In this document: positions 1 to 64,000 of the stretch, piece by piece
Position numbering within the stretch: the first letter of the stretch is position 1
Layout: every line of letters begins with the position of its first letter
Source of the DNA: Desulfobacteraceae bacterium Eth-SRB2
GTDB taxonomy: Bacteria; Desulfobacterota; Desulfobacteria; Desulfobacterales; UBA11574
Assembly: GCA_004193595.1 (NCBI GenBank)
Contig: RPGQ01000024.1
Coordinates: 16,017 to 80,016 of the forward strand
Length of the DNA stretch: 64,000 nucleotides
Direction: 5' to 3'
Made by a program: the position numbers and the translations under genes
Notes under the pieces: generated by a model
What the model was told of the DNA's origin: nothing
Databases searched by the model: none
The model's input: only the letters and a program-made list of their open reading frames with translations

Positions 1-41
1 AATTAATAATTAACAATTGATTATTGATTATTAGATCGCGC

Positions 42-803
42 TTACCTCAGGCTTTTGATAAATTCACCGACAGCGCCAACGCCTTCTTCATCAACCAGCC
101 GGATGGTTTGGGATCCCACCACGGCGATATCGGCTTCTCCCTTTAGAAAATCAACATCTTTTTTCTCTTTCACACCAAAACCCAAGGCCAGAGGAAGATC
201 TGTGGCTTTCCGGCATCGAGCAAGATATTTTTTTAGTTGATTGGAAAAATCCGTATTCACACCGGTCACCCCTTTTCTGGCCACGCAATAGATGAAGCCC
301 TTTCCAAAGGAAGCAAGGTATTTCATCCGATCATCCGGCGTGGTTGGAGAAAATATGAAGATCGGAACCAGGTTGTGTTTTTCCATGGCGTCAAGGTAGT
401 CTCTCCCCTCTTCCGGAGGAAGATCCGGCACAATAGCACCCTTAATATCGCTTTGGGCCATTGCCTCGGTAAACCTGCCGACCCCGTATTTAAAAAGAAT
501 ATTGTAGTAACTCATAAAAAGAAATGGAATATCAAAAGCCCCGGTAACCTTTTGGGCAAAATCCATGCATTTTTGCACGGTTGTCTCTCTTGAAAGAGAC
601 TTTTGATTGGCGTGCAGGATTACCGGGCCGTCTGCAATGGGTTCGGAAAACGGGATTTGAAGCTCCATCAGGTCCACGCCTGCGTTGACCATGGATTCAA
701 TGATGTTAAAACTATCATCGAATGTGGGATATCCGAGAACGATATGTGTCATTAACAGAATCTCTTTTTCTTTGAGTCTGTTTTTTAAATACGCTTCAAG
801 CAT
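42..803 (-). CDS. trpA: tryptophan synthase alpha subunit
   Basis: Translation has the TrpA TIM-barrel N-terminus (LMTHIVLGYPTFDDS..VDLMELQIPFSEPIADGPVI). Start set at an internal ATG (801-803) that overlaps the trpB stop by 8 nt. The ORF-track start at 866 is probably an upstream extension. Confidence 0.88.
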   Translation of the reverse strand: MLEAYLKNRLKEKEILLMTHIVLGYPTFDDSFNIIESMVNAGVDLMELQIPFSEPIADGPVILHANQKSLSRETTVQKCMDFAQKVTGAFDIPFLFMSYYNILFKYGVGRFTEAMAQSDIKGAIVPDLPPEEGRDYLDAMEKHNLVPIFIFSPTTPDDRMKYLASFGKGFIYCVARKGVTGVNTDFSNQLKKYLARCRKATDLPLALGFGVKEKKDVDFLKGEADIAVVGSQTIRLVDEEGVGAVGEFIKSLR

Positions 804-2022
804 GATATTCCTCGGCTTTCTCCTTGATAAATTCCTGCCACTTTGGGTCGGCAAATGCATCGGCAACGGTAAAAATATCTTTGTCTCCTCTGCCGGATTG
901 ATTGATCAGAATAATATCCTCTTTGGACATGGCCGGCGCTTCTTTAAATGCCTGTGCAAAGGCATGGGCCGACTCCAAGGCCGGGATCAACCCCTCCTTT
1001 CGAATCGTAAGCGAGAGGGCATCTATGACCTCCCTGTCCGTTGCCGCCTGGAATCGAATACGACCGCTTTCTGCAAATTGGGCCAGGATCGGTGAAACAC
1101 CCACATAATCTAATCCCGCTGCAACACTGTGGGTCTCTTTCATCTGGCCGTCATTGTCCTGCAAAAAATAGGTCTTATACCCCTGGGCCACACCGATGCT
1201 GGCATCTTGGGAACAAAGGCGTGACGCATGCTTGCCGGTGTCCAGCCCTTTTCCGCCGGCTTCAACCCCCACAAGTTCAACCGGATCATCCAGGAAAGCC
1301 TTGAATATCCCCAGTGCATTTGATCCCCCCCCCACACACGCATAAATACGGGCAGGCAGCCGGTTCTCTTTTTCCAGAATCTGCCTTCGGGCCTCTTTTC
1401 CGATGATCGATTGCAAAAAAGAGACCATTTCCGGGAAAGGATGCGGACCGCAGGCGGTTCCCAGCACATAATGGGTGGTATCCATATTCGTCACCCAGTC
1501 ACGAAATGCCTCATTAATGGCATCCTTTAAGATCCGGGTGCCCTCCCGCACGGTAATGACGTCTGCACCCAGTCGCTCCATCCAGAAAACATTGGGGCGC
1601 TGCCGCCGGACATCCACTTCGCCCATGTAGATGGTACATTTAAATCCAAACCGTGCGGCCATGGTGGCAGTGGCCACTCCGTGCTGGCCGGCACCGGTCT
1701 CCGCAATAACCCGGGACTTTCCCATCCGTTTTACCAAAAGCCCCTGCCCCATAACATTGTTGGCCTTGTGGGCTCCGGTGTGGTTAAGGTCTTCTCTTTT
1801 AACATAAATGCGCGCACCTCCAAAATGCCGGGTAAGATTTTCAGCAAAGGTTATGGGTGTGGGCCTGCACGAATAGGTTGACATGATATCAACATATTCC
1901 TGCCAGAACACGGGGTCATCTTTTGCCTTTTGAAAAATCTCCGCAAGCTCATCAAAGGTGGCGATAAGAATTTCGGGAAGATAAGCCCCCCCGAATCCTT
2001 CATAGTATCCTCTATCTTTCAT
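796..2022 (-). CDS. trpB: tryptophan synthase beta subunit (PLP-dependent)
   Basis: Motifs HTGAHKANN, ETGAGQHGVATA, GGGSNA. 408 aa. ATG confirmed at 2020-2022. Translationally coupled to trpA. Confidence 0.92.
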   Translation of the reverse strand: MKDRGYYEGFGGAYLPEILIATFDELAEIFQKAKDDPVFWQEYVDIMSTYSCRPTPITFAENLTRHFGGARIYVKREDLNHTGAHKANNVMGQGLLVKRMGKSRVIAETGAGQHGVATATMAARFGFKCTIYMGEVDVRRQRPNVFWMERLGADVITVREGTRILKDAINEAFRDWVTNMDTTHYVLGTACGPHPFPEMVSFLQSIIGKEARRQILEKENRLPARIYACVGGGSNALGIFKAFLDDPVELVGVEAGGKGLDTGKHASRLCSQDASIGVAQGYKTYFLQDNDGQMKETHSVAAGLDYVGVSPILAQFAESGRIRFQAATDREVIDALSLTIRKEGLIPALESAHAFAQAFKEAPAMSKEDIILINQSGRGDKDIFTVADAFADPKWQEFIKEKAEEYHA

Positions 2023-2184
2023 CTACATATTCTCCTAACCCGGACAAACCGGAAATAAAAAAGATCGGTTTTATTTTTACAACGAAGATCACGAAGGAAA
2101 AGAAGAATAAAATATATAACCTTCGTGCTCTTCGTGTACTTCGTGGTGTAATCAAACTTTTTTTTGCCGCAAAAAGCATAAAAT

Positions 2185-2910
2185 TTACAAATAAGCGCCC
2201 AATTCCTGTGAAAAAACAAATTTATCTGTTCTACAATAAAGCTCTGAATAAATGACATTTTTTGCCTGTTCAAAATGAAGAAACCGTTTGACTGTAAGAA
2301 TGGGGGTGTCCGGTGCAACGTGTAAACTTTTGGCCTTTTTCCCGGTGACATAGCCTATCCTGAAGTTCTGTTTTCCGCCTTTGGGCCGCATGTAATAATT
2401 ATCATCCACAATTTGAGAAAGAGATCTGTCCGACAGGTCGATTCTGTCTATCTTTGCAAACAGGATTTCATGGAGATAAATATCCTCGATAAGAACAGGT
2501 ACATTTTCTACCCGGCTGAGCCTGGAAAAAAAATAGGCCTTTTTGTTGGCGAAAGGATTTTCCGGATCATTTCCAATCGATTTCAAGGTGATTTTTTGCA
2601 GAATTCGTGTACAAACCGATATCCCTTTTTTATGAAAAGAGGAGAGTGTTCCTGCCAGTGAAAAGAGATCAACCTCTTTTTGTTCTTTACAAACAAAAGT
2701 CCCTGAGCCTCGCTTTCGGATAAGGATTCGTTTACGAACCAGTAAGTCGGTCGCCTGCCTTGCCGTGGGCCGGCCGATACCGTAACGCTCGGCAAGGCTG
2801 TTTTCCGACGGAATCCTTGACCCTGGCAGGTATTTCCCTGAACGTATTTTGGCCAGCAGGATATCCGCCAGTTGGCGATATAATGGAATCGGAGATTTTG
2901 AATTCAGCAT
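2185..2910 (-). CDS. GntR-family transcriptional regulator with UTRA effector domain (HutC/FadR-like)
   Basis: N-terminal winged-HTH (PLYRQLADILLAKIRSGKYLPGSRIPSENSLAERYGIGRPTARQA). C-terminal region of UTRA-like size. 241 aa. Confidence 0.78.
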   Translation of the reverse strand: MLNSKSPIPLYRQLADILLAKIRSGKYLPGSRIPSENSLAERYGIGRPTARQATDLLVRKRILIRKRGSGTFVCKEQKEVDLFSLAGTLSSFHKKGISVCTRILQKITLKSIGNDPENPFANKKAYFFSRLSRVENVPVLIEDIYLHEILFAKIDRIDLSDRSLSQIVDDNYYMRPKGGKQNFRIGYVTGKKAKSLHVAPDTPILTVKRFLHFEQAKNVIYSELYCRTDKFVFSQELGAYL

Positions 2911-3257
2911 AATTGTATGCTGACAGATATTGGTTAAGTTGTCAAGACAATTTTACACTTCGAAATGCGTAATCCGTCAATAAACAATATATAAATGTCA
3001 AAAATTTAACACCGTAACACATTTCCAATCAAACATTGTTATCAACATCATTCAGATTTGGCATAGTTTTTTTGCCGTAACAGGCTCCTAATATCGTCTC
3101 TGATGACTTAATTGATAAAAAATAGATACAATCACTGCATTGGCACAATTTGTGCTTAATTTCTGTTTGGCTATCAATCACATTGGAAAGGCTTACAAGT
3201 ATATTCTAAAATTCATACTTAAACAAAAAGACAAACCGACCGATGATAAGATTAAAG

Positions 3258-3492
3258 ATAGGCGTTCACGGGTTCAAAGGTTCAGGGGTTCAAGGTTCCA
3301 TTCTTGTCCCCGGACTGCATTTGGGATGCGTATTTACGAGAAAAGCGTTAGTTTCGTCAGTCCTAATCCAAAATTTGAAGCTAAATTGGTAATTACTTGG
3401 GAAAATGAACATTTGTAACAAGGACTTTGGATCTTCAATGCCTTCTTTGTCATTAACCCTGAACGTTGAACCCTGAACCTGTGAACGGTTAC
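3258..3492. mobile_element. MITE family 1, copy A (about 235 bp, inverted relative to copies B/C)
   Basis: About 90% identical to the reverse complement of the elements at 45358-45590 and 48178-48411. Termini built from GTTCA(R)G repeats and end ...CCTGTGAACGGTTAC. Flanked by an 8-bp direct repeat GATTAAAG (3250-3257 and 3493-3500), consistent with a target-site duplication. The six-frame ORF 3140-3418 inside it is presumed spurious. Confidence 0.7.
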
Positions 3493-3504
3493 GATTAAAG
3501 ATCT

Positions 3505-4410
3505 ATGTTAGATCCGAGGGTATTTTTTCGTTTAAATCTTATCGATATAACGGTAACTATGGAAACAGCACACACATTATTTAAAAAATTTATTACCGCT
3601 AAAACCCTGCCTCATGTTGCAATACGTCTGACCAAATTGATTTCTGATGAAAACAGCACCATGCAGGATTTTGAAAATATGATGAAGATGGATCCCACAC
3701 TGGTTTTACGCCTGCTGCGCGTAGTGAACAGCTCCTATTATGCATTGCGGCAAAAAGTCGACAGTATCTCCAGAGCCGTTGTCGTCATCGGTATGAATAA
3801 CCTGCGCAACATGATTGTTACAGAAGCGCTCAAGGATATATTCAAGGAAAGTCCGGGGGAAAGCGACTTTTCCAGAAACCGGTTGTGGCTTCATTGTGCT
3901 GCGGTCAGTATTTGCAGCCAAATGATTTCAGAGCGAATTTTTGGGCAAAACGGTGAAGATGCTTTTTTATGCGGAATTCTCCATGACATTGGAATGATCG
4001 TTGAAGATCAGACGGCACACGATTTATTTAACCATGCGTGTAAAGCCTATGCACAGGACTCCAGACCCATTATCCATCATGAAAAAGAAATTATCGGTAC
4101 CGACCACTGTGAGTTAGGACACCTTTTAGCTAAAGACTGGAAACTACCTTTTGAAGTGCAGGAGGGGATTAAGCAACACCATAAAGCTCTCAAAGAAGTC
4201 TCCCCTTCAAGCATTACCGGAATAATACAGATATCAGAATATATTGTATCTAAATTGGACTATACTGCCATGCCTGGAATGAATACCGTGCTTTCATCCC
4301 CTTTGGCTGCCCATATTCGTGAAAATGTTGAGGAATATAAAGCTCTGGTCAAAGATCTGCCTGATGAAATGTCAAGAGCCAGCGATCTTTATGAATCTCA
4401 AAAGGAGTAA
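3505..4410 (+). CDS. HDOD domain signalling protein
   Basis: HDOD signature region ([45 protein letters not shown]...[13 protein letters not shown]...[10 protein letters not shown]). ATG at 3505. An alternative start METAHTLF lies at 3559. Confidence 0.78.
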
Positions 4411-4415
4411 AGTTG

Positions 4416-6770
4416 ATGGATATTCCGGGAGATATCTTCAGTGAATTTGAAGACCAGAATACAGAATCAAAAAAATTTCTTTCCATGCTAAAAGAACGAA
4501 TGCCCGAGGGGTGTTTTGAACTTATTTTAAATCATAAAAGGAATGTTTCTTTAGGAGACAACCTGAATTTATCACTAAACGTCCGGGATGAAATTGTCAA
4601 TCGTACTAAAAAGGAAAACCGCATAACCCATATGAATTTGCCCGACGGACTTTTGGTTTATTCGACCGCTATCAATGAATTAGATGCGATATTGGCTTTT
4701 ACGTTATCAAAACAGAGTCCTGATTCATTTATAAAACAATATGGAGCACCCTTTATCCAATTATGCATCGAGCTTTTTCTTTCTCAAAATGCCCTTTGTG
4801 ACGAGAAAGAATTTATCAAAACTCAAAAAAACCAATACAACCGCAAAATCAGTGTGTTAGAAAAAAAATATCAAGAAATTATGGAGGATAATCACCGCGG
4901 GTATCAGATTATTCAAAAACAGCAAGAGGATTATTCACGAACCTTGAAATCTGAGATTTCACGGCAAACCGCCCAGCTCCGGGAAACCAATGTGAGTCTG
5001 AAGCAAGCACGAGAAGCCGCAGAAAGTGCCAATAAAGCCAAAAGCCAATTTCTTGCCAACATGAGCCACGAAATCCGCACTCCCATGAACGGAATTATAG
5101 GCTTTACCGAAATGCTCTTTGATACAGATCTTAACGAAACCCAGCTAAATTATGTTGAGACAATAAAGAGGAGTGGGGATGGTCTATTATCTTTAATCAA
5201 CGATATTCTCGATTTTTCCAAGATCGAAGCCGGAGAACTCGATTTTGAGAAAACGGACTTTGATCCGGAACTTGTTGCATATGATGTCTGTGAACTCATC
5301 CTTCCAAAAGTTCATTCAAAATCTATAGAGGTTCTCTGCAATATCGACAATAGCCTTCCTGCACTTGTCAAAGGAGATCCATTGCGATTTCAGCAAATCC
5401 TGATCAACCTGATGGGTAATGCAGCCAAGTTTACCGAATCAGGAGAAATTGAGCTTTTTTTGGATGTTGAAGATGAAAATGAGACCCAGGTAAAGCTTCA
5501 TGCAAAAATAAGAGACACCGGTATCGGCATAACCAAGGATAAGATTTCAACCATTTTTTCACCGTTCAACCAGGCTGACGGGTCCACATCAAGAAAATAT
5601 GGCGGTACAGGGCTGGGACTTTCAATATGCAAGCAAATTTCAAATATAATGCGTGGCGACGCCTGGGTAGAAAGCCCGGTCGATTGTCAATTGAAAATTG
5701 AAAATTGTCGATTTAAAAATAATATCAAAATCCAAAATAATCGTCAATCGTCAATCGTCAATCGTCAATGTAAGGGGGGTCCGGGAAGCACATTTCATTT
5801 CACTGCCTGGCTGGATAAAGCTGAAGGTAATAACGCCCGAAAATCCGCGCCATCATCACTCTCCGGTAAGAAGGTGCTCGTTTTTGACGACAACGCGACT
5901 GCTGTAAACATATTGAGCAATATGTTGACATGGGCGGGAATGAATGTAACTGCCCTGAAGAACAGCAACGATATCATACCAACACTCCGCAAGGCCATAG
6001 AAACCAAGAATCCGTTTGATCGTTGTATGTTAGGTATTCAAATTTCCGGCATCAGCGGCTATGAACTAGCAAAGCAGATTCGTAATGTTGAATCCCAAAT
6101 CAAAGATATAAAACGTGTTCCCGTGAATGCTGGAATACAACCTATTCATTTAATTGCATTATCTTATTTTCTGGATCATGATGCTCAAAAATGCAAAGAT
6201 GCGGGTTTTGACAATTCTTTGAGCAAACCGGTTCGCAGAGATAAGCTTTACCGGATGTTGGAAAAAAGTATTGGAATGGGGAATGCGGATTGCAAATTTC
6301 GGGATGCAAAAGATCATGACATTCAAAAACAAATAAAGAACCCATATTCAGTTCGTAATGAGATAGGGCCTACTCTGCGCATTCTTTTAGCAGAGGATAA
6401 CCCGGTCAATCAGAAACTGGCGAAGATGATGCTGACCAAAGCCGGTCATCAGGTAGAAACGGCCATTACAGGAAAAGAGGCCATTGAAAAATTCACAACT
6501 TCACCTGCAGATTTTGATCTGATTTTTATGGATATGCAGATGCCTGAAATGGATGGAACTGAAGCCACTCATCACATACGAAAATGGGAAAAATCCGCAA
6601 TCTGCAACCCAAAATCCGTAATTAAAAGGGTTCCGATTATCGCACTGACAGCAAATGCCATGAAGGAAGACCGGATAAAGTGTTTTAAATGTGGTATGGA
6701 TGATTATATTACAAAACCAATTAAAAGGGAGCTGCTATTTAAGACCGTCAAAAAATGGATATCAAATTAA
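4416..6770 (+). CDS. hybrid sensor histidine kinase with two C-terminal receiver domains
   Basis: HisKA H-box ([19 protein letters not shown]). HATPase_c N, G1 and G2 boxes ([12 protein letters not shown]). Two REC-like regions (VLVFDDN...; [18 protein letters not shown]...[12 protein letters not shown]). AAGGAG RBS 8 nt upstream of the ATG at 4416. The ORF-track start at 4413 is TTG. Confidence 0.85.
5684..5772 (+). repeat. AT-rich microsatellite insertion inside the kinase ATPase domain: (TTGAAAA)x2.5 and (AATCGTC)x4
   Basis: Directly visible: caattgaaaattgaaaattg, then aatcgtcaatcgtcaatcgtcaatcgtcaatg (5739-5766). Encodes a roughly 30-aa low-complexity loop ([32 protein letters not shown]) between the conserved ...WVESP and GGPGSTFHF segments. 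Confidence 0.75.
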
Positions 6771-6795
6771 AAAGTCTATAGCGTAAGGAGGTTCT

Positions 6796-7113
6796 ATGAA
6801 TTTCAGGAAATTATCGAAAAACTTAGGCCTGGAAGAAGAAGAATATATAGAGCTGTTTGAACTCTTTGTTGAGACCAGCATGGAAGATCTTAACAAACTT
6901 TGGTTTGCCATCGATATAGCAAGTACGGAGAAACTAGCCGGCATCGCCCATTCTTTAAAAGGCGCTTCCTTAAATATGGGATTGAACGAGTTTCAGGAAA
7001 TTGCAGAAGCAATTGGAAAGACAGCTCGTGACGGGCAACTGGAAAAAACTGCAGAACTCGCTAAAACATTACAGGAAAAACTGGATAACGTTGCCGGTAT
7101 TGTCGGGTGTTAA
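6796..7113 (+). CDS. Hpt (histidine phosphotransfer) domain protein
   Basis: 105 aa. Conserved phospho-His context AHSLKGASLNMGL. Strong RBS AAGGAGG. Confidence 0.8.
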   Translation: MNFRKLSKNLGLEEEEYIELFELFVETSMEDLNKLWFAIDIASTEKLAGIAHSLKGASLNMGLNEFQEIAEAIGKTARDGQLEKTAELAKTLQEKLDNVAGIVGC

Positions 7114-7144
7114 GCTTTTAGATTGAACTTTCTCAAAAGGATAT

Positions 7145-8662
7145 ATGGCTATGAAAAAAATACTGGTTGTGGATAATCATTCTTTGATGATCAAGTTTAT
7201 GAGCAAGTTACTTGAAAAAGAAGGTCATCAAGTATTGACGGCATCAGACGGTCTTTCCGCTCTTGAAATATTAAAAACTAATATTCCTGACGTAATATTT
7301 GCCGACCTTATCATGCCGAATATCGATGGAAAAAAGCTATGCCAGATCGTTCGGCAAATACCCGAACTTGAAGATGTTTTTATTGTTATTCTTTCTGCAA
7401 TTGCTGCCGAGGAGGAACCCCGTCTTGATGACTACGGCGCCGATGTCTGCATTGCAAAAGGACCTTTTAATAAAATGGCCGAGCATGTTCTTTTAGCTCT
7501 GGAGCTTTCAGACGCTGAACCCGCCCAAAAGTCTAAAAGAAAAATAATCGGACGACAAGAATTATTTAAACGAGAAATTACAGAGGAATTGTTGGCGTCC
7601 AAAAAACATTTTGAAGCAACGTTAAACAATATTTCCGAAGGGATCCTGGAACTTACTTCTGAATTAAAGATTGTTTACATAAATCCTGCTGCCCTCTCTA
7701 TTATTGGTATTCCTGAGGAAACCCTATTGTCTTCAGACTTCACAAAACTTTTCAATGAAAAACATCAAAAAAGAATTATAGATTCTCTTGAAAAGCCAGG
7801 CAATAAACAACGAATAATCAGCCCGAAAGCTCCGGTAGAACTTAACAATAAACAGATCACTTTAAATATCATACCCATCAAAGACGATAAGCACCATCCT
7901 ATTCTTATTATTCTAAAAGACGTCACTCAACGAAAACAAATGGAAGCACAACTTCAGCATGCCCAAAGGATGGAGGCCATAGGTACCCTGGCTGCCGGTG
8001 TTGCGCATGAGATAAATAATCCCATCAGCGGTGTCATGGGCTATGCCGAGATACTAAAAGACCGGTACCAAGAGCAAGGCCGAAATGACGATATTCCAGA
8101 TAAAATTATCAAAGAAGCGGAGCGCATTGCAGAAATTGTAAAAAACCTCCTTTCATTTTCCAGGGGTTGGCAGGAAGAAAGCAGTCCTGCACACATTAAA
8201 GATATCATTTCCAATACCCTTAGTATGATAAAAGGACGAATAGCAAAAGACGGCATAAAATTGTCTGTTGATGTTCCGGATAATCTTCCCGATATTAAAG
8301 CTCATTCCCATGAGATTCAACAGGTTTTTTTAAATATTCTCAGCAATGCACATTATGGTCTGAACCAACGTTTTCCTAAACCCAATCAAAATAAATCCCT
8401 TAAAATTGAAAGCCAGACAATCAAACTTGAAGACCAAAATTATGTTCGAACAACATTTTACGATAACGGTACAGGAATTCCAAAAAATGTTTTGAATAAA
8501 ATTTGTGATCCATTTTTTTCCACCAAACCTCCAGGCAATGGTACGGGGTTGGGCCTTTCCATCAGCCACGGCATAATTTATAATCAGGGTGGAAAACTCC
8601 TGTTTGAAAGTGTGGAAGGAGAGTACACAAAGGTTATGGTTGATCTGCCGGTAATTGGATAA
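7145..8662 (+). CDS. response regulator receiver - PAS - histidine kinase fusion
   Basis: N-terminal REC ([15 protein letters not shown]...[14 protein letters not shown]). PAS region. H-box [23 protein letters not shown]2 box [13 protein letters not shown]. Confidence 0.85.
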
Positions 8663-8749
8663 CAAATCGGAATTTTTATCCCACTATCACCCTAAAAAAG
8701 GTATATTAATCGTCAACCTGTAAAACTTTCAAATATAAAAACCTCATTC

Positions 8750-10483
8750 ATGAACCCATTGAACTCACGAAATATATTTCATTCCAACATTAAGAAATTA
8801 TTTGGAAAAATTCCAGATGATGATCGTATTACAATAGGCGAGCTCCTGAAACGAAAAGGCATTATTACCGAAAACCAACTCCGGAAAGCCCTAAAGGTAC
8901 AAAAAGAAAAACTCTATACCTTGGGCAAGGCCGTTCGATTGGGTCAAATCATCGTTGAACTCGGTTATGCATCGGAAGAAGAGCTGGTCAAGGCAGTAAA
9001 TATTGAATATCAGATTTCGGTTAAAACACTGGCAGACGACATTAAAGGGCTTGTCAAAGATAAACGCGGGAACTTTGTCGAAGGTCTTCCTCCACCCCGC
9101 ATCCCCATATGGCTTCAATCTTTTGCTGCAACCATGGTCATTATTATCACGACTATTTTTGTAATGAGCTTTTTTATGTTAAGCCAGCAAAAAGAAAGGC
9201 TTTACCGGCAAACCGTAAAGATCGGCAAGGTCAGCCTGAACTATTTTAGCAGCAATTCTCCCGTCCCCCTTCTGGAAGACAATATTTTAAGGCTCAATAC
9301 CTTAATTAAGGGGGCAACGGCTGTTGAAGGGCTTGTTTATGCCATCATCGTTGATCACAATCAGATCATAAAGGCACATACCGACATAAATAAAATCGGC
9401 AAGACCTTTGAAAAGTTCACGAACATGGAAGATGTGAAAAAAGAACAAGATGTTACTTACTTTAATTACTACTTAAAATCCGGCGAACATATTTTGAATT
9501 TAAATCGTCCTGTATTATTTAAAGGTAAAAACCTGGGTCAAGTCCATGTCGGAGTGTCCATCAATTTTATTGAAAAATTGATTTATAAAGCTCGTTTGAC
9601 AATTGTAGCGATAACATTTTTTATTATTCTGTTCGGGAGTGTAATTGCAGTATGGCTCGGATTCCATTTCTCCCGCCCCATTTCAAATCTTGTTATGGCA
9701 ACCGGTGAAATCGGATCAGGAAATTATCAGCACAAAATAATTCTGGCAAGAAATGACGAACTGGGAAACCTGGCCACCGCCTTTAACCGCATGGGAGACG
9801 AACTCTGGAAGAATTCTCTCATGCAGAAATCCTTTGGCAAATATATCGGTTCTGAAGTTCTTGAAATGATCCTGGCCAATCCTGAAAGTGCCTGGCTTAA
9901 AGGCCATAGGAATGAAGCCACCATCGTGTTCACCGATATCAGAGGATTTTCATTATATTCAAAGCTCAAGGAGCCTGAAGAAATCGTTGAAGGTCTAAAT
10001 GAATACTTTGAGATTGCCACACAGGCCATACAGGATCATGGCGGGTATGTGGATAAGTTTATCGGTGATGCGGTTCTTGGGGTTTTTGGGGTCCCGGTTT
10101 ATCACGAAAATCATGTGGAAAGGGGGTTACGGGCCGCCAGCGACATGCAGAAGAAGTTTACGAATAAACGATACAATGGAAACCGCCTCCTTCAATCTGT
10201 AGGTATCGCAATTCATTCCGGTATCGTTGTATCAGGTAATATCGGATCACAGGATAAAATGGAATATACGGTAATTGGTGATACGGTAAACCTGACGGCA
10301 CATCTGAACAGGCTTGCCAGGCCCGGAGAAATTATTATTACTAAAAGTGTTTATGAAAATCTTGAAGACATGATTACCGTAAAACCAATTTCTCCGCAAT
10401 ATATCAAAGGCAAAACAAAACCGGTTGAAACGTTTAAGTTGCTCAGCATAAAGGACAAGCCCAATGCAACCCTTAGCAAATAA
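8750..10483 (+). CDS. membrane-bound class III adenylate/guanylate cyclase with HAMP domain and an N-terminal T2SSE_N/MshEN-like domain
   Basis: N-terminal motif ITIGELLKRKGIITENQLRKALKVQKE...LGQIIVELGYASEEELVKAV. Two TM segments flank a periplasmic sensor region. HAMP (LATAFNRMGDEL). Cyclase homology domain (ATIVFTDIRGFS...FIGDAVLGVFGVP). Confidence 0.83.
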   Translation: MNPLNSRNIFHSNIKKLFGKIPDDDRITIGELLKRKGIITENQLRKALKVQKEKLYTLGKAVRLGQIIVELGYASEEELVKAVNIEYQISVKTLADDIKGLVKDKRGNFVEGLPPPRIPIWLQSFAATMVIIITTIFVMSFFMLSQQKERLYRQTVKIGKVSLNYFSSNSPVPLLEDNILRLNTLIKGATAVEGLVYAIIVDHNQIIKAHTDINKIGKTFEKFTNMEDVKKEQDVTYFNYYLKSGEHILNLNRPVLFKGKNLGQVHVGVSINFIEKLIYKARLTIVAITFFIILFGSVIAVWLGFHFSRPISNLVMATGEIGSGNYQHKIILARNDELGNLATAFNRMGDELWKNSLMQKSFGKYIGSEVLEMILANPESAWLKGHRNEATIVFTDIRGFSLYSKLKEPEEIVEGLNEYFEIATQAIQDHGGYVDKFIGDAVLGVFGVPVYHENHVERGLRAASDMQKKFTNKRYNGNRLLQSVGIAIHSGIVVSGNIGSQDKMEYTVIGDTVNLTAHLNRLARPGEIIITKSVYENLEDMITVKPISPQYIKGKTKPVETFKLLSIKDKPNATLSK

Positions 10484-11477
10484 AAGGAAAACCATTTTCC
10501 ACATAATTCTTTTATTATTCCTTTTAGTGCTTGCCGCCTGCGCCACAAGTACCCGGTCGCATCACAAGACTTCTGAAATTCGCATTAATGACGACTTTAT
10601 CATTGTCAAAGCAACCGCCAAAGACACGCTTTCTTCCCTTGCCGCCGAATACTTGAACGATCCGTCCAAAGGGTGGTTAATCGCCGAATTTAATCATATT
10701 AAAAGCCTGACTTCCGGACAGGAATTGTGCATCCCCCTATTCCCTTTCAATAAGGGCGGCCTTAAATCCGGAGGTTTTCAAACCGTCCCGGTTTTGGCAT
10801 ATTACAGTTTTTCCAAAAACAAACCAAGTAAAATATCAATCACTCAAGACGACTTTAAAGCCCAGATGAAATATCTTAAGGAAAACGGCTATCATGTTAT
10901 CACCCTGAATCAATTATTGGGATTTTTCGATTACCAGGAACAGATACCTGATAAATCTGTTGCAATTACATTTGACGACGGATGGATCTCCGTATATGAC
11001 ATCGCTTTTCCCATATTGAAAGAATATGGTTTCCCGGCTACAATTTTTATTTACACTGATTTTATCGGCGGCGGAAAAGCCATGTCCTGGAAACAAATCA
11101 AAGAGCTTTCAGACGCCGGTTTTGATATCCAATGCCAAACCAAAACCCACCGAAATCTGACAGAGCTTAGAGAAAAGGAGTCGTTTAAAGAATACTTCAA
11201 ATCCCTTGAAATGGAGATAAGTTACCCCAAAAAGGTTATCAAAAAGAAACTGAATAAAGAATGCGAATGTCTGGCATATCCTTACGGTATAACGAACAAT
11301 CTCGTCATTGCCATGTTAAAAAAATACGGCTACCGTGCCGCGTTCACCGTGGATAATAAATCGAATCCGTTTTTTATTGATAAATACAAAATCAATCGAT
11401 CGGCAATTTACGGCAAATATGATATTGAAAAGTTTAAAAAAAGACTGTCCGTATTCCAAAACATGGAATTGAAATGA
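10464..11477 (+). CDS. lipoprotein: LysM domain plus polysaccharide deacetylase (NodB-type)
   Basis: Lipobox LLLFLLVLAAC. LysM-like segment (IIVKATAKDTLSSLAAEYLND). NodB motif ITFDDGWISVYDIAFPILKEYGFPATIF. Confidence 0.78.
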   Translation: MQPLANKRKTIFHIILLLFLLVLAACATSTRSHHKTSEIRINDDFIIVKATAKDTLSSLAAEYLNDPSKGWLIAEFNHIKSLTSGQELCIPLFPFNKGGLKSGGFQTVPVLAYYSFSKNKPSKISITQDDFKAQMKYLKENGYHVITLNQLLGFFDYQEQIPDKSVAITFDDGWISVYDIAFPILKEYGFPATIFIYTDFIGGGKAMSWKQIKELSDAGFDIQCQTKTHRNLTELREKESFKEYFKSLEMEISYPKKVIKKKLNKECECLAYPYGITNNLVIAMLKKYGYRAAFTVDNKSNPFFIDKYKINRSAIYGKYDIEKFKKRLSVFQNMELK

Positions 11478-12790
11478 AAAGGTTGTGTAACATTTATTTA
11501 TTATTATTTGTTTTGTTCATTTTCACCGGATGCGCCGGTGTGCGGGAGTTTCTCGGAGATGTCACCGATAAAATTGAAGAAAAGAATCCCCCAAAAACCC
11601 CCGAGGACACTAAAGTTTTACCCGCTTCTTCTTATCTGGAAAAAGCGCTGGAATATGAAAAAAAGAATGAATTGCAAACCGCCCTTTTTTACATGCGAAT
11701 TGCCGGAACACTAAATCCGGACAGCACAAAAATTCCTGAAAAGATAGCCTCTTTAAAATCTACCATCAATTATAAGGCAAGACAGCATTTTACAAAGGGT
11801 GTGAAATTTTGTGAAAAAAGAAGATTCAAAGACGCACGAAGGCAGTTTCTGATAACGTTAAGATATTCCCCTAATCATAAAGAGGCGTTAGACTATTTAA
11901 AAAACAGGTTAGATTCAAAAAAATACCTAAACTATAAAGTCAAAGAAAAAGACACCCTTAAAGATATTTCAAAAAAATTTTACAAAAATCCTTCAAAAGA
12001 TTTTCTGATCGCCTATTTCAATAATCTTAAAGCCGGTAACCCACCCGTATCCGGGACCATTCTTGAAATACCCGTACTCGAATCAAAATTTAACCGATTC
12101 CCAATCGATATCCCCATTGAACTGATAAAAGCGGAAAACCTTTTGATAGAAAAAAAATGTAAAGAGGCGTTGGATATTACAGAAAAAATTCTTGAATATG
12201 ATCATTTGAACAAAAAGGCATCTGATTTAAAAAATTCTGCCTATTACCAGATGGGGATAGAGTTAAGCGGACAAAAAAAATATCCGGAAGCCATAAAGAT
12301 GTTCAAAAAGGTAACTCCCGAATATCCGGGGGTTAAAGAAGCAATACAACAGGTAATTAACAAAGAATTGATCAAGGCTAAAACCCTTTTAAAAGAAAAA
12401 CAATATGAACAGGTATTCGCGGTGGCAGGAAAAATTTTAGATTATGACAAATCCAATAAAGCGGCCGAAGATCTGATCAACATCACTTTTTGTCAACAAG
12501 GCAAGGACTTGATCATTCGAAAAAACTATACCCAGGCATTAAATGTGCTTAACAGGGCAAACCCTCAATATGATTGCGTTAAAAAAACCATATCTGATGT
12601 TTACAAAGCTAAGAATAAACAGGCTGAAGTACATTACCTTAACGGCGTCAAACATTTTTTGAATGAAGAATTACAAAGCGCCATAAAGGAATGGGAAAAG
12701 GCGTTAGCCCTGAATCCCGAGCACAAAAAAGCAAAAAAAAATATCAATAACGCCCGGAATTTGTTAAAAAAATTAGAAAAGGTAAAATAG
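11474..12790 (+). CDS. TPR-repeat lipoprotein (LysM-like segment present)
   Basis: Lipobox LLFVLFIFTGCAG. Repeated helical TPR-like units. ALNPEHKKAKKNINNAR at the C-terminus. Overlaps the previous gene by 4 nt. Confidence 0.68.
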   Translation: MKRLCNIYLLLFVLFIFTGCAGVREFLGDVTDKIEEKNPPKTPEDTKVLPASSYLEKALEYEKKNELQTALFYMRIAGTLNPDSTKIPEKIASLKSTINYKARQHFTKGVKFCEKRRFKDARRQFLITLRYSPNHKEALDYLKNRLDSKKYLNYKVKEKDTLKDISKKFYKNPSKDFLIAYFNNLKAGNPPVSGTILEIPVLESKFNRFPIDIPIELIKAENLLIEKKCKEALDITEKILEYDHLNKKASDLKNSAYYQMGIELSGQKKYPEAIKMFKKVTPEYPGVKEAIQQVINKELIKAKTLLKEKQYEQVFAVAGKILDYDKSNKAAEDLINITFCQQGKDLIIRKNYTQALNVLNRANPQYDCVKKTISDVYKAKNKQAEVHYLNGVKHFLNEELQSAIKEWEKALALNPEHKKAKKNINNARNLLKKLEKVK

Positions 12791-13072
12791 TCTTACCGAA
12801 CTGTTGTTTGCTAAGATTGCTATGGCTTTTGGTTTCAGGTGTCAGGAATGATGAACAGAGGCGCTGGCACCTGAAACCTGACACCTAAAAAAAGCTCGCC
12901 CCGTGGGATTCACCGCAGGGAGTTCGAATAGCGGAGTCCCACAGGGAGAGCATTTAAAAAGTCAAACTTTAGGCACGTTAGCTGACTTTAAATTTTAGCA
13001 CTTAATCCAGTCCCCGAAAATCTTTGGCAAATTCCCCCAAAAAAAACATCTCATCCGGGGGTGGGAATTGAT

Positions 13073-13876
13073 TTAATATTTCATATACTCTTGCGGAGTG
13101 TTTTCAGCAATATACGTTACCGCATTATAAATACAAGTCCTGATCGCCTTTTCCATGGGGGTCTTTGCAAAGCCCCCTAAGCCGCCCCCCATGCCGCCAC
13201 TGCCGGTGAGTGCGAGAAGTGAGCCGCCAATATTGACACTTTTTCCCTCACCTTCTACACGGGTTGCCGCTAAAACTTCAGATGTATGAGCGTCAACGAT
13301 ACGAATATCCATAGCCATGGATGATTTTTTGAAAGCCCCGCGGGCAGCTCCAAACAAGGCCGAAGCTTTACCCAGCACACCACCGCCAAGTCCTCCGCCG
13401 CCACCGGAACTCGCCGGATCCCATCCGGTTATAGCGGCCATAATGAGCAGATCAGCCCCTTTGATTCCGCCTTTTTTAATGCCGCTTTTGTCTGAATATC
13501 CCTGTTTGGTTAATGCCATTTCCTGTTTAAGCGCATCAACATTCATGCGCTCCAACACCCGATATCTCTTGCTCTGTACCATAGCAGTGGTCAACATGTC
13601 TTTTAGACCGGTCATATATCCTGTATTCCGCTCATGGCTGACCGTGTACGATTGTCCTCCAAATCCTGAAATCTTGGTAGTACTGCCGCTCCCCCCGACT
13701 TTCCATTCGAATCCGGACACAGCGACTTTGGCTTTCGGTCCACTATAGGGTGGAAGCGCCATCTCCTCTCCCGTATCTGTCTTGGCGGTCGGCTTGACCA
13801 TGCTTTCCATACATCCTGATGTCATAAACAAAACCAGCAGCGGAATCAGAACCATTAAGAATAATTTCTTCTGCAT
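13073..13876 (-). CDS. CsgG-family (curli-type secretion channel) lipoprotein
   Basis: Lipobox LFMTSGC. Segments align to E. coli CsgG (TTAMVQSKRYRVLERMNVDALKQEMAL; GADLLIMAAITGWD; SGGGGGLGG; MDIRIVDAHTSEVLAATRVEG). AAGGAGG RBS. Confidence 0.72.
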   Translation of the reverse strand: MQKKLFLMVLIPLLVLFMTSGCMESMVKPTAKTDTGEEMALPPYSGPKAKVAVSGFEWKVGGSGSTTKISGFGGQSYTVSHERNTGYMTGLKDMLTTAMVQSKRYRVLERMNVDALKQEMALTKQGYSDKSGIKKGGIKGADLLIMAAITGWDPASSGGGGGLGGGVLGKASALFGAARGAFKKSSMAMDIRIVDAHTSEVLAATRVEGEGKSVNIGGSLLALTGSGGMGGGLGGFAKTPMEKAIRTCIYNAVTYIAENTPQEYMKY

Positions 13877-14060
13877 TGCAACCTCCTTGAATAATTTTGT
13901 TTTTATGAATTATAATAAATTTTGAAACGAGTTTGTGTTTGTATGCACATTTTAACGGAATAGAATGAATTGAGAAAGATTTAATCTAAAGGAATTGTAC
14001 TGTCAATCAGAAATATAGATACCAACGGACTTAGGCCCGAGATTCTCTTAATCCTTGAAT

Positions 14061-15266
14061 TCATCTCAACTCCATTTCATAACCCGCCATATTGAGCTTG
14101 TGGGCTATTTTTTCAACGTGGTCAGAGCCGCGTGTTTCCAGTTCCAAATCGACTCGTGTGACATAAATAGGCAAATCCCTTGCACGACGGTCATGATAAA
14201 TATGAAGAACATTTGCTTTAAGACCGGATATCAAGGCCAGCAATTGCGCCAAAGAACCGGGGGTGTCGGTCAGACGCACCCTTATGCGCATTATCCTGGC
14301 ATTTTTTAATAAGCCCTGACTCAGGATGCGGCCTAAAAGAGAGCTATCCACATTACCTCCGCTGATTAAAAGAACGACTCTGCTTCCCCGGGGAACAGTC
14401 ACGGAGCCGTTTAAAAGCGCTGCTAAAGGAACCGCCCCTGCGCCTTCAGCCAGTATCTTTTTTCGTTCCAGAAGCAACAGGATCGCCGCCGCAATTTGAT
14501 CTTCCTCCACCAAAACCACATCATCAACATGCTTTCTTATGATATCGAAATTCAGATTCCCCACCTGTTTAACATTTATTCCGTCGGCTATGGAGTGATG
14601 GGAATCGACTTTCGTTATTTTTCCATTGCGATACGATTCATAGGCCGAAGCACAGGCTGAAGATTGAACGCCGATGACTTTAACTCCCGGTCTGATTGAT
14701 TTTACTGTGGATGCAATACCTGAAATAATACCGCCACCACCGATGGGCACAAGAATCATGTCGGTCTCCTTGAGATCTTCCATAATTTCCAAACCCATGG
14801 TCCCCTGCCCCACAATAATATCAGGATCGTCAAAGGGATGAATAAAAGTTTTTCCTTGAAGAGCCATTTCTTCAGCTTTTTTTAAGGATTCTCCCAAACT
14901 CTGGCCCTCAATGACGACCTCTCCGCCATAGCCGCGCGTAGCTTCCTGTTTTGTGATAGAAGCCCATTCAGGCATCACTATAGTTGCCGGAATAAGCGCC
15001 TGTCTGGCGGCCAGGGCAACCCCTTGAGCATGATTTCCCGCAGAGGCCGTCACCACACCGCCATAACCCATTCTGTCTTTGTTTTTTAAAATACTATAGG
15101 TTGCCCCTCTGATTTTGAAGGATCCTGTTTTTTGAAGGTTTTCTAATTTAAGGTAAATCTCTCCGCCAAACATTTTACTTAGAGAAGGTGAATACACCAG
15201 CGGTGTTTTAATAACCTTCCCTTTAATCATCTTTGCGGCCTGTTGAACATTTTCAATGGAAATCAT
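14061..15266 (-). CDS. ilvA: threonine ammonia-lyase (threonine dehydratase), short form with C-terminal ACT-like domain
   Basis: PLP lysine motif SFKIRGA. Gly-rich loops GGGGIISG. 401 aa. Confidence 0.87.
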   Translation of the reverse strand: MISIENVQQAAKMIKGKVIKTPLVYSPSLSKMFGGEIYLKLENLQKTGSFKIRGATYSILKNKDRMGYGGVVTASAGNHAQGVALAARQALIPATIVMPEWASITKQEATRGYGGEVVIEGQSLGESLKKAEEMALQGKTFIHPFDDPDIIVGQGTMGLEIMEDLKETDMILVPIGGGGIISGIASTVKSIRPGVKVIGVQSSACASAYESYRNGKITKVDSHHSIADGINVKQVGNLNFDIIRKHVDDVVLVEEDQIAAAILLLLERKKILAEGAGAVPLAALLNGSVTVPRGSRVVLLISGGNVDSSLLGRILSQGLLKNARIMRIRVRLTDTPGSLAQLLALISGLKANVLHIYHDRRARDLPIYVTRVDLELETRGSDHVEKIAHKLNMAGYEMELR

Positions 15267-15308
15267 AGGTCAATCCTTTCTTGCTCAACCATTTTTCACC
15301 CAACTATT

Positions 15309-15584
15309 CAGGGTAAACACATTTAATTTCGGTGCAGCGCAGCGACGGCGTGTTTCTCTTGGAAACCGACTGACTGTTTGAAGGACTTTAGCACGCGTTA
15401 GCCCGAGCCGAATGAAATTATGACCTAAAAAATCAATGGGATAATTCAGCAACGAATTGTTCTTAATAACTCCGGCGCGGCTCGGGCTTACGGGTGCTTG
15501 AGCCCAAGTTTCAGTCGGTTGGAAAGAGATACACGCCGTCGTGGAGCGTTCTCCCTGTATTGGGATTCAAATGCGTTTGCCCTG
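15309..15584. mobile_element. MITE family 2 (276 bp) inserted just upstream of ilvA
   Basis: Terminal inverted repeats CAGGGTAAACACATTT (15309-15324) and AAATGCGTTTGCCCTG (15569-15584). Flanked by a 10-bp direct repeat CCCAACTATT (15299-15308 and 15585-15594), consistent with a TSD. The interior is rich in long palindromes. Confidence 0.7.
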
Positions 15585-15756
15585 CCCAACTATTTGACGA
15601 AAATTTAATTTTATTCTATTTATTAGTATGTATGCAATAATTCATCTTGTTTTTCAATAACAATTACTTAAACCTATATTTTAAGTATAATATCAAAACC
15701 ATCTGTTATTTTATATGATATATTCTAACTAGAAACAAACTATCAAGGATAAGGTT

Positions 15757-16554
15757 ATGAAAATCACCCATTGGCTTGAAGAACGATTACTTCAGGTTGT
15801 CGATTGTTTCTATGCGCACCTGTCGCAACCCATCCCCGATAAAGAACTATTGAAACAGTGTAAAATTGTCTCACATCGGGGAGAGCATGATAATAAGACG
15901 GTTTTTGAGAATACAATCTCTGCATTTGACCGTGTAAAAAAAGCCGGCGTGTGGGGTATAGAATTTGATATCCGGTGGACCAAAGATCTGCAACCGGTTG
16001 TCTTTCATGATACCAACCTTCAAAGAGTGTTTAAGTCTGATATAGAGGTAAACAAGGTAACACTTGCCGAGTTAAAAAAACATTGTCACTTGATCCCTTC
16101 TCTTTCCCAAGTCATTCAAAAGTATAGCAAAACCTTACACCTTATGGTTGAAATCAAGGAAGAAGAATATCCTGATCCCGTATATCAAAACAATGTGTTG
16201 AAAGATCTTTTCGATCCGCTGACGCCTCAGGTTGATTTTCATTTCATTTCTCTGCGGCCCGAGATGTTCAGCTTGATTAACTTTGTACCTTCAACAACAT
16301 TTCTTCCCAGCGCCCGGCTCAACGTTAAACGGCTAAGTAATCTGGCCCTTTGGAAAAAATACCGGGGAGTTACGGGGCATTACTTCTTAATCACCGATGC
16401 CGTATTGAAAAAACATCATAAGCAACGTCAACGCATTGGAACAGGATATATTGGTTCTAAAAATTGTTTATCCCGTGAGCTCAACAGGGGAATAGAATGG
16501 ATTTTTTCAAACAATGCGGTAGAACTTCAGAACATATGTAATTCGCTTCTCTAG
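15757..16554 (+). CDS. glycerophosphodiester phosphodiesterase family protein
   Basis: GDPD catalytic motifs (IVSHRGEHDNKTVFENTISAFDRVKKAGVWGIEFDIRWTKDLQPVVFHD). Confidence 0.8.
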   Translation: MKITHWLEERLLQVVDCFYAHLSQPIPDKELLKQCKIVSHRGEHDNKTVFENTISAFDRVKKAGVWGIEFDIRWTKDLQPVVFHDTNLQRVFKSDIEVNKVTLAELKKHCHLIPSLSQVIQKYSKTLHLMVEIKEEEYPDPVYQNNVLKDLFDPLTPQVDFHFISLRPEMFSLINFVPSTTFLPSARLNVKRLSNLALWKKYRGVTGHYFLITDAVLKKHHKQRQRIGTGYIGSKNCLSRELNRGIEWIFSNNAVELQNICNSLL

Positions 16555-16595
16555 GCATTTTAGATCATTTCAGGGATTTGAAAAGACCCATATCA

Positions 16596-17825
16596 TCACA
16601 GATTTGATGCAAGCTCAAGCTGATTCTTGTTAATGCCAAGATGAAACTCTGGATGGATAAGCTCATGATGTTGTTCAATAAATGGCATATAGACCAGCAG
16701 ATAACTTTTCGGTTTTATCCTTATATCCCGGAGTTTTGGGAAAAGGTCTTTTTGGGGTTTCATAAAACTGGCCAGATTTAGGGTAAGGCTTTCAATGGCT
16801 TCCTCAATCGGTAACGTTACGGGATGGAGCCGGGTGTCCGGCAATTCCCTGACCAGTTTTTCCTGTGGTTGTGCAAGGGTTATACTGCGAGCAAGACGCA
16901 GGAACACCTGGGGTCTGACCTTGAACCCCAAGGCCCAAAAACGAAATTCCACATCTTCCCATTTTTTCTTAATCGCTTTCGGTATATTGGCAATCCTGAC
17001 CAGATCCGCATACGAACTGAGCGTTATCCCGGTAACATCCGCCTTTATACGCCAGAATGGGAAATAAATAATATTTTCCTCTTTTGCCGGCAGGATTGCG
17101 AATTTCAGCTTTTTGAATCCATTTGCAGTTGGCCTCCAGACCGAATTGCAGTTCTTGCAGTTCAGAACCAGAGCATCTCGCCGGCCTTCTAAATCCCATC
17201 CGCAATTCGGACAAAGCGTGGGGATAAAATTAATGCGGCCGTGGGGACGTCCGCCCTGAAGAAGTGTCGCGTCAAAACCATCCGGCAGTACCGGCGAAAC
17301 CGGCTTGTTCAATATAGCGTCAAATATTTTATCATTTGCATAAAAAGGGGAATAAATAAGACTGAGGGTTTCACCAATATGTGACTGGTGAAAAACGGGA
17401 TTGGGTAAAGAAATGTTGTAGCGGTGATTAAAAATATTCATCACGTTATTAAAGGGCTGGGTCGGCTTCAGAAAATATCCCTTGCTCTCCGGGGTAACAA
17501 AATTAAGCTTAAGCGCCTGACTGCGAAGTCCCACGGAAATTGGAAAATAACTGGATTCCACGGCCTGGTGACTGAAATCTATAAACCTGTGTTTTATTCC
17601 GTCTTCCACACAGGAAAAAATCATCCCTTTAAATCTCCAGTAGGGGAAAAACAATAGATCTTTATTTTTCGGAGCGGAGTTGGGAAGCATATAGCGAAAA
17701 AATTCCTTTTGAAGCAGATAGGATTTTACCCGGCAGAACTCGCAGGCAAAGAGTCGATCTGTTTCTTTCAGGATAGCCGGTGCTCCGCACTGCGGGCATT
17801 GATGTTCGATCAGTATGTCAGACAT
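16596..17825 (-). CDS. hypothetical protein with N-terminal and central zinc-ribbon motifs
   Basis: CPQCGAP..CEFCRV and CPNCGW...CKNCNSVW. The ORF-track start at 17843 is TTG. The ATG at 17823-17825 (MSDILIEHQCPQCG) is preferred. Same strand as, and immediately downstream of, the SPFH gene. Confidence 0.55.
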   Translation of the reverse strand: MSDILIEHQCPQCGAPAILKETDRLFACEFCRVKSYLLQKEFFRYMLPNSAPKNKDLLFFPYWRFKGMIFSCVEDGIKHRFIDFSHQAVESSYFPISVGLRSQALKLNFVTPESKGYFLKPTQPFNNVMNIFNHRYNISLPNPVFHQSHIGETLSLIYSPFYANDKIFDAILNKPVSPVLPDGFDATLLQGGRPHGRINFIPTLCPNCGWDLEGRRDALVLNCKNCNSVWRPTANGFKKLKFAILPAKEENIIYFPFWRIKADVTGITLSSYADLVRIANIPKAIKKKWEDVEFRFWALGFKVRPQVFLRLARSITLAQPQEKLVRELPDTRLHPVTLPIEEAIESLTLNLASFMKPQKDLFPKLRDIRIKPKSYLLVYMPFIEQHHELIHPEFHLGINKNQLELASNL

Positions 17826-17947
17826 TTTCCGAATAAAAGTCAATTACATCTCTAAAAGAGATACAATAACTGTAACGTTTTAGATTGTTGAAAATATTGA
17901 TGATTCATGTATAAATTATATGTTCCGGAAATGTAACTTGCCTGCAC

Positions 17948-19078
17948 TTAAAGCTTCTCCCCGCACTGGTTACAAAATGTCGACTCCGCAACGTTCTCGC
18001 TGCCACATTTTGAGCAAAACTTTGGCTTTGGCTTTTCTTCTGTGGGATGGCCGCAGCGTGAGCAGAACTTTGCGCTGGGAGTCAGGTTTTTGCCACATTT
18101 TGTACACTGTTTAAAAACAAGTTGCTGGTGACCGCAAAACGGGCAGAATTTTGCATCCGGGGGAATGGGTTTGTTACAATCCGGGCATGAAATCTCTTGC
18201 TGGGTGCCGGGTTGCCGGGATTGGTGCTGTGCTCCGGAAAAGTATTGGGAAAACATGGCCGGCATCATCAATCCGAGTCCCATGCCCATCCCGGGACCGG
18301 CGCCGCCTTCGGCTTCCGAAGCTTTTTCCATGGCCATGGCCGCTTTCATCTGCATGAGTTTATTCATATCTTCGAAAACACCCATACGGCTCCGGTCGTC
18401 GATGGCCTTCTGAACCTCGGGCGGGGGGGTGATGGCATTGACATATAAATGGGTGAGTCCGAGACCGAAGCTGCTGAAATCCTTCCGGAGACGTTTGACC
18501 ATACCCTCGGACAGCTCTTCGTATCTTGCAGGAAGGTTCAGGATCGAGTCGATTGTCTCTCCCATGTAATCGTTGAACCTTGAAACGATAACACGGTTAA
18601 GATATTCTTCAATCTCCCGGGTGGTATACATGCCCTGGGTGCCCACAAGGCTGTTTATAAACAACACCGGTTGCATGACCTGAAGATTAAAGACTCCAAA
18701 AGCCCTGAGCCTGATCAGACCCAGTTCGGAATCCTTAAAGGCCACAGGGTCGCGGGTCCCCCATTTGAGATTTGTGAATACCTTAATATTTACGAAATAG
18801 ACTTCCGCCCGAAGGGGGCTGGTAAGTCCCCATGGCAGGCTGAGAATTTTTGTCAAAATGGGGATGTTTGCTGTTTTAAGGGTGTGCCGTCCCGACCCAA
18901 AAGCGTCTATGGCCTTACCCTGATAAAAAAAGACGCCTGCCTGACTTTCCCTTACCGTAAGCTGAGCCCCGTATTTGATTTCCCCGGAACCTTTCTGAGG
19001 GAGTCGATGAACAAGTTCCTTGCCGGTATCGTCGAACCATTCCAGATTTTCCAAAAAAACAATATTGTTGGTGCCCAT
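17948..19078 (-). CDS. SPFH/band-7 domain protein with three C-terminal zinc-ribbons (COG4260-like)
   Basis: SPFH-like N-terminal 250 aa. C-terminus CPDCNKPIPPDAKFCPFCG / CTKCGKNLTPSAKFCSRCG / CSKCGSENVAESTFCNQCG. AGGGAG RBS. Confidence 0.72.
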   Translation of the reverse strand: MGTNNIVFLENLEWFDDTGKELVHRLPQKGSGEIKYGAQLTVRESQAGVFFYQGKAIDAFGSGRHTLKTANIPILTKILSLPWGLTSPLRAEVYFVNIKVFTNLKWGTRDPVAFKDSELGLIRLRAFGVFNLQVMQPVLFINSLVGTQGMYTTREIEEYLNRVIVSRFNDYMGETIDSILNLPARYEELSEGMVKRLRKDFSSFGLGLTHLYVNAITPPPEVQKAIDDRSRMGVFEDMNKLMQMKAAMAMEKASEAEGGAGPGMGMGLGLMMPAMFSQYFSGAQHQSRQPGTQQEISCPDCNKPIPPDAKFCPFCGHQQLVFKQCTKCGKNLTPSAKFCSRCGHPTEEKPKPKFCSKCGSENVAESTFCNQCGEKL

Positions 19079-19200
19079 AATTGTTTTCTCCCTTTAAAGT
19101 GAATTTCTTAAAGTTCAAAATGAACTAAATTGTATAACCTAAAGAATTCAATCATTTTATTTATTCAGAAACTGGGTTTTCAATAACCAAGAGTTTTGAT

Positions 19201-19653
19201 TTATACCCACCCGGACTTGTAGAATTGCTTCAACAGCTTACGTGTGGCAGCGCTGACCTTCAGGGTTTTGATATCCCTGGATGAGGCCCAGCATACATCG
19301 GTGGCATCATCACCCGGTCGGAGTTCTCCGCTCACATAATCGGCCGCCAGGTCCACAATAACATAGTGAAACAGGATTGCCCCTTCTGGGTCACGTTCAA
19401 TTACGTCAAATGTATATACAGGCTCTCCGGCCTGTATCGTCAGGCCGGTCTCTTCCCATATTTCCCGTTCTGCCGCTTCCCCAAGGGTTTCGCCCAACTC
19501 AACTGATCCTCCGGGAATGGTCCAGTGGTTTTTTGCAGGCGGTTTGCCACGCAGTACCAGCAAGACCTTGTCTTCCTTAAAAACAATCGCCCCCACTGCC
19601 ACAAGCGGACGGTTTGGATAAGCACCGCTTACTGGGATTTCCTGTTTTTCCAT
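19201..19653 (-). CDS. NUDIX hydrolase
   Basis: Nudix box GGSVELGETLGEAAEREIWEETGL. Confidence 0.82.
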   Translation of the reverse strand: MEKQEIPVSGAYPNRPLVAVGAIVFKEDKVLLVLRGKPPAKNHWTIPGGSVELGETLGEAAEREIWEETGLTIQAGEPVYTFDVIERDPEGAILFHYVIVDLAADYVSGELRPGDDATDVCWASSRDIKTLKVSAATRKLLKQFYKSGWV

Positions 19654-19696
19654 TGGCTGTTAGACCGTTTTAGCCCGAACGTTGCTTTGGCTTGAA

Positions 19697-20464
19697 TCAT
19701 ACGTTCTTTTTAAAATCTTCTATTCGTTGACAGATCGGAGCTATTTCCGAAAAACTTGTGCTAAGTTCCCTACCCTCAAGATTATCGATAAAAATAGCCT
19801 GCATATACGGAATCTCGGCAATCACCTTGTCACGGTTTATATTTTTATGCATGGTTTCTATGCTTTTTTCATCAAACTTGTTGAGTACAAAAAATATTTC
19901 GGCCCCCGCTTTTATGGCCATATCACTCATTTGCTCTGATAGCGCAAACGACTCAAAACAGGGATCCACAACTCCGATGATCATATCGCATTCCGCATCG
20001 ACTCTGCGACCAAAATGCTCAATACCGGCAGAAGTATCTACGATAACGATCTCATTTTCTTTAAAATCGAGTTTTGACAAAACCATTTTTGAAAGCACCC
20101 CCATGGGGCAGGCACATCCTTCTCCAAAATGATGAATCTTTCCAACAACAAGCAGCTTGATTCCGTCAGATTCAGTGATACAGTCCCCTGGAATTTCATT
20201 GATGCGTATTCTTTCTTTAAAAGGAACGGCATCTAAATTCTGGGGGAATGCCGACGCTGTCATTTCTCTAAATCCCTTTTTACCGCCCAGACTGTCCATT
20301 AATGAAACAGGATGGGAGATGCCAAGCAATCGGTGAAGACCATAATTCGATTCATCAGCATCCACCAGTAAAACACGGTACCCCCGATTTTTCAAAGCTC
20401 TTGCAATAAGGGCCGAAAGGGTGCTCTTTCCGCTGCCGCCTTTGCCACAAATTAAAACTTTCAT
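19697..20464 (-). CDS. CooC/AcsF-like P-loop ATPase (MinD/ParA superfamily) with internal CxC metal-binding motif
   Basis: Deviant Walker A ICGKGGSGKST. HFGEGCACPMG motif about 110 aa in. 255 aa. Confidence 0.72.
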   Translation of the reverse strand: MKVLICGKGGSGKSTLSALIARALKNRGYRVLLVDADESNYGLHRLLGISHPVSLMDSLGGKKGFREMTASAFPQNLDAVPFKERIRINEIPGDCITESDGIKLLVVGKIHHFGEGCACPMGVLSKMVLSKLDFKENEIVIVDTSAGIEHFGRRVDAECDMIIGVVDPCFESFALSEQMSDMAIKAGAEIFFVLNKFDEKSIETMHKNINRDKVIAEIPYMQAIFIDNLEGRELSTSFSEIAPICQRIEDFKKNV

Positions 20465-20784
20465 ACATCTTTCCCCTGTTCCTTTTTATTTTTTTCTATT
20501 ACCTTGTCCATCTCTATTTGCATGGCTTTGGGAAATATTTCCATGGCTTTTTCTAAAGTCACTGCATCAAGAATGGCCTGAAGTAATACAGGTCCTGATG
20601 GTGACATCAACTGCGTCTGTGCCATAAAAATGGGATCTCGGCTTTCATCATCAGATCCATCGGGTTTTATGGGTGTCAGTCGCCTTATGGCAGCAACTTT
20701 GATATCGGTGAAGGCTTCCTCACGGTAAAGATTATTCAGGTCCACGGTAAAGTCGATCTTGCTCTGCGGGTCATTACTGGGCAT
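20461..20784 (-). CDS. hypothetical protein, translationally coupled (ATGA overlap) to the CooC-like gene
   Basis: AAGGAGA RBS. 107 aa. No recognisable motif. Confidence 0.5.
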   Translation of the reverse strand: MPSNDPQSKIDFTVDLNNLYREEAFTDIKVAAIRRLTPIKPDGSDDESRDPIFMAQTQLMSPSGPVLLQAILDAVTLEKAMEIFPKAMQIEMDKVIEKNKKEQGKDV

Positions 20785-21103
20785 AGTTTTTCTCCTTTTT
20801 CTTGCGTTTTTTTAAGCTCCCAATTCTTTTTGAAAAATTTTAACCTGAGTTGAGTGATTTTTTGCGAAGAGACGTGCTGAGATCTTGATGCATAAGGGTT
20901 CGCGAAAACCGCAGGCATACCCGTGGATATGTCGAGGATTTTCGCGGATACTTGATGCGCAAGAGATCGGCGCAGATCGAGTAAAAAATCGCTCAATTTA
21001 GGTTTGAGTATCAATCCAATATCAAAAGGATTAATACTTGTCCATACCTATCACTTAACCGAATAAATCGGCACACGCATCCGTTCGGCATAAAAACATC
21101 TTA

Positions 21104-21796
21104 CTAAACGCTCTTTAAAATCACGATAGACCTTTCAGATTTTAGATACGGGAGTCTATATTTTTTCAGTATAATGTTAAAATTGCTTATGCTGTTTTTC
21201 TGTATGTCAGACCTCTTCTTTATCAGTGATAGCGTGGATTCTATTTTCTTGACAGACATTTTCCCCTTCATGGCTATTATAAATCCATCTTTTGAAAGCA
21301 ACGGCAATGATATCTGAACGAAATTGACCATGGAGGATAAGGCGCGGCTTATGATAACATCATAAGTATTATTAGAGATAAAATCCCCGGACAGAGCCTC
21401 CGCCCGGACATGACAAGCCTCAATATTATCAAGACCGAGCATTCTGATCACATGTTTCAAAAAATTGACTTTTTTTCTGGAGGCATCAATAAGAGTAACC
21501 GATAAAGACGGTATCATGATCTTAAGTGGAATCCCGGGGAATCCGCCGCCCGAACCCATATCGAGTAAAGAGATATCCGGAGGAATAATCGGGGCCGGTG
21601 CTATGGAATCCAGAAAATGTTTTACCGCAATCTCCAAAGGATCGCAAATGGCAGTCAGGTTGATCTTTCGGGTCCATTTTAAAAGTTCAACGGCATGAAT
21701 TCCAAATTGATCTATTTTTTCCTGATCAATTTGGATTTCAAGATCTTTGGCCCCGTCATATATAACATTCTTCCACTTTCTTGAGCCGATCTGCAT
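21104..21796 (-). CDS. rsmG: 16S rRNA (guanine527-N7)-methyltransferase
   Basis: SAM motif LLDMGSGGGFPGIPL...VTLIDASRKKVNFL. The ORF-track start at 21802 is TTG. The ATG at 21794-21796 is preferred. Confidence 0.83.
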   Translation of the reverse strand: MQIGSRKWKNVIYDGAKDLEIQIDQEKIDQFGIHAVELLKWTRKINLTAICDPLEIAVKHFLDSIAPAPIIPPDISLLDMGSGGGFPGIPLKIMIPSLSVTLIDASRKKVNFLKHVIRMLGLDNIEACHVRAEALSGDFISNNTYDVIISRALSSMVNFVQISLPLLSKDGFIIAMKGKMSVKKIESTLSLIKKRSDIQKNSISNFNIILKKYRLPYLKSERSIVILKSV

Positions 21797-21834
21797 AACC
21801 AATCACTCATTATCCATTTTTATTGACCTAACCT

Positions 21835-22140
21835 TTTCAGATTGATATTAAAAACAAGTTAGTTCGCTTTGCCCCGCCTGCCATTGCAAGGCACGAGTGG
21901 GCAGGTCACAATTGGAATGTTGGAACACTGGAATATTGGGTTCTGGGAAAATGGAAAGTTGGGTTATTGCAAAATTTCTATTGACGGGAATTAAATAGAG
22001 GAATGTCATCTTCTTTAAATCATCATTCCATTATTCCATTATTCCATTATTCCATGTCCGAGTTAAAAGTATAAGCCTAAAAGATATCTTTAATTTCAAG
22101 AGATTGTAGAATTTCCAAGACGTTAAATTAACATTTTCGA
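21835..22140. repeat. intergenic repeat family 3, long copy (contains (CCATTATT)x3.5 tandem and degenerate TGGAA-like repeats)
   Basis: Shares ends with 44172-44311 (aagttagttcgct...cacaattggaatg / tccgagttaaaaRtataag.ctaaaa...aattaacat). Tandem cattccattattccattattccattattccatg at 22023-22056. Confidence 0.55.
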
Positions 22141-22307
22141 TTGAAGCCTGCCCGGGTGCGACTTGACTGCCAAACATCCATGGCCCTGTAATAATTCGCA
22201 GTATTCGGCATAAGCACCCATGTAAATTAATCAGGTCCGGGCCGGGGATTGAATAGTTCAGGGAAATAGATAATTTTTCAATTTTTAATGTGCTTACGGG
22301 AATTATA

Positions 22308-22658
22308 ATGAAAATCATACACTATTCTGAAGCAAAACCCAAGCGTTTCGATGCGGATACCGTAAAAGGTGTTACGGGACGTTTGGTAATCGGCAAATCT
22401 GACGGAGCTAATAATTTTTGCATGCGATTTTTTGAATTGTCCGAAGGTGGCTATTCTCCAAAACATTCACATGAATGGGAGCATGAGATAATCATTCATT
22501 CAGGCAACGGTGAAGTATTATCCCAGGGCAAATGGACACCTGTAACCCAAGGCCATGTTATTTTTATACCCGGCAATGAGGAGCACCAGATAAGAAATGC
22601 AAGTGAAGACACCTTGGTTTTTGCCTGTCTGATTCCTTCCGGGGTTCCCGAGTTATAA
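22308..22658 (+). CDS. cupin domain protein
   Basis: Cupin motifs HSHEWEHEIIIHSGNGEV and HVIFIPGNEEHQIRN. The ORF-track start at 22290 is GTG. The ATG at 22308 is preferred. Confidence 0.7.
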   Translation: MKIIHYSEAKPKRFDADTVKGVTGRLVIGKSDGANNFCMRFFELSEGGYSPKHSHEWEHEIIIHSGNGEVLSQGKWTPVTQGHVIFIPGNEEHQIRNASEDTLVFACLIPSGVPEL

Positions 22659-22943
22659 CAAAGCGATAACCATTATTGCAAAAAATGTTTCCTATGAAAC
22701 ATGATGAACTCGTAAAAAGTCCGATTTAGACGGTTTCGTAAAAAGTTCAAATTCCCCCGCCAAACATAGGCGGGATAAAAAGGCGTTGCAAATTTTGTAA
22801 TCATGAGGCGTACTTTTCGTACGTTGAATGATTGCGAAATGCAGCACAACGCAGAAGTTGGACTTTTTACGAGACCGTCAAACATAAATAGTTCTTATCC
22901 AAAGTATAGATCCTCCTTAAAATATCAAATTTGGAGGAACACT

Positions 22944-23699
22944 ATGAAAACTTTTAAGTCATCCGGGACGTTCAGACCCTTTGAAGAACTCAAAGAACTG
23001 CTTGAAAAAAAATCATTAAAATCTGTGCCTTCCTCCGTTGACAATGCGGACAAGGGAATTTTCAAAACCTGCGATAGCAAAAATGGCGTTTCCAAACCCG
23101 ATGAAAATATATCCAATAAACAACCATCTGAAAATGAACTCTTTTTGGAGGCCATGGCAAACGTTACGCCGATTCCCAGAGGAGACCGGATAGAACACAG
23201 TTTCATATCCGGGCCACCTGCCGGCTCTGATCATGATTCTGAAAATGAAACCTTGCTTAAGCTGAATAATCTTGTGAAATTCGGAACAGGTTTTGTTGTT
23301 GCCGATACTCCGGAATATATCGAAGGTCGGGGATATAATGTTCATCCTGAGATTACAAAACGACTGCACAAAGGAGATTTTTCAATACAGGCGTATATCG
23401 ATCTCCACGGACTCGGGGTGGAAGACGCCCGGAATGCTTTTGAAATGTTTTTAACAGATTCCATAACAACCGGTACAAAGGCTGTTCTGATTGTACACGG
23501 CCGCGGCCTTTCCTCGCCTGACAAGCCGGTCTTAAAAACCAGTGTTATCCAATGGCTTACCTGCGGGCCCTGGCGAAAGTGGGTTATCGCCTTTACAAGT
23601 GCAAGATCCTGTGACGGCGGTGCAGGGGCAACCTATGTGCTTCTCCGGCAGCGGCCCATGACAAAACGCAACAGGAAGGGAGCTTTCAAAACACGTTAG
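22944..23699 (+). CDS. Smr domain protein
   Basis: Smr motif IDLHGLGVEDARNAFEMFL...AVLIVHGRG. GGAGG RBS before the ATG at 22944. The longer ORF-track start at 22803 lacks an RBS. Confidence 0.72.
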   Translation: MKTFKSSGTFRPFEELKELLEKKSLKSVPSSVDNADKGIFKTCDSKNGVSKPDENISNKQPSENELFLEAMANVTPIPRGDRIEHSFISGPPAGSDHDSENETLLKLNNLVKFGTGFVVADTPEYIEGRGYNVHPEITKRLHKGDFSIQAYIDLHGLGVEDARNAFEMFLTDSITTGTKAVLIVHGRGLSSPDKPVLKTSVIQWLTCGPWRKWVIAFTSARSCDGGAGATYVLLRQRPMTKRNRKGAFKTR

Positions 23700-23911
23700 C
23701 TTGTTGAAAATATTGCCGCTCATTCCAGACCAAATTGTTCCAAAGGATAAACCTATTACATCATTATAGATAAGAATTCCTTGACAAACACATTTTTGCA
23801 ATTATTTTGCACCGTACCCATTTAAAAAAAATATCAATCTAAAATCCCCCATATGCCGCATTTCTTCCAAATGAGGGTTTTTTATTTAAAAAACAGAAAA
23901 GAACCCATACA

Positions 23912-25996
23912 ATGAAAAACGCTATTAACAAGGTCAGAAATATAGGAATCAGCGCGCACATTGATTCCGGAAAAACGACACTCACTGAAAGAATCCTTTT
24001 TTTCACAAAAAGAATACATGCTATCCACGATGTAAAAGGGAAAGATGGTGTTGGCGCAACCATGGATTCCATGGATCTTGAAAAAGAACGAGGCATCACT
24101 ATTGCTTCAGCCGCAACTTACTGTGAATGGCTTGGCCATGAAATCAATATTATTGATACTCCGGGACATGTTGACTTTACCATAGAAGTTGAGCGGTCTT
24201 TAAGGGTCCTTGACGGCGCCATACTGGTTCTGTGCGCTGTAGGCGGTGTTCAGTCCCAATCCATCACTGTTGACCATCAGATGAAACGGTATAAAGTGCC
24301 CTGTATCGCTTTTATCAACAAATGTGACCGGAGCGGCGCCAATCCCTCTCGGGTCATTGATCAGCTCAAAAGAAAACTGGGACACAATGCGATTCCCCTG
24401 CAGATTCCCATCGGGCTCGAAGCCGATCATCAAGGAGTTGTCGATCTGGTATCAATGAAAGCTATCTACTTTGACGGTGCAAACGGAGAAGATGTTCGAA
24501 TCGCAAATATACCACAGGATCTTCTTCAGGAAGCCATTCAAAGGCGGGAAGACCTTATCGATGCGGCCTCCATGTTTTCAGACGAATTGACTGAAGCGGT
24601 TCTTGAAGAACAAGAGGTTACCGAAGAGATGATTATTTCGGCGGTGCGCATGGGAACCCTGACGCGCCAAATAACACCGGTATTCATGGGATCGGCTTAT
24701 AAAAATAAAGGGGTTCAACCGCTTCTTGAAGCTATTACTAAACTGCTCCCCTGCCCTTATGATGTAAAAAATGAGGCTCTTGACATGGATAATGGCGAAA
24801 CGCCCGTTACCCTGTCCGGTGAATTGAAGAAACCGTTTGTTGCCCTGGCCTTCAAACTCGAAGAGGGACAATATGGTCAATTAACTTACATAAGAGTATA
24901 TCAGGGCTCCCTTTCCAAAGGCAATACCATCGTCAATGTCCGAAACGGGAAAAAAATCAAGGTCGGCAGGGTTGTCCGCATGCACGCAGACCAGATGGAA
25001 GACATTGAAACCATCCCGGCGGGATACATCGGCGCCCTTTTCGGAATTGACTGTTCTTCCGGAGACACTTTTGTCAGTCCGGGTCTCAATCTGGCAATGA
25101 CATCCATGTTTGTCCCCGAGCCTGTTATTTCCCTTGCCATTGTTCCCAAAGACAACACATCCCAGATAAATATGTCCAAGGCCCTGAACCGGTTCAGCAA
25201 AGAGGACCCCACGTTCAGAACCTATGTTGACGATGAAACCAAAGATACCATTATTGAAGGAATGGGTGAACTTCACCTTGAGGTCTATGTGGAGCGAATG
25301 CGCCGTGAATATGCCGCCGAAGTTGCTACCGGAAAACCGCGTGTCGCTTACAGGGAAACCATAACCCGAATAGGTGAATTCGACTATACTCATAAAAAAC
25401 AAACCGGCGGCGCCGGACAATACGGTCGCGTGACCGGTTATATGGAACCGATCACCGAAACCGAACTGGTCTTCGAGAATAAAATCGTGGGGGGCCGTAT
25501 TCCAACCCAATTTATCGCTTCATGCGAAAAGGGATTCAGACAATGCATGATAAAAGGGCCAAAAATGGAATTTCCGGTTACCGGCATTAAAGTGGTAATC
25601 AATGATGGGGCTTCCCACTCGGTGGATTCATCTGAAATGGCGTTCATGGCAGCAGCCCGGGGAGCCTTTCGTGAAGGGTATTCCAAGGCCGGGCCGGTGA
25701 TTCATGAGCCGATCATGAAAGTGGCCGTGGAAACACCGTCCGAGTTCCAGGGTGCTGTTATGGCGCTTTTAAACCAACGCCGTGGAATAATTGTCGGTTC
25801 TCAGGATGAAGGCCCTCTGTCCGTTGTTGAAGCCCGGGTTCCCCTTGCTGAAATGTTTGGTTTTTCAACCGTCTTAAGGTCATCCTCACAAGGCAAAGCC
25901 CAGTTTACCATGGAATTGAGTTCTTACAAACAGGTGCCCAAATCCATTGCCGAGGAACTGGCCAAAAAGGCGGAAAAAGAAAAGAAAGGAAAATGA
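23912..25996 (+). CDS. fusA: elongation factor G (EF-G family GTPase, possibly an EF-G2-type paralog)
   Basis: G1 [10 protein letters not shown]3 [12 protein letters not shown]. Full five-domain length (694 aa). Not flanked by rpsG/tuf, so paralog status is inferred. Confidence 0.9.
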
Positions 25997-26700
25997 TTAT
26001 GCTAAAAAAGGAGCTTATCCTCCAAAACCCTTTAAGGTTCATCGGAGACGAAACCGAAGATATCCTTCCTGAAGGAGGCTTTGGTGCCGTTCTTGCACGT
26101 GCGGGAGTCGGTAAAACTGCACTGCTGGTTCAGCTGGCTTTACATACACTTTTAATAGGGAGAAATGTTCTTCATATCAGCCTCGACGATCCGGTCAATA
26201 AAATTAGTCTGTGGTATAAAGAGGTCTTCCGCCATCTAACCAAATCATACGATGCCAAAAATACAAACAAGCTATGGGAAGACTTATTGCCGTACCGGTT
26301 CATTATGACGTTCAAAGTTGAGGGGTTTAGTGTGCCCAAACTTGAAGAAAGGCTGACCGACCTGAAGGAACAGAATATTTTTTCACCTCAGATGGTTTTA
26401 ATCGACGGGTTTCACTTTGACGAAAGCGCAAGAACATCCCTTTCTGAATTTAAGAAACTTGCCAAAAACCATTCCTTGCATGTCTGGTTTTCCGTGAAGA
26501 CCCATCGTCATAAAAAATCCGGACCGGTCGGCATGCCGTCTCCGCTTTTGGATGTCCCCGACCTGTTCGACATTGTGATTCAGCTCCAGCCTGAAGGCAA
26601 AAAAATCCATGTGATAACACTAAAGGGAGGACCGGTCGATTCCGACCGGCCGGCTTTGTTTCTTGACCCTGCGACAATGCTTGTAAAAGATACGACCTAA
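25993..26700 (+). CDS. RecA-superfamily (KaiC/RadA-like) single-domain P-loop ATPase
   Basis: Walker A-like [13 protein letters not shown] followed by HISLDD. The start overlaps the EF-G stop (ATGA). Confidence 0.5.
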
Positions 26701-26854
26701 TCCGGACAAGCCGAAATGAAAGTATTGAAAATTTAATATTGAAAATTGACTATTTATACAGGTCGTTTCGGTTAACGGTTTTTATTTATGTTTGTCCTGC
26801 TAAAATTCTAAGAATTCCTTAACTATTCAATCTTCAATTGAAAATATTCAATTA

Positions 26855-27694
26855 TTAGTGTGGCAGGAAACCATATTTTTGATATATTTTTTGGGCGGAT
26901 GAGGATCTAATAAAATCAAGGAATTTCTTTGCATTCTCAGGGTGGGGAGCATTTATTAATTTGCATACATAATAATTTATATTTTTTCTCTGATCCAAAT
27001 CTTCACCAGGCTCCACCGCATCAAAGGCAAGGCCCGTTGACTTTGCATGTATTATTTCTGTTGCCCAGACCGGCCCCACATCCACTGTTTTTTTTGAAAT
27101 CCTCAACGGAGTTTCTCTGTGATGGACAACCGTAAAAATGGTGGTCCCCTGTTCACGCTTTTCCTCCATAATTCGATGAACAAGGTCATCGTCGCCGGCC
27201 TGCCGGTACATATCTATAATATGGAAAGCGATATCTTCATTTTCAGGGTCCGGCTGTGAAATTCGGATATTGTCCCCGGCCAACTCCGCAACAGATGTTA
27301 TGCCGGCGGGGTTTCCTTCCGGGACCATCAGTGCCAGTCTATTGTGCAGGTAAAGGTGGTAATCACCCATATGAATATGACCGGACCGTTCAAGGGAATT
27401 CATGGCTTTTTCATTAACCGAAGTGTAAATGTCAGGGGTAACGTCCAGGATTTTATCTTTAAACACAGCACCGCCGGATAAAATCTGTTTGAGTTCAAGT
27501 CCCGGTGGAAGAGTTTCGTAAAAAATTTTTTCCACATCCGGATGTTCCTTTTGAAAGATAGAGATTATCTCTTTCATCGCCATAAACTGATTTCCGGCCA
27601 TAAACAATACAAGGTCTGAAGAATCTGCAATCTCCAGATTATGAAGGTCGTCTCCTCTTTCAGACGGGATTATCGGAAGATCTTTTTTGTCCAT
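26855..27694 (-). CDS. periplasmic-binding-protein-fold protein (ModA/WtpA-like molybdate/tungstate-binding family), no signal peptide seen
   Basis: ModA-like N-terminal strand LVLFMAGNQF..A. C-terminal AQKIYQKYGF. 279 aa. Confidence 0.45.
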   Translation of the reverse strand: MDKKDLPIIPSERGDDLHNLEIADSSDLVLFMAGNQFMAMKEIISIFQKEHPDVEKIFYETLPPGLELKQILSGGAVFKDKILDVTPDIYTSVNEKAMNSLERSGHIHMGDYHLYLHNRLALMVPEGNPAGITSVAELAGDNIRISQPDPENEDIAFHIIDMYRQAGDDDLVHRIMEEKREQGTTIFTVVHHRETPLRISKKTVDVGPVWATEIIHAKSTGLAFDAVEPGEDLDQRKNINYYVCKLINAPHPENAKKFLDFIRSSSAQKIYQKYGFLPH

Positions 27695-27742
27695 AATATT
27701 CCCCCCCGGATACGTTTACGTTTGAAATGATCTAAAGTTCCT

Positions 27743-27925
27743 GAACCGCAAATGCACACTAATGCACACATATAATATTTTTTAATTTGCGTGTATTCGT
27801 GTTCATTCGTGGTTAAAAAAGCCCTTTCATAACAGTGAGCTAAACTTCATAAACCGCAAATGCACACTAATGCACACATATAATATTTTTTAATTTGCGT
27901 GTATTCGTGTCCATTCGTGGTTAAC
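27743..27925. repeat. tandem duplication (2 x 74 nt, period 109 nt) of an imperfectly palindromic module in a divergent promoter region
   Basis: Units 27743-27816 and 27852-27925 differ at one position. Each reads aaccgcaaatgcacactaatgcacaca-TATAAT-attttttaatttgcgtgtattcgtgt(t/c)cattcgtggttaa: internal direct 9-mers (aatgcacac x2; attcgtg x2) around a perfect TATAAT. Confidence 0.7.
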
Positions 27926-27989
27926 CCTGAACCGCTGAACACTTATTATTTTTTTGACACTCAAATCTACTTATCCTATATTTCTTAAC

Positions 27990-29054
27990 ATGAAAATAGC
28001 ATTTATTCATTATCATCTCAAAACCGGCGGTGTAACCACGGTGTTACGGCAACAGGTGGAAACGCTCCGTGATACGTGTGACATGATGGTATTAACCGGC
28101 GCGCCTCCGGAATCGTCCTTTGTTTGCGACACCGTTCATATACCGGGACTGGGTTACGATCGCGGGGATCAAAATAGATCGGACCCCGAAGATATTGCAG
28201 CCGCCATCACCCGGGCGATCCATCTAAAATGGAAAGGCGGATGCGACCTTATCCATGTTCATAACCCCACACTGGCAAAAAACAGGGATTTTTTGAAAAT
28301 TCTCAAAGCGCTCCAAAACAAAAAGATCAAACTTTTTCTTCAGATCCATGATTTTGCGGAAGACGGTCGACCCTTAGTATACTTTTCTGAAGATGAATAT
28401 ATTCAAGACTGCCATTATGGGGTCATTAATTCAAGGGATTACAATATCCTGATCGAATCGGGATTAAAAGAAAAGGGGTTGCATAAAATTTTCAACACCA
28501 TAACTCCTTTTAATTTAAGTGCAAAAGGAGCACCCCCAAAAAACCTGGTTTTGTATCCGATTCGAGCACTCCGGAGAAAAAATATTGGGGAAGCAATTCT
28601 TATCTCCCTGTTTTTCAAAAACAATGAAACCCTTGCAATTACCCTTCCGCCCAACAGCCCGGCAGATCTGGAAAGCCATGCGCAATGGAAGGCGTTTGTA
28701 GAAGAAAAGAATCTGAATGTAATATTTGAAGCAGGTTTATCCCATGAATTTTCAGAACTTGTCATGTCCGCCAGGTTTATTATCACCACAAGTATTACCG
28801 AGGGATTCGGATTTTCATTTCTCGAACCCTGGACTGCAAAAAAAATCCTATGGGGAAGGAATCTACCGGAAATATGCCATGATTTTGAAAAAAAGGGGGT
28901 CTGGTTGGATCACCTTTACACACGTCTGGCGGTTCCCGTGGAATGGCTCGGTAAAGAAAAGTTATTTAGGACCTGGAAGGCGTGCATACGAAAAGCGTGT
29001 TCCCTATTCGGCATAGTTATCGATAACACGAAAATCGCCCAGTCACTTCTTTAA
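27990..29054 (+). CDS. GT-B fold glycosyltransferase (family-4-like)
   Basis: N-terminus MKIAFIHYHLKTGGVTTV. C-terminal region resembles a retaining GT-B nucleotide-sugar domain. The ORF-track start at 27954 is TTG. The ATG at 27990 is preferred. Confidence 0.6.
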   Translation: MKIAFIHYHLKTGGVTTVLRQQVETLRDTCDMMVLTGAPPESSFVCDTVHIPGLGYDRGDQNRSDPEDIAAAITRAIHLKWKGGCDLIHVHNPTLAKNRDFLKILKALQNKKIKLFLQIHDFAEDGRPLVYFSEDEYIQDCHYGVINSRDYNILIESGLKEKGLHKIFNTITPFNLSAKGAPPKNLVLYPIRALRRKNIGEAILISLFFKNNETLAITLPPNSPADLESHAQWKAFVEEKNLNVIFEAGLSHEFSELVMSARFIITTSITEGFGFSFLEPWTAKKILWGRNLPEICHDFEKKGVWLDHLYTRLAVPVEWLGKEKLFRTWKACIRKACSLFGIVIDNTKIAQSLL

Positions 29055-29123
29055 AAATTCTAATAATCGCGCCGAATCTGAGAGAGAAAGCTTTTTGGTT
29101 TTCGATATATTTTTCACCGTATT

Positions 29124-30586
29124 CTACAACGGCAAAACACTTTCAAAGTTTAGCCCTCCTTTGGCACCCGTGTTTACAGCCGCGCCGTTGAATGGTATCC
29201 TGGTTTTTTTCCACCTCATGGTCAAAATCCGCCCTGACTTTGAAAATTTTATTAAATTTTGAATCATGGTTCTGGAGCAGGTGAAAACAGGTGGATAGCC
29301 GCTGAACAAGACAACCTTTGACTTCCAGCGGGGACCGGTTCCGGCCGAAGGGATGATGTGCCGTATCCCAGGCCTGGAAGCAAGATCTTCTATAAAAGGA
29401 GCTTTGTTTCTTGTAACGCACGTTTGAGCGCTTCCCACACGAACGCCGGGTTCATGAGGTGATAATTCGATTTCCATTATCAGACAACCGCCGTTGGCTC
29501 TGGCGGAGAGTGATCCGGCCTGGACCATGGTAAAGTCTTTGTGATAATGGTTCTATATGCTCTTTTTCAATTTGGCCGAAAACATTGTGATGCGTCGGAT
29601 TTGTTTCAAAATAACCGGGGCGCTCTTTTAAAGGATTTTGATCTACCAACACATTGACCTTATAGTTGAAAGAGGTTTGGCATTTGAAACATGAAGCCCT
29701 CAATGGGTGATTTTGCTTCCTGAGAAGATATAAAACTCTTTAACGTTTTCCAGAATATCCTCCTGCAATCTTCGTCCAGAGCAGAATGCTTTGCATCCCT
29801 TGTATTGTTCCTCCTTTACATTATCTATCCGTTGTTTCACTACGAACAAAGGATTTCTTCCATGAGCTTTCAACTTGAGAAGTCATTACCTGGTTGATTT
29901 TATTGCCTCGACCGTATAATGACTTCTGGATTGAACCATACTGATCCTTTCCTCGATTTCGATTTCTGTTTCCTCTGAAGGCCATAAACTCCTCCGGTGA
30001 AATCGGCTTTTCCTTTTTAACAATGGGGATGGTTTGATACCCAATTTTGGTCCTGTTAAGCTGATATTATCTCTTCTTTTCCTTTGCCGACGCTTCGAGC
30101 GCTCTTGAATGACCTTCTTTTGTTGATCAGGAATAGCCTTTTTGGATTTCAGATTGTCTCTGGTGATACGATCTCATGCTCAAAGGCTTTGGGCAACTCT
30201 TTTCAGATCATCAATTAACTTGTTTATTGTTTTACTGAACTGGTTGCTTTGCTCTGTGGGCACGGGCTTCGGTTTTGGGGTGGTATTCATCCTTAAAATT
30301 GCTGACCATGCACCAATCCACGGGTGACGGAAGCGGTTTTTGCTTGCTTGTCGACCAGGTCTCTGATGATGGTAGATTTACCGGTGCCTTCTAATCCTGT
30401 GACAAAAAAATGTTGTAGCCCCGACTTTCTTACATGTTCAGGCCGAAGTTTATGGCTCCGAACCGCCCGTTCCTGTCCGATGACTTCATCCAGGGATTTA
30501 CTTCCGCAGTATTTCTTAAAGGTAAACATCTTGTGATCACATATTGACCTAAGATCCGAAGGCTTTAATTCGCATGTTTTTTCATA
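29124..30586 (-). pseudogene. degraded inverted duplicate of the 5' 60% of the Lon-like protease gene
   Basis: Fragments in three frames match the intact gene at 33619. 30293-30529 matches MFTFK..DEVIGQERAV..FVTGLEGTGKSTIIRDLVDKQAKT. 29452-29703 matches YKVNVLVDQ...FETNPTHHNVFGQIEK. 29143-29421 matches LLQNHDSKFNKIFKVRADFDHEVEKNQDTIQ exactly. The start region has A6 versus A7, which frameshifts it. Confidence 0.78.
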
Positions 30587-31426
30587 ATCTTCTTCTCCTT
30601 AAAAAATAAAAATTCAATAACCGGATAATCATCACAGGGCAATTATAAGGATGTTCTATATTCATATGTTTTTTAAAATTTAGCAAATTATTAAGTTTCA
30701 AGATAATGATGAGGGTGTGATGGAAAGGATACCGGACAGCCTGTCAAGAATTTGTCGATTTTATTTTATTTGCTCACCAAGGTTTTTAACGCGGTTCTTA
30801 TTATAATATTATAACTATAAGGAATTATAATGAAAATATAGATATTTAACATGGGAATGATGCCACTGGCATTTGCTATTGCAAAAATTAAGAAAAGAAG
30901 AATGTCAGCGTATATTTATGAGAAAAATATTGCATATCAACAGATATCGTAGGAGAGGAGACGGTTTGCCAAGCATGGAACCGGTTCAAAAGAAGTCGGC
31001 ACCGATAGATAGACGCCGGAAAGTGAGAGACGGCATAACCCTTAAAGGATTTTGATCGCAGGTAGAACAATGATCCATATTACAGTGGCTCCTGAGAGGC
31101 GTAGCAATATGGATAGAAGAAGTGGGATGGAATAATATGCTGTAAAATAAAATGGTTACCATCGCCCACAAAAGACTTTTACGAATGTTTCAATATTGCT
31201 TTTGCAGGAATCTTTCATATAAATTAAAAAAGCACAAAAATGTGAAAGTAAAGATCCGGGTCCAGAGGGGGCCTGGTTTTTGATTATCCCCAGAGGGATT
31301 TAGTTTGTCGGCATTTAACGATTTTACGAAGTAATGGAGTATTGGAGGGTGGAGTAATGGAAGAAACCCCTTTTCATCGCTCTCAGAAAACAGATCCCTG
31401 AGAAAATCTGAAAATTTAAAGCTCTT
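30587..31426. repeat. left arm (non-coding part) of the about 2.3-kb inverted duplication; mirror of 32781-33618
   Basis: The reverse complement of 30527-31426 aligns almost base-for-base with 32781-33680. A small ORF intact in the right arm is broken here (extra T plus TAG). Confidence 0.8.
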
Positions 31427-31572
31427 TTAAATCAACACTCCAATACTCCATTACCCGGTTGATTTATACGGGCAGAGCCATTGATTCTGACCCCGCAATG
31501 GGACAGGTTAATGGCCCAGCCTCCGCCCATAGGGAGGACCAGGGTTTTAGAACCCAATAAAAAACGGCTAAA

Positions 31573-32781
31573 TATGGATACAGACAATTATATGATAACG
31601 GTGTGCCCATCATGTAAATGCAGGTATCGGGTTCCTGAAGCTTTTATTGGACGAAAGGTTTCATGCAAGAAATGCGGTAGCGGTTTTAGTCTAAACTTAC
31701 AGGAAGAAAGCGCGCAAAAACAAAACCGGCAGGATGCCTCATCCGAACAGGGAGAGGTTTGGGAAGTCTTTCAAGATGATGCCTATTTGGTGATCGGCAA
31801 ACTGGCTGTTAAGTACAAGTTTATTAATGAAAAACAACTCCAAAAGGCTCTATTGATTCAAGAAGAGGGAAAACGAGCCGGGCAGAAGCTGTTATTGGGA
31901 GAGGTCCTGGTTGCTCATAGGATGATATCTCAAGCCCAGTTGGATCTTCTTTCTTCAGTACAGAAAATGGTTGAAGTTAGAAGACTGGATGTAAAATTCG
32001 GAGCCATTGCCGTGGGAGAAGGATTCACGACCCGTGATGAAATTGACAGAGCATTAGAGGAACAAAATAGGATATTCAAAGAGAAAAAAACAATTCAGTT
32101 GATCGGTGATATATTGATTGAATCCAAGGTGCTTACGGAAAATCAGCGCGATTCAGTCCTTAAAAGACAAAAGCGTTTTGAAAAAATTACATCTGATGAG
32201 CAAAAAAGGCCTGATGTTTCTGATTCCCAAGAACAGATTGAAAGTGATGCTGAATTTAATCTTACTGTTTCAGAAGACAAACTTAATGCCTTTATATCGA
32301 TAAAAAGAAAAGTTTCCGGCCCGATTACCATCGATAACATTAAAAATTTCCTTCAAATCAAAGGGATCGAATACGGAATAGTAAACGATGATCAAATAGC
32401 AGAGTACCTGAAAATTATCGACAACAAAAAGAGGCATTGAAAATTGCAGAAGGCAAACCCCCGGAATCCGGAAAAGATGAGCACATTAAATATTACTTTG
32501 AAACAGATTCGTTAAAAGTAGGAGCAATTAAAGAGGGCGGAGCCATAGACTTTAAAGACAGGGGAGATGTTCCTAACGTAAAAGAAGGAGATCTGCTTGT
32601 TGAAAAAATACCTGTTGTGGAAGGCAAGGCCGGGAAAGACGTATACGGCAGTCCAATACCCCCACAAAAACCCAATGATATAAAACTCAAAAATGGGAAA
32701 GGCACTAAAATTTCTGATGATCGGATTAAAATTATTGCTAAAATTGACGGCATACCTGAAATTTCTGCTATGGTAAAGTAA
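31573..32781 (+). pseudogene. Zn-ribbon / 4x T2SSE_N-like repeats / DUF342 (FapA-like) protein, frameshifted and 3'-truncated
   Basis: MJ0042-type zinc ribbon (ITVCPSCKCRYRVPEAFIGRKVSCKKCGSGF). Four roughly 25-aa repeats (IGKLAVKYKFINEKQLQKAL; LGEVLVAHRMISQAQLDLL; FGAIAVGEGFTTRDEIDRAL; IGDILIESKVLTENQRDSVL). Then FapA_N-like (FLQIKGIEYGIVNDDQI) and GKPPESGKDEHI...GKAGKDVYGSPIPPQKPNDIKL. The reading frame shifts -1 at the A-run near 32426-32430 (ORFs 31481-32440 and 32437-32781). The ORF ends exactly at the repeat-arm junction (32781), before the expected DUF342 beta-helix region. Confidence 0.6.
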
Positions 32782-35090
32782 AAGAGCTTTAAATTTTCAG
32801 ATTTTCTCCAGGGATCTGTTTTCTGAGAGCGATGAAAAAAGGGGTTTCTTCCATTACTCCACCACTCCAATACTCCATTACTTCGTAAATCGTTAAATGC
32901 CGACAAACTAAATCCCCTCTGGGGATAATCAAAGCCGGGCCCTCTGGACCCGGATCTTTACTTTTCACATTTTGTGCTTTTTAATTTATATGAAAGATTC
33001 CTGCAAAAGCAATATTGAAACATTCGTAAAAAGTCTTTTGTGGGCGATGGTAACCATTTTATTTTACAGCATATTATTCCATCCCACTTCTTCTATCCAT
33101 ATTGCTACGCCTCTCAGGGCCACTGTAATATGGATCATTGTTCTGCCTGCGATCAAATCCTTTAAGGGTTATGCCGTCTCTCACTTTCCGGCGTCTATCT
33201 ATCGGTGCCGACTTCTTTTGAACCGGTTCCATATGGCAAACCGTCTCCTCTCCTACGATATCTGTTGATATGCAATATTTTTTTCTCATAAATATACGCT
33301 GACATTCTTCTTTCTTAATTTTTGCAATAACCGTACCAGTGGCATCATTCCCATGTTAAATATCTATATTTTCATTATAATTCATATAGTTATAATATTA
33401 TAATAAGAACCGCGTTAAAAAAACCTTGGTGAGCAAATAAAATAAAATCGACAAATTCTTGACAGGCTGTCCGGTATCCTTTCCATCACACCCTCATCAT
33501 TATCTTAAAACTTAATAATTGCTAAATTTTAAAAAAAAACATATGAATATAGAACATCCTTATAATTGCCCTGTGATGATTATCCGGTTATTAATTTTTA
33601 TTTTTTAAGGAGAAGATTATGAAAAAAACATGCGAATTAAAGCCTTCGGATCTTAGGTCAATATGTGATCACAAGATGTTTACCTTTAAAAATACTGCGG
33701 AAGTAAATCCCCTGGATGAAGTCATCGGACAGGAACGGGCGGTTCAGGCCATAAACTTCGGCCTGAACATGAAAAGTCCGGGGTACAACATTTTTGTCAC
33801 AGGATTAGAAGGCACCGGTAAATCTACCATCATCAGAGACCTGGTCGACAAGCAAGCAAAAACCCTTCCGTCACCCGTGGATTGGTGCATGGTCAACAAT
33901 TTTAAGGATGAATACCACCCCAAAACCATTTCCGTGCCCACAGGCAAAGCAACCCGGTTCAGTAAAACAATAAACAAGTTAATTGATGATCTGAAAAAAG
34001 AGTTGCCCAAAGCCTTTGAGCATGAATCGTATCACCAGAGACAATCTGAAATCCAAAAAAAGTATTCTGATCAACAAAAAGAGGTCATTCAGAAACTCGA
34101 AGCGTCGGCAAAGGAAAAGAATATCCAGCTTAACAGGACCAAAACCGGGTATCAAACCATCCCCATTGTTAAGGAAAAGCCGATTTCACCGGAGGAGTTT
34201 ATGGCCCTTCCAGAGGAAACGAAATCCGAAATCGAGGAAAGGATCAGTATGGTTCAATCCGAAGTCGACGCCACGGTCCGAGAACTTAATAAAATCAACC
34301 AGGTAATGACTTCTCAAGTTGAAAAGCTCATGGAAGAAATCGCTTTGTTCGTAGTGAAACAGCGGATAGATAATGTAAAGGAACAATACAAGGGATGCAA
34401 AGACATTCTGGCCTATCTGGACGAGGTGCAGGAGGATATTCTGGAAAACGTTAAGGATTTTATATCTTCTCAGGAAGCAAAATCACCCATTGAGGGCTTC
34501 ATGTTTCAATCTGCCAAACCCTCTTTTCAACGCTATAAGGTCAATGTGTTGGTAGATCAAAAATCTTTAAAAGGCGCCCCGGTTATTTTTGAAACAAATC
34601 CGACGCATCACAATGTTTTCGGCCAAATTGAAAAAAGAGCCCATATGGGAACCATTATCACAGACTTTACCATGGTCCAGGCCGGATCACTCCTTAGAGC
34701 CAACGGCGGTTATCTGATAATGGAAATCGAGTCTATCCTCATGAACCCGTTCGTGTGGGAAGCGCTCAAACGTGCGTTACAAAACAAGCTCCTTTTTATA
34801 GAAGATCTTGCTTCAGGCCTGGGATACGGCACATCATCCCTTCGGCCGGAACCGGTCCCGCTGGAAGTCAAGGTTGTCTTGTTCGGCAGCTATCACCTGT
34901 TTCACCTGCTCCAGAACCATGATTCAAAATTTAATAAAATTTTCAAAGTCAGGGCGGATTTTGACCATGAGGTGGAAAAAAACCAGGATACCATTCAACA
35001 ATACGCTCGCTTTATTTCCCGGGTATGCAAAGAAGAGGAACTCCTGCCGTTAACCCCCAAAGGTGTTGCCGCCATTGTAGAATACGGTGA
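32781..35090. repeat. right arm of the inverted duplication (upstream region plus 5' part of the intact Lon-like gene)
   Basis: See left arm. Estimated 93-97% nucleotide identity to the left copy. Confidence 0.78.
33074..33232 (-). CDS. small basic protein with DRR/ERR repeats (hypothetical), divergent from the Lon-like gene
   Basis: MEPVQKKSAPIDRRRKVRDGITLKGFDRRQNNDPYYSGPERRSNMDRRSGME. Intact only in the right arm. The ORF-track start is at 33289. Confidence 0.35.
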   Translation of the reverse strand: MEPVQKKSAPIDRRRKVRDGITLKGFDRRQNNDPYYSGPERRSNMDRRSGME

Positions 35091-36036
35091 AAAATATATC
35101 GAAAACCAAAAAAAGCTTTCTCTCAGATTCGGCGCGATTATGGGAATTTTAAAAGAGGCTGACTACTGGGCAAAGAAAAGGAATGCAAAACGGGTTTCAG
35201 ACAAAGATGTTATCACCGCTTTCAGTGAATACCGATTTCGGTATAACCTTTATGAAGAAAAAATACACGAATCCTACGTGGATGATACCATTATGATCGA
35301 TGTGAAAGGGGATGTTGCCGGACAGGTAAATGCCCTTTCCGTATTTCAAATCGGCGATTTTATGTTTGGGCGTCCTTCCCGAATCACCGCCGAAACCTAT
35401 ATGGGCAAGCAGGGGGTTGTTAATATTGAACGGGAAGCCAAGCTGAGCGGAAAGACCCATGACAAAGGCATTCTGATTCTCTCCGGTTATTTGGGACGAA
35501 CTTTCGCGCAAAACTACCCATTAAGTTTATCCATCAGCATCACTTTTGAGCAAAGCTACAGCGGCATCGACGGCGACAGCGCTTCTTCGACGGAACTGTA
35601 TGCCGTTATCTCAAGCCTTTCAAACATTCCCATCCATCAGGGGATCGCGGTAACCGGTTCAGTGAATCAAAAAGGGCAAATTCAGGCCATCGGAGGGGTT
35701 AATCAGAAAATTGAAGGATTTTTTGACGTCTGTAAAAGCAAAGGACTTACCGGCAAACAGGGAGTATTAATTCCCCGGGCCAATGTAAAAAATCTGATGC
35801 TTAAAAAAGATGTGATCGATGCCGTAAGAAAAGGAAAATTTCATATCTATCAGGTTTCTACGATTGAAGAAGGAATAGAGATATTAACAGATGTTCCTGC
35901 AGGAACTCCGGATAAAGAGGACTACTTTCCCGAAGGAACCGTTTACGGCAAGGTACAGGAAAAGCTTAAACGATATCTGGAACAATTATTTAAACTTAAA
36001 AAACAATTTGAGGACGAAGACGAAACAACCGTATAG
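33619..36036 (+). CDS. Lon-like ATP-dependent protease (COG1067 type: AAA+ module plus S16 Lon C-terminal protease domain)
   Basis: Walker A VTGLEGTGKST. S16 domain with catalytic-Ser context SYSGIDGDSASSTELYAVISSL and a downstream Lys (IGGVNQKIEG). AAGGAG RBS. 805 aa. Confidence 0.85.
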   Translation: MKKTCELKPSDLRSICDHKMFTFKNTAEVNPLDEVIGQERAVQAINFGLNMKSPGYNIFVTGLEGTGKSTIIRDLVDKQAKTLPSPVDWCMVNNFKDEYHPKTISVPTGKATRFSKTINKLIDDLKKELPKAFEHESYHQRQSEIQKKYSDQQKEVIQKLEASAKEKNIQLNRTKTGYQTIPIVKEKPISPEEFMALPEETKSEIEERISMVQSEVDATVRELNKINQVMTSQVEKLMEEIALFVVKQRIDNVKEQYKGCKDILAYLDEVQEDILENVKDFISSQEAKSPIEGFMFQSAKPSFQRYKVNVLVDQKSLKGAPVIFETNPTHHNVFGQIEKRAHMGTIITDFTMVQAGSLLRANGGYLIMEIESILMNPFVWEALKRALQNKLLFIEDLASGLGYGTSSLRPEPVPLEVKVVLFGSYHLFHLLQNHDSKFNKIFKVRADFDHEVEKNQDTIQQYARFISRVCKEEELLPLTPKGVAAIVEYGEKYIENQKKLSLRFGAIMGILKEADYWAKKRNAKRVSDKDVITAFSEYRFRYNLYEEKIHESYVDDTIMIDVKGDVAGQVNALSVFQIGDFMFGRPSRITAETYMGKQGVVNIEREAKLSGKTHDKGILILSGYLGRTFAQNYPLSLSISITFEQSYSGIDGDSASSTELYAVISSLSNIPIHQGIAVTGSVNQKGQIQAIGGVNQKIEGFFDVCKSKGLTGKQGVLIPRANVKNLMLKKDVIDAVRKGKFHIYQVSTIEEGIEILTDVPAGTPDKEDYFPEGTVYGKVQEKLKRYLEQLFKLKKQFEDEDETTV

Positions 36037-36063
36037 CCTTTTTGGATTTAAAAACTGAGGGTC

Positions 36064-36639
36064 ATGAATATCATCACAACATCCATAGAAGGCGTCCTTA
36101 TGATTGAGCCCGAAGTATTTGAAGACAGCCGAGGCTTTTTCATGGAGACATACAACCGGAACAGATACTTTAAATGCGGCATTAATACGGCATTTGTTCA
36201 AGACAACCTATCTTATTCCGTGCAAGGCGCCGTCAGGGGACTTCACTATCAGATCAGAAACTCCCAGGCCAAGCTGGTACAGGTAATAACCGGTGAAATA
36301 TTTGATGTGGCGGTCGACATCCGGCAGGATTCGCCTACCTTCGGCAAATGGACGGGATTCCATCTTTCGGATCGGAACCGGCGCCAGTTATTTATTCCCC
36401 AAGGATTTGCTCACGGGTTCTGTGTGCTGAGCGAAATTGCCCATTTTTTATATAAGTGCTCGGATTTTTTTGCGCCTGACCACGAGAGGGGCATCCTCTG
36501 GTCCGATCCTGACATCGGTATTGACTGGCCGGTTCAAAATCCGATCATTTCAGAAAAGGATAAACAGTATCCACGCCTGTCTGAAATTAATCCTGATCAG
36601 CTTCCTGTCCTTGCACAAAAACCGATTATCCGCGGATGA
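36064..36639 (+). CDS. rfbC: dTDP-4-dehydrorhamnose 3,5-epimerase
   Basis: RmlC motifs IEGVLMIEP..FEDSRGFFMETY..RGLHYQ. Confidence 0.88.
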   Translation: MNIITTSIEGVLMIEPEVFEDSRGFFMETYNRNRYFKCGINTAFVQDNLSYSVQGAVRGLHYQIRNSQAKLVQVITGEIFDVAVDIRQDSPTFGKWTGFHLSDRNRRQLFIPQGFAHGFCVLSEIAHFLYKCSDFFAPDHERGILWSDPDIGIDWPVQNPIISEKDKQYPRLSEINPDQLPVLAQKPIIRG

Positions 36640-36883
36640 TCCTGGCCGCTTCTTCAAATTTTTTGTTGATCACAAGGGTCATTTCGGCTGCATCTAAAAT
36701 CAACGATCCCGCTTCACCCATATTGTTCTCTTTTGCTTTTTTTGCCCAATCCCTGTATGTTTCAGCGTGATCATCATTATGCTTTACCCAGTGCTCAAGC
36801 AGTTTGATCATTTTTTCATCAAATGTTAAAGTACTCTCAATTTCACTGTCATGGTGATGGTGATGATTATGATGATGTGTCAT
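36626..36883 (-). CDS. small His-rich protein (MTHHHNHHHHHD...), hypothetical
   Basis: AAGGAG RBS. 85 aa. The 3' end overlaps the rfbC 3' end by 14 nt (convergent). Confidence 0.5.
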   Translation of the reverse strand: MTHHHNHHHHHDSEIESTLTFDEKMIKLLEHWVKHNDDHAETYRDWAKKAKENNMGEAGSLILDAAEMTLVINKKFEEAARIIRG

Positions 36884-36935
36884 TTGAATTCTCCTTAAAT
36901 AAACGTTTTGGAAACCGGACTTAACAGTTACAGGT

Positions 36936-38906
36936 ATGGACAGTAACAGTCAATACATTAATAAAAATAAGGCCGCCATTTTTCTCTTCATTGTCTGTAG
37001 TGTCTTTTCAGGAATTTTGGTCGGTGCATTTCTTGCCCTTACCCATGATCTTCCCCAAATCCTCAGTCTTGAAACATTTAGACCGTCTTCTGTTACACGA
37101 ATCTACTCAGCAGACAAAATGCTCCTGGCAGAACTATTTGTAGAAAAAAGGGATCCGGTTCCGCTCAAAGCCATACCCGATTATCTCAAGAAAGCGCTGA
37201 TCGCCACTGAAGACCGAAAATTTTATCAACATAGTGGTGTCGACCTGAAAGGAATTCTCAGAGCCGTCATCAGTGATATCCGGGCCGGAAAATTTGTTGA
37301 AGGCGCCAGCACCATCACCCAGCAGCTTGCCAAGACTCTTTTTCTGACGCCTCGTAAAACGGTGTTGCGTAAGATCAAGGAGGCATTTCTGGCTTTTCAG
37401 CTTGAGCGACGTTACACAAAAGATGAAATCCTGGAACTGTACCTTAATCAGGTATATTTCGGAAGCGGCGCATACGGTGTAGAATCGGCCGCAAGGATAT
37501 TTTTCGGTAAACATGCAAAAGACCTGGGCCTTGCCGAATGCGCCCTGATTGCAGGCCTTCCCAAAGCACCGTCACGATATTCCCCTCTGGTTGACAAAGA
37601 TCTTGCCGTAAAACGTAGAAATATCGTCTTAAGACAGATGAAAGATACCGGAATCATATCGGAGACATCCTTTTCTAAAGCAAGAAAAGAACGGCTTTGT
37701 TCCCGGAAACAAAGCAATAATCTGATCAAAGCGCCATACTTTGTGGACTATATAAAAAGTTTCCTTGAAAAAACCCTGGGTTCCTCAAGGCTCTATAAAG
37801 GAGGGTTGACCGTTTATACAACACTCGATTTTAAGCTGCAAAATGCGGCGGAACATGCCGTTGCAAACGGGCTTTTGGCCCTTGAAAACAGGATGAAAAA
37901 GCAGAAAATTAAAAATCCGGCGCCTGAATGTGCCCTGGTCTCTCTGGATGTGCAATCCGGTGGCATTCTCACCATGATCGGCGGTAAGAACTTTTACCAA
38001 ACACCTTTTAACCGGGCAACCAGCGCCAAAAGGCAACCCGGATCCGCATTTAAACCCATTGTCTATGCTTATGCCATTGAACATAATTTTCCTCAAAGCA
38101 AAATCATTCTCGATGCACCGGTAGCCTTTAAAATTGCAAACCGGCAAAACCTCTGGAGGCCGGAAAACTTTTCGGGAGATTACAAGGGCGAGATGACGCT
38201 CAGGATGGCGTTAGCACTTTCGGAAAACATTCCTGCGATAAGATTAATCGAAATATTGGGGCCTTCATCGGTGGCCGGGTTTGGGTATACTCTCGGCATT
38301 GAATCGACCCTCTATCCGAATCTTTCCCTTGCCCTCGGCACATCGGAAGTAAAGCTCATAAATTTAACGGCTGCCTATGCGGTTTTTCCCAATAAAGGAG
38401 AGTTGATCAAACCTTACGGCGTCATGGAAGTCGTTGATCCAAGCGGGCGGCTTGTTTGGCGTGTAAAACCCCAAAAAAAAGTGGTCATGTCACGAGCAGG
38501 CGCAGCCATCATGACGGATATGCTCAAAGGGGTAATCCAGGAAGGCACGGGGAAAAAAGCACGGGTAATTAACCGTCCTGTTGCCGGAAAAACAGGGACT
38601 ACCAATGAATATAAAGACGCTCTGTTTATTGGTTTCTCACCATCGATTGCAACCGGGGTATGGGTGGGACAAGATGTTTTTATCACAATCGGCAAACGCG
38701 AAACCGGGGCCAGAGCAGCGCTTCCCATATGGATAGAGTTTATGACCCACGCACTTGACAGTAAACCATTTCAATACTTTGATATGCCCGATGATATGGT
38801 TGGGGTGCCCATGGATCCGTTAACCGGCCTCCTTGCATCTGATGTTTCACCCCGAACGGTCACGGCCCTTTTCAAAAAAGGAACAGAACCCAAAAGATTT
38901 CGGTGA
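36936..38906 (+). CDS. mrcA: class A penicillin-binding protein (transglycosylase plus transpeptidase), PBP1A family
   Basis: GT51 motifs (ATEDRKFYQHSGVD; GASTITQQLAK; RKIKEAFLAFQLE). Transpeptidase SAFKP and KTGT. Confidence 0.88.
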   Translation: MDSNSQYINKNKAAIFLFIVCSVFSGILVGAFLALTHDLPQILSLETFRPSSVTRIYSADKMLLAELFVEKRDPVPLKAIPDYLKKALIATEDRKFYQHSGVDLKGILRAVISDIRAGKFVEGASTITQQLAKTLFLTPRKTVLRKIKEAFLAFQLERRYTKDEILELYLNQVYFGSGAYGVESAARIFFGKHAKDLGLAECALIAGLPKAPSRYSPLVDKDLAVKRRNIVLRQMKDTGIISETSFSKARKERLCSRKQSNNLIKAPYFVDYIKSFLEKTLGSSRLYKGGLTVYTTLDFKLQNAAEHAVANGLLALENRMKKQKIKNPAPECALVSLDVQSGGILTMIGGKNFYQTPFNRATSAKRQPGSAFKPIVYAYAIEHNFPQSKIILDAPVAFKIANRQNLWRPENFSGDYKGEMTLRMALALSENIPAIRLIEILGPSSVAGFGYTLGIESTLYPNLSLALGTSEVKLINLTAAYAVFPNKGELIKPYGVMEVVDPSGRLVWRVKPQKKVVMSRAGAAIMTDMLKGVIQEGTGKKARVINRPVAGKTGTTNEYKDALFIGFSPSIATGVWVGQDVFITIGKRETGARAALPIWIEFMTHALDSKPFQYFDMPDDMVGVPMDPLTGLLASDVSPRTVTALFKKGTEPKRFR

Positions 38907-38988
38907 AATTCAAGAAAGGATAAACGTATTTGATTTCGTTGTAGCGTAGCGCTTTCCCTGTATTGGGATTCAAATGCGTTTGCCCTGA
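38907..38988. mobile_element. internally deleted MITE family 2 remnant
   Basis: Right end (ccctgtattgggattcaaatgcgtttgccctg) identical to 15553-15584. A degenerate left TIR (ggataaacgtatttga). Flanking direct repeat gaaattcaag(a). Confidence 0.5.
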
Positions 38989-39158
38989 AATTCAAGACAC
39001 CGGTTATTGACTTACGTCACATTTTCAAATAAATAGAATTTCATAAAACATGACCCGGAAGAGCCGGCCTCCGGCTCGTAAGCCTACGGCTCGGAGAGAA
39101 CCAGAAATATTTTCCACCAAGGCAAAAAGATACGAAGGGTTTTATTTTGTTATTCGTT

Positions 39159-39360
39159 CTTAGGGCTCGCGCAAAAATAACTTCGCAGAATTTGCGCTCA
39201 GATTTGGTTCAGGTTTGGCTGATCCGAGAGAGCAAAACCACAGGAATAGCGAGCTATTTCGAGGCCAATTTTATAAGATCGGGTGCGAGTGAGGTATCAG
39301 CCAAAGATGGGCTGAAGCTGAGATGTAAAAATGTGAAGTTATTTTTGCGCGAGCCCTTAG
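39159..39360. mobile_element. palindromic MITE-like element (202 bp) with perfect 26-bp terminal inverted repeats
   Basis: cttagggctcgcgcaaaaataacttc (39159-39184) versus gaagttatttttgcgcgagcccttag (39335-39360). No clear TSD. Confidence 0.5.
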
Positions 39361-39438
39361 TGTCTTGGTGCCTTTGTGGCGAAAAGAAAATAGTTAATGC
39401 GGATTTTAGTTAGTGTCCATCCATAAATGAGGACGATT

Positions 39439-39897
39439 ATGATTCGGAAAGCCAAAATAAAGGATATTAAAGCCATCCACGGTCTTCTCCAGGAATACGG
39501 GAAAAAGGGAGAACTTCTGCCGCGCCCCCTGAGTGTCTTATACGACCATGTCAGGAATTTCTCGGTTTATGTGGATGAAGAAAATGACGATATTCTCGGC
39601 TGTTGTGCATTACAATTCTGTTGGGATGACCTTGCTGAGATACGATCTCTTGCCGTGCATCCTAACTATCTGAGGAAAAAAATAGGATCAAAGCTGGTAG
39701 AAGCAATGCTTTTAGAGGCAAAATCCTTTGGGATAAAAAAAGTATTTGCACTCACTTATCGCCAGGAATTTTTTGAAAAATTCGGCTTTATGCAAATAGA
39801 AAAATCAAAACTCCCGCTGAAAATCTGGGCCGACTGCATCATGTGTGTGAAATTTCCGGACTGCGACGAAACAGCAATGATGAAAGAGATGGACTAG
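39439..39897 (+). CDS. GNAT-family N-acetyltransferase (ArgA short-form-like)
   Basis: Acetyl-CoA motif RSLAVHPNYLRKKIGSKLVEAM. GAGGA RBS favours the ATG at 39439 over 39427. Confidence 0.7.
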   Translation: MIRKAKIKDIKAIHGLLQEYGKKGELLPRPLSVLYDHVRNFSVYVDEENDDILGCCALQFCWDDLAEIRSLAVHPNYLRKKIGSKLVEAMLLEAKSFGIKKVFALTYRQEFFEKFGFMQIEKSKLPLKIWADCIMCVKFPDCDETAMMKEMD

Positions 39898-39899
39898 AA

Positions 39900-40961
39900 T
39901 CAGGTATAAATGACATTCAAGGGAAGCGGGGGGTACTTCCATACACCCGGTTTTGCAACAATATGCTGCCCTCCGACGCTCAGCCAGTTCAAATCCGGCT
40001 TGATTTCCCGTAATTTTCCGTCATCGGGCATCCTGGCATGATTGGTAAATGAATAGGTTGACTGGAATATGCAGATGCCGTAGTTTTTTTTGCGGTCTAA
40101 CACATAGTTTTTCTTGAATGTCCGGGAGGTAATATTATTTGCTTCTGCAATCTGGTCCATTTCACTATTTTTAAACTTCATCAAAAGCAATTTTGAAACG
40201 CCCCTTTCGGAAATTCGTATCAACGCCCTGGACTCACTGCTTCCTGCATAAACCGTAGTAATACAGGGGATCCTTTTAAAATACTGGGACGCAACTATAG
40301 CTGCAGTCCTTCTGCCGCCAACATCCACGGGAAGACAATAATACTCAAAGAATTTTTTCTGGATATCTTCTGCATATTTATCTCCTTTTTCATATAAATC
40401 CTTTGATATATAACGAAGACTGCGAGCGAGGTCTTCGGCCGCATCTGCAATTGGCCAGTCGATACGCACATGAAAATGTGACAGACTGTACCTATTCTTA
40501 GCTCTGCTATCCGGATCTCGCTGAATAAGGAGTGCATAATCCACGGGAAGCAACACCTTTAATAAATCATGGAAATGGGCTGAATCTAAATATTTCTGCG
40601 TTCTATCAAATTTATTTGACAGCGAAAGTCTGTCATAACGGAGAAGATTAATTTTGGTGGTTTTGTTCCTTTCAAAAAACCGGATATATTTCTTGTGTTC
40701 GGAAGGGATTGTTTCTTCCATAAAAATAACTAAAAAAGAGTTCTGGCATTCATGCTCCACAGCGGGGATACGCGCACGGGGCTTTAACTCACGCTTTTCT
40801 ACAAACGGGTAATCGGTTTTTTTGAAAAGAAAATTATTAAATGAATCTAACAGAGCATACTTAACCATTTGCTGATCCAATTCATCTCGCAGAAGCTCGT
40901 AATAAGAACGCCTCAATCTGTCTTGCTGACTCAGCTCTTCCCTTACACTCCAAAATGCCAA
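39900..40961 (-). CDS. hypothetical protein (353 aa)
   Basis: Long ORF with no family recognised by eye. The TTG at the ORF-track start is uncertain. An alternative ATG lies at residue 32. Confidence 0.45.
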   Translation of the reverse strand: MAFWSVREELSQQDRLRRSYYELLRDELDQQMVKYALLDSFNNFLFKKTDYPFVEKRELKPRARIPAVEHECQNSFLVIFMEETIPSEHKKYIRFFERNKTTKINLLRYDRLSLSNKFDRTQKYLDSAHFHDLLKVLLPVDYALLIQRDPDSRAKNRYSLSHFHVRIDWPIADAAEDLARSLRYISKDLYEKGDKYAEDIQKKFFEYYCLPVDVGGRRTAAIVASQYFKRIPCITTVYAGSSESRALIRISERGVSKLLLMKFKNSEMDQIAEANNITSRTFKKNYVLDRKKNYGICIFQSTYSFTNHARMPDDGKLREIKPDLNWLSVGGQHIVAKPGVWKYPPLPLNVIYT

Positions 40962-41053
40962 CCTTGCCCCCTGACAGCCCGCCCAAGGCGGATACTTTTT
41001 TAATTTTTCTTATAATAGCACTATTTTAGACAATCGTCAACTGCATATGATCC

Positions 41054-41752
41054 TCATTTTCCGTTAAACTTATCAACCCAATTATACAGCCCTTCCCGAT
41101 ACCTGTATGCTAAAAACATAAGGACAAGGCATACACTTAATATAAGAGCAAACCACCCGTATCTCTGTTCAAAAATATACGACCCCTGAAGGCTGAGCAT
41201 GAGTGTCCCGGGCATTCGTCCTATGGCTGTAAGTAAAATAAAAACTTTTAAAGGTATGGCGCTTAATCCAAGAAATAAACACAGATAGTCTTTAGGAAAG
41301 CCCGGGAAAACAAATAAACCAAACAAAACAATGACGCCCTGACGTTTTACAATACTATCCATCCGTTCTAATTTGGCCGGAGGAATAAGTTTTCTTACAA
41401 ATCTTTTTCCCAGAAAACGACCGATTGCGAAATTGATAAACGATCCTACTGTCAGACCGATACTCGAATAGCAAAATCCTTTTATCGCTCCGAATAAAAA
41501 TCCTCCGATAAAACCGGTTGCTTCACCGGGAAAAGGGGCGAACAAAACCTGGAGAATTTGAATGATTATAAAAACAACCGGCGCACCCGTACCAAAGGAC
41601 GTAACAAAAGACTTGATTTGCTCTCTATCCGTAAAAATATCATAGTAATAGGTGGTTTTTTCCCACAGAGGTATGCGGTACAAATATCCCAGCACAACAA
41701 GGAAGCATAGGACTGCAACAATAATTATCTTTTGAATATTTTTATTTATCAC
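41054..41752 (-). CDS. TVP38/TMEM64 (DedA-related) family membrane protein
   Basis: Signature VVFIIIQILQVLFAPFPGEATGFIGGFLFG. GTG start. Confidence 0.72.
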   Translation of the reverse strand: MINKNIQKIIIVAVLCFLVVLGYLYRIPLWEKTTYYYDIFTDREQIKSFVTSFGTGAPVVFIIIQILQVLFAPFPGEATGFIGGFLFGAIKGFCYSSIGLTVGSFINFAIGRFLGKRFVRKLIPPAKLERMDSIVKRQGVIVLFGLFVFPGFPKDYLCLFLGLSAIPLKVFILLTAIGRMPGTLMLSLQGSYIFEQRYGWFALILSVCLVLMFLAYRYREGLYNWVDKFNGK

Positions 41753-41868
41753 TCGTCACAGGACATTGGTTATTCGATATTCATCTTTTTCAGTACACCT
41801 CCCACAGTTTTTCCGGAGAAAAAATAACTTAGCGCTTATGGAGTTTCGCCACAATTGGGATAACCAAC

Positions 41869-43050
41869 TTACGAATTGTTAAGAGCAGCCACGGCAGGCA
41901 GGGTCTTACCTTCCATAAGAGCAAGGAAAGCTCCTCCTCCTGTTGAGATATATGTTATTCTGTCAGTTTCGCCGCTCTTGTGTATGGCGACATCTGTATC
42001 TCCCCCGCCAACAATTGAAAGTGCATAAGAATTGGCCACACTATTGGCCATGGCAAATGTTCCCCGGCTGAATGCATCCATTTCAAAAACGCCCATAGGT
42101 CCGTTCCATACAATTGTTTTGGCATCATATAAAACTTCGTCATAGAGCCTGGATGTGGCGGGACCGATATCCATAACCATCCACTCACTTGGGATCTCCT
42201 GTATGGGTACGATTTTGATTTCAGCTCTCGCATCAAAATGGCTTGCCACAACCGCATCTACCGGAAGATAAAACTTTATACCGGTTTCAGCCGCTTTTCT
42301 CAATATAGATTCAGCGGTTTCAATAAGGTCATTTTCTATTTTTGACTTTCCCAAATCGTGGCCAAAAGTTTTAAGGAATGTATTTGCCATGGCCCCGCCG
42401 ATAATGATTTTGTCAACATGATGGAGCATATTCTCCAACGCCCCTATTTTGCTCGATACCTTTGCCCCGCCCACAACGGCAACCACGGGACGTTGAGGAT
42501 CAGCCATTGCTTTTCTAAAATAGTTGAGTTCCTTTTGAAGCAAAAAACCGGCTCCGGAGACCGGTGCGAATTTTGTTATGGCGACAACCGAGGCATTGAC
42601 CCGGTGAGATACGGCAAAAGCGTCATTTATATAAACGTCACAAATCTCGGCCAGCGCCTTTGCAAATGTATCATCATTTTTCTGCTCCTCGGGATGGAAT
42701 CTTAAATTTTCGAGGAGCACAACATCGCCATTTTCCATTTTATTTACGAGATCTTTTATCTCGGAACCGATACAGTCTTTTGCCATTATAACTTCTTTTC
42801 CAAGGAATCTGCCCAGGCGCTTAGCTACGGGAGAAAGGCTGAATTCAGGAACGGGCTTCCCTTTTGGCCTACCCAAGTGTGAAGCGATGATTAGCTTTGA
42901 ATTATGGTCCAGTGCATATTCCAATGTTGGCAAAACAGCACGAATCCGGGAATCATCAGTGATATTCTGATGCTCATCCAGGGGAACATTAAAATCTACT
43001 CTGAAAAAGACCCTTTTGCCTGAAAGATTTATATCTTTAATCGTTTTCAT
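41869..43050 (-). CDS. pgk: phosphoglycerate kinase
   Basis: RVDFNVPLD...; 393 aa. GGAGG RBS. Confidence 0.92.
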
Positions 43051-43071
43051 GATTTCTCCTCCCCTTTTCCT

Positions 43072-43383
43072 TTATTCTGTCTTTTTCCTCTCTTTTAGCT
43101 TGCGTTCAAGGGCTTTCTTTCTAGACCATCTTTCCAGAAAATTTATGCGACCGGACTGATACGCCCTTTCGATAAATTCTTCCCGAACCTTCAGCCCGCC
43201 GACCCCCTCAATGGCTGATCTTAAACATTCTGTTTTGTGACGACATGCAAGACAGGTCTCAGGAGTATTTCGCAACCCGTTCTTGCCCATAGGAAAAACT
43301 GTTTCGAGTTCGCCAAAGCAAGGGGGAAATTTCTTATTTAGTTCTTTATCGGCCATTGTCTTGTCAATTTGAAAGGTGGGCAT
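43072..43383 (-). CDS. small Cys-containing hypothetical protein
   Basis: FPPCFGELETVF...CLACRHKTEC. 103 aa. Confidence 0.42.
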   Translation of the reverse strand: MPTFQIDKTMADKELNKKFPPCFGELETVFPMGKNGLRNTPETCLACRHKTECLRSAIEGVGGLKVREEFIERAYQSGRINFLERWSRKKALERKLKERKKTE

Positions 43384-43407
43384 TTCTTAGCAATTATAGC
43401 TGTGGTC

Positions 43408-44166
43408 CTACTTATTTTGCATATCAAATTCCTGATTCATCCGGGCAATATAACCTTGATCCGCAAAGCTGAAATATCGGTTGTCTCCTATGATCAAATG
43501 TTCGTGAACGGTTATACCGATTACTCTGCAGGCAAAAATTAACTGTCGTGTAATGGAGATATCTTCCGGAGACGGCTTGGGATCACCTGAAGGATGGTTG
43601 TGGGCAAAAATAAGAGCTGCGGCGTGATGATTAAGGGCTGCAAGTATTACCTCCCTCGGGTAAACCGAACTTGCAGTCAACGTTCCTTCAAAAAGGATTT
43701 CCGTAGCAGCAACCCTGTTCTTGGCATCAAGAAAAAGAACCGTGAAGCATTCACGACTCTTTTCTCTTATGCTGTGGTAAAGAAAATCAAACAGCTCTCT
43801 TGAGTTGTTCAAGGGGTCTTTGTGTATCAACCGTTTTTCAAGATAACGATCTGCAACCGCTTTTATAAGCTTGATCCCCAGTAAATTTTTAGGGCCAATC
43901 CCGGGCACTTCACAAAGCGCTGCCGGTGAAGCTTCGAGTACACCCTGAAACGTTTTAAATCGTGTCAGTGAAGCCTTGGCAGCATCCTTGCAGTCTTTTC
44001 GAGGAGTGGCAAGGGTCAGGAGCAATTCAATGACTTCATAGTCATGAAAGCCGGACAGGCCTGAAGTAAGAAATTTTTTCCGTAGCCTCTCCCGGTGACC
44101 TTTGCCCTTATGTTGTCTGACACGTTCAATTTCGGGCTGCCCATCAGAAATTGCATATTTTTTCAT
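43408..44166 (-). CDS. radC: RadC-family JAB/MPN domain protein
   Basis: JAMM motif HNHPSGDPKPSPEDISITRQL. N-terminal HhH. Confidence 0.85.
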   Translation of the reverse strand: MKKYAISDGQPEIERVRQHKGKGHRERLRKKFLTSGLSGFHDYEVIELLLTLATPRKDCKDAAKASLTRFKTFQGVLEASPAALCEVPGIGPKNLLGIKLIKAVADRYLEKRLIHKDPLNNSRELFDFLYHSIREKSRECFTVLFLDAKNRVAATEILFEGTLTASSVYPREVILAALNHHAAALIFAHNHPSGDPKPSPEDISITRQLIFACRVIGITVHEHLIIGDNRYFSFADQGYIARMNQEFDMQNK

Positions 44167-44171
44167 AAACC

Positions 44172-44311
44172 GATCAAGTTAGTTCGCTGAGTTTATGCTG
44201 AGAAACGAAGTGCTCACAATTGGAATGTCCGAGTTAAAAATATAAGTCTAAAAAATACCTTTATTTCCAATAAATTGTAAAATTTTCGAGATGTTTAATT
44301 AACATCGAGTT
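44172..44311. repeat. intergenic repeat family 3, short copy
   Basis: Homologous to the ends of 21835-22140. Lies immediately 5' of the radC start, just as the long copy lies 5' of the rsmG start. Confidence 0.5.
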
Positions 44312-45329
44312 CGTTTTTAAGATCGCGGGTCATCAGCCGGTGTACGGCCTCTTTGGGAGAAACATCGTTATAAAGAATATGGTATACTTCGTGGGAAATC
44401 GGCATGTCAACACCAAGCCTGCGTGACAGGTTATAAACCGACTTGGCTGTTTTGACGCCCTCTGCAACCATTCGCATTTCGGACAGGATATCCCTGAGCT
44501 TCATGCCCCCCCCTATCTTTTTTCCCACGGTATGGTTCCTGCTAACATTTCCGGTACAGGTCAGCACCAGGTCCCCGACGCCGGCGATCCCGGCAAAAGT
44601 ACGCGGGTCGGCGCCAAGCTTTAATCCCAGCCGACGCATTTCTGTCAGCCCCCTGGTAATCAGTGCCGCTCTTGTATTTAAACCCAGCCCTAGACCATCC
44701 ATAATCCCGGCGGCTATGGCAATAACATTTTTTACAGCGCCTCCCAGCTCAAGACCGATCATGTCATTGTTTGTATAAACCCTGAAATACGGAGTTGCAA
44801 ATAGCTGCTGAATATAGCCTGCTATTTTTTGGTCTTTTGATCCCACAGCGATAACGGTGGGAAATTTATTCGCTACCTCCCGCGCAAAACTCGGGCCTGA
44901 AAGAACTGCAAAAAAGTTTTCGGCAATTTCAGGGAGGGTCTCTTTGAGCACACCGGACATGGTCAAATGGGTTTTGTTCTCGATACCTTTGGAAGCCGAC
45001 ACAATAATCGTCCCGGGCGAAATATGTCCGCTAATTTTTTGAGCCGTCTCCCTCATAACATGGGACGGAACAACAATCAGTACAAGATCTTTTTTTAATA
45101 CCACTTCGGAAATATCGTTGGAAGGAAAAATATTTGCAGAAAGTTTAAAACCGGGAAGAAAAACTTTGTTTTCCCTGTATTCTTGGATCTGTTCTTTTAC
45201 TTCCTTTTCAAATACCCAGAAATCGACTTTAAAACCTTTTAAAGCCAAAAGATCGGCAAGAGCCGTACCCCAGCTTCCGGCACCCACAACACCGATCTTT
45301 ACGGCACTGACATCTATTTGATTTTTCAC
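44295..45329 (-). CDS. gpsA: NAD(P)H-dependent glycerol-3-phosphate dehydrogenase
   Basis: IGVVGAGSWGTALA Rossmann motif. GTG start. Confidence 0.88.
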   Translation of the reverse strand: MKNQIDVSAVKIGVVGAGSWGTALADLLALKGFKVDFWVFEKEVKEQIQEYRENKVFLPGFKLSANIFPSNDISEVVLKKDLVLIVVPSHVMRETAQKISGHISPGTIIVSASKGIENKTHLTMSGVLKETLPEIAENFFAVLSGPSFAREVANKFPTVIAVGSKDQKIAGYIQQLFATPYFRVYTNNDMIGLELGGAVKNVIAIAAGIMDGLGLGLNTRAALITRGLTEMRRLGLKLGADPRTFAGIAGVGDLVLTCTGNVSRNHTVGKKIGGGMKLRDILSEMRMVAEGVKTAKSVYNLSRRLGVDMPISHEVYHILYNDVSPKEAVHRLMTRDLKNELDVN

Positions 45330-45357
45330 TGGCTAATCACCTCAACTATAAATGATC

Positions 45358-45590
45358 GTATCCGTTCACGGGTTCAGGGTTCAACGTTCAGGGTTAAGGA
45401 CAAAAAAGCAATGAAGATCCGAAGTCCTCGTTACAAATGTTCATTTTTCCAAGTATTTGCCAATTTGGCTTCAAATTTTGGATTAGGCCTAACGAAACTG
45501 ACGCTTTTCTCGTAAATACGCATCCCAAATGTAGCCCGTGGACGAGAATGGAACCTTGAACCCCTGAACCTTTGAACCGTGAACGGTTAC
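45358..45590. mobile_element. MITE family 1, copy B (233 bp) at the 3' end of gyrA
   Basis: TIRs GTATCCGTTCACGG...CCGTGAACGGTTAC. 8-bp TSD AAATGATC on both sides. The gyrA TAA stop (45587-45589) lies within the terminal GGTTAC. Confidence 0.78.
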
Positions 45591-48022
45591 AAATGATCTT
45601 CCTTTTCCGCGAGCCGTGCAACACCGGCAACTTTTTCTTCGGGTGACAGCCCGATAAGCGTTACCCCCTGGGTGTTACGGCTGATCACAGAAATTTGGCT
45701 CACCGACATTCGTATCAGTTTTCCTGTATCGGCCATTAACATCAGGTCGTCGTCGTCATCAACCAACAGTATTGCCACGACCTGTCCGTTTCGCTTACTT
45801 GTCTTAATGGTAATGACACCCTTGCCCCCGCGTCTCTGGAGAGGATACTCATCAATTGAAGTTCTTTTCCCGTACCCGTTTTCCGTTGCCGCAAACAGGG
45901 TCTGGCCATGGCTTAGAACCTCCATGCCAACAATTCGGTCCCCTTTGGCAACCCTCAATCCGTGAACGCCCCTTGAGACACGGCCGCTCGGTCGAACGTC
46001 GGACTCGTGAAAGCGTATGGATTTGCCCGTGGCAGAACCTAAAAAGATATTCCGGGTCCCGTCTGTTATCCTTGCTGCAATCAATTCGTCACCCGGAACC
46101 AAGCTTAAAGCGATGATACCGCCGGATCTGGGTCTGGAAAACGCCATAAGATCCGTCTTTTTGACCAGTCCGTTTCGGGTTGCCATAATGATATAATACC
46201 CCGGCTCAAATACCGAGACATCAAGCACGGTAGTAAGTTTCTCATCCTTTCCCAGGTTAAGAAGATTAACGATTGCTTTTCCTCGGCTCATGCGGCCGGC
46301 CTGGGGAATATCGTACACTTTGCACCAGTAAACCCTTCCCTGGTTTGTAAAAAATAGAAACGTATGGTGGGTGGACGCCACAAAGAGATTCGCAATAAAA
46401 TCTTCATCCTTAACTCCCATGGCTGTCTTTCCTTTGCCACCGCGCTGCTGTTTCCGGTAAAGGGTAATGGGATTCCGTTTTATATAACCGCTTTTTGAAA
46501 TGGTGACAACCATGTCCTCTTCAACAATCATATCCTCAATGGTTATCTCTTTTGTTGATTCAACAATCTCAGTCCGTCGCTCATCACCATACTCTTGCTG
46601 TATTTGTGTAAGCTCGTCCTTGATAATATTTTTCACAAGACGCTCACTGCCTAAAATCTCTTTGTACCAGGCAATATCCTTGAGAGTATTCTTGTATTCT
46701 TCCAGAATTTTTTCCTGCTCCAAACCGGTAAGCCGCTGCAGACGCATATCCAGGATGGCCTGGGCCTGTATCACCGTCAGGTCGTATGTCCGAACCAGCC
46801 CTTTTTTGGCCTCGTCCGGCGATTTGGATTGGCGAATCAGAGATACGACATCATCAAGATTTTCAAGGGCGATTTTTAAGCCTTCCAGGATATGGGCCCG
46901 CGCTTCAGCCTTTTTCAGGTCATATCGGGTCCGGCGGATAATAATCTCCCTGCGGTGAAGAATGAAATGCTCAAGAATCTTTTTCAAAGAGAGTTGTTGG
47001 GGCTGGTTGTTCACAATGGCAAGAAAAATGATGCCGAAGCTGTTTTCCATCCGCGTGTGCTTGAAAAGCTGATTAATGATCACCTCCGCAAACTGATCTT
47101 TTTTCAGCCCCACCGCGATCCGCATACCTTCCCGGTCCGACTCATCCCTTATATATCGTACCCCTTCGACCTGCTTTTTTCTTATCAGGTCCGCAATTTT
47201 TTCGATAAGTTTTGCCTTGTTCACCTGATAAGGAAGCTCCGTGACAACGATTGTCTCTCTTCCTGTCCTTTTGTCTTTTTCGATCACGGCTCTCGCCCTG
47301 ATTCGGATGATGCCCCGACCGGTTGTATATGCGTCATAAATTCCTTTGGTGCCGTAAATAATACCGGCAGTGGGAAAGTCAGGGCCCGGGATATAAGCCA
47401 AAAGGTCTTGAGATGTTAGATCAGGATCATCTATGACTGCCTTTGTGGCTTCAATGACTTCAAAAAGATTATGAGGCGGGATGTTGGTGGCCATACCAAC
47501 GGCGATACCCGAAGAACCGTTTATTAAGAGGTTGGGGGCTTTGGCCGGAAGTACACAAGGCTCTGTCAAAGAATCATCATAATTCGGCACAAACTCAACG
47601 GTTTCCTTATCCAGGTCCTCCATCATCTCATGAGCCAAACGCATCATTCTGACTTCAGTATACCTCATTGCAGCCGGAGGGTCGCCATCCACGGAACCAA
47701 AATTGCCCTGGCCGTCTACAAGAGGATACCGTAAAGAAAAATCCTGGGCCATCCGTACAATGGTATCATAAACCGCAGTATCACCATGGGGATGATATTT
47801 ACCGATAACATCACCGACGATGCGGGCGGATTTTTTATACGCTTTGTTATAATCGTTTTTAAGCTCTCGCATTGCAAAGAGTATGCGTCTGTGGACGGGT
47901 TTCAGGCCGTCGCGCACTTCCGGGAGTGCTCTCCCGATGATGACACTCATGGCATAATCGAGATACGACTTTTTCATCTCGCTCTCGATACTGATCTGAG
48001 CCAACTTTTCTGTATTCAACAT
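45587..48022 (-). CDS. gyrA: DNA gyrase subunit A
   Basis: [29 protein letters not shown]. Active-site Tyr region and C-terminal beta-pinwheel repeats. 811 aa. Confidence 0.93.
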
Positions 48023-48177
48023 ATTAAACCACCCGCCTGAACCTTGAACCTTTGAACCCTATACGGTTAAGGGTTAGTATTTTTGTAAGTGTTCACAGAT
48101 TTTTTAAAATCACAAATTACAAGCACCAAATTTCAAATAAATTCCAAATGCCAATAACCTAAACTATTTCTATTTTT

Positions 48178-48411
48178 GTATCCGTTCACGGGTTCAGGGT
48201 TCAACGTTCAGGGTTAAGGACAAAAAAAGCAATGAAGATCCGAAGTCCTCGTTACAAATGTTCATTTTTCCAAGTATTTGCCAATTTGGCTTCAAATTTT
48301 GGATTAGGCCTAACAAAACTGACGCTTTTCTCGTAAATACGCATCCCAAATGTAGCCCGTGGACGAGAATGGAACCTTGAACCCCTGAACCTTTGAACCG
48401 TGAACGGTTAC
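48178..48411. mobile_element. MITE family 1, copy C (234 bp), 156 bp upstream of gyrA
   Basis: Same orientation as copy B and over 98% identical to it. 8-bp TSD CTATTTTT. Confidence 0.78.
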
Positions 48412-48577
48412 CTATTTTTTTAGTATTGATGAAAATATTTTTTTCAATTCGTTTGCTTTTCTTCAAGATCATAAGGTTTCGAATTTTGAATTTCGGTCAT
48501 TGTGATTTGTTTGTTTTTTGGGATTTGTTATTTGGAATTTCCACAAAATCAACTACTCCATGAACCGTTACTATTTT

Positions 48578-49669
48578 TCAATCCTTACAGTTTTTAATGC
48601 TTACGGGATCAACCAGTTGTTGATAACTGGTATAATAAATATCGGTTAATGTTAAAAAAGCAGTGGCAACCAGAGGGCCGTAAATAATACCCAGGATTCC
48701 GAACATCTTCAATCCCCCGATAATAGATAGAAAAACAAGGAGCGTATGCATTTTAACCCGTTTACCCACCAGTTTTGGTTTTAACAAATATTCAATTCCA
48801 CCGGAAAGTATAATGTAAAAAACAACAAAAAATATCCCTGATGCAATCCGCATTTTTAAAAATAGATATAGAGCCGCGGGAATAAATACAACTCCGATTC
48901 CTATGATGGGAAGAAACGCGAGCAGGGCCATTATAACCCCCCATAAAAACGGTGAATTAAAACCAAAAAGAAAAAAAACGATGCCTCCTGCCACACCCTG
49001 AATCAGACCGCAAAAGCCATTGCCGATAAGAACAGCACCGGCCATGTCCTTAAATTTTTGAATCAGTTTTTCATCCTGTTCCTTTGGCAGCGGAGAAAGA
49101 TCGATGATAAACGCAACAAGTTTGTCCCCGTCAAATAAAAGATAATAGATAATAAGGAGCATAAAAAAGAAATATAGAAAAAAATTGAGTACATTCGAGG
49201 CAATAGAACTGGCCTGCTGAAATAGAAAGAGGCCGACGAATTTTCCGAGTTCTGAAACCGCCTTATTTAATTCTTCACCGGTTATTTCCATATTTAAACT
49301 AGAAAGGACAAGGTTTACTCTTTCAAGAACCCTGCTGCTTTCAAGCAGCGGCTTGATTTGGTCGCTGATTACCCCGCCTTTTCCCATAAGATACAGAGCG
49401 TACGCCTCTTTTGACAAAATGCCTACAAAAAAAACGGTCGGGATAAACAGGATAAAAAATATTAAAGCGCAGGTTAGCAGCGATGCAAGAATAGAATTAA
49501 ATTTTCTGTTTAAAAAATTATAAACCGGTTTAAAAATGCCGGTTACAACAGCGGCAAGAACAATAACAGACATAAAGGGCCAGAAAAGCCGGCCAAGAAA
49601 AAAAGCTGACAAAAGAAAAAGGGCCAAAAAAAACCACAAAATATTATTATGGGACGTTCTATCCGGCAT
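48578..49669 (-). CDS. AI-2E family (UPF0118/PerM-like) transporter
   Basis: Eight hydrophobic segments and conserved LIGNGFCGLIQGVAGG. Confidence 0.78.
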   Translation of the reverse strand: MPDRTSHNNILWFFLALFLLSAFFLGRLFWPFMSVIVLAAVVTGIFKPVYNFLNRKFNSILASLLTCALIFFILFIPTVFFVGILSKEAYALYLMGKGGVISDQIKPLLESSRVLERVNLVLSSLNMEITGEELNKAVSELGKFVGLFLFQQASSIASNVLNFFLYFFFMLLIIYYLLFDGDKLVAFIIDLSPLPKEQDEKLIQKFKDMAGAVLIGNGFCGLIQGVAGGIVFFLFGFNSPFLWGVIMALLAFLPIIGIGVVFIPAALYLFLKMRIASGIFFVVFYIILSGGIEYLLKPKLVGKRVKMHTLLVFLSIIGGLKMFGILGIIYGPLVATAFLTLTDIYYTSYQQLVDPVSIKNCKD

Positions 49670-49850
49670 AATACTCCAACTAAAAACGACGTTTTGTTAT
49701 CACAGGCTATATTGTTCCTACTTCAGGGAACCGGCCGACCTTGAAGTTCATTGGCGACAATAAGATCAACAGCATCCCCTTTCCTAATTAATAATGGAGA
49801 TGATGTTATTATAATCGAGAAAGATATCGTGTAAAATGAGGGAAGGTGTT

Positions 49851-50006
49851 TTACTTACTCGCAAATCCTCCAGCCACAAATAAAAGAAGGGTTTCATAAA
49901 CGAAAACCGGAACATAGCTATCACATAAACCATATACAATACCGCCGCCTATGATGGCCGGCACAGCACAAACAACCAAAATACCCAATCTTCTGCTGAT
50001 GTTCAT
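49851..50006 (-). CDS. small hydrophobic protein (51 aa), hypothetical
   Basis: Not in the ORF track (below 60 aa). MNISRRLGILVVCAVPAIIGGGIVYGL... AAAGGAG RBS 7 nt upstream. Confidence 0.4.
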   Translation of the reverse strand: MNISRRLGILVVCAVPAIIGGGIVYGLCDSYVPVFVYETLLLFVAGGFASK

Positions 50007-50296
50007 CTGTGTTAATCTCCTTTAAGTGTAAACATTTCTCGAAACGCCTTTTACTCAAAATTGATGAGGTTTAAAAAGCAATAACTTGATAATATTAGTT
50101 TTTTCTCTTTTTAGTACGGCGAAGCCGCATGATATAGAATCGCGCAATCATTGTATAATTTGTAACAATAACATTTAATTAAGTAAAGGAAAAACAGACA
50201 AACCTGTTTATTTTTTGTATAGTCATAAAGGTTTGACGATCCTGGTTTTTTTTAATAACATATAAAGAATTTTATGGTCAAAGGTCTCGAGACAAA

Positions 50297-51079
50297 ATGT
50301 GCCTGATTGTATTTTCCTACGATATGCATCCCCGTTACCGGTTGATACTTGCCGCTAACCGGGACGAAGATTACAACCGTCCGACAGCGCCGCTTTCTTT
50401 TTGGGATGACGCGCCAGGCATTTTTGCCGGCCGTGATTTAAAGCATAATGGAATGTGGCTTGGGGTTTCCCGGACAGGACGAATTGCCGCCATCACTAAT
50501 TTCAGAGAACCTGATTTTCGGATTGCAAATGCCCCTTCCCGTGGTTTTCTGGTGGGCGATTTTCTGGTCTCAAAACAATCTGCCAAAAATTATATAGAAC
50601 ACGTTAAAACTATGGGGCACAGATTCAATGGGTTTAATCTTTTTGTCGGAGACAGGTCCGAGCTATTTTATTATTCCAACAGGGGAAACAGCATTAAGAA
50701 AATAAAACCCGGCTTATACGGTGTGAGCAATCGATTTCTTGACACGCCATGGCCCAAGGTGGTTAAAGGAAAGGCTGATCTTAAAAAACTGCTTGATAAG
50801 ACTGAAAAAATAGACTCTGAAAACATATTCGGTATTCTGAAAGACAGCTCTTATCCACCGGACAACGCGCTACCGGACACCGGCATCGGCCTCACTTGGG
50901 AACGGATTCTTTCCCCCTTGTTTATCACAAGCAGATTTTACGGAACACGCTCATCTTCAATCGTTTTGATAGAACGCTCAGATAGAATAACCTTTTTAGA
51001 ACGGACATTTATTTCAGATGGCGCTGTATCCAGAGAGGAGAAAACCCGAAAATTCACCTTTGATATAAAATCGCAATAA
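50297..51079 (+). CDS. NRDE-family protein (DUF833/TANGO2-like)
   Basis: N-terminal MCLIVF...LAANRDE signature. Confidence 0.8.
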   Translation: MCLIVFSYDMHPRYRLILAANRDEDYNRPTAPLSFWDDAPGIFAGRDLKHNGMWLGVSRTGRIAAITNFREPDFRIANAPSRGFLVGDFLVSKQSAKNYIEHVKTMGHRFNGFNLFVGDRSELFYYSNRGNSIKKIKPGLYGVSNRFLDTPWPKVVKGKADLKKLLDKTEKIDSENIFGILKDSSYPPDNALPDTGIGLTWERILSPLFITSRFYGTRSSSIVLIERSDRITFLERTFISDGAVSREEKTRKFTFDIKSQ

Positions 51080-51256
51080 ATTATGGCGCCGGGTTAATAT
51101 GATTATTTAATACACCAAAACTTATTGAGAAGTTACCCTCTGATATGATATAGTATAGAAAATTTGAGGAAAAGCCTTGACAAACAGACCATAGCTGCTT
51201 AGTTTTTTTTATAAAAATGTTCTTTCTCATCTTTTTACCCCAAACAATCTCTTTGT

Positions 51257-51620
51257 GGGGGCGAAACGGCTTCGACGGGGATAAAGAAGCATCGGCTGCA
51301 TGCCAAGCTCCTGCCGGCTTGTAAAAAAGGCGGGAAACTTAAAGTAATCGCAGACGATTATAATTACGCTTTAGCCGCTTAAGGCTAACGTCCTACCGGA
51401 TTATTCCTGCGCATCCGGCAAGGGCGTCGACAAGCAGGATAGCCGGTCCCGATATCCCGTTAACGGATCGGTCCTGCAGGCGGCTTTTGCGAAGGTTATG
51501 GGTTTCAGGCGATTGCGTCCGCACTCTTTTATCATCTATCTTGTTATCGTTTTCGGAGATCAGGTATTGCATTTCAATACAAAACAAGCCTTCCAGTAAA
51601 GGCGGAGTTTGATCAAAACA
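51257..51620 (+). ncRNA. ssrA: tmRNA-like (ssrA) sequence; 5' acceptor/TLD half and tag ORF recognisable, 3' T-arm/CCA not found
   Basis: GGGGGCGAAACGGCUUCGACGGGG 5' consensus. Tag reading frame gca gac gat tat aat tac gct tta gcc gct taa (51350-51382) encodes ADDYNYALAA*. The 3' end is approximate. Confidence 0.55.
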
Positions 51621-51639
51621 GTTTCGGCGACGAAACAAT

Positions 51640-54600
51640 ATTTATATCCTATTTGCTGGCGTGACGATATGGCAGGTTTCCGCGTAAAGTCGCTCAAACC
51701 GGTATTTCGAAGATCTACCTGATTCTTTATTTCTATTTATTTTCTATTTTTATGCGTGACATCGGCGCTGACTTGTTTTGAAAAGTTATACGCCTAAATC
51801 GGTGCTTTTGCCTCGGCAAGCCATTTTAAGATTCAGCATTGCTACGGCGAAAATCAAAATTGCGATTAGATAGTATTGATCACGGCAAATGACAACAGCC
51901 GAAAGTCGTCAGTTAACGGTGGTAAGTAATTGACCAGTCACACGACACCGGCATGCTCATCAAAATGCCCAGCCGCGAAGTACCAGCGCCGCCATATACG
52001 ATTTCGACGTCTCATCCAGCAAAATGAAATGTCATGGCCTTTGATCTGCTCCGCATGATGGCGTTTATTTTCTAGATCAGTATAAGTTAGGTGCTGGTTT
52101 GCGTACGATTTCCCCATCAATCTTAATTTAGGCAGACTCTAATCGTTTTTATACTTTATCTCGCAATAAGCTTCGTTTTAGTAACTCTTTGGGCTCTCTA
52201 CCAGTGTCGCGGAAGACTCAGTACCTTAGCTGAAAGCGCTCGCCAGACAAATAGAATGGTGCGAAAGGTTTTAGTTAAATTTTCGGTGCGTAAAGTTTCC
52301 TTTATCCATAGGTGAGCCCCAAAAGTAGCGTATGTAGTCCAACGATATGTACAGCCAGAATACAAAACCACCGATAGCGTAAGTACTGAACTCTTCCCGC
52401 TCAAACAGCAGTGATTACATTTGTCAACAACTTCAACAAGACGACCATGAAAAAGACGATCGCGTAACGATAAACACTGGCTCTGCTTTTCGCCGGACCC
52501 GACCGCAGCAGATGACCCAAATATCCGGCCCATTCAGCCCTTAACGGCGTACTAATAACATTTTAATTGAACGTTTTTTCGTGATCTAAACGTAGCGTTT
52601 CACCGTAAAAAGCGGTAATTGTATCTTTAACCAGAACCTTGATCGGGATTAATTTCTGGCTGGATTAATTCTGTTTTAGCGTTTAATCCGGCAACTCCGA
52701 CCATGAAAATCATTCTTTAATGGCAGCAGTACGTTTGAAGAACGCTTTATAAAATTGATAGGTCGCATGGTGATAGAAAAGCTTAAACTGGAAGAAAAGA
52801 AAACCGCGCGGCGATTTGTCCGAAATGAGGCGCGCAACTATCCGGTTCCTGATTTACTCGAACAATTTGATTAACCTTGATGTAAGGGGCCCAAAAAGCT
52901 TTATGCTCAACCGTTATTTGGTTGTAACATAGGATTTTGAGGCGGTTTATTTGATACCAGCAATAAAAGGAACAACCCCAGAATTTATTACAGATTTTAT
53001 TGAAAGCTGCACAATCAATGTAAAACGCTCAGCAAGTTACAAATTACTTCCAGGATTGCTGATGATTTTCGATGCCAAATCAGCCGCAATCACTATTTCT
53101 TGAGCTCGCGACCCAGGACATTGACGTGAATTAAATGAAATGATTAGCAGATATTTTGTACCAAGTTTTAAAGTGCCGGATGGAAAGCCAGCCATCGATT
53201 TTGTATAGTCAATTCCGCACCTTAGGCTTTATTTTGATCTGGTAATCGCGATTTCATCTTTGGACGTCAGCGCTTAAAGCGAACTTTTTATTGCTGAACG
53301 CGTTGAAGTTTCTGTAGTCAAATTTGATTACCTGGATTTCATATTTCTGATGGTCCCAGATTCCAATTAATCTTTTAAAGCAAAATATGCTAATCACTTC
53401 CTGTGGGAGGCACCAGTCCGCCGATCTTGATCTTTTATTGATTGGATATAATTTAATCATCAGCAATCCCGGTGCTTTCGCGGCCAGTCCGTTTTAGTCG
53501 GCGATGGAGGCATGGCGTTATGAAATCGCGTAAACAGATCCTAATCATCGCCCTTTGCAAATGAAAACCGGACTCCACTAAAAATCAGTTAATTCTAGAA
53601 TCTGTGGTGGAAACTTTAATCGAGATGCTCGGCACCCGCCTCCAGGCAAATGGCGATAGGGCGAAACCAGGTAAAGGGATTTTCGGTGTCTTTTATGTTA
53701 AAGGGCCTCATAAAGCTGCACTTCCAGCAGCAAACCGTAAACCTAAACCCACGATGTTTTGTAACTTAGTTATGTCGCATCTTCTTTTTCGGCGCGGCGG
53801 TAAGGAATTGAAAAACGGGTGGATAATCAAAACTCGAAAATGGATGAAAAAGAGACACCAGTCGAAGTTTCATCTGGATCTGGTGTTCTGACGAATCTTT
53901 GTATCGCGGGATAAACTTAACAACCTGAAAACCGGCTGGAAGCGCATTAATTCCAGGCGTATGCGCCAAAATGATACGATCTCTCGGAGGCTCAAATAAA
54001 TTAGGTTATGCTCAGTTCTGGAAATCGATTCATAGTGCGCGACGCCGCTAAACCGACATCGTACTAAAACGCCACCGAAAGCAACGGCGAACCATTGCAT
54101 GTGGAAAATGAAATGACAGCTGAATCTGGAAAAGAACCTGCGCAGGCGATTAAATAAGAAAATTAAGGCGTTTTGCTGAAAGTTGATAGAGACCGATTGT
54201 CATGGTCGGTGTTTGAGAGGCGTCAGGCAAAACTGCTGGCGGCAAAAACCGACCAAAACCTACTCACTTAAATAAAACCCACCAACGCGTCGACGCCGCC
54301 CTTCGGGATTATAAAATAAGCAAAAGTGGCGTTTTGATGTTTTACACTCGATGAAAGACGATCGTCAGAAGAAAATATATTGATAATGTTAAGATTTTGA
54401 AATTAGCTTTCAGGAAAATTAAACTGCTTCGGGATTTTGGCGTAATGGAAGGCATATGCGCGGCTTAATTTGTTCACCATCGGTTTATTTCTGACTCTTT
54501 CGTGGAGCCGCCGGCTTCCTCCCTGGTTTTTAGATCATAATAATTTAAACTGTAACTCCATAAAATAAAACCCGCCTTGATGGTGCAACCATACACCAGC

Positions 54601-57600
54601 CCGATCTCGATCCATTACGCCCCGCTATATACACCCCAAAACCCTAAATGGGCGAACCAGCAATCCAAGCATTATCACAGCAGGAATATGGACTATCTGG
54701 ATGAAATCACAAAATAATATCACCATGGCTTTTATCCGCGCTTGGAAAGGGCGAAGATGCAATTCAAGGACGTCGAAGAACGCCCCACCAGCACCACAAG
54801 TCTCCGAATTCTGCGACTGATATTATTTGAGAATCCATGACCAGTTGCTGCTATTCCAATAATGGCGATTGATGGCGGAAAACAGATATTTTATGACGGC
54901 TCCATTACCGATCCCCTCTGTAATCGTTTATCCCCCGAATAATCATCCAGGAGAAGCCATATTTTCGTTCAGCAGTCTGTTTCATCCCCAGTGGCAACAT
55001 TTGCGGCGGAAAACGGTCAGTGGTATTGGGAATTGTATTAGTTTTTCGGATTAACATCAACGGAAATGAGATGAAGCTCGGGGAAAGGGTGACAGGTAAA
55101 TCCCAATTTGTAAATTATTATGATTGGGTGGAAACCAGCGTGCAATCGTAATTCAAAAGGAAGACCTAAAACCAGTTGCCACGACCGCGAAAATCATTCG
55201 CCAACCTGTGGAAATGGAGCCGGATGGATTTTCTATCCTTTTTTCAAGAATAAAGTCGCTTTCCTACGCACTTTAAATCTTTCAAAAGCGCTATGAAATA
55301 GGAGTATTAGGAATGATTATATTTGGCGTCGGCCATATTCATTCAAAATATAAGCAAGCCTTTACATTGTTTAACGATGCTGCCGCGCTTATCTCTGTTT
55401 TGCCGGGGCGGTATCTATGGTACGGTATGTTGAAAGAAAGTGCTGAGTTTCGATGGCGAAACACGGCTCTGAGACCGACGAAATGGATTACGAAGGGCAA
55501 CCGCATTTGATGAAATTTTAACTCAGGTTAATACTGGTTCTTTGACCTCCAGGGTCATTTGTTAAATGCCGCCAAAACGAAGGTTGAGGAATGGTTTCTA
55601 CCCCATTGCCAAAACTGGAAGTGTATTTGCTAGTAAGATATCCATTACTTTGTCGGAATTATTACGTCTCCGACACTGCATGGAGGATTCTTCGCAATGG
55701 CGTAAGCGGAAATGGGCTTAACTATCCTGTTTTTACGGAGAACAATCTCTAAGATCGTACATTTACAGGCGACAACTGTTCGGCTATTGCTGATGGAAAT
55801 TAATAGAAATATCTGCCTTCGGTCTTATCTTCAAGGGCGTATTGGTCCTGTGGGATGGCCAAACCAATAGCCCAAAACTGCGTTAGAGCCCCATCATTGC
55901 GTTGACCGCGATAAAACCGACGGGGCCGAACGCACGGGAAAACCAAACTGGCGATGACTGTTGAACGTTCCCATCGGTTAAAAGGAGATCCGCGAGGTAC
56001 TGCTTGTTTCTTTCAAAATCACACGGCGCGTCAGGCCTCCAGGGATTACGCTATGCGTAACATTCAAACAATGGGCGAAGATCGGTCGATCGTTAAGAAA
56101 GCCATGTTAGAAAACCCTATACCGCCTTTGGCAACCGATATTCTTTTGGGTAGATCGGTTTTTATTCACAGTGGCGACCAAAATGCCATGTTCCGAAGCT
56201 CGAAAATTCCTGAGAATTACAAACAGTTTGAAGGCGACACCCGATGCGCCTGTTACCAACCGGCCGACAGTTTGTTCGGTCACTCCCTATAACCTTCCTG
56301 ATATCAGTGCTTTGTGGTACCCTTGGATTTTGAATCAAGATATCATTGAGTATGCCGCTTTACCGGCATCGATTACTTCAGTTGATAATCGGATTGTTTA
56401 TCGCGAGGTTGATTTTGAAACGGAAGACATAGACGAATTTCAAGAAAACTATAAAGCGGCTCCATTCCTGCAAAGCGTTTATCACGTCTTTTGTGGCAAA
56501 ACCAAATTATTTAGGTGCCAGGGTAAAATTAATTGACAGGTAAATATTCCAAACATAATCTAAAAAATCGGTCTCGCCAAAGCCGATAGATTGGGTGCAG
56601 AAACAACTCCTGTAGATATTTCGCCGGGTTTCGGAAGGTTAGCCGAAACGCCCGTTACCGAGCAACAAGGTAATGGCGCGCGATCACTGAGTGGGGCCCG
56701 GGATGGGTAAAACAAACGATTTTCGATACGCTGTCTCTTAAAGTTTCTTTTTCCAAACTTCCTATTAATATATTGCTGGCTGCTCCGACCGGAAGAGCTG
56801 CAAAACGAATGAATGAAACAACCGGGCATGAAGCAAAAACAATCCGGCTTAAGAATTTGCTTCGAGTATAGCATTCGGTATGGCGGATTCCCGAAAACGA
56901 TGAACAACCTTCGGATTTCGGTTATGATTTATTTCGATTAATCGATGAAGTTATCGACGTCCTGACGCATTAATTTTTAAAGTGCTTATCCTGTAGCCAG
57001 CTGACTCTTCTCCTTGTTGGAGATGTGAACCAGCTCCCTTCCTGTCAAAGCTGGAAATGTATTAAAGATATTATCCGTCTCGTACCGGTGGCAGGAGCCT
57101 AACGAAAATATTCCGGCTCGTGGCTGAAGATGAAATCGAGAATAACCAACAATTCCATAAAGTACCATTAAATTTGCGCTCGTATTCCTTCATTTCAGAC
57201 TCTGCTGTGACATGGATTCTTTTATTTTATCTCAGTGCGAAGCCGATCCGGAAGACGCATTGATGGATTATTTTAGAACTTGCTAAGGATCGTATGTACT
57301 CCGACAGTGATTCGGATTTGGATCCTTTGATGACATTATTGTGATTTCCTTGACACTCTATACCGTGCCAGATCAAAGTCTGCTTTCTAAACTCAAACGC
57401 CATCGAACCAAAACCAAAATCCCGGTGTAGGCTGGCGTATGCAACATTAGGGTAACAGAAATTTCAGAGTCAACGACAAGGTCATGCAGATCAAGAATAA
57501 TTATGATTGCCGATATTCTTTAATCGATATCGGAATGAATTTCCAGAATAAACTGAAGGAGTGGTCGGTGATCATCAATATCTGACGGAGTCGACCCGTT

Positions 57601-60600
57601 GAATATGACTATACAGACCTGGATTGAAAATTGTCCCGGCATTATGGCGTTTCCAGTCTGAGCAGTCGCATGATCTGGAATATCCTGGCTGTGGATTATC
57701 CCTGATTTTGTAATTCTTTACTACTACTTCGGTGCCATTGATGGATTTTGGTTGCAATGGAATTTTGATTTATACAGCTGTTTACCAAGAGGCTCTGCTT
57801 TCGGTTTGTCTGCGGGTTTGGGAAATCAAAGAAAGAATTGCGTATGATCTATGTCAGGGAATCGATAAAACCCGGTTTCATTGATACGCAACTGTTATAC
57901 GCCTGAACCTCATGAATGTAATTGATTTAAGATTTGCTTATTTAATTATAATGACTCCCTGAATCCATAGTCGAAATCAGATCGGGTAACAGCTTAAATT
58001 CCAAAAAAATAGGAGCCTCCATACGCCAAAGAACAAGCCTGGTGATGACTCACCAAAGTCAGTGAGATTAACATCTGTAACCCTGACTCAAAATCCACCC
58101 CTGGCTCTACCAAAAACGGCTTCATGACCACAAATTATATGCAAACCTTCCTAGAAAACAAAGCGTCCCCGAACTGGAAGCAGCCACGCCCCACCAGCCG
58201 TAGTTCCTGCACCAGAAGCGTTAAAGCGTTATTGAAGTCCAGCCAGTGAGAACCCGGCCACAACCGGCAAAGCGGTGATGGTTTACGCCCTACCTGCGCC
58301 TGTTACGGCGTCATGAATTTGTTCAGGCGGAAACTTCCTCGGCAGCGGATCAAATTAAAATTTAGGCGAAAAAGAGCAGAGCAACCGTCCAAACCCAATG
58401 GCCCAGAATATTTCTATTGCCCCGGTTTTCGTACGAACGTTTATGGTTTGGAATGCGTCCAAAATCCGGGTAATGTAAAAAGAACTGCCGCAGCTTCTGA
58501 AATTAGTATGGCCGTTCCCGAAAGATCCGCGATGATAGTGTAGAGGGTGGTCTAACTGTGCTTTCCATAGGTGTTCCACCGCGGCACCGCATCGTTAACC
58601 CTCGCCATCCCGAGCCAGCAGGTGCCGTAGCAGCAACGTTTGCAGAAACGCAACAGATATTTGTAACTTCTGGCGCTCCGCTGATCAAAAACAAGATGCG
58701 CGGCTGGATCGGCTCCATGCTTTAATCGATGACTTTGCAAGTGGGATTTTATCTGGATTCTGTTAGAGATCGTCAAGAGGTAAGGGTCATCTGAAACCGC
58801 TTCCCTTAAAAATTGCTGATGGTCGCCCAAATCAGCAAAACAACCTGAAGAAACAAACAGGAACTTTTTTTCATTTTCGAGGACATGGCGCCTGGTTCTT
58901 GTCCCCTGTTTGCAAGGCAGCCGGCATAAGTACTGGAGAGCTTCCTTCGATTTTGTTGAACTTGCGCTTTCGCATTATTTCCTGTAATGAACGGTAAATT
59001 ATGGCGTTCAGCGCTTTATTTCGCTATGGGCAAAGCGAAGTTTAAAGCCGCTCACGCCGTATGCCTCTATGCGGATTGAAACGACAGTCAGGCTCCTGAA
59101 CAGATGGTTTGCATATGAATAGCAAACATCGCCAGTCCCCGTACTGAAGAGGCGTACAAGCAATATGCGCTGACAGTTAATCGTATTAGTCAGACCTAAT
59201 CTCGGCGACGTCTTTGTGAAATATTTTGCAAAAAATACTCCGATGAAAGCGCCATTTCAGCGTTCAAATCCTGGAAGATCTGGCTTGAATCAACGCCGGG
59301 CGGAATAGGCTGAAAGTATGCCTGGTAACGGCAAAATCAGCCTTCCGGATAGCGTTTATTAGCGCTTTAAGTTCCGCCTATCAAAGTCCGCAAGAGAACG
59401 TTAACAATTGAACCTGCGCTATTTGCGGAGATTATCTTGAAAAGATCCTGGGTAATTGAAATTTTGGCGCGTTTATGGCATCACTTCACTGCGGCTGGCT
59501 TCAGAGGGATGGGGCGTATGAATTGGCGGCGATGCGATGCAATATTCACCAAGACCGCTATGAGTGCGGCGGAAACTCCTGGATATCGCGGCGGACGAGG
59601 TAAAGCAGATTTATCGATCGTAATACGGATAAATCCTCCTGGGGATTTCGTTCGTGGTATGATTTTATCCTCGGTCGTCATTTCTGGATTTCTAAGAGAA
59701 CATGGTGTTGATCGAATGGCTTTCCTCAAACCATTCATCCCTTTGCCTTGGCCTAATTCCTGTATTTCTGTTTTTCTAGAATCCTCCGACTACCTTAACG
59801 AAGTCGAAAGTGAAAACATCTTAGAAAGCCGAACCTCAAAAGAAACATTCCAAAGCCTATCCTGGTATGTCTCAAATTTTTTTCCCCATCCTAATTCTAT
59901 TTCACCCCTAATCATCTTTTCATTAAATTTTTTTTCGATGACCGAGATATATTTAAATTAGAGAGTTCGTAAATGGCATTTCTTGAAGCACGAGTTTTTT
60001 GTTGATCAAGACAAAAGTCGGTTAAAGAGTTTCTTGGTTTCTATTTTTAAACGCAAGGCAGGCATGATATGGCGTAAAAATCCGGTCGAAACAGTGCCGA
60101 GCAGCCAGCATGAATGTACTTTTCGGGATTTCCGTAATGGAATACTGGGGAAATTCCTGGAGGTGTCTGAAAGTGGATGCGATTGCGTTGAGAAGGTTTT
60201 GAATCTGATTTTAAATAAACTGCTGATATAAAGGGCGTGGTAAAATATCCCGACGCGATCCCGATTCTGTATTTCTTGGTGTTCTATAAACTCAGGTTCT
60301 GTGGTAATTATTTCCCAGCTCTACATCGTTTCGATATATAATATTAATAACATTATTATATATTTTATCATATACTTCCATATTGAAATCCAAAACACCC
60401 TGGCACTCTGGATTTTAAAGTTCCATCGAAATTCTATCTACCTACCTGTCCGCGACATTTATTATGATTCATAGGCGGTGACAAAAGAATTGTGGTACCG
60501 ACAGATGCGGGTTTCTCCCTGCGGCGGCGCAACCGGCGAAAATGTCCGATGCAGAAAATGTCCGATGGAAAATTCGAAGGATCACCCTTAGTGCTATGCT

Positions 60601-61290
60601 CATGGATGATAAATGACAAACGCCCATCCTGCGTCCATGATTCGGCAATGATTTTTTATCAGGATTTTTAACCATCCGGCTCATCAGTCATGGAAACAAT
60701 CTTGCCGGTTTATTTCATTATCTTTATAGGAAAATCTCGTTGTCAGAAAACTCTCAAAGTTCCTACCGCCACCTAGATAAGTTCTTGAATTATGCCCTTT
60801 ATATCCGGAAACCGAAATCTGTTTCACAAGGCGCAACCGAGGGCGGCTTAAGCGGCGAGGCAATTAATTAATAGCCGAGGAGGCGTTTCTATCCTTTGGA
60901 AATATTAATCCATTGTGGTCATTTTGCAACTCCTGCTTCGGAGTGAAACGACCGATGATCCAGCGAACCTGCGAAATGCAGGCGAGGATCTTTGGGAGAA
61001 TCGAAACGTTATCGAAAACAGCCCAGTCGGGCAACGAGACAGCGTTCCGTCGAATCTGATCAGGTAAAGCGCCAACCGGGGCACGGTTTGGTATTACTGT
61101 AAGTTTACGACGTTCTGCGACAAAACCCAGTCCTTTTCGAATCCGGTGGGCGGTGCCTTCGCAGGATCTAACCTGCCACCACTAAGGCCGGTGGAGGGCG
61201 GCGGTTTCAACCCAAGCGTCCTTCGTGGAACATTCCTGCGTGACGGGCGTTCCGGCGACATTACTATTATCCTGAAAATTTCTAATTTCG
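51640..61290. other. about 9.7-kb ORF-poor segment of decayed (or artefactual) sequence
   Basis: No ORF above 174 codons in any frame. Overlapping short ORFs in three frames. Protein-motif remnants interrupted by stops. k-mer texture differs from 1-51 kb. Confidence 0.6.
56650..57110 (+). pseudogene. RecD/TraA-like SF1B helicase remnants
   Basis: Translation fragments WGPGMGKTN (Walker A, 56692-), PINILLAAPTGRAAKRMNETTGHEAKTIRLKNLL (motif Ia, 56761-), DLFRLIDEVIDV (motif II-like, 56926-), VGDVNQLPS..W.CIKDI (motif III, 57016-). Stops and frameshifts separate them. Confidence 0.5.
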
Positions 61291-61299
61291 CCTTCCTGC

Positions 61300-61598
61300 A
61301 AGTCCTTCCCAGGCATGATGCGTTTCGATAGGTCATCCCGCAAGGCCGATTCTACCGGATCCGTTTAACGCGGATTATCGACCGGCTTATCCTGTGTTTG
61401 TCGATCGCCCTTGCTGGATGCGCAGGAATTAATCCGGTAGGACGTTAGGCCTTGTTTTGCCTGTAAAGGCGTAATTATTTAATCGTCTGCGATTACTTTA
61501 AGCCCGCCTTTTACAAGCCTGCAGGGAGCTCGGCATGCAGCTGATGCTTTATCCCCAGGTCAGTCGTTTCGCCCCTACTAAAGAGATTGTTCTGTGAT
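61300..61598 (-). pseudogene. second, degenerate tmRNA-like copy (inverted)
   Basis: Reverse complement begins GGGGCGAAACGACUGACCUGGGGAUAAAG... and aligns to 51257-51560 at roughly 75-80% identity. The tag frame is destroyed (gca gac gat taa). Confidence 0.45.
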
Positions 61599-61609
61599 GA
61601 GGAAAGAAC

Positions 61610-62700
61610 TGATATTTCATAAACTGCCCATTGGCTAGTTTCTTCCTCTGCACCTCTTTCTATACTATATCATATCAGGAGGGTAAACTTTCACCAAGTT
61701 TTGGGTGTATTTTCAAATTTAATCATATTAACCTGGCGCCATAATTTATTGCGATTTTATATCAGCGGTGAATTTTCGGGTTCTTTCTCCTTCTCTTGGA
61801 TTGGGAAGTCAATTCAAAACAAACCGTTCCGCAGTACGTCATCTCCATCCGACAGTTCCACAAACGATTGAAGATGAGCAGTCCTCTAAATCTGCTTTGG
61901 CGTGATTAAATCAAGGGGAAAGAATCCGTTCCTAAGCGGAGGCCGATGCTGGTGTGTCCGTAGAAGCAAGGTTTGTCCGGTGGATAAGAGCCTGTTCCTT
62001 TCTCTTAGAATAATTCCTGAATGATGTTCTCTTCTAGAGTCTATTTTTCTTCAGTCTTATCAAGCAGTTTTTAAGATCAAAGCCCTTCCTTCAAACTAAT
62101 CTTGGGCCGTTTTAAGTGCGTCACAGGCAACTCTGATTTGCTCGGCCTTTCACCCTCCGTGTCACTCTGAATTTGTTTCCTGTTTTTGGAATTAAATAAA
62201 ACAGCTCGGACCTGTCCTCCTGACCAAAGCTGATTTAAAAACCCCATTTAACGCTGCGCCCAGCGCTTCCAACGGAAACGATAATTTTGGTAGATTTTGT
62301 TTCGATGACCTTGTAATCGCCCCACCATGAAAACTCATTTTGGTATGTGCGATCGGCAGAACCGAAATCATAGTCCCGAAATTTTAGGTGATGGCGCAAT
62401 TCGTCCTGTCTCGTAGCAAAACCTCGCTTCACATTCCCATTATAAGCGGCGAAATCACGGGGTCAAAATGTTCTGGCGCGTCTTCATCCTAAAAAGAGCT
62501 TTACGTTTGTCGGATTTGTTGGTAATTCCTTCGTCCTGTCGGTGAAGCAAAAGAATCCTGCGAAACGACGTTAACGAGGAATACGTCCAGCAACACGAAG
62601 TCCGGATGACAATCTTCTTTAACGTTAAAATTCGCCAGTATGTTATTAAAACCAAGATCAAACCTTTATGACTTTTATAGTTGCGCGGCAATGGTAAACA
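61610..62700 (-). pseudogene. degraded inverted copy of the NRDE-family gene (plus its 3' flank)
   Basis: Nucleotide homology to 50940-51250 (e.g. gagaaggagaaagaacccgaaaattcac cgctgatataaaatcgcaataaattatggcgcc). Peptide remnants LLLHRQDE (compare ILAANRDE) and FSWWGDY (compare SFWDDAPG). Confidence 0.45.
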
Positions 62701-62976
62701 GTATTCGTCTGTTTTCCTTTTACTTTAATTTTTGGTACCGTTATTTAGCGCATACTTTATCAGGCATTTTTGCAAAAATCAAGGCTTTTTTATTGTAATT
62801 TTAAGCATAATACGCCAAAATGTCCCCAAATTGAGTGATTTTACAGCAACACATACTTTATCAAAAATTGCCGGCTAAAACCAATGCCGCTAACAGTAAG
62901 GCTTTCTTACAATCCAACCGTTATTTGCTATCATAGCTTTTTCCCCTGCCTCTTTTACTCATAACTGACGGTAATG

Positions 62977-63453
62977 CTATTTAATGGGGCCACTGGGATT
63001 GGTGGGCCAGTAAAACGGATCGTATTTCCCCTTATTATCCTTAGAATCTTCTGGTTTCTTTTCCGGGGTCGTGGATTTTTCTTCTGATTTTGATTGTCCG
63101 AGAGCCTCGGTCTTTTTCTCAGGAATTTCAATTATAGAATCTTTGTAAAGACTCATTTGAAGAGATTTTTCGGGCAGGATAACAATCTCTTTTTCCGTTT
63201 CTTTAACCCGCAGCACATGAGTTCCGGGCGCTACTTCCTTTAAAATTACCGGCGTTTTTCCAATATTAATGCCGTCTAAAAGAACATCGATCTCAGGGGG
63301 CTCACTGAATACCGACAGTCGTCCCATAGGTTTTTGTTGGCCTTCCAGCGTTCGAGATGGCTCGATCAACTCGGCGAACACAGATAAAGGTTGCATGATC
63401 AAGAAAACGAAACCAAAACCAAAAAGGACCATTAGTTTAATATTTATTTTCAT
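62977..63453 (-). CDS. secreted PEGA domain protein
   Basis: Signal peptide MKINIKLMVLFGFGFVFLIMQPLSVFA. PEGA-like DVLLDGINIGKTPVILKEVAPGTHVLRV. AGGGAG RBS. Confidence 0.68.
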   Translation of the reverse strand: MKINIKLMVLFGFGFVFLIMQPLSVFAELIEPSRTLEGQQKPMGRLSVFSEPPEIDVLLDGINIGKTPVILKEVAPGTHVLRVKETEKEIVILPEKSLQMSLYKDSIIEIPEKKTEALGQSKSEEKSTTPEKKPEDSKDNKGKYDPFYWPTNPSGPIK

Positions 63454-63492
63454 TTCTTATCTCCCTGATCGTATAGACATATTCCTGTTGAT

Positions 63493-63816
63493 TCAGATTA
63501 ACACCCGTTGACGCATGGTTTCCCTTATGTTACGACAACCGTCTATAATGCCGTGAATGATAACCACTTTGCCGACAATCTGATAGATTATTCGAAAATT
63601 TTTAATGACAATTTGACGGCATAACATTTCGCTGAAACCTTCAAGTTCAGATGGGACGTGGCCACGCTCAGGGTTATGTGACAAGCTGTCACAAGCCTGC
63701 GAGAGTATCCCGTATAACCGCTTGGCCGTTTCAGGCCTTCCACCGGCCTTGATATAGCGGTAAATTTTTAAGAGGTCTTGCCTGGCTCCGGTAGTGAATT
63801 CCACGGCAAAGCTCAT
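63493..63816 (-). CDS. type II toxin, ParE/RelE family
   Basis: 107 aa. YRYIKAGG...IIYQIVGKVVIIHGIIDG fold signature. ATGA overlap with the upstream antitoxin. Confidence 0.72.
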   Translation of the reverse strand: MSFAVEFTTGARQDLLKIYRYIKAGGRPETAKRLYGILSQACDSLSHNPERGHVPSELEGFSEMLCRQIVIKNFRIIYQIVGKVVIIHGIIDGCRNIRETMRQRVLI

Positions 63817-64000
63817 TTTTTAGAGAAATCCTTTGAAATCATGTCGTCGAATTCTTTAAGCAGTTGACCGGCCGGTATGGTTTTTCCCTCTTCAAAGTCC
63901 TTTTGCCCTTGAGCAACCATTTTGAGCAAAGCCAGTGCCTCTTGAATCCTCTCGTACTCGGTGATATCCTGAATGATCGCTTTAGCTTCTCCGTGTTGGG
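63813..64000 (-). CDS. type II antitoxin (Phd/YefM or ParD-like), 5'-partial at window edge
   Basis: Translation ...AKAIIQDITEYERIQEALALLKMVAQGQKDFEEGKTIPAGQLLKEFDDMISKDFSKK*. Confidence 0.6.
   Translation of the reverse strand, partial: QHGEAKAIIQDITEYERIQEALALLKMVAQGQKDFEEGKTIPAGQLLKEFDDMISKDFSKK

Follow-up and report, generated by a model that had tools for sequence, protein, structure and literature searches.

Simple-repeat mutational ON/OFF switches are textbook material for host-adapted pathogens, and to our knowledge hardly any have been documented in environmental bacteria that are free-living and uncultured. The locus analyzed here raises the question of whether a heptanucleotide repeat within a hybrid histidine kinase gene of Desulfobacteraceae bacterium Eth-SRB2 is a site of slipped-strand variation, as a preliminary description had proposed, and, if so, whether its variability is selected or merely tolerated. 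Throughout, the window denotes the whole 64-kb stretch of DNA that was analyzed; all features given below lie on its forward (+) strand.

Position and ancestry of the heptamer insert

The repeats are hosted by an ORF of 785 aa (4413-6770), which with a start at the ATG at 4416 corresponds to the 784-aa NCBI protein RZB35873.1 and matches Eth-SRB2 at 100%. The protein consists of an N-terminal domain of unknown function followed by HisKA (PF00512, 1.4e-24), HATPase_c (PF02518, 4.7e-24) and two receiver (Response_reg) domains (PF00072, 4.5e-38, two stretches). It contains the phospho-acceptor His and the N, G1, F and G2 motifs (G2 being GGTGLGL, aa 397-403) of a hybrid histidine kinase. ORFs and Pfam annotation of syntenic orthologous loci place the gene in a conserved operon (3505-10483), in which it is preceded by an HDOD protein gene (3505-4410) as the first gene and followed by genes for an Hpt protein (6796-7113), a receiver-PAS-kinase (7145-8662) and an sCache-HAMP-nucleotide cyclase (8750-10483).

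Two heptamer arrays are located in frame within the kinase ORF, with a 7-nt unit that is not divisible by three. The right array, (AATCGTC)x4.4 at 5739-5769 (100% match, score 62 in Tandem Repeats Finder), codes for aa 443-452, three of its units encoding the heptad NRQSSIV, and is the sole perfect heptamer array of at least three units within the window. The 14-mer AATCGTCAATCGTC, with up to two mismatches allowed, occurred five times versus 0.67 expected, and three of the five occurrences were exact and inside the array. The left array (5680-5714) comprises the five degenerate heptamers TCGATTG, TCAATTG, AAAATTG, AAAATTG and TCGATTT and contains a perfect (AATTGAA)x2.7 at 5689-5707 (100% match, Tandem Repeats Finder); an A-rich spacer (5715-5738) separates the two arrays. 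Together they form an in-frame, AT-rich insert at 5679-5774 (aa 423-454), which was delimited by ortholog alignment, allele DNA, the ends of Pfam and PDB alignments, a pLDDT below 50 and a GC content of 0.30. The insert measures about 78-90 nt at 30% GC: GC was 0.30 at 5690-5779 versus 0.44-0.50 in the flanks, and 200 nt lie between two fixed anchors (one being FHFT) compared to 122 nt in the shortest ortholog, an extra segment of 78 nt. Both the repeats and the AT-rich in-frame insertion of the preliminary description are thus real.

That description had placed the insert between the G2 box and the GxGSTF motif, which is correct, and in the ATP-lid region, which is not. The ATP lid of histidine kinases lies between the G1/F and G2 boxes, whereas the insert begins 17 residues past G2, beyond a helix and the WVES strand, and stops at GGPGSTF. 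The Pfam HATPase_c match extends no further than aa 423, at position 97 of the 111-position profile, and alignments to solved (PDB) kinases end at WVES. Furthermore, an AlphaFold model built from 37 close orthologs showed low confidence for residues 421-459, between strands at 417-420 and 460-468; the mean pLDDT of the kinase core was poor (61.8), and the model was used for the order of secondary-structure elements only. The insert therefore sits in the last beta-hairpin of HATPase_c, just before the GxGS/T motif. A catalytic GHKL domain evidently tolerates 0-48 extra residues in this hairpin.

A second degenerate heptamer tract (AATCCGC, AATCTGC, AACCCAA, AATCCGT and AATTAAA; 6602-6636) is found in a loop of receiver domain 2. 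At this site distant orthologs carry a larger insert, with a perfect TCAATCGTCAATCGTCAA (L012, 5218-5235).

The hairpin insert had been taken to be lineage-specific, but it is carried by orthologs as distant as 58-60% identity, and the phylogeny indicates that the entire family of orthologs inherited it, so that it is not recent, and that it was shortened secondarily many times. Its reconstructed ancestral state is 34 aa, from which at least eight independent in-frame length changes followed, and an identical VDCQC deletion junction originated at least twice. The rest of the kinase core aligns essentially without gaps among orthologs. Alleles that are fixed between lineages are all in frame. 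Lineages that differ by 9-15% in the flanks still have perfect or nearly perfect arrays; the arrays are degenerate in L011 and L012, two orthologs that are more distant, and several lineages (L013, P0022 and P0023) have lost them completely. A metagenome scan for orthologs was swamped by the generic receiver motif MDMQMPEM, with nine of 80 loci being orthologs, and exact-protein look-ups were therefore used instead.

Repeat-number alleles in natural relatives

Among related metagenome contigs, the right array contained 1, 2, 3, 4, 5 or 10 units and the left array 2 or 3. With allele length measured as the nucleotides between the fixed anchors, full-length (ON) alleles were found at 200 nt (the Eth-SRB2 window, L014 and L277-L279), at 179 nt (L212-L214, three units fewer than the window), at 242 nt (L001-L006, six units more), at 143 nt (L008 and L010) and at 122 nt (L013). 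Truncated (OFF) alleles were found at 186 nt (L007, two right-hand units), 193 nt (L088, three), 207 nt (L090, five) and 214 nt (L089, which has one unit added in each array, giving three left and five right). Thus 1, 4 and 10 right-hand units are ON, and 2, 3 and 5 are OFF. Between the 179- and 242-nt alleles, all of which keep both arrays, every difference was a multiple of 7 nt and was confined to the arrays, while the 143- and 122-nt alleles have lost larger segments, of 57 and 78 nt, in frame. All four OFF contigs had the kinase gene called as two ORFs, one giving a product of 430-495 aa and the other, 306-353 aa long, lying downstream of it, compared to 755-799 aa for ON proteins. A third AATTGAA unit introduces an in-frame TGA, and such a three-unit left array was found in both L089 and L280.

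These alleles bear out what had been predicted from the single sequence: the site varies in length in nature by whole 7-nt units, frameshifts in L007, L088, L090 and L089 cut off both receiver domains, and changes by three units (L212-L214) or six (L001-L006) stay in frame. The alternative-frame ORF that had been pointed out at 5698-5907, which is entered after a frameshift in the array, also exists; it is without independent support as a gene, and the natural frameshifted allele P0227 reads into its frame and ends there. A 338-aa protein that starts within the repeat (P0180) was rejected as a split allele, its contig beginning in the left array.

Repeat number was not identical among relatives, and the between-strain heterogeneity that the preliminary description had proposed looking for was present in otherwise almost identical backgrounds. 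L007 and L088 differ by one 7-nt gap and one mismatch across 3.87 kb, and L090 and L001 are 100% identical over 6.4 kb apart from 35 nt in the array. Combined, these near-clonal pairs showed two array indels versus one substitution in 10.2 kb, a ratio that gives a biased estimate of rate because the pairs were picked via odd-length proteins. Over 9.3 kb at 2.3% divergence, the window and L212 differ by just two indels: one is exactly (AATCGTC)x3, at 5739, and the other is a single nucleotide in a spacer between genes. The cluster to which the window allele belongs (at least 90% identity) contains alleles of 784 and 777 aa, and one clade at 97% identity or more contains three OFF states (R2, R3 and L3/R5) together with an ON state, the rest of the gene being intact. 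Thus, near-identical wild strains differ by whole units, such that some have an intact gene and others a disrupted one. OFF alleles were obtained with different assemblers (Logan, MEGAHIT k141 and SPAdes). Public metagenomes alone therefore yield a natural allele series, including near-clonal alleles of predicted null type, for a signaling kinase of the sulfate-reducing partners in hydrocarbon-seep consortia.

Probable strand slippage and its alternatives

The site is probably a slipped-strand hypermutable one that gives rise to the natural ON, OFF and length alleles. The starting point would be an old, low-complexity in-frame insert of heptanucleotide arrays in a surface hairpin loop of the ATP-binding domain, in which the AATTGAA-type left array and the AATCGTC right array, the latter being the putative main slippage site, would act as hotspots of slipped-strand mispairing. 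Replication would then produce gains and losses of whole 7-nt units, with larger deletions arising between directly repeated GTCAAT words. Changes in unit number that are not a multiple of three would cause a frameshift, and a third AATTGAA unit would introduce its TGA stop; in either case the protein would end inside the catalytic domain, before the last beta-strand and both receivers, and kinase function would presumably be lost. Three- or six-unit changes and the in-frame deletions of 57 and 78 nt would only resize the loop. The local mutation rate implied by such a process would exceed background by orders of magnitude. Four units, as in the window allele, are short for a classical contingency tract. 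In the evolved Pseudomonas fluorescens gene pflu0185, however, two heptanucleotide copies raised the frameshift rate a further ~150-fold and six copies raised it more than 10^4-fold (10.1101/2024.05.01.592015). An intein, an intron and a programmed frameshift were also considered and dropped, as splicing motifs were lacking and whole-unit indels explain every variant.

Whether selection maintains the tract as a contingency locus or the hotspot is simply tolerated is a separate matter, and we rate selection at somewhat less than an even chance. Its specific form, in which second-order selection keeps the tract because reversible stochastic ON/OFF switching, perhaps along with graded loop length, helps in fluctuating seeps, is put forward tentatively. 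In its favor, the arrays stay perfect or nearly so where the flanks have diverged by 9-15%, the insert has been kept through more than 40% protein divergence, and three OFF states coexist with an ON state in the clade of at least 97% identity in a gene that is otherwise intact. Moreover, a heptanucleotide unit operates in this manner in NeuO (PMC3046976), and such a locus arose de novo in a signaling gene in the laboratory (10.1101/2024.05.01.592015). On the other hand, the tract is short, arrays have been lost repeatedly and are degenerate in L011 and L012, and the host is an uncultured slow-growing syntroph, an organism for which bet-hedging by repeat switching is undocumented. The array losses in L013, P0022 and P0023 are as expected were the tract a liability and not an asset, and the OFF alleles may be no more than harmful variants or pseudogenes of recent origin. 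The 10-unit allele was identical in 22 contigs from several samples, which argues against very fast switching; this count comes from an exact-sequence look-up, which favors identical copies. Should switching be both real and selected, it would create heritable, reversible heterogeneity in seep populations, in a phosphorelay feeding a nucleotide cyclase, and this heterogeneity would be directly readable from read-level repeat counts.

Unrelated proteins from different phyla also contain in-frame AATCGTC arrays, often arranged as inverted-array hairpins. When 5.8 billion proteins were searched with (NRQSSIV)n, only tiny hypothetical ORFs of 34-79 aa came back; this was uninformative, since 3-4 units within a large protein give too short a match to score, and a scan at the DNA level was needed instead. 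(AATCGTC) arrays of at least three units were present in at least 120 genomes, and 73 of 127 such arrays lay inside open frames of at least 150 aa. They fall inside Pfam domains of unrelated proteins, the confirmed hosts being GlyS-beta, PolA, AMP-binding enzymes, a deacetylase and a second HATPase_c domain; 24% have an inverted partner, and the heptamers alone are shared, with no full element. In viral contigs, (AATCGTC)3 was found in 37 stretches and (AATCATC)3 in 22, compared to 0-2 for composition-matched scrambles. The kinase insert could belong to an as yet undescribed class of AATC-core arrays found across phyla, which a sequence-specific mechanism would seed or spread and which would occupy surface loops of conserved proteins in the single stop-free orientation and persist as frameshift or length switches, although we regard this as rather unlikely. 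The class may include AATCGTC, AATCATC and other arrays, often as inverted-array hairpins around unrelated loops, and the kinase switch would have been kept for long because ON/OFF toggling of a phosphorelay is useful to syntrophic sulfate reducers in seeps. The broader question that these arrays raise is why AATC-core heptamers recur in conserved genes across phyla.

It is less likely still that the insert is the fossil of a small palindromic element, of the MITE or Rickettsia-palindromic-element type, that inserted in frame and whose decay or partial excision, and not slippage, accounts for the variation. Over 26 nt the two arms show 77% complementarity, yet they can equally be read as direct degenerate copies (71% similar). 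The insert folds better than shuffled sequence (z of -2.4 to -2.6), and in other phyla a GACGATT-like array, a loop of 8-92 nt and an AATCGTC array follow one another at 23 of the 127 arrays, the inverted layout in either orientation occurring at 31 of 127 versus three in far-flank controls and also within the HATPase_c domain of another kinase (L169). The loops of these look-alikes in other genomes are, however, unrelated in sequence. Within the window there is a 232-bp MITE-like family with short tandem arrays as its terminal repeats, and Rickettsia provides documented examples of palindromic elements in frame (PMC10969869). Against such an origin, a blastn search of the window and of related loci with their flanks turned up the 105-nt element at the orthologous site alone, neither a target-site duplication nor a link to a transposase was found for the insert, and L008 and L010 retain the right array without the left arm. 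The latter observation also leaves a conserved RNA or DNA hairpin unsupported, and Rfam gave no family match at the locus. All observed changes in the arrays involve whole heptamers, which is the signature of slippage and argues against an element.

Another reading, which we consider improbable, is that the insert functions as a peptide loop of NRQSSIV heptads, with kinase activity tuned by the length of this loop and the DNA repeat being incidental. Such tuning has a precedent in NeuO, the activity of which scales with the number of heptads encoded by a heptanucleotide repeat (PMC3046976), and the insert adjoins the GxGS/T motif of the nucleotide pocket. Furthermore, its overall substitution rate was below that of flanking third codon positions (p 0.003-0.008). 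Changes were spread evenly over codon positions and were mostly non-synonymous, with no third-position excess, so the peptide itself looks unconstrained. In addition, the insert has been wholly or partly deleted at least eight times in orthologs that are still intact, and it has very low confidence in the structure model. Faster evolution of the insert than of its flanks was rejected, conservation being equal or higher and without a codon-position signature; AT-richness may reduce the mutation rate of the insert, and the numbers are small.

Finally, it is very improbable that the repeat number is truly fixed and that the length and out-of-frame alleles are short-read assembly artefacts over a tandem repeat: contigs L091 and L280 do end within an array, L089 has a low coverage of 5.9x, and the L090 deletion removes one copy of a 35-nt internal duplication with perfect tracts of up to ~31 nt and could be an assembly collapse, but this five-unit allele came from a k=141 assembly in two contigs, the three-unit left array is present in two independent assemblies (L089, SPAdes; L280, Logan), in-frame length differences are fixed in many independent assemblies and long contigs (L212, 260 kb; L001, 102 kb), and in L007 and L088 the two- and three-unit tracts have an interruption (CATCGTC) and span 14-21 nt, below k=31 and well below the k of any assembler, such that k-mer collapse cannot explain them.

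Comparison with known repeat systems

Repeat variation of this kind can be set beside several known systems. Over-represented heptameric repeats occur in bacteria (Mrazek 2007, as cited in PMC4679880), with families such as GGGAATC/GGGGATT in Xanthomonas and Nostoc (PMC4692102) and TAACTGA in Beggiatoaceae (PMC4679880). The kinase array shares with them the period of 7, typically three to four units, an occasional inverted arrangement and, with GGGAATC, the AATC core; stops on the reverse strand limit the genic orientation. These families are, however, mostly intergenic and abundant per genome, whereas the kinase array is single, within a catalytic domain and in a segment otherwise poor in heptamers. 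Rickettsia palindromic elements resemble the insert in being short, hairpin-capable, in frame and long tolerated in a surface loop of a conserved protein (PMC10969869), but they are ~150 bp long and present in many copies per genome with a conserved family sequence. In contrast to these elements and to intragenic MITEs, the kinase insert shares heptamer arrays alone with its look-alikes elsewhere.

In P. fluorescens SBW25, duplication and loss of the heptanucleotide GGTGCCC cause reversible frameshifts in pflu0185, a c-di-GMP signaling gene, and 2-6 copies suffice for 10^2- to 10^4-fold local hypermutation (10.1101/2024.05.01.592015). That locus evolved in the laboratory, whereas the kinase tract is natural, ancient and internal.

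Two precedents come closest, the heptanucleotide repeat of NeuO and the C-tract of bvgS. In the polysialate O-acetyltransferase NeuO (poly-psi VNTR) of the E. coli K1 prophage CUS-3, single units of the coding-sequence heptanucleotide AAGACTC are gained or lost by strand slippage (PMC3046976). In both NeuO and the kinase, the full-length product needs a frame-keeping copy number, and three units add one heptad of seven residues. The NeuO tract, however, lies two bases past the start codon, encodes an N-terminal extension and has 2-93 copies, while the kinase tract is internal to the catalytic HATPase_c domain (aa 443-452) and has 1-10. High-frequency switching and graded activity were demonstrated experimentally for NeuO. 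In bvgS of Bordetella pertussis (a C-tract) and in flgS/flgR of Campylobacter jejuni, a change in repeat length truncates the kinase and turns the regulon off (PMC1891110, PMC3930126). These cases likewise place a simple repeat within a two-component sensor kinase gene, so the preliminary description's view that such a site is unusual in a sensor kinase is not supported. They differ in being mononucleotide tracts of host-adapted pathogens with demonstrated phase variation, whereas the repeat analyzed here is a heptanucleotide in a marine sulfate reducer that is uncultured and either free-living or syntrophic.

Heptamer arrays in the last beta-hairpin of a hybrid kinase

Positions 5680-5775 of the window (GTCGATTGTCAATTGAAAATTGAAAATTGTCGATTTAAAAATAATATCAAAATCCAAAATAATCGTCAATCGTCAATCGTCAATCGTCAATGTAAG) contain two heptamer arrays that Tandem Repeats Finder reported at 100% match: a left array of AATTGAA x2.7 (5689-5707) and a right array of AATCGTC x4.4 (5739-5769). 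The right array was the only perfect heptamer array of at least three units in the 64-kb window, its occurrence was far above shuffled expectation, and the GC content of the repeat segment was 30% compared to 44-50% in its surroundings. Both repeats lie in frame within a 785-aa ORF (4413-6770, + strand) that carries HisKA, HATPase_c, and two receiver domains, and that matches a 'Desulfobacteraceae bacterium Eth-SRB2' protein at 100% identity; this organism is a sulfate reducer that acts as a partner in a seep enrichment oxidising ethane. Tandem Repeats Finder, ORF, and domain analyses thus confirmed the heptamer repeats that the preliminary description had reported in a hybrid kinase.

The motifs of the kinase follow one another in the order N box, G1 (DTGIGI), F box (FSPFNQAD), G2 (GGTGLGL, aa 397-403), a helix, a strand (DAWVES, last residue aa 421), the insert holding both arrays (aa 423-454), and then the next segment. 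The Pfam HATPase_c match stops at aa 423, corresponding to profile position 97 of 111, and alignments to solved kinases (7z8n, HK853 2c2a, and others) end at WVES. Residues 421-459 had a pLDDT below 50 and lay between strands 417-420 and 460-468 in an AlphaFold model that was poor overall (pLDDT 61.8). The ATP lid is the loop from the F box to the G2 box, and the insert is therefore outside it. The original placement within the lid was wrong: the insert follows G2 and the WVES strand, and its site is the last beta-hairpin, directly ahead of the GxGS/T motif.

Whole-heptamer length alleles and their tempo

Allele lengths in related contig loci (L-numbers) were taken between two fixed anchors, the downstream one being FHFT. 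In-frame (ON) alleles, which encode full-length kinase, measured 200 nt with 4 right-array units in the window and L014, 200 nt with 4 CATCGTC-type units in L277-L279, 179 nt with 1 unit in L212-L214, 242 nt with 10 units in L001-L006, 143 nt with the left arm missing in L008 and L010, and 122 nt with one unit left in L013. L091 was also ON with 4 units, its length being unmeasurable because the contig begins in the left array. OFF alleles were found in L007 (186 nt, 2 units), L088 (193 nt, 3 units), L090 (207 nt, 5 units), and L089 (214 nt), where three left units lead to an in-frame TGA and are accompanied by 5 right units; L280 independently confirmed this three-unit left array. Among the alleles of 179-242 nt, which keep both arrays, all differences were whole heptamers inside the arrays; the 143- and 122-nt alleles have lost larger in-frame segments (57 and 78 nt, respectively). 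On OFF contigs gene callers gave a kinase fragment of 430-495 aa plus a second ORF (306-353 aa) with the receivers, and the rest of the kinase gene was intact. This allele series, with its frameshifted members, bears out the earlier proposal of a slippage-variable site, and the evidence for variability is stronger than could have been known when the site was first described.

Three assemblers yielded OFF alleles, the tracts of 2 and 3 units contain interruptions and fall well short of every k-mer length used, and in-frame length alleles are carried on 100-260 kb contigs. It is thus very improbable that the length and out-of-frame alleles are purely artefactual, even though contigs L091 and L280 break at the array and L090 lacks one copy of an internally duplicated 35-nt block, which makes a collapse possible for this allele.

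L007 and L088, whose source runs have adjacent accession numbers, differed by 1 substitution and one 7-nt unit across 3.87 kb, and L090 and L001 were 100% identical over 6.4 kb but for a 35-nt (5-unit) indel. The window and L212 diverged by 2.3% across 9.3 kb, and just two indels separated them: AATCGTCx3 at 5739 and 1 nt in a spacer between genes. The tempo of array change is about that of single substitutions per several kilobases, so the indel rate per locus would exceed the per-site background by orders of magnitude; this estimate is rough, and the way in which pairs were selected biases it. It agrees with rates measured for the pflu0185 heptanucleotide, which rose another 150-fold with 2 copies and more than 10^4-fold with 6 (10.1101/2024.05.01.592015). 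Out-of-frame alleles were confined to tree tips and all lineage-fixed differences were frame-keeping, the pattern expected if slippage kept producing null alleles that long-term selection would purge or that would revert.

Ancestry, constraint, and origin of the insert

The kinase family is well populated in Desulfobacterales metagenomes, and the operon order (GntR regulator, HDOD, kinase, Hpt, receiver-PAS-kinase, sCache-HAMP-nucleotide cyclase) is kept. The kinase core was nearly gap-free apart from the insert site in a 37-sequence alignment. A neighbour-joining tree computed without the insert columns gave the 34-residue insert as the ancestral state, found in clades to ~58% identity, which contradicts the initial view of a lineage-specific insertion. 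At that depth, as in L011 and L012, the repeats are degenerate, yet the DNA length is still 200 nt. On the tree, insert length changed, shorter or longer, at least 8 independent times, and a VDCQC junction had at least 2 separate origins; in L013 DNA this junction is an exact deletion between directly repeated GTCAAT words.

In most pairwise comparisons, nucleotide identity was as high in the insert as in the 600 nt of coding sequence around it, or higher. A codon-position count showed mostly non-synonymous changes and no third-position excess in the insert, which makes its peptide look unconstrained, though its nucleotides change slowly: overall, they changed less often than third positions in the flanks (p 0.003-0.008; small numbers). 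This slow change might reflect the mutational equilibrium of an AT-rich sequence, homogenisation of the arrays, or a role at the nucleotide level. One lineage stands out: L088 and L007 were 17% apart from L089 in the insert and 1.3% apart in 600 nt of flanks, and the L088-type peptide (IENRGLQNSSNIQNN) resembles peptides of distant orthologs (protein P0049, IENRQLQDSSKTENN). Recombination or gene conversion at this site is the suggested cause.

The left arm consists of five degenerate heptamers that are 77% complementary to the right array and 71% alike in direct orientation, and the insert folded modestly better than shuffled sequence. No further copies of it as an element were found in the window or related loci, and there was no Rfam match at the locus. 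When one genome per species was scanned, (AATCGTC)3 occurred at 120 or more loci (handles L092-L211, from genome_contigs; viral_contigs loci are L215-L251) in Acidobacteriota, Chloroflexota, Bacteroidota, Planctomycetota, and many other phyla. Among the matches listed, 73 of 127 arrays (58%) lay in open frames of at least 150 aa, and seven checked arrays fell within Pfam domains, several of them in housekeeping proteins: GlyS-beta, the PolA exonuclease domain, two AMP-binding enzymes, a Kdo transferase, a polysaccharide deacetylase, and a second, unrelated HATPase_c, in another loop. An inverted (GACGATT)3-like partner lay within 150 nt of 31/127 arrays (24%) among the matches listed, compared to 3 in far-flank controls; 23 of the 31 had the window's order, and their loops, 8-92 nt long, were unrelated in sequence. 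Such partner arrays would form hairpins around the loops. In the listed loci, period 7 was dominant over the other periods from 5 to 9 (204 arrays vs 1, 1, 18, and 3), and many other array motifs had an AATC core. In viral contigs, 37 stretches had (AATCGTC)3 and 22 had (AATCATC)3, compared to 1, 2, and 0 for three composition-matched scrambles, making AATCGTC at least 18-fold commoner. Heptameric repeats are described as over-represented in bacteria and scantly studied in the passage of PMC4679880 that cites Mrazek 2007, and GGGAATC and GGGGATT heptamers have been reported (PMC4692102). The insert is thus best viewed as a long-standing example of these heptamer arrays, one that either landed or grew in a loop able to tolerate it.

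Two of the arrays elsewhere have distinctive settings. In L109 (a Pyrinomonadaceae MAG), positions 89-153 form an intergenic perfect hairpin, (AATCGTC)3-loop-(GACGATT)3, beside A-run and T-run sequences; it resembles a bidirectional intrinsic terminator, and some arrays may be terminators. In L169 (Saprospiraceae MAG JADJYH010000046.1; array 1088-1108, - strand), an unrelated histidine kinase carries an in-frame inverted hairpin (ACGATTG ACGACTG ACGATTT ACGATTG, loop, CAATCGT x4) between the N-box strand and G1 of HATPase_c, and the Pfam match extends across the insert.

Other repeats in the window and comparison with known systems

A degenerate second heptamer site (AATCCGC AATCTGC AACCCAA AATCCGT AATTAAA) lies in a loop of the kinase's receiver domain 2 (6602-6636). 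Distant orthologs (P0029, P0030, P0035, P0038) have a 25-45 residue insert there with FSIVNRQSS, encoded by perfect TCAATCGTCAATCGTCAA (L012, 5218-5235). A MITE-like intergenic element of ~232 bp is present in three copies that are 92-99% identical (45360-45592 and 48180-48411, + strand; 3263-3488, - strand), with a partial arm at 48038-48069, and its terminal inverted repeats are short tandem arrays (GTTCACG GGTTCAGG GTTCAAC GTTCAGG ... CCTTGAACC CCTGAACC TTTGAACC GTGAACGG). The copy at 3263-3488 occupies the spacer that separates the GntR gene from the HDOD-kinase operon. Searches of related loci gave no match to it, L212 with its coverage of this spacer among them. The window also contains a tmRNA gene (51265-51558, + strand; Rfam RF00023, 56.2 bits, E 2.3e-19) and, from Tandem Repeats Finder, a 108-nt unit x1.8 with AATGCACACT sub-repeats (27728-27924, 94% match) and an octamer array, CATTATTC x4.4 (22021-22055, 96% match).

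With a unit length that breaks the frame, copy numbers that vary between strains, and ON and OFF products, the kinase site has the sequence-level hallmarks of a contingency locus, and by these features it would work like a simple-sequence one. Pathogens are known to switch sensor kinases by repeat-driven truncation, as in bvgS and flgS (PMC1891110, PMC3930126). The closest parallel to the site is NeuO, with a coding heptanucleotide that is ON solely at frame-keeping copy numbers and in which three units make one heptad (PMC3046976); the NeuO tract, however, lies at the N terminus, is far longer, and has been shown by experiment to be phase-variable. The kinase repeat represents a known kind of site, with both its host and its position within the protein being unusual.

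Follow-up and report, generated by a model that had tools for sequence, protein, structure and literature searches.

Self-BLAST of the window (the whole 64,000-nt stretch of DNA analysed here) revealed a mirror match between 29041-31429 and 35164-32779, with 91.5% identity over 2458 columns (E=0). The arms of this inverted repeat are 2.39 kb long, far above chance expectation, and their pairwise alignment yielded 2254 matches, 62 mismatches and 95 indel events. The mirrored arms of the original prediction (29124-31426 and 32781-35090) were confirmed with limits close to ours, the true arms extending about 80 nt further outward on either side.

The right arm (32779..35164, plus strand) is native, clean sequence, made up of the intergenic region upstream of a Lon-like gene (region U) followed by codons 1-515 of that gene. 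It is collinear with the sister genomes at 88-94% identity with few gaps, and no arm-specific indels were found in it. The Lon-like protease gene itself (33619..36036, plus strand, 805 aa) is intact. Pfam analysis identified AAA_32, LonB AAA-LID, LonC_helical and Lon_C domains within this single ORF, which makes it a LonB/LonC-type protease, and the protein is 91-95% identical to its sister proteins. Look-ups of the Lon-like, RmlC and TANGO2 proteins of the window gave no identical entry; the best database matches are 94-97% identical, and genome and metagenome scans yielded only relatives, at 97% identity or less. A small DRR-repeat protein gene, which is native and conserved upstream of the Lon-like gene, lies within region U (33074..33289, minus strand, 71 aa). 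A small DRR-repeat ORF had been predicted here and is indeed present, but it is this minus-strand ORF and not a plus-strand ORF of 98 aa.

The left arm (29041..31429, minus strand) is a noisy reverse-complement copy of the same two parts, with Lon-like codons 1-515 at 29041-30596 and region U at 30597-31429. As had been proposed, its outer part is a copy of the Lon-like gene full of frameshifts and its inner part the intergenic region upstream of that gene; the outer part is 1.55 kb long and covers codons 1 to about 515, and the inner part measures 840 nt. The gene to the left of this arm is a glycosyltransferase-like (GT-like) gene (27954..29040, plus strand) with weak Pfam matches to Glyco_trans_4 and Glycos_transf_1. 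Only its 5' part, residues 1-365 of about 477, is present. GT-like ORFs in all the sisters are 469-485 aa long, and when the 477-aa protein of sister L091 was compared with the window by tblastn, only residues 1-365 were matched.

Between the arms, the 1.35 kb centre (31430..32778, plus strand) carries the 5' part of a DUF342/FapA gene, comprising a Zn-ribbon and FapA_N and corresponding to residues ~3-408 of the 764-aa sister protein, in an orientation opposite to that in all relatives. FapA_N was detected by Pfam, although split by a frameshift. The FapA beta-solenoid (PF03961), present in sister L091, was not found in the window, so that only a fragment of the gene is present in the centre. 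Two frameshifts, at 32426 (A6 to A5) and 32772, fall in homopolymers, and a compensated pair occurs at 32626/32632; all the frameshifts of the centre are homopolymer-length errors, and they cluster no further than 350 nt from the right junction. The DUF342 stop codon claimed to sit on the arm junction does exist, as a TAA at the right junction, but it is created by a GGG to GG homopolymer deletion 7 nt before that junction.

Junctions and native gene order

We compared the locus with its counterparts in independently assembled relatives, 160 related loci of Desulfobacterales in total. The native order is a GT-like gene, a HAD hydrolase gene, DUF342 (optional, on the minus strand), the intergenic region and the Lon-like gene, with DUF342 and the Lon-like gene diverging from the intergenic region. 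Relative to this order, 29041-32778 corresponds, in reverse complement, to a single uninterrupted native piece composed of the DUF342 5' part, the intergenic region and the Lon 5' part. Lon was found on both strands in 0 of the 160 loci and the arms in none of them, and no relative shares the arrangement. The 27 sisters that carry DUF342 all have it on the minus strand, and the HAD gene is kept in 50 of the 50 loci with detectable GT/HAD upstream genes. Set against all relatives, the arrangement is derived: an inverted duplication by which DUF342 is truncated, as originally predicted.

There are only two non-native junctions. At the first (J1, 29040..29041), which was mapped by base-level comparison with five sisters and the right arm, codon ~365 of the GT-like gene adjoins Lon-like codon ~515 in reverse complement, with 2 nt (GC) of microhomology. 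At the second (J3, 32778..32779), DUF342 codon ~408 runs directly into the intergenic region, at a point lying 52 nt upstream of where DUF342 starts, with at most 1 nt of microhomology. The suggestion that the junctions are illegitimate agrees with this near-lack of homology. J1 and J3 interrupt conserved genes mid-codon, and three conserved genes are affected. By contrast, there is no rearrangement at 31429/31430, which had been taken for the left junction, because the left arm and the centre are contiguous native sequence, only reversed. The 19-mer inverted repeat that was thought to mark this junction is present, but it forms part of a native long-range hairpin (31332..31454) in the DUF342-proximal intergenic region, with a stem of ~17-19 bp and a loop of ~80 nt (z = -5.5 and -6.3 versus shuffled sequences). 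The hairpin spans the boundary between left arm and centre. Since the 19-mer belongs to a hairpin whose native sequence is uninterrupted, we rejected it as a recombination site. Breakpoint c of J3 sits 4-7 nt from the native hairpin stem.

GT residues 366-477, the 281-aa HAD gene and DUF342 residues 409-764 were not found anywhere in the window. The native sequence lost amounts to about 2.4 kb. A 'mirror-image gap fill', i.e., a fill with strand-swapped read coordinates, predicts a fill of the same length as the missing native sequence. The inverted fill is 3738 nt long, and in sisters the native gap measures ~3.2-4.0 kb; these lengths are compatible with such a fill but are not decisive, and we do not claim it.

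Error spectrum of the left arm and a second noisy block

The differences between the arms are almost all confined to the left one. In the coding part, at least 39 indel events are specific to the left arm compared to 0 for the right arm, and in the non-coding part the arm-specific indel counts are 13 for the left arm and 2 for the right, or 13+10 versus 2+1. Five right-arm-derived differences were considered as real divergence or a second strain and rejected, all of them lying in poorly aligned, noisy flanks; robust right-arm changes were not found, even at non-coding and synonymous sites. The left-arm indels are balanced (49 insertions and 46 deletions), with none longer than 7 nt. The substitution:indel ratio of the left arm is 0.65, whereas natural divergence of the same sequence gives 5-11 in non-coding and more than 90 in coding regions: substitutions and indels in the intergenic region number 34:3 and 47:10 versus sisters, and in the Lon gene the 94-139 substitutions versus seven sisters are accompanied by 0 indels. 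Homopolymers are compressed as well. Among those of at least 5 nt (n=24), 16 are shortened and 2 lengthened in the left arm; among those of at least 6 nt (n=11), 9 are shortened and 0 lengthened, leaving 2.5 such runs per kb in the left arm versus 4.6 per kb in the right. The noise is distributed unevenly, with 50 events in the inner and 100 in the outer half of the left arm; it is minimal where the arm meets the centre at their native boundary, and maximal at J1. Judged from the sequence, this spectrum is the profile of uncorrected long-read sequence, apparently of nanopore type.

A second noisy block (51473..62755, minus strand) lies 20 kb from the inverted Lon duplication in the same window. 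It has the same anatomy, being a reverse-oriented copy, at raw-read quality, of adjacent native sequence: the TANGO2 gene, the complete tmRNA and a downstream region of ~9.7 kb. Its final 1.39 kb (61358-62743) mirrors clean sequence at 50163-51469 with 70% identity and 103 gap openings. In the clean copy of the tmRNA (51265-51472) the 3' third is absent, the clean sequence ending inside the gene, while the copy in the block runs on through the full tmRNA 3' end. The block is much noisier than the left arm, with error reaching ~30% and long homopolymers at 1.0 per kb versus 4.3 per kb. The arrangement is shared by none of the relatives. The interior of 9.9 kb is unique in the window, yet unpolished. 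No long ORFs were present in the block, its ORF fragments had no Pfam matches, and its interior did not match the sister loci. A known phage, plasmid or spike-in origin of the interior was rejected, with one 74-nt phage match at chance level and zero plasmid matches. A k-mer anti-diagonal search for a hidden fold-back palindrome in the interior gave no signal, although its power is low at ~30% noise in both halves. The outcome of the phage, plasmid, Pfam and sister-locus comparisons is consistent with a strain-specific island downstream of the tmRNA that was read with very low accuracy. Overall, a second block with the same properties in the same window suggests a technical cause rather than a local biological event.

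Assembly artefact versus biological rearrangement

Because the left arm bears the error signature of an uncorrected long read in the wrong orientation, an assembly artefact is the most likely explanation, rather than a biological rearrangement. Based on its sequence features, the left arm is probably derived from an inverted chimeric long read that was built into the assembly and left unpolished. The observations behind this are the geometry, the error profile, its one-sidedness, the absence from relatives and the second case in the window, and from them we infer the read-level cause and the polishing history. The contig path runs forward until the middle of the GT-like gene, jumps ~6 kb ahead into Lon codon ~515, passes backwards across the Lon 5' part, the intergenic region and the first 408 DUF342 codons, and then jumps back to the intergenic region before going forward again. 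Such a forward-reverse-forward path would be the expected product of an inverted chimeric read, which may originate from template switching during amplification, from ligation or fold-back during library preparation, or from a strand error of the assembler or gap filler. The forward copy would be clean as it is backed by genuine reads. The unique centre would be mostly polished by genuine reads, with residual homopolymer errors rising toward the false junction, while the duplicated reverse arm would draw few or no genuine reads, such that its raw-read errors would stay.

Several points count against the artefact. The centre and J3 lie in nearly clean sequence, and some genuine reads must have been placed there. 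There is no simple fold-back palindrome but a unique centre of 1.35 kb, with two junctions within 3.7 kb. The unpolished unique interior of block 2 also requires an extra assumption, namely that it was too noisy for read mapping or that a clean copy exists on another contig. Finally, a hybrid pipeline could alternatively give the same pattern of clean and noisy sequence around a real inverted duplication, if short-read contigs with a collapsed repeat had their second copy gap-filled by a raw long read.

A real variant in the strain or a subpopulation, generated by two replication template switches or by an inversion with staggered breaks, is an alternative that we regard as rather unlikely. 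Such an event would have duplicated the intergenic region and the Lon 5' part in inverted orientation, flipped the DUF342 5' part and removed 2.4 kb, and the noise would then reflect a second repeat copy filled with a raw long read, or nanopore base-calling failing on the trailing arm. The clean/noisy boundaries do match the short-read graph nodes of a real inverted repeat (unique flank, collapsed repeat and unique centre), and J3 is within nearly clean sequence; but the noise peaks at J1 and is least at the native boundary, which is the opposite of support for a real J1. Nanopore accuracy is reported to fall past the junction in true inverted duplications (PMC7229812), but with normal two-strand coverage this effect should be equal on both arms and be corrected in the consensus. 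Although the forward-reverse-forward geometry with low microhomology can also be given by in vivo template switching, a real event would destroy the GT-like and HAD genes, kept in 50 of 50 loci with detectable GT/HAD genes, as well as DUF342 (27 sisters), and it is seen in 0 of the 160 relatives. It would also leave block 2 unexplained, whose unique 9.9 kb match the duplicated arm in noise, and two events within 64 kb, each exactly co-extensive with raw-read-quality sequence, would be an unlikely coincidence. In its fullest form this alternative has the inverted duplication physically present in some or all of the source population, due to a very recent double template switch whose arms have no measurable divergence, with the DUF342 5' part inverted and HAD deleted, and with the noise ascribed to nanopore failure and incomplete polishing; the 2.4 kb repeats could then flip the centre by homologous recombination. 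We consider this improbable. A real structure would amount to no more than an ordinary structural variant, probably with deleterious effects.

An old inverted duplication of natural origin, in which ordinary mutation has turned the left copy into a decayed pseudogene, would account for the lack of an intact ORF in the left copy next to the intact right copy. It is nevertheless refuted in practice, since the spectrum is one-sided and dominated by indels: the substitution:indel ratio is far from that of natural divergence, the balanced indels show no deletion bias, homopolymers are systematically compressed, and the right arm has no robust changes even where they would be non-coding or synonymous. 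The left-arm changes extend into non-coding sequence as well. The arm does not represent pseudogene decay, and we assign this explanation a negligible probability. An equally remote alternative is a programmed, or formerly programmed, invertible segment acting as a phase-variation switch that flips the DUF342 5' region or a promoter, for which the 1.35 kb segment between inverted repeats and its reversed orientation would speak, but the arms are 2.4 kb copies of coding-gene sequence absent in every relative, the junctions truncate genes mid-codon, relatives show a single orientation (27/27), and Pfam scans of the 20 neighbouring ORFs within 15.7-51.1 kb detected no serine/tyrosine or other site-specific recombinase. 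The earlier proposal of site-specific recombination or a formerly invertible promoter is not borne out for the same reasons.

At face value, the contig would imply a false Lon pseudogene, false truncations of the glycosyltransferase-like gene, DUF342 and the tmRNA, and a false loss of the HAD hydrolase, and the structure could be mistaken for a phase-variation switch. In a metagenome-derived contig, a wrongly oriented, unpolished long-read segment alone can mimic an inverted duplication on the kilobase scale in which one copy looks like a decayed pseudogene. The substitution/indel ratio, outgroup polarisation, homopolymer compression and gene-order comparison with sisters together provide a screen for such artefacts that does not need the reads.

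Comparison with known systems

The locus resembles invertons (fim, hin and shufflons) in having inverted repeats around a short segment upstream of genes. Unlike in invertons, its arms are kilobase-sized fragments of coding genes rather than short conserved recombination sites, a recombinase is lacking and the structure is not conserved in relatives. Tandem inversion duplications and FoSTeS/MMBIR-type template switching contribute to structural variation in both bacteria and humans. The inverted duplication, the adjacent deletion, the inverted unique segment and the microhomology of 0-2 nt are all similar to those of in vivo template-switch events, but real events of this kind yield copies of equal quality with mainly substitutions on both, whereas here errors of a technical type are found on one copy only.

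Collapse of nanopore accuracy past an inversion junction has been described by Spealman, Burrell & Gresham in 2020 (PMC7229812). The far lower quality of one arm of the inverted duplication, and the ~30% error in block 2, are similar to this effect (PMC7229812). The Spealman effect, however, concerns single reads and is strand-specific, so that a two-strand consensus should remove it, and it does not account for the noisy unique spacer of 9.9 kb in block 2.

Inverted-repeat chimeric reads are a known artefact of nanopore libraries, where they make up 0.18-7.33% of reads (PMC13141652), and palindromic long reads also arise from whole-genome amplification (Pacasus paper, 10.1101/173872). Unlike in palindromic chimeric reads, the fold here is offset, giving a unique centre of 1.35 kb and a deletion of 2.4 kb, and two junctions are therefore needed. 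In other respects the locus is like inverted chimeric long reads, with a local forward-reverse-forward path, homology-free junctions inside genes, and a reverse segment that is indel-rich, homopolymer-compressed and at raw-read error. As in mis-assemblies caused by chimeric reads, the pattern is missing from independent assemblies and recurs within one assembly.

Inverted repeat and native Lon locus

An inverted repeat is present, as the original prediction held: self-BLAST pairs 29041-31429 (left arm, minus strand) with 35164-32779 (right arm, plus strand) at E=0 and 91.5% identity over 2458 columns, with 69 mismatches and 89 gap openings, and a repeat search of the window broke this pair into 25 or more collinear pieces. 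The right arm comprises the start of an intact Lon-like gene (33619-36036, plus strand, 805 aa; AAA_32, LonB AAA-LID, LonC_helical and Lon_C domains) and the 840 nt upstream of it; the left arm is its mirror, with no ORF longer than 142 codons. The 1.35-kb centre (31430-32778) carries a Zn-ribbon and FapA_N (DUF342) region split across two frames, and the FapA beta-solenoid domain is absent from it.

Using the Lon-like protein as query, we obtained 80 genome and 80 metagenome loci from Desulfobacterales relatives (up to 94-97% identical), and none of these 160 loci has Lon sequence on both strands. In the 55 whose upstream sequence is informative, the genes are arranged as follows: a glycosyltransferase-like (GT-like) gene (plus strand, ~475 aa), a HAD-type hydrolase gene (plus strand, ~281 aa), an optional DUF342 gene (605-767 aa), an intergenic region and Lon (plus strand). 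DUF342 is on the minus strand in all 27 relatives that carry it. Its presence is polymorphic: 27 loci have it between HAD and Lon, and the 28 that lack it otherwise keep the same gene order. The N-terminal region of DUF342/FapA is highly variable among these sister loci.

Comparison with sister loci L001 and L091 shows that 29041-32778 is a single uninterrupted stretch of native sequence in reverse orientation, running from DUF342 codons ~1-408 through the intergenic region to Lon codons 1-515. Therefore the left junction originally placed at 31427 is contiguous sequence in the native locus rather than a rearrangement point, and the 19-mer inverted repeat thought to mark it is a native hairpin. 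Two junctions, and no others, depart from the native order. At J1 (29040/29041), GT-like codon ~365 abuts the complementary strand of Lon at codon ~515, and the two sides have 2 nt in common. At J3 (32778/32779), DUF342 codon ~408 meets sequence lying 52 nt upstream of where DUF342 starts, with no more than 1 nt in common. Nowhere does the window contain the rest of the GT-like gene (residues 366-477), the rest of DUF342 (residues 409-764) or the HAD gene.

The native hairpin (31332-31454, one arm also at 32863-32881) lies between the DUF342 start and a small divergent gene, and has a stem of ~17-19 bp, a loop of ~80 nt and a z of about -5.5 to -6.3. It is made of an 8-nt-periodic motif (CATTACTCC ACCACTCC AATACTCC ATTAC) and may serve the divergent genes jointly, as an RNA structure or as a site bound by a regulator. 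The small gene (33074-33289, minus strand) precedes the Lon-like gene, is oriented away from it and is conserved there in sister genomes. It encodes a 71-aa protein with four DRR-type repeats (IDRRRK, FDRRQN, PERRSN and MDRRSG) and without a Pfam family; translation may in fact begin at an internal Met, residue 20, because several sisters differ in frame near residues 26-31. Further upstream, between a solute-binding-protein gene and the GT-like gene, are two 89-nt direct repeats (27728-27816 and 27836-27924; 94% identical, 108 nt apart), also present in L001 (4010-4207). Each forms a long imperfect hairpin (-24.5 kcal/mol, z -4.1); they have no Rfam match, and their core 22-mer has no exact match in 168 fetched loci.

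One-sided noise in the left arm and centre

Aligned pairwise, the arms match at 2254 positions, mismatch at 62 and differ by 95 indel events, whereas natural divergence of the intergenic region gives 34 substitutions to 3 indels (L095) or 47 to 10 (L091). Within the Lon gene, at least 39 indels (23 insertions, 16 deletions) fall exclusively in the left arm, against none in the right arm and seven sisters despite 94-139 substitutions each. When the non-coding part was polarised with outgroups, 13 indels and 10 substitutions were unique to the left arm versus 2 indels and 1 substitution to the right; in the Lon part, the five changes that seemed to belong to the right arm sit in noisy, badly aligned flanks and are not robust. 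Because this polarisation is one-sided, the left arm is the right arm plus noise, and real divergence between the two is not measurable.

This noise has a nanopore-type signature. Among 24 right-arm homopolymers of at least 5 nt, the left arm has a shorter run at 16 and a longer one at 2; at 6 nt or more (n=11), it is shorter at 9 and longer at none. The density of runs of at least 6 nt is 2.5 per kb for the left arm, compared with 4.6 per kb for the right arm and 4.3 per kb for clean sequence. The outer half of the left arm, beside J1, has about twice as many noise events (100) as the inner half (50), where the arm meets the centre as in native sequence.

There is almost no noise in the centre itself. 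Set against the intact 764-aa DUF342 of L091, every frameshift in it is an error of homopolymer length, and these are grouped within 350 nt of J3: A6 is reduced to A5 at 32426 and GGG to GG at 32772, with a compensated pair between them at 32626/32632. Frameshift-type gaps reach 2.6 per kb versus ~0.07 per kb in clean coding regions. The stop codon reported on the arm junction is there, but its cause is the GGG to GG deletion 7 nt earlier.

A second reversed block at the tmRNA

The same anatomy recurs in block 2 (51473-62755, minus strand), with an error of ~30% compared to ~7% in the left arm. Clean sequence at 50163-51469, containing a TANGO2/NRDE gene and the 5' two-thirds of a tmRNA, pairs with 62743-61358 at 70% identity with 103 gap openings (self-BLAST). 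There are no long ORFs throughout 51.5-62.7 kb, block 2 ORF fragments gave no Pfam matches, and long homopolymers are strongly depleted (runs of at least 6 nt, 1.0 per kb; zero in the block's arm). Gene calls within 51.5-62.7 kb are not to be trusted; intact genes (PEGA domain, ParE) are found again from ~62.98 kb.

The clean tmRNA (51265-51472) is cut off without its 3' third: its Rfam-model alignment ends at ~51470, the T-arm and acceptor 3' end are missing, and ARAGORN did not call it. Block 2 was compared with sister contigs L165 (the same contig as Lon locus L087) and L161. The clean copy stops at 51472, equivalent to L165 position 11189, and the noisy minus-strand copy runs 137 nt beyond, through the tmRNA 3' end to 61190 (L165 position 11326). 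This comparison establishes block 2 as a reverse-oriented, raw-read-quality copy of the native TANGO2-tmRNA-downstream region, and its insertion point is where clean sequence breaks off. Only the degraded copy of the tmRNA (~61562-61190, minus strand) is complete.

Two intergenic elements were also observed. A ~260-nt repeat (3263-3495, 45332-45590 and 48150-48411; 91-95% identical, few gaps) has two copies flanking gyrA and another upstream of TANGO2 in L161 (2598-2870), and looks like a MITE/REP-like mobile element. A 272-nt element (15309-15580), 90% identical to L001 15311-15582, may be another: the L001 counterpart is downstream of a PBP gene, equivalent to ~38.95 kb in the window, where only a 40-nt trace remains (38948-38987).

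Origin of the inverted duplication

The contig path runs forward-reverse-forward twice within 64 kb. On each occasion the reverse segment has the quality of uncorrected long reads, and conserved genes (GT-like, DUF342, Lon and tmRNA) are interrupted at junctions that lack homology. Our assessment is that the inverted Lon 5' duplication is probably a sequencing or assembly artefact; it is thus most likely not a real feature, and the biological interpretation first given to it was not confirmed.

If the structural variant were real and a hybrid pipeline had used raw reads to fill in its second copy, a similar clean/noisy pattern would result, but this is unlikely given that noise peaks at J1, that block 2 holds 9.9 kb of unique but unpolished sequence, that conserved genes are lost and that the arrangement is missing from 160 relatives. 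Natural pseudogene decay of the left copy is excluded in practice by a one-sided, indel-dominated, homopolymer-compressed spectrum; decay is expected to show a deletion bias, and the left arm has 49 insertions to 46 deletions, the largest at most 7 nt. The proposal of a programmed, formerly invertible promoter segment finds no support, with no recombinase among neighbouring genes, arms that are unconserved coding-gene fragments and one orientation only in relatives.

The artefact is most simply explained by the contig having taken up inverted chimeric long-read sequence, or by a strand error made during assembly or gap filling. Genuine reads would then have polished the forward copy and also the unique centre, less well nearing the false junction. 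They would have partly polished the left arm's inner end, which is natively contiguous with the centre, and would have left block 2, with its heavy noise, and what remained of the duplicated reverse arm unpolished. The literature supports an artefact of this kind: in nanopore ligation libraries, 0.18-7.33% of reads are inverted-repeat chimeras (PMC13141652), palindromic long reads arise from whole-genome amplification (10.1101/173872), and nanopore accuracy collapses past an inversion junction (PMC7229812).

Follow-up and report, generated by a model that had tools for sequence, protein, structure and literature searches.

The DUF342/FapA-like reading frames found at 31574-32781 of the window (the whole 64-kb stretch of DNA that was analysed) are a fragment: of the roughly 756 codons of a gene conserved in the Desulfobacteraceae, they comprise the first 402. 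The absence of the C-terminus has a physical cause, as a 2.39-kb inverted repeat starts, with its inner end, at the very point at which the open reading frame (ORF) stops. The stretch from 29039 to 32779 is probably (at a probability of about 0.58) a low-support chimeric path, or a rare variant, in a long-read assembly, and the real gene of the organism would then be intact. Whether a chimera or a rearrangement lies behind it, the ORF pair is not a frameshift-regulated gene. The architecture encoded by the family, in which a zinc ribbon and MshEN-type motifs are combined with FapA domains, is real and is conserved in related sulfate-reducing bacteria; it appears to have gone undescribed so far.

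The first ORF (31574..32440, plus strand) has its start codon at 31574 and not, as the preliminary description had it, at 31573. It shows 77-97% amino acid (aa) identity to its orthologs in an alignment and is in the correct frame for aa 1-286, after which three out-of-frame codons and a stop follow. The second ORF (32437..32781, plus strand), which is offset by -1 from the first, runs from a TTG codon at 32437 and covers aa 289-401 of the corrected product; its stop is formed at a junction, J2, that is described below. The frame switch that had been proposed to occur in an A-run can be assigned to the A5 run of 32426-32430 (frameshift 1, plus strand). An A6 run, in frame and within the sequence GACAACAAAAAAGAGGCATTG, is common to the four closest orthologs tested (L024, L025, L026, and L002), which read ...NKKEALKIAEG... 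at this site. Insertion of one A into the A5 run leads to a product of 402 aa. At frameshift 2 (32772..32773, plus strand), 6 nt before the stop and J2, a GG is present in the window where the orthologs carry GGG (ATGGGTAAAGT). This deletion creates the TAA stop at 32779-81 and puts the last two codons of the second ORF (V and K) out of frame. The blastn alignment with each of the four orthologs contained exactly two gaps in the fragment, the two 1-nt deletions by which its reading frame is interrupted. Both this second frameshift, from GGG to GG, and the 2.39-kb inverted repeat at the end of the ORF had been overlooked in the preliminary description.

The same description had placed a zinc ribbon and four MshEN-like repeats in front of FapA_N, and curated profiles agree with these domain calls; a profile search on the fused translation, which had been suggested as a check, gave a match to FapA_N and a score above cut-off for the MshE-related motif. 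The MJ0042-type zinc ribbon is encoded at 31604..31675 (plus strand; CPSC...CKKC, aa 11-34, in a domain of aa 7-38). It scored 23.9 bits with the NCBIfam model MJ0042_CXXC (TIGR02098), for which the cut-off is 20.9, and its score of 23.4 with Pfam Zn_ribbon_4 lies under the gathering score. The zinc finger of ZitP (2nb9) was the best Foldseek match of the N-terminus (probability 1.00, 36% identity over 41 columns), and weak sequence matches of the ribbon to 7zok and 2nb9 were obtained. Four MshE-type c-di-GMP motifs of 24 residues follow at 31790..32170 (plus strand), corresponding to aa 73-96, 107-130, 141-164, and 176-199. The NCBIfam model 'c-di-GMP_motif, MshE-related' (NF053729) recognizes them in three stretches with 52.5 bits (cut-off 38). 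A motif scan gave a period of 34-35 aa, made up of the 24-residue motif and a spacer of 10-11 residues. The number of repeats given earlier, four, is correct; their length, which had been put at roughly 25 residues, is 24 for the motif itself, and they are spaced by 34 aa and not by the 29 of canonical MshEN. Three of the motifs in the window agree with the relaxed published MshEN pattern at 9-10 of the 11 positions that it constrains, the remaining one scores lower, and a full match is seen in none, while in the orthologs L009, L012, and L014 the pattern is present in full in motifs 2 and/or 3. In an AF2 model based on 18 homologs, aa 70-200 are predicted to be helical with a pLDDT of 80-94. 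A Foldseek search with the whole multi-domain model, which was dominated by the zinc finger, returned PilF-GSPIIA as a weak match, at a probability of 0.69 (E=2.3), and weak matches to the c-di-GMP domains of Thermus thermophilus PilF were found in a sequence search of the PDB. From the agreement of the motifs with the published pattern, which some orthologs show in full, binding of c-di-GMP by the motif block can reasonably be inferred.

The FapA_N domain (PF20250; 32255..32763, plus strand) is interrupted by frameshift 1. Only once one A had been inserted at 32430 did the profile match the corrected product from one end of the domain to the other, through the shift (aa 228-397, profile positions 1-175 of 178, E=6.7e-42). 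The C-terminal beta-helix domain of FapA (PF03961), the lack of which had already been pointed out, is absent from the fragment and from the whole 64-kb window. It had also been claimed that the adenylate cyclase at 8750 carries the same motif as the fragment. This was borne out: at aa 29-83 of the cyclase (8750-10483) lies the NF053729 motif (42.4 bits), behind which come sCache, HAMP, and Guanylate_cyc domains.

A protein search yielded 50 relatives, and all named ones among them come from Desulfobacterales or Deltaproteobacteria MAGs. Nearly all 50 are 450-705 aa long and contain both PF20250 and PF03961; the latter domain is present in orthologs P0001-P0048 and in L002. The close ortholog loci in genome and metagenome collections are L024 (98.4% nucleotide identity), L025 (95.7%), and L026 and L002 (both 93.8%), and about a dozen further loci have amino acid identities of 50-75%. 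The gene of L002 is a single frame of 756 codons specifying a zinc ribbon, four motifs, FapA_N, FapA, and a coiled coil. Scores above the NF053729 cut-off were obtained with L002, P0005, P0012, P0019, and the distant P0030. In the related loci that cover the neighbourhood, the DUF342 gene encodes about 750 aa, apart from two in which the motif block is missing and the product has ~600 aa. Two close lineages, L015 and L016 (type P0007), carry this gene at an unchanged position but lack aa 62-213, which is the whole block. The order of the locus in the relatives is PBP1(-), RmlC(-), and LonC(-), followed divergently by DUF342(+), a HAD hydrolase gene(-), a glycosyltransferase (GT)-like gene of 477 aa(-), and SBP(+). 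This order holds for every related locus that covers the neighbours, with the exception of L003, in which there is no lon match. The genes around the fragment in the window are the same housekeeping genes as in the relatives. In L024, at 98.4% nucleotide identity, the native order and a full-length single-frame gene are present, and a palindrome was seen in none of the related loci. In L001, a public assembly with 'contig_N'-style names, the lon and DUF342 genes are fragmented by frameshifts, which shows that error-prone long-read assemblies of this lineage exist. A literature search found no paper in which MshEN occurs together with DUF342; MshEN and FapA co-occurred only incidentally, and FapA as an output of MshEN was found in no paper.

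The two arms of the inverted repeat, 29039-31429 and 32779-35169, are 91.5-91.7% identical over about 2.39 kb. The right arm (plus strand) is a clean copy. It takes in the 0.66-kb upstream region and codons 1-517 of a gene for a LonC/LonB-like protease of 805 aa and is contiguous with the rest of that gene, which is intact (33619..36036, plus strand). In the left arm (minus strand), a low-accuracy inverted copy, codons 1-517 of lon are present together with the intergenic region of 0.66 kb between lon and DUF342 and with 182 nt of an element termed E. This element is a 308-nt insertion (31248..31555) directly 5' of the start codon and is absent from all relatives. It can form a hairpin with a perfect stem of 17 bp (31331-47/31438-54, z=-4.2), in the loop of which the palindrome has its inner end (31429/30). 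An Rfam scan of 28.5-36.5 kb at E<=1 revealed no RNA family for the conserved 0.66-kb intergenic region or for E.

The outer end of the left arm is junction J1 (29038..29039), at which the GT-like gene is joined to inverted lon codon ~517 with a microhomology of 2 nt (GC). Only the 5' 77% of the GT-like gene (27954..29054, plus strand; aa 1-365 of 477) is left, the gene being cut at J1. Junction J2 (32779..32780) was placed by a three-way comparison of the window, L024, and the reverse complement of the left side. Native DUF342 sequence, ...GGTAAAGT, passes here into the inverted copy of E, AAAAGAGC..., with a microhomology of 1 nt (T). The order in the window is GT aa 1-365, J1, a block, J2, part of E with the intergenic region and the whole of lon, and then the native order. 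The block between J1 and J2 consists of the 5' part of lon, the intergenic region, E, and DUF342 aa 1-402, and is inverted relative to both flanks. The 2.39 kb upstream of the fragment (5' lon, intergenic region, and part of the hairpin element) is in this way present twice, in inverted orientation, in a palindromic structure of 6.1 kb, of which the gene fragment forms the unique 1.35-kb centre. The native joins, ...ATGGGTAAAGTTTATGTCTCGCC... and ...GAAAATCGCAACTGCTTTTG..., differ from those in the window; the DUF342 gene natively continues as ...GCTATGGGTAAAGTTTATGTCTCGCC... and the GT gene as ...CGAAAATCGCAACTGCTTTTGAAAAAATAACC.... The junctions strip the DUF342 gene of its 3' 1.06 kb and the GT-like gene of its end, and they remove the HAD hydrolase gene (281 aa) that natively lies between the two. 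No match to this native downstream 2.3 kb, with DUF342 aa 403-756 at one side of the HAD gene and GT aa 366-477 at the other, was found anywhere in the 64-kb window. Two microhomology junctions, a nearby inverted source, and loss of the intervening native 2.3 kb are all features of a template switch. An inverton was considered and rejected: the repeats are 2.39-kb copies of lon and the intergenic region, there is no extra recombinase gene among the neighbours, and flipping of the centre would not restore the gene.

The differences between the arms comprise 66 substitutions and as many as 95 indel events, mostly of 1-3 nt; in the left arm, 49 of these indels are insertions and 46 are deletions. 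Homopolymer-type events made up 40 of the 64 one-base events, compared to 56% expected by chance, and the indels are not concentrated in homopolymers; homopolymer-length errors as the main source of the arm differences were ruled out on this count. When the differences were polarised using two outgroups, L025 and L026, 261 of about 277 differing alignment columns (~95%) proved to be specific for the left arm. The intergenic part, in which selection cannot account for the asymmetry, has 43 left-arm-specific differences versus 4. The density of differences declines from 48 per 200 nt at J1, the outer end, to 5-13 per 200 nt beside the centre. The left arm carries about 160 changes in 2.4 kb as compared to 7 in 1.2 kb of the central fragment, the latter consisting of 5 lineage-specific substitutions and 2 single-base homopolymer deletions. 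The syntenic genes of the flanks, about 12 kb in length, showed no frameshifts. Had the left arm decayed naturally after one event, its changes would be spread evenly, consist largely of substitutions, and resemble those of the centre. Such pseudogene decay was ruled out by the ratio of indels to substitutions, the one-sidedness, the gradient, and the contrast with the centre. The indel-rich, one-sided, and graded pattern fits near-raw long-read sequence in a place where genuine reads rarely align.

A second inverted structure is present in the window. A clean segment with an NRDE gene and the 5' part of the tmRNA gene (50163-51469) has a 70%-identical inverted copy at 62743-61358, in a geometry like that of the lon/DUF342 palindrome and 20 kb away from it. 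The degraded copy carries the native 3' continuation of tmRNA as found in relatives. The 9.8 kb between the two copies contains no ORF over 175 aa, Pfam match, or coding signal; in the ORF-free stretch of 51.5-61.3 kb, nothing interpretable came out of Pfam searches with its ten longest ORFs, a scan of codon usage, or a search for repeats.

The preliminary description had offered a pseudogene, a sequencing error, and regulation by slippage as explanations for the frame switch. The first two survive as a pair, their common cause having been missed, and the third does not. Regulation of the gene by slippage at the A-run, be it through phase variation or through programmed -1 ribosomal frameshifting, is highly improbable. 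The shift needed is indeed -1 and C AAA AAG resembles the heptamer A AAA AAG, although it is a partial slippery heptamer only. A tract of A5 or A6 is too short to be an efficient contingency tract. Programmed frameshifting was rejected because the four closest orthologs tested (93.8-98.4% nucleotide identity) have A6 in frame and the RNA downstream of the A-run has no stimulatory fold (MFE -11.9 kcal/mol, z=-0.18 relative to shuffled sequence). Moreover, with the second frameshift present and the 3' half missing, any slipped product stays truncated and no functional product could be restored. A homopolymer sequencing error in the A-run alone, in an otherwise intact gene, is also unlikely, if less so. 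It would account for an A5 run where these orthologs have A6, the second shift is likewise a one-base contraction of a homopolymer, and the adjoining segment is clearly of low accuracy. However, with both indels mended the product still ends at aa 402 of about 756, nothing in the 64-kb window matches codons 403-756, the 3' end of the GT gene, or the HAD gene, and the ORF passes directly into an inverted copy of its own upstream region. As the 3' part has been removed by two illegitimate junctions, a single extra A in the reads would not restore the gene; a homopolymer error is insufficient as the whole explanation.

The choice is then between a technical and a biological origin of the junctions. 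A genuine template-switch rearrangement at the hairpin that left a fresh pseudogene is quite possible, though less likely than a chimera. A replication template switch (fold-back/MMBIR) at hairpin E would in this case have produced the inverted duplication and the deletion of the DUF342 3' half, the HAD gene, and the GT end; the two frameshifts would have been picked up afterwards, and only the poor accuracy of the left arm would be technical. Two junctions with 1-2 nt of microhomology to nearby inverted DNA, combined with a deletion, argue for such an event, as do the position of the inner boundary in the loop of the 17-bp hairpin, the 308-nt insertion 5' of the start codon as a further lineage-specific lesion, and the continuity and cleanness of the contig on both sides. 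The very few lineage-specific substitutions in the fragment would fit a recent date. Against it, long reads anchored in the unique flanks would polish both arms, whereas ~95% of the differences are on one arm and are graded towards J1. The indel-to-substitution ratio of 1.4:1 outside homopolymers is unlike natural decay, the ~160 changes in 2.4 kb of arm contrast with 7 in 1.2 kb of an equally 'dead' centre, and no relative shares the structure. A chimera is favoured by the native order and full-length gene in related loci, none of which has the palindrome, by the excess of indel events (95) over substitutions (66) with ~95% of the differences on the left arm, by the homopolymer deletion only 6 nt from J2 in surroundings of ~12 kb that are free of frameshifts, and by the second structure of like geometry 20 kb away. 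Junctions with 1-2 nt of microhomology that join nearby DNA in inverted orientation and delete the DNA in between are the signature of polymerase template switching, for example in chimeras made by multiple displacement amplification (MDA). On the other hand, an assembler supplied with plentiful native reads would be unlikely to produce two separate chimeric junctions in one contig, the missing 2.3 kb would need to sit elsewhere in the assembly, and both outer sides are clean and contiguous. A boundary in the loop of a strong hairpin would be just as favourable to template switches in a cell replicating its DNA, and error-prone repair synthesis near real breakpoints could explain the indel 6 nt from J2. 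The anatomy of the locus, its junctions, the asymmetry and gradient of the errors, and the intact orthologs are observations; from them we infer that the cause of 29039-32779 is technical rather than biological. According to the chimera model, a template-switch-type inverted chimera, or a rare variant molecule, would have been taken into a long-read-based assembly in which the clean right arm represents the single true copy. The accuracy of the left arm would have remained close to that of raw reads, since genuine reads find better alignments elsewhere, and those anchored in the unique centre would have polished only the inner part of the spurious arm, giving rise to the gradient. The two single-base homopolymer contractions in the gene would be residual errors, and the real gene of the organism would be intact and of full length, as in the relatives.

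The biological value of the locus lies in the gene family; the window copy itself is damaged or misassembled, not regulated. It is a symptom of an unreliable or rearranged stretch of 3.7 kb and should not be annotated as a case of recoding or phase variation. The simplest model for the intact protein is that of a c-di-GMP-controlled FapA-type factor: the zinc ribbon would tether this factor to a partner, and two MshEN-like units would alter its conformation or oligomeric state upon ligand binding. A fusion of MshEN with FapA would bring an assembly factor of the FapA type, polar or flagellar, under the direct control of c-di-GMP; the c-di-GMP effectors of this group of sulfate reducers are poorly charted. 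The divergent LonC-like protease, as a conserved neighbour, is a candidate partner or regulator. The same motif on the Cache-HAMP adenylate cyclase, 23 kb away, hints at cross-talk from c-di-GMP to cAMP. Somewhat short of an even chance is given to the combined proposal that the intact relatives form an undescribed class of c-di-GMP effectors, with a ZitP-like ribbon, two MshEN-type units, and a FapA-type assembly or positioning factor, and that the palindrome is, separately, a real hairpin-triggered inverted duplication that has just killed the gene. Within the Desulfobacteraceae the putative effector class is conserved beside the divergent LonC-like protease, and sister lineages differ naturally in whether they possess the sensor block. 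L015 and L016, without aa 62-213, and the relatives that possess the block offer a natural comparison.

The FapA family is tied to flagellar assembly and polar positioning on the basis of FapA of Vibrio vulnificus. The corrected product resembles these FapA/DUF342 proteins in having a complete FapA_N domain, to which the full-length orthologs add PF03961 and a C-terminal coiled coil. It differs from them by the zinc ribbon and four c-di-GMP motifs in front of FapA_N and, as to the window copy, by the lack of the PF03961 domain. The family shows co-conservation with genes for the flagellum (PMC11607428), whereas the neighbourhood here consists of genes for LonC protease, RmlC, PBP1, HAD, and GT.

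MshEN modules are high-affinity c-di-GMP receptors fused to varied outputs; they consist of two 24-residue motifs with a 5-residue spacer in a unit of 53 residues, with the relaxed pattern [RKPN]hGxxhhxx[GAS]hhxxxxhxxxhxx[QNKRYWST] (PMC5013675). Carriers are MshE of V. cholerae, PilF of T. thermophilus, and NfrB of E. coli (Wang et al. 2016, PMC5013675). The present proteins share with them the tandem 24-residue motifs of the type hGxxhhxxGhhxxxxhxxxhxxQ, recognition by the curated MshE-related model, and fusion to an output domain, variation of which is a known property of MshEN. They have four motifs instead of two, spacers of about 10 rather than 5 residues, and FapA as the output domain. 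The Arg at the first position is replaced in all four motifs of the window (by V, L, K, and L), none of which fits the published relaxed pattern in full, and the block is best regarded as a putative binding domain.

MJ0042-type fingers such as that of Caulobacter ZitP are polar protein-interaction modules (PMC5182063, PMC5182065). The ribbon of CxxC...CxxC type at the extreme N-terminus is shared with ZitP (PDB 2nb9) and with AgmX/GltJ of Myxococcus (PDB 7zok), while the downstream domains are unrelated to those of either protein.

With regard to the palindrome, polymerase template switching is known from fold-back, FoSTeS, and MMBIR events in cells as well as from inverted chimeras that arise during multiple displacement amplification or in long-read libraries. 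The structure in the window resembles such inverted duplications in its microhomology junctions, inverted joins to nearby DNA, lost DNA, unique spacer, and breakpoint in a hairpin loop. It differs from them in that one arm is about 7% different from the other, and the errors by which they differ are indel-rich, one-sided, and graded, which points to how the sequence was obtained and not to the event itself.

Orthologs of the DUF342 gene, the FapA-type fragment starting at 31574, occupy the same syntenic slot in two related loci, L015 (10001-11812) and L016 (10001-11800), where the neighbouring Lon is 95 % identical. Both orthologs retain the zinc ribbon and the FapA parts and are without amino acids 62-213, which is the entire block of MshE-type motifs. 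Among sister lineages, some have either acquired or lost this putative c-di-GMP sensor module. In the orthologs of the loci L024, L025, and L026, non-synonymous codon differences outnumber synonymous ones (for example, 44 versus 28 between L025 and L026); the protein evolves rapidly.

In the public relative L001 (ENA ERZ21862439 contig_14), both lon and DUF342 are disrupted (4848-7260 and 8562-10830): lon is broken by frameshifts into at least six pieces, and the C-terminus of DUF342 has been shifted into a separate ORF. This sequence resembles a long-read assembly in which some indel errors remain, so that P0001 (612 aa) is an incomplete protein prediction.

Directly 5' of the DUF342 start codon, the window carries a 308-nt insertion (element E, 31248-31555) that was not found in any relative. 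It contains a hairpin with a perfect 17-bp stem (GTAATGGAGTATTGGAG/CTCCAATACTCCATTAC) and imperfect 8-nt terminal inverted repeats (CCGGGTCC/GGACCAGG), and could represent a mobile element, small and non-autonomous. Motifs resembling its GGAGTAnTGGAG were seen in the related locus L018. The intergenic region between lon and DUF342 holds a 71-aa Arg-rich ORF on the minus strand (33074-33289), with DRR/ERR repeats and belonging to no Pfam family, of which residues 26-71 are conserved (67-80 %) in L001-L004 and L026. A copy is located in the left arm near 30990-31131.

A second inverted structure spans 50163-62743. The clean copy of an NRDE-family gene (50297-51079), with the 5' part of the tmRNA alongside, recurs as an inverted copy at 62743-61358 that is 70 % identical (227 mismatches, 103 gap openings). 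The match to relatives ends at 51472 in the clean copy and runs about 90 nt further (61357-61268) in the degraded one. The gap of about 9.8 kb separating them (51473-61357) contains no ORF longer than 175 aa, gave no match in a Pfam search, and has a coding signal at intergenic level.

A repeat of about 235-260 nt, apparently a MITE or small dispersed element, occurs three times in the window (3259-3494, 45356-45593, and 48175-48435; 91-96 % identical, one inverted), and directly 5' of the NRDE gene in relatives L030-L033 as well. Between the SBP and GT-like (glycosyltransferase-like) genes lies a tandem pair of 89-nt repeats (27728-27816 and 27836-27924; 94 % identical) that is shared with the relatives L002, L025, and L026.

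An MshE-related c-di-GMP motif is also found at the N-terminus (aa 29-83; 42.4 bits, cut-off 38) of a class III adenylate/guanylate cyclase (8750-10483), followed by sCache_3_2, HAMP, and Guanylate_cyc. The presence of this motif and the cyclase domains in one protein suggests a possible c-di-GMP input into cAMP synthesis.

Follow-up and report, generated by a model that had tools for sequence, protein, structure and literature searches.

The classical bacterial MITEs, such as the Correia (CREE) elements of Neisseria, the pneumococcal RUP, the enterobacterial ERIC/IRU, the cyanobacterial Nezha and the Geobacter Chunjie, are short, non-coding, multi-copy sequences with TIRs and target duplications (TSDs) that can form hairpins. 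They insert between genes or at gene ends, where they may change or provide a stop codon and may be co-transcribed with their neighbours. The window analysed here, i.e., the whole 64-kb stretch of DNA, holds three elements of the same general kind (copies A, B and C), two of which lie around the gyrA gene. They differ from the classical MITEs in sequence, in the length of the TSD (8 bp vs. TA for Correia and RUP) and in the host clade, which comprises uncultured SEEP-SRB2/Desulfatibia-like Desulfobacterales. Copy B additionally differs from the classical cases in being silent at the protein level and in occupying a site that appears to have been struck repeatedly in sister strains.

A second described arrangement is the MITE-flanked composite, as in the integron mobilization units and the Tn6645-type pairs of Acinetobacter, where a gene lies between two direct copies of the same MITE family, just as gyrA does here. 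The third is the IS66 family of insertion sequences, whose inverted repeats are 20-30 bp long, begin with GTAAGCG and are bordered by 8-bp direct repeats (PMC11946415); the inverted repeat of one member, ISPsk01, starts with GTAAGCGTCCGG (PMC12888890). The ends of our elements resemble those of IS66, IS679 and ISPsk01, the family start GTAAGCGTTCAC agreeing with that of ISPsk01 in eight of the first nine nucleotides, and the 8-bp target duplication is shared as well. At the same time, our elements lack tnpA, tnpB and tnpC, measure 64-497 nt as compared to about 2.5 kb for IS66, and the starts of copies B and C deviate from the canonical GTAAGCG. To our knowledge, none of the described IS66 members carries GGTTCA heptads at its ends, as our elements do.

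Three copies of one MITE family and their putative driver

Copy B (45358..45590, plus strand, 233 nt), delimited by sequence reading, repeat finding and alignment, is situated between gyrA and gpsA, while copy C (48178..48411, plus strand, 234 nt) lies upstream of gyrA inside another insert, element D. Copy A (3258..3492, minus strand, 235 nt) occupies the intergenic region between the divergent genes for a GntR/UTRA regulator (2185..2910, minus strand) and an HDOD protein (3505..4410, plus strand). All three are flanked by perfect 8-mers: AAATGATC for B (45350..45357 and 45591..45598, the right one contributing to codons D-H-L on the gyrA strand), CTATTTTT for C (48170..48177 and 48412..48419) and, as read on the plus strand, GATTAAAG for A (3250..3257 and 3493..3500). 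The alignment revealed a single substitution and a single-base indel between B and C, which share the same orientation, and 21 substitutions between A and B. Thus, position and alignment agree with the initial annotation, which had placed an inverted, about 90% identical copy between the GntR regulator and the HDOD gene.

The 14-nt termini, GTATCCGTTCACGG and CCGTGAACGGTTAC, are complementary at 13 of 14 positions and continue inward as an imperfect inverted repeat of ~40 nt with four GGTTCA(N) heptads per end, in line with the earlier description of the TIRs as built from heptad-like repeats. In the window, the TIR pattern was matched 14 times vs. 3.0 expected, a number reached in none of 100 shuffled sequences, and heptad clusters were confined to the three copies and one relic. 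Together with the exact empty sites found in relatives, these counts place the pattern beyond chance. As a check of coding capacity, ORFs overlapping A and C were compared with Pfam, and no match was obtained.

The empty sites come from related metagenomic strains. For B, an exact empty site is present in L124 (GAAGATCATTTATAGTTGAGGTG), whose gyrA is 97.9% identical at the nucleotide level and where the target 8-mer occurs once, as well as in L131/L132 and L120-123; for C, in L125, with AAAAATAG present once; and for A, in L207-L209. In a reciprocal case, L111 bears a family copy where the window is empty. The existence of such sites for each copy indicates that A, B and C are genuine insertions. 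Their assignment to MITE-type mobile elements is thereby upheld: they are short and non-coding, have TIRs and a fixed-length TSD, and are dispersed, multi-copy and polymorphic in presence and absence. The proposal that B and C had inserted independently likewise agrees with their distribution, since B is common to L118, L119 and L125, and C is missing from every relative examined.

Outside the window, the family was found at no fewer than 117 loci, mostly in MAGs of Desulfobacterales/Thermodesulfobacteriota. Forty external elements examined (64-497 nt) share their ends with A, B and C; among the matches listed, the 8-bp TSD was perfect in 18 of the 40 and had one mismatch in a further 10, and the end read GTAACCG in 51 of 119 cases and GTAAGCG in 22. 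B and C themselves start with GTAACCG and GTATCCG, respectively. Across 15 family members, about 40 nt of the ends do not vary, and the interiors diverge to an overall identity of about 70%. The A+T content of the TSDs is 75%; they tend to be palindromic and yield a weak palindromic, AT-rich consensus, following no strict motif. Taken together, we consider it probable, at about 0.8, that A, B and C all belong to one non-autonomous MITE family widespread in uncultured Desulfobacterales, this estimate covering the joint explanation with an IS66-type driver and with the insertion history and hot spot described below. Most probably, the elements would be moved in trans by a putative DDE transposase that recognises the ~40-nt ends, i.e., the GTAA(C/G)CGTTCAC terminus plus the four GGTTCA(N) heptads, and cuts weakly palindromic, AT-rich targets resembling RAWWWWTY with an 8-bp stagger.

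Judging from the GTAA(C/G)CG terminus, the duplication of 8 bp and the AT-rich target with its weak palindrome, the driver is most likely of the IS66 type. A search for a recurrent protein or transposase inside the ends of 117 loci (ends paired, then all ORFs with a minimum of 150 aa clustered over the 3 kb inside them) gave none. Of three long candidates for an autonomous element, two were rejected, one (L104) consisting of two MITE ends around nusA and the other (L082) of host genes only. Neither tblastn with IS66 TnpB nor the TnpC regular expression 'CWAHxRRKF' produced a match in 1.4 Mb of DNA, which is a weak negative. There was also no relevant match to the family in viral, plasmid and phage collections, and no paper on Eth-SRB2 or on an IS66-derived MITE in the literature searched. 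MAG assemblies often lack copies of insertion sequences.

The failure to find an IS66 transposase in this 1.4 Mb would be expected if the driver belonged instead to another family that duplicates 8 bp, such as ISL3, IS256, IS6, IS1595 or ISAs1, and an 8-bp TSD is indeed not exclusive to IS66. Nevertheless, these five families are not known to share the termini found here, and the published IS66 terminus is reproduced exactly in the 22 GTAAGCG ends mentioned above, next to the 51 ends with GTAACCG. We therefore regard a driver from outside IS66 as unlikely.

Copy B at the gyrA stop codon and the repeated occupation of its site

The gyrA gene (45587..48022, minus strand) encodes a protein of 811 aa with the corresponding Pfam domains and is followed by gpsA (44295..45329, minus strand), the gene for NAD-dependent glycerol-3-phosphate dehydrogenase. 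Read on the complementary strand, the right end of B, GGTTAC, includes the stop codon of gyrA: the TAA (45587..45589, minus strand) corresponds to nucleotides 2-4 of the element end GTAAC and falls within the last 4 nt of B. B entered at the 8-mer GATCATTT, a target that covers the last gyrA codons. Comparison with relatives showed that the insertion in the last codon converted CAT TTA TAG into CAT TTG TAA, so that GyrA remains unchanged and still ends in EDHL because the GTAAC end of B supplies G-TAA. This is in full agreement with the suggestion that the stop codon had been contributed by the MITE, and it answers the question whether the insertion had altered the last codons. The distance between the gyrA stop and gpsA grew from 16 nt originally to 257 nt, and the gpsA ribosome-binding site (GAGGTG) and GTG start are intact, the duplicated target leaving both in place. 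An unchanged GyrA and an intact gpsA start region explain why B is tolerated in such a tight junction. Long ORFs at two other loci (L030 and L055) likewise obtain their stop codon from the terminal GTAA of a family element.

The same B is found elsewhere. At this site and in this orientation it occurs in no fewer than two strain lineages, and probably in three, including L125, L133 and L134, where the alignment revealed no substitutions relative to the window. The flanks, in contrast, differ from those of the window by 4.1% in L125 and by about 8-10% in L133/L134. Moreover, the flanks of L133 are 98-99% identical to those of L129, which lacks B, and L133 becomes L129-like from 13 nt past the TSD. 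It thus appears that B was acquired at least twice independently, in the lineage of the window, L118 and L119 and in that of L133/L134, and probably also in L125. In L126 and L128, the site of B is occupied by an unrelated TIR element (E). Repeated acquisition of B and the arrival of E at the same site suggest an insertion hot spot where the gyrA stop meets gpsA. It probably owes its existence to a weak target preference acting together with selection, given that this position and orientation are among the very few that leave both genes of the essential operon intact. The lack of divergence between the B copies of different strains could in part stem from gene conversion or from collapse of repeats to the majority sequence by the assembler.

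A stronger version of this proposal is that gyrA ends in a landing site which is targeted specifically or favoured by positive selection, as the repeated entries in one orientation and the presence of a second element might imply, with B-gyrA-C as a potential composite or amplification unit. The target flanks of B and C have an 18-nt motif in common, with matches at 15 of 18 positions, which hints at a targeting rule more specific than assumed; the ATAGTTKAGGT motif of these flanks was not seen beside about a dozen external copies whose flanks were read by eye. We consider this stronger version quite unlikely. If it were true, targeting would depend on local sequence (the ATAGTTKAGGTKATT motif beside the B and C targets) or on DNA topology, or, alternatively, selection would favour the uncoupling of gyrA expression from that of gpsA, and B-gyrA-C could serve as a composite transposon or as a unit for amplifying an essential topoisomerase gene.

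The shared B could also be explained if the allele had arisen once and spread among strains by homologous recombination in a local sweep. Strains of the group are found together in marine sediments, and in L125 the tract identical to the window runs 35-48 nt past the element on each side. Still, the identical tracts are barely longer than the element itself, differences in L133 starting 13 nt to the right and 33 nt to the left; such tracts are near or below the usual minimal homology for RecA, and two independent transfers, both with minimal tracts, would be required. Spread by recombination is therefore quite unlikely. We assign a slightly lower probability to a single ancient insertion of B that was inherited vertically and then precisely excised in several lineages through slippage between the TSDs. 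Site, orientation and TSD are identical in all carriers of B, hairpin-forming elements between 8-bp repeats can be deleted precisely, and two derived substitutions in B are common to L118 and L119, so that it is inherited vertically within that clade. An ancient insertion, however, should have accumulated substitutions even at the rate of the coding flanks, i.e., about 10 in L125 and about 19 in L133/L134, instead of the zero observed, and the scenario needs at least three to four independent precise losses (in L124, L131/132, the L129-type strains and L138/L140/L120). Independent insertions of B into one preferred site remain our favoured explanation.

The gyrA leader and predicted effects on transcription

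Upstream of gyrA, the conserved neighbour is a perM-like gene for an AI-2E family transporter (48578..49669, minus strand). Directly 5′ of the gyrA ribosome-binding site lies a solo heptad array (48036..48062, minus strand; GGGTTCAAAGGTTCAAGGTTCAGG on the gyrA strand), which is found in most relatives and looks like the relic of an older element end. A TIR-like 14-mer, GTAACGGTTCATGG (48558..48571, minus strand), with three mismatches to the TIR pattern GTATCCGTTCACGG, is probably the terminus of this relic, the two having been split by element D. The latter, a palindromic insert rich in A+T, measures about 219 nt in all, and its gyrA-proximal half (48063..48177) and distal half (48420..48523), as defined by the alignment of relatives, enclose C. 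Element D is absent from L118, L119 and L124; L125 has the same D-containing gyrA leader minus C. C came later and in this strain only, entering a D already present in the perM-gyrA spacer.

Between C and the gyrA ATG downstream of it lie no fewer than 156 nt. A consensus scan of the gyrA strand found no sigma-70-like site inside C and neither promoter nor terminator in B and C, the sole terminator-like signal being antisense, a weak stem of 5 bp at the end of C. In relatives with 93% identity the perM-gyrA spacer is only 38 nt long, which suggests that gyrA is probably transcribed from further upstream anyway. The earlier proposal that C may rewire the gyrA promoter thus finds no support in the sequence. 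The inserts would then lengthen the gyrA leader by more than 450 nt, and B would add a 233-nt hairpin-prone segment to the gyrA-gpsA transcript, as judged from the predicted fold of the element (MFE -71 kcal/mol; z = -3.3 / -4.3). A structured RNA gene was considered and rejected: neither the gathering threshold nor E<=1 yielded a match in Rfam, and an RNAalifold analysis of 15 members found no compensatory change in any of the 42 predicted pairs. That the repeats are host-selected modules serving gyrA (a structured RNA, a terminator/promoter cassette or protein-binding heptad arrays) is least likely of all, despite the strong predicted fold, the unusual conservation between strains and the heptad arrays native to the gyrA leader of most relatives, since conservation is confined to the transposition ends, pairs do not covary, Rfam is empty, the gyrA strand bears no promoter-like site, close relatives function with empty sites, and TSDs at scattered, unrelated insertion sites are a signature of transposition.

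The gyrA cassette and the meaning of the family

B and C form direct repeats (233 nt at 99% identity) around gyrA, and the outermost termini at 45358 and 48411 make an inverted pair that a transposase could in principle treat as one 3,054-bp unit. In contrast to a mobilized composite, the outer 8-mers of B-gyrA-C differ (AAATGATC vs. CTATTTTT) and relatives show that the two insertions were separate events, which indicates that the segment has not transposed as a block. Unlike in the composites, the cargo is a housekeeping gene that still occupies its native place in the syntenic order. As a remark on structure, the proposed recombination-prone cassette is valid, and the viable product of recombination between B and C would be a tandem amplification rather than a lethal deletion.

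The copies flanking gyrA are real, yet they represent a rather common case of a familiar type of element, to which the repeatedly used site adds a curious twist, and the case changes no general principle. B provides a clean natural example of a MITE entering a tightly packed essential operon without damage: its own GTAA terminus restores the stop codon, and the target duplication restores the downstream ribosome-binding region. The identical B at one site in diverged strains offers a testable case of target preference vs. selection. More broadly, the analysis defines a MITE family not described before, whose ends are IS66-like and carry heptads. It is abundant in uncultured marine sulfate reducers of the SEEP-SRB2, Eth-SRB2 and Desulfatibia-type groups, can serve as a strain marker and probably causes contig breaks in the MAGs of its hosts.

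Three insertions and their empty sites

The presence of three MITE copies, two around gyrA and one between the genes for a GntR/UTRA regulator and an HDOD protein, was confirmed, and their interpretation as mobile elements is supported. Copies B (45358-45590, 233 nt) and C (48178-48411, 234 nt) share one orientation, while copy A (3258-3492) is inverted. Sequence reading at 45100-48700, the repeat search and alignments all bore out these copies, their terminal inverted repeats (TIRs) and their 8-bp target duplications (TSDs), which are perfect for B (AAATGATC), C (CTATTTTT) and A (GATTAAAG, + strand). Between B and C, the only differences are a single substitution and one T in a T-run; A and B differ by 21 substitutions. 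The termini, GTATCCGTTCACGG and CCGTGAACGGTTAC, are followed by four GGTTCA(N) heptads per side. Within the window, heptad clusters occur only in the three copies and in one relic beside the gyrA start, and the TIR pattern has 14 matches versus 3.0 expected, a number reached in none of 100 shuffles. The HDOD protein has homologues of 283 aa, so that its translation probably begins about 18 codons after the first listed ATG, with window 3505-3558 as the N-terminal stretch in question; the distance from A to the gene would then be about 65 nt instead of 12 nt.

To compare junctions, we fetched the gyrA loci of relatives. The closely related locus L124 (gyrA 97.9% identical in nucleotides to the window) has an exact empty B site with a single GATCATTT, and the same junction is found in L131/L132, L140 and L138; L120-123 are empty too, but with AAT AAT. 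L125 (95.9%) carries in its leader the AT-rich insert D without C, and its ...CTAAAAAAATAGAAATAGTTTAGG... is an exact empty C site with a single AAAAATAG. The site of A is empty in L207-L209 (HDOD 95% amino acid identity). In the reverse case, a MAG contig (L111) that matches 13-19 kb of the window at about 89% identity has a family copy at a position unoccupied in the window. Judging from these junctions, A, B and C are real insertions, and the exact empty sites support the reading of the initial annotation.

Other repeats were also seen in the window. A partial duplication in inverted orientation spans about 2.3 kb (29048-31324 vs 32887-35156, patchy 75-100% identity in the repeat search). 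Its right arm falls mostly within the 5′ portion of a gene for a LonB/LonC-like AAA protease (33619-36036, + strand), its left arm is without a long ORF, and FapA_N-domain ORFs lie between the arms (31481-32781); the mosaic identity could stem from gene conversion or a cassette system, or be an artefact of assembly. The repeat search also gave pairs of 89 nt (27728-27924, 94%), 81 nt (22054-22134 and 44225-44305, 84%; the latter just downstream of gpsA and overlapping its stop codon) and 47 nt (15538-15584 and 38941-38987, 89%), which suggests further small dispersed or tandem repeat families in the Eth-SRB2 genome. A tmRNA gene at 51265-51558 matched Rfam RF00023 (56 bits) and was absent from the ARAGORN output.

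The gyrA stop codon and leader

The gyrA gene (45587..48022, minus strand) is an 811-aa ORF with Pfam domains, whose product is 100% identical to GyrA of ‘Desulfobacteraceae bacterium Eth-SRB2’. Its stop had been placed inside B, and indeed the TAA (45587-45589) is formed by bases 2-4 of the GTAAC end of the element. In L124 the junction reads ...GAA GAT CAT TTA TAG TTGAGGTG..., with 16 nt from the stop to the gpsA start, so that the empty sites imply a pre-insertion gyrA ending in EDHL-TAG. The occupied gene ends in EDHL-TAA, TTA having become TTG, with the G and the TAA derived from the element. The comparison with relatives thus leaves the protein the same before and after insertion, and the stop-codon replacement is, as read from these sequences, silent at the protein level. 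B inserts 241 nt between gyrA and gpsA, leaving the gpsA RBS and start, just beyond the duplicated target, undamaged. Its RNA on the gyrA strand has a predicted fold of -71 kcal/mol (z = -3.3), and a consensus scan of this strand found no terminator-like site. The gyrA case is not unique: the element's TAA likewise terminates long ORFs in L030 and L055, and the TSD contains the stop of the ORF in L040, L080 and L112. The GTAA terminus serves as a built-in stop codon.

The spacer between gyrA and its upstream neighbour perM (AI-2E family transporter) is highly variable even among close relatives: 38 nt with two heptads in L120-123, 94 nt with a relic terminus and heptads and without D in L118, L119 and L124, 303 nt with the relic terminus, heptads and D in L125, 311 nt of unrelated sequence in L126 and L131, and 555 nt in the window, where C is nested within D. 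D (48063-48177 plus 48420-48523; about 1230-1450 in L125) is an AT-rich palindrome of about 219 nt without a TSD. The window and L125 copies are near-identical (one substitution), with flanks 4% different, and D is missing from L118, L119 and L124, relatives closer than L125. Ca. Desulfatibia vada has a palindromic ‘CACCAAATTCCAAA’ repeat similar to D (L046 127-300). Two features of the leader, a solo heptad array at 48036-48062 and a 14-mer resembling a TIR at 48558-48571, look like remains of an older family end split by D. Most relatives carry GGTTCA(A) arrays of 2 to at least 6 copies directly 5′ of the gyrA RBS, even without a MITE (e.g., L135 about 1401-1539, window 48036-48062, L120 3452-3491); these could derive from the ends of former elements or be a leader feature in their own right. 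The proposed rewiring of the gyrA promoter by C is unsupported rather than refuted: a consensus scan found no sigma-70-like site in C on the gyrA strand, and transcription of the gene probably starts further upstream, since the spacer in relatives can be just 38 nt.

The wider family and its IS66-like ends

Scanning GTDB representative genomes with one 20-base end pattern revealed at least 117 family loci. Among the matches listed, the majority are Desulfobacterales/Thermodesulfobacteriota MAGs (SEEP-SRB2, Ca. Desulfatibia, Desulfosarcina and others), some being full-length relatives of B (70-93% identity) and many sharing the ends alone (lengths 64-497 nt). Where both ends were defined, in 40 external elements, the 8-bp TSD is perfect in 18 and has one mismatch in 10; family TSDs are 75% A+T with a weakly palindromic consensus of about RAWWWWTY. 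In 15 aligned members the outer ~40 nt at each end are essentially invariant and the interior is divergent, as expected if the ends are transposase cis-sites. An RNA-gene reading was ruled out by the lack of covariation in this alignment (0/42 predicted pairs) and of any Rfam match to the element. In the literature, IS66 family members are recognised by an inverted repeat starting with GTAAGCG plus an 8-bp direct repeat (PMC11946415; an example repeat is given in PMC12888890). The family described here has the 8-bp duplication in common with IS66, and 22 of 119 ends start with GTAAGCG (GTAACCG in 51/119). Because of this repeat start and duplication, we tentatively assign the elements to IS66-derived MITEs. 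Searches of DNA around family ends and of viral, plasmid and phage collections gave no autonomous partner. Another housekeeping gene bracketed by family elements is nusA in an unrelated MAG (L104 253-1860), where a pair of inverted family ends surrounds it (nusA-infB side).

Recurrent occupation of the gyrA-gpsA junction

The window, L118, L119 (= L127), L125 and L133/L134 all carry B at one and the same target, identically oriented. The copies of L125, L133 and L134 show 0 substitutions relative to window B, with repeat collapse by assemblers as a caveat, and those of L133/L134 are without two heptads. The gyrA/gpsA flanks differ from the window by 4.1% (L125) and 7-10% (L133), and the L133 flanks are 98-99% identical to those of the B-less L129. 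The simplest reading of these patterns is that B was acquired at this one site recently and independently at least two, probably three times. Alternatively, B may have spread between strains by minimal-tract recombination; the L133 sequence turns L129-like 13 nt past the TSD. An ancient insertion that was later lost precisely in many lineages is less likely given the identity of the copies, as about 10 (L125) and about 19 (L133) substitutions in B would be expected at the flank rate. Independent recent acquisition apart, the L118 and L119 copies have two derived substitutions in common, as expected for vertical descent in that clade.

The same junction in L126 and L128 holds an unrelated TIR element, GAGTCTGTT...AACAGACTC, whose TGA serves as the stop (L126 3931-4080, 146 nt; L128 3570-4000, part of a 423-nt composite). 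The 10-11 extra bases at the L129, L135 and L139 junctions (e.g., ...CAGATAT GA CTC AGTTATAG...) look like its excision footprints or deletion remnants. The junction is thus probably an insertion hot spot, and selection alone may be enough to create it, since few positions within the 16 nt tolerate an insert without harming gyrA or gpsA. An 18-nt motif, ATAGTTKAGGTKATTRGC (its complement on the + strand at 45332-45349 and 48150-48167), adjoins both the B and C targets with 15/18 identical positions; on the gyrA strand the copies ATAGTTGAGGTGATTAGC and ATAGTTTAGGTTATTGGC directly follow the TSD at offsets 0 (B) and 2 (C). It was not seen beside the dozen or so external copies with flanks read, and hints at a sequence preference of insertion, or at chance.

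Beyond the initial annotation, then, are the IS66-like ends, the silent stop replacement, the nesting of C in D and the repeatedly hit site, the hot spot at B across strains being new here. B and C are 233-nt direct repeats of 99% identity, 2.8 kb apart, whose outer ends together make up a composite-transposon-like unit; B-gyrA-C never moved as a block, because the outer 8-mers differ and the empty sites are separate. Unequal exchange between B and C would either delete gyrA, which would be lethal, or duplicate it in tandem, with a viable outcome.

Follow-up and report, generated by a model that had tools for sequence, protein, structure and literature searches.

Gene content of the locus

We analysed a window of 64,000 nucleotides from Desulfobacteraceae bacterium Eth-SRB2, and the features of its last 14 kb are collected in Table 1. 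A clean native block (block R), which carries the NRDE/TANGO2 gene and the beginning of the tmRNA gene ssrA, is followed by a long low-accuracy segment and then by clean sequence with genes for a PEGA-domain protein and a ParE toxin.

Table 1. Features of the NRDE–ssrA locus and its flanks (window coordinates).
Feature	Position	Strand	Description
Clean native block R	50163..51472	+	Intergenic DNA, NRDE/TANGO2 gene, spacer, first ~216 nt of ssrA
NRDE/TANGO2 gene	50297-51079	+	Pfam PF05742, E 2e-75; protein RZB35915.1, SRB2_02713
Truncated tmRNA gene	51257..51472	+	5′ acceptor strand, tag ORF ADDYNYALAA*, PK1 to part of PK3
Low-accuracy segment	51473..62755		11,283 nt; where checkable, reverse complement of the organism's own NRDE–ssrA–downstream region
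ORF inside the segment	52201-52533		Exact match to RZB35916.1
recD2 (SF1B helicase) gene, error-riddled	55538..57702	+	Six-frame Pfam: AAA_19 (E 2.8e-13), AAA_30, SH3_13
ORF inside the segment	59437-59958		Exact match to RZB35919.1
Noisy Acetyltransf_6 fragment	60639..61023	+	blastn to L082 13971-13609: 73.9%, E 6e-52
Noisy ssrA 3′ flank, as in L082	61110..61189	-	61110-61626 aligned to L082 11513-11038
Full-length error-riddled ssrA	61190..61576	-	Aligned to L001 10428 (tmRNA 3′ end) and upstream
Error-riddled NRDE gene, many frameshifts	61746..62596	-	From the alignment to the left copy
Noisy intergenic DNA upstream of NRDE	62597..62755	-	Ends opposite native 50163
Noisy tail or native flank of the PEGA gene	62756..62976		221 nt; no similarity found
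PEGA-domain protein, clean flank	62977-63453	-	Pfam PF08308; 100% identical to SRB2_02719
ParE toxin, clean flank	63493-63816	-	Pfam PF05016; SRB2_02720

Block R is 95–97% identical and syntenic to the related contigs L001 and L082 and forms the final 1310 nt of reference-grade sequence ahead of the break. Over longer distances, 40356-51472 aligns to L082 with 96–97% identity and 41761-51472 to L001 with 92–97%, and in all nine relatives the homology to the window breaks off at 51468-51472. This is inside ssrA, at position ~216 of 354. The 3′ 138 nt (T-arm, 3′ acceptor strand and CCA) are missing, and 51473-51700 is unrelated to the native ssrA 3′ third (z = 0.28). ARAGORN finds no tmRNA here and the Rfam score is 56.2 bits, with the T-arm and the 3′ strand of the acceptor absent, whereas each relative has a single ssrA, called by ARAGORN and scoring 175–188 bits. 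The left copy had been taken for the functional one, and these results show that to be wrong. The 3′ third missing from the left copy is present in the right ssrA (z = 23 against the native sequence), which scores 20.9 bits, under the Rfam gathering score of 47, and is negative in ARAGORN. Membership of RF00023 calls for a complete tRNA-like domain, a tag ORF, pseudoknots and a score above the gathering threshold, and both the left (56 bits) and the right copy fall short of this. As written, neither ssrA copy is a functional tmRNA gene.

The longest ORF of the low-accuracy segment does not exceed 174 aa; its longest ORFs match no Pfam family and are singleton GenBank proteins. A six-frame Pfam scan of 51473-61189 recovers RecD2 domains on the plus strand and nothing else on either strand, at a sensitivity that is low for such noise: the intact NRDE protein itself finds the noisy NRDE at E 0.006 only (tblastn). 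The top homologue of the recD2 remnant is P0153 (E 1e-37), and at the DNA level the remnant aligns to L095 88-2086 with 66.7% identity over 2226 columns (blastn), or 68.6% after global realignment. A second RecD2 homologue (L096) has no ssrA in its surrounding context. The blastn search of 51473-59400 against plasmids and phages gives a lone 74-nt match, inside the recD2 remnant. By dicodon coding potential the segment resembles shuffled DNA, but the known NRDE remnant scores likewise, which makes the test powerless. Further right, the Acetyltransf_6 block is collinear with the ssrA block, the gene it matches in the 97%-identical L082 is located downstream of ssrA, and the alignment to L082 extends 67 nt beyond the tmRNA 3′ end (L082 11446).

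Sequence is accurate again by 62977: 62977-64000 forms gap-free alignments to natural contigs (81% and 97.9%). PEGA and ParE homologues elsewhere have different neighbours and are uninformative on the right junction. For 62756-62976, nothing similar is found in native 49670-50162 or in any related locus compared.

The NRDE, PerM and ParE proteins and the two ORFs inside the segment listed in Table 1 are exact GenBank proteins of one 94,436-bp Eth-SRB2 contig; each of the two ORFs forms a cluster of its own in a set of 15 billion proteins. As these ORFs are found unchanged among the GenBank proteins of the Eth-SRB2 MAG, the segment that contains them belongs to the deposited assembly and was not planted. 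The five CDS called in it (SRB2_02714-02718) are spurious. As a separate observation, a Lon-like ATPase gene at 29.1–31.5 kb of the window is broken over three frames, and this region may be a second bad patch.

Inverted homology between the two NRDE–ssrA copies

By blastn, 50163-51472 and 61358-62743 align in inverted orientation at ~70% identity (E 5e-141). The main arm joins 61433-62743 to 51400-50163 (69.5% identity over 1371 columns, 193 of them gap columns) and a short arm joins 61358-61429 to 51469-51403 (85% identity); a repeat search of the window finds inverted arms of 22–68 nt strung on one diagonal. The inverted homology of the original prediction is thus real and far above chance. 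Its left and right ends are at 51472 and 61358, not at 51560 and 61300 as had been read by eye, and the divergence, first put at 20–25%, is ~28–30% per alignment column, or ~15% if ungapped positions only are counted. Altogether ~330 differences separate the right copy from the left (~190 substitutions and 130 indels). NRDE remnants had been traced to about 62700. The copy does reach ~62743-62755, but NRDE itself stops at 62596, followed by the DNA upstream of the gene.

The block common to both copies is exactly the last 1310 nt ahead of the 51472 break. The outer limit of the right copy faces native 50163, an unremarkable intergenic position with no biological landmark, and past this end (62755 onward) no similarity was found. 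This geometry fits a read overlapping the end of a contig.

Error profile of the low-accuracy segment

In the noisy segment, substitutions amount to roughly 12%, insertions to 11% and deletions to 7%. Indel events are at 8.8–10.5 per 100 columns in all four blocks for which a reference is available, with insertion to deletion events of 148:49 in recD2, 28:10 in the acetyltransferase block, 43:14 in ssrA and 92:40 in NRDE (counted over 1.3 kb). Insertions outnumber deletions about 3:1, and just 5–14% of the indels have a length divisible by 3, i.e. they are frame-blind. Natural comparisons of equal identity show 0.5–1.3 events per 100 columns for gyrA and ~3 per 100 for the NRDE–ssrA locus in L004; the indel density of the right copy is ~3-fold over the same locus of L004 and 7- to 20-fold over the gyrA comparisons. 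Of 57 single-base insertions, 32 (56%) double an adjacent base, compared with ~30% in simulated uniform noise passed through the same aligner. Ts/Tv is near 1 in noisy and natural comparisons alike and is uninformative as a test of naturalness. The quality border is a knife edge, at 51472/51473 on the left in all relatives. Abrupt borders, uniform frame-blind indels in genes, RNA and spacers, and stutter insertions are the properties of an uncorrected read. No SMRTbell, ONT or Illumina adapter stands above shuffled controls in the segment.

The stutter bias also bears on the idea of a computer-generated or deliberately mutated insert, which we regard as practically negligible. The lack of ORFs, the shuffled-like composition and the fuzzy reverse-complement echo of nearby context would suit such an insert. 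It is opposed by the exact GenBank entries, by the lineage-specific native sequence found inside the segment and missing from the rest of the window, and by the stutter-biased insertions, unlike uniform noise. The original prediction had named an artefact as its fallback; an artefact is supported, apparently of the sequencing or assembly type and within a deposited assembly, not a generated or planted one.

Age of the second copy

Compared with its 95%-identical relatives, mapped pairwise, the window lineage has a derived state at 21 sites; the right copy agrees with the window at 18 of these and shows the ancestral base at none. The sharing of 18/21 matches the 79% agreement of the right copy at invariant sites. 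Therefore, the right copy is a copy of the present-day sequence. Judged by these states, the "second copy" is a noisy rendering of that sequence, and its divergence is not evolutionary.

On this evidence it is highly improbable that the ssrA/att region underwent a natural inverted duplication long ago and that the right copy has since decayed to a pseudogene. In favour of this reading, the inverted homology is real, and ssrA is an insertion hot spot that varies between strains of the lineage, relatives having a canonical att-type direct repeat of 24 nt. However, no ancestral state has been kept despite ~30% divergence; therefore, the left copy would have to be essentially unchanged since the "duplication", with the right copy taking all of the substitutions and indels. 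In addition, the indel density is excessive, insertion-biased and identical in the unrelated recD2 4 kb away, and all 11.3 kb are affected, with knife-edge borders.

Comparison with relatives and with ssrA islands

A second or inverted NRDE–ssrA copy occurs in 0 of about 15 related contigs, and none is inverted within 10 kb; the count of ssrA loci that had been proposed as a check gives one per relative. The downstream DNA differs among relatives that are 95–97% identical, and ssrA is in this sense an insertion hot spot. In relatives the ssrA 3′ end recurs as the 24-nt direct repeat at a distance of 1.13 kb downstream, and a DUF6538 fragment of integrase type is found.

For an att site one would expect the 3′ end of ssrA to be repeated directly. 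Such a repeat is absent at the far end of the insert, where the sole repeat is inverted and consists of the ssrA 5′ part and NRDE, and the 138-nt ssrA 3′ third has no second copy anywhere in 51473-61100. Genomic islands integrated into the tmRNA gene and bounded by attL and attR have reportedly been described by Williams ("Traffic at the tmRNA gene", J Bacteriol 2003). Like them, the anomaly here begins inside ssrA. Unlike in them, the repeat is inverted and spans the 5′ two-thirds of ssrA and the upstream gene, an intact ssrA is not regenerated at the left junction (it ends at ~216 of 354), and a tyrosine or serine integrase is not detected in a scan of low sensitivity. The earlier reading of the segment as an old duplication of an ssrA-island att region is contradicted by the derived states, by the frame-blind excess of indels, and by a repeat that is inverted and takes in the upstream gene and the whole ssrA.

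Proposed origin of the segment

We suggest that the segment is probably an unpolished, misoriented patch of single-molecule reads, and that the "second copy" is the same locus written twice, the second time backwards and with ~30% errors.

Step 1: Accurate sequence ends at 51472 inside ssrA, and the next 11.3 kb are of uncorrected single-molecule read quality. A contig end at ssrA is expected, because short-read contigs of the relatives frequently stop in or just past this gene.

Step 2: The noisy stretch would be a single long read, or a consensus of very low depth, which overlaps the last 1310 nt of the contig (50163-51472) and extends past them.

Step 3: The read may have been joined whole in the wrong orientation, or may be chimeric, and short-read polishing would never have reached the patch. 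The true arrangement of the genome is then probably the ordinary one, as in all relatives: a single NRDE gene, an intact ssrA and the downstream region.

Hybrid or gap-filled assemblies can retain uncorrected long-read sequence with a misoriented or chimeric join. The segment is like such patches in its knife-edge change, in indel-dominated frame-blind errors over coding, RNA and intergenic DNA, in a length typical of one long read, in its spurious orphan CDS and in a duplicated block that is the end of the accurate contig. Also in favour, part of the native sequence (the ssrA 3′ third, the 67-nt flank and the acetyltransferase block) is found in the right copy and not in the left. It is unlike usual uncorrected reads in the ~30% error, which exceeds that of typical PacBio or Nanopore raw reads and is about twice the quoted rate, and in that no adapter is seen. 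Against the patch as the explanation, wrong joins are needed at two places, 51472/51473 and near 62755, a parent sequence was found for neither 51473-55537 nor 57703-60638, and the homologue search described below gave no accurate recD2 of this MAG that would place the correctly oriented region elsewhere in the assembly. No overlap was found between the left end of the patch and the PEGA contig.

Inverted chimeras can arise by strand switching in amplification or library preparation; those of multiple displacement amplification (MDA) have reportedly been described by Lasken and Stockwell in 2007. The segment resembles them in its forward run, followed by the reverse complement from ~10 kb downstream back through the start; however, a chimera alone leaves the high error rate unexplained. 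A fold-back palindromic read with a missed adapter was considered and rejected, as the halves 51473-56415 and 56416-61357 share no inverted similarity, the sequence that continues the left copy does not correspond to a noisy ssrA 3′ end, and the recD2 alignment crosses the would-be centre of symmetry.

One genuine read bridging a real inverted repeat would look identical to the proposed patch. It is conceivable, though unlikely, that near-identical inverted 1.3-kb copies of NRDE and the ssrA 5′ part, the product of a recent event, flank ~10 kb, and that nothing but the quality of the sequence is at fault. One poor long read would then have filled both the repeat and the DNA inside it; the truncation of the left ssrA would be genuine, and the right ssrA would be intact. 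A read with an anchor in each of the two accurate contigs yields the exact layout without a misjoin, the right copy runs on into the native 3′ end of ssrA and its flank, and identical derived states suit a very recent duplicate as well as a single locus. A clean copy of the interior is also not seen elsewhere, an accurate Eth-SRB2 MAG recD2 being absent among the best 120 homologues of the nearest natural RecD2. On the other hand, the related contigs show neither a second copy nor an inversion, the outer end of the copy has no landmark, a unique 10-kb interior should assemble from short reads, and six-frame Pfam scans, of low power here, give no mobile-element or recombinase signature. Rather improbable, too, is a form of this arrangement in which the real 1.3-kb inverted repeats flank an invertible segment of ~10 kb in which the sole ssrA 3′ third resides, sequence quality alone being artefactual. 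If true, homologous recombination would switch which 5′ copy becomes the working tmRNA gene.

Discussion

With the misoriented patch as the favoured explanation, the locus holds no new biology, and the practical value of the analysis is in database hygiene. In a public MAG contig, a stretch of 11 kb is roughly 70% accurate and probably misoriented; it interrupts the tmRNA gene and conceals recD2. One may take the patch for an old duplication, a very large non-coding region or an ssrA island, and the derived-state test together with the comparison of indel densities quickly separates such artefacts from true old paralogues. Last but not least, it adds five orphan "hypothetical proteins" to nr.

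The inverted copy and the deposited record

The inverted homology claimed in the original prediction is real. A repeat search of the window returns inverted arms of 22-68 nt, all on one diagonal, and the alignment check by sensitive blastn pairs 61433-62743 with 51400-50163 at 69.5% identity (1371 columns, 193 gap columns, E 5e-141) and 61358-61429 with 51469-51403 at 85% identity. The inverted copy comprises the NRDE gene, whose product belongs to the TANGO2 family (PF05742, Pfam), the spacer between NRDE and ssrA and the first ~216 nt of ssrA, and extends ~130 nt beyond NRDE into its upstream DNA. What is duplicated corresponds exactly to the final 1310 nt of accurate sequence. The outer end of the copy, opposite 50163, is an unremarkable intergenic position; no similarity was seen past it, and searches within the window gave 51400-64000 no further match to any other part. 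Between the inverted copy and the stop codon of the PEGA gene lie 221 nt that match none of the fetched sequences; their minus strand carries a motif resembling a sigma-70 promoter, TTGATT...TAAAGT. A stretch of ~90 nt in the spacer (51080-51160, AATAAATTATGGCGCC...GATATGATATAGTATAGAAA) occurs in both window copies, is missing from the metagenome contigs L001 and L002 and is partial in L004; the region ahead of the ssrA promoter is thus naturally polymorphic for an indel.

Retrieval via NRDE yielded Desulfobacterales MAG contigs that share the gene order of the window. Window 41761-51472 is 92-97% identical to L001, and 40356-51472 is 96-97% identical to L082, a 259-kb JGI contig. By exact-sequence look-up, NRDE (RZB35915.1), PerM and ParE are identical to GenBank proteins encoded on a single Eth-SRB2 contig of 94,436 bp. 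Two ORFs inside the anomalous segment are likewise exact entries from this contig (Table), hence the segment belongs to the public record and a planted or computer-generated origin is ruled out. SRB2_02714 and SRB2_02717 each stand alone in their cluster in a set of 15 billion proteins, and neither matches a Pfam family; SRB2_02715, 02716 and 02718 presumably share their status as ORFs called on noisy sequence. The ParE/antitoxin module at the window end is 97.9% identical to JGI contigs L089-L094, where it adjoins GIY-YIG and IS21 genes and not PEGA; these different neighbours point to a toxin-antitoxin cassette mobile between contexts.

Age of the copy

Derived sites were those at which the left copy differs from the shared base of L001, L002 and the related contig L003, and the right-copy base was scored after pairwise mapping. 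The right copy carries the window state at 18/21 of them, another base at 3/21 and the ancestral state at 0/21; its agreement at invariant sites, 79%, is in line with this. Thus, the right copy was made from present-day sequence. Since copying, the left block has stayed nearly unchanged, while the right one gained ~190 substitutions and ~130 indels in 1.3 kb. Some 500 nt of the left block are intergenic and the block also contains synonymous sites, so this asymmetry is beyond purifying selection and excludes an ancient duplication. The proposal of an ancient inverted duplication of an ssrA att region is therefore refuted.

The two ssrA copies

In relatives a complete 354-355-nt tmRNA gene directly follows NRDE, with the tag ADDYNYALAA (ARAGORN) and Rfam scores of 175-188 bits. 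In the window, ARAGORN calls no tmRNA. The match to the window ends at 51468-51472 in every relative, which is tmRNA position ~216, and the window sequence after the break is unrelated to the native ssrA 3' third (z = 0.28). The right copy, on the minus strand, does include this 3' third (z = 23) and reaches the CCA end at 61190, then runs through 67 nt of flank as in L082 down to 61110, skips 2.1 kb that L082 has, and enters a block of the L082 Acetyltransf_6 gene. The right copy thus renders the native locus completely and in collinear order. Its ssrA reaches only 20.9 bits in Rfam, due to the error load, and the intact NRDE protein finds its noisy copy at E 0.006 at best (tblastn). The left copy had been taken for the functional one; its low Rfam score, its missing T-arm and 3' acceptor strand and the negative ARAGORN result contradict this, and both ssrA copies are non-functional as written. 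The first eight bases past the breakpoint (51473-51480) are CCTGCAGG, an SbfI/PstI site, with no vector or adapter similarity around it; the octamer recurs near 61527 within the noisy ssrA copy, probably by chance.

Features of the window that bear on the inverted copy, with the insertion:deletion events of the four blocks compared with a reference
Feature	Position	Strand	Details
Lon-like ORF-poor patch	29055-31480	-	
Left copy	50163-51472	+	accurate
Left ssrA	51265-51558		56 bits (Rfam)
Noisy segment	51473-62755		
ORF	52201-52533	-	exact RZB35916.1/SRB2_02714
RecD2-type helicase domains		+	AAA_19 (E 2.8e-13), AAA_30, SH3_13
recD2 block	55538-57702	+	reference L095; 148:49
ORF	59437-59958	+	exact RZB35919.1/SRB2_02717
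Acetyltransf_6 block	60639-61023		reference L082; 73.9%, E 6e-52; 28:10
ssrA plus flank block			reference L082; 43:14
NRDE block			reference the window's left copy; 92:40
Intervening DNA	62756-62976		221 nt
PEGA protein	62977-63453		SRB2_02719, 100% identity
ParE/antitoxin module	63476-64000		

Error profile and contents of the noisy segment

Natural controls were passed through the same aligner as the four blocks. In each of the four blocks, indels occur at a rate of 8.8-10.5 events per 100 columns aligned, and only 5-14% of the indel lengths are divisible by three; natural gyrA pairs of similar identity give 0.5-1.3 events per 100 columns and the NRDE-ssrA locus of L004 ~3. In the NRDE block, where the left copy is the exact truth, 32/57 single-base insertions repeat the adjacent base, compared with ~30% in uniform-noise simulations processed identically; a simulation with substitutions at ~12%, insertions at 11% and deletions at 7% matches the observed counts. 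Ts/Tv is ~1 in noisy and natural comparisons alike and is uninformative. The profile is the same in protein gene, RNA gene and spacers, being frame-blind, insertion-biased and stutter-prone, and its borders are abrupt (51472/51473, with accurate sequence back by 62977). This is the look of uncorrected single-molecule read sequence and not of evolution, and we are confident that the divergence is technical in origin.

The segment holds no ORF >174 aa. The RecD2-type domains are the sole finding of a six-frame Pfam scan, which returns no domain on the minus strand. The nearest natural RecD2, P0153, is encoded on contig L095, to which the recD2 block aligns at 66.7% identity with 288 gap columns. 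Such remnants indicate a degraded rendering of real genes, not non-coding DNA. For 51473-55537 and 57703-60638 no parent sequence was found, and plasmid and phage searches gave no useful match. The error-riddled copy is the sole recD2 seen for this MAG.

Proposed origin

The order along the window is U - R (50163-51472, accurate) / rc(D) - rc(T) - rc(R) (noisy) / PEGA, ParE (accurate), where R is the left copy, T the ssrA 3' third and D native downstream DNA. We suggest that a single locus was probably joined to a misoriented or chimeric raw read. One long read would have overlapped the end of the accurate contig by 1.3 kb, reaching 10 kb past it. The whole read would then have been attached in reverse orientation, a chimeric read giving an equal outcome, and short-read polishing would never have reached the noisy patch. 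No adapter remnants were found in the patch. A fold-back (missed-adapter) read is excluded by the unrelated left continuation and by the recD2 alignment.

If the inverted repeat were genuine and very recent, and a single poor long read spanned it, the sequence would be identical without any misjoin, and the best 120 homologues of P0153 include no accurate RecD2 of this MAG. However, a second copy is absent from all of ~15 related contigs, and a unique 10-kb interior would be expected to assemble from short reads; we regard this repeat as unlikely. The artefact that the original prediction had allowed for is thus supported, in the form of a sequencing and assembly artefact in the deposited MAG.

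Strain variability and implications

In relatives, too, short-read contigs often break off within ssrA or shortly after it, probably because of strain-variable DNA downstream. Between L082 and the related contig L083 all similarity is gone directly past the tmRNA 3' end. In L083 (12367-12390) and L001 (11559-11582), the final 24 nt of ssrA recur as a direct repeat 1.13 kb past the gene; the ssrA end and this att-like repeat bracket an NYN-domain gene, which makes the unit a canonical att-type islet at ssrA. In L082, ssrA is followed instead by a DUF6538 fragment of integrase type.

In the second ORF-poor patch, a LonB-like AAA_32 domain is spread over all three minus-strand frames (profile positions 2-54, 55-99 and 98-133), and ORF 30293-30529 encodes an AAA_16 fragment with a Walker-A motif. 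The patch could be a further stretch of low accuracy in the same assembly, or else a pseudogene with frameshifts; the split Lon-like gene at 29.1-31.5 kb hints at a contig with more than one such stretch.

The value of the finding lies in a warning about this GenBank record and not in a real biological feature. With only an error-riddled recD2 and a broken ssrA, gene-content surveys would score both genes as missing from this organism.
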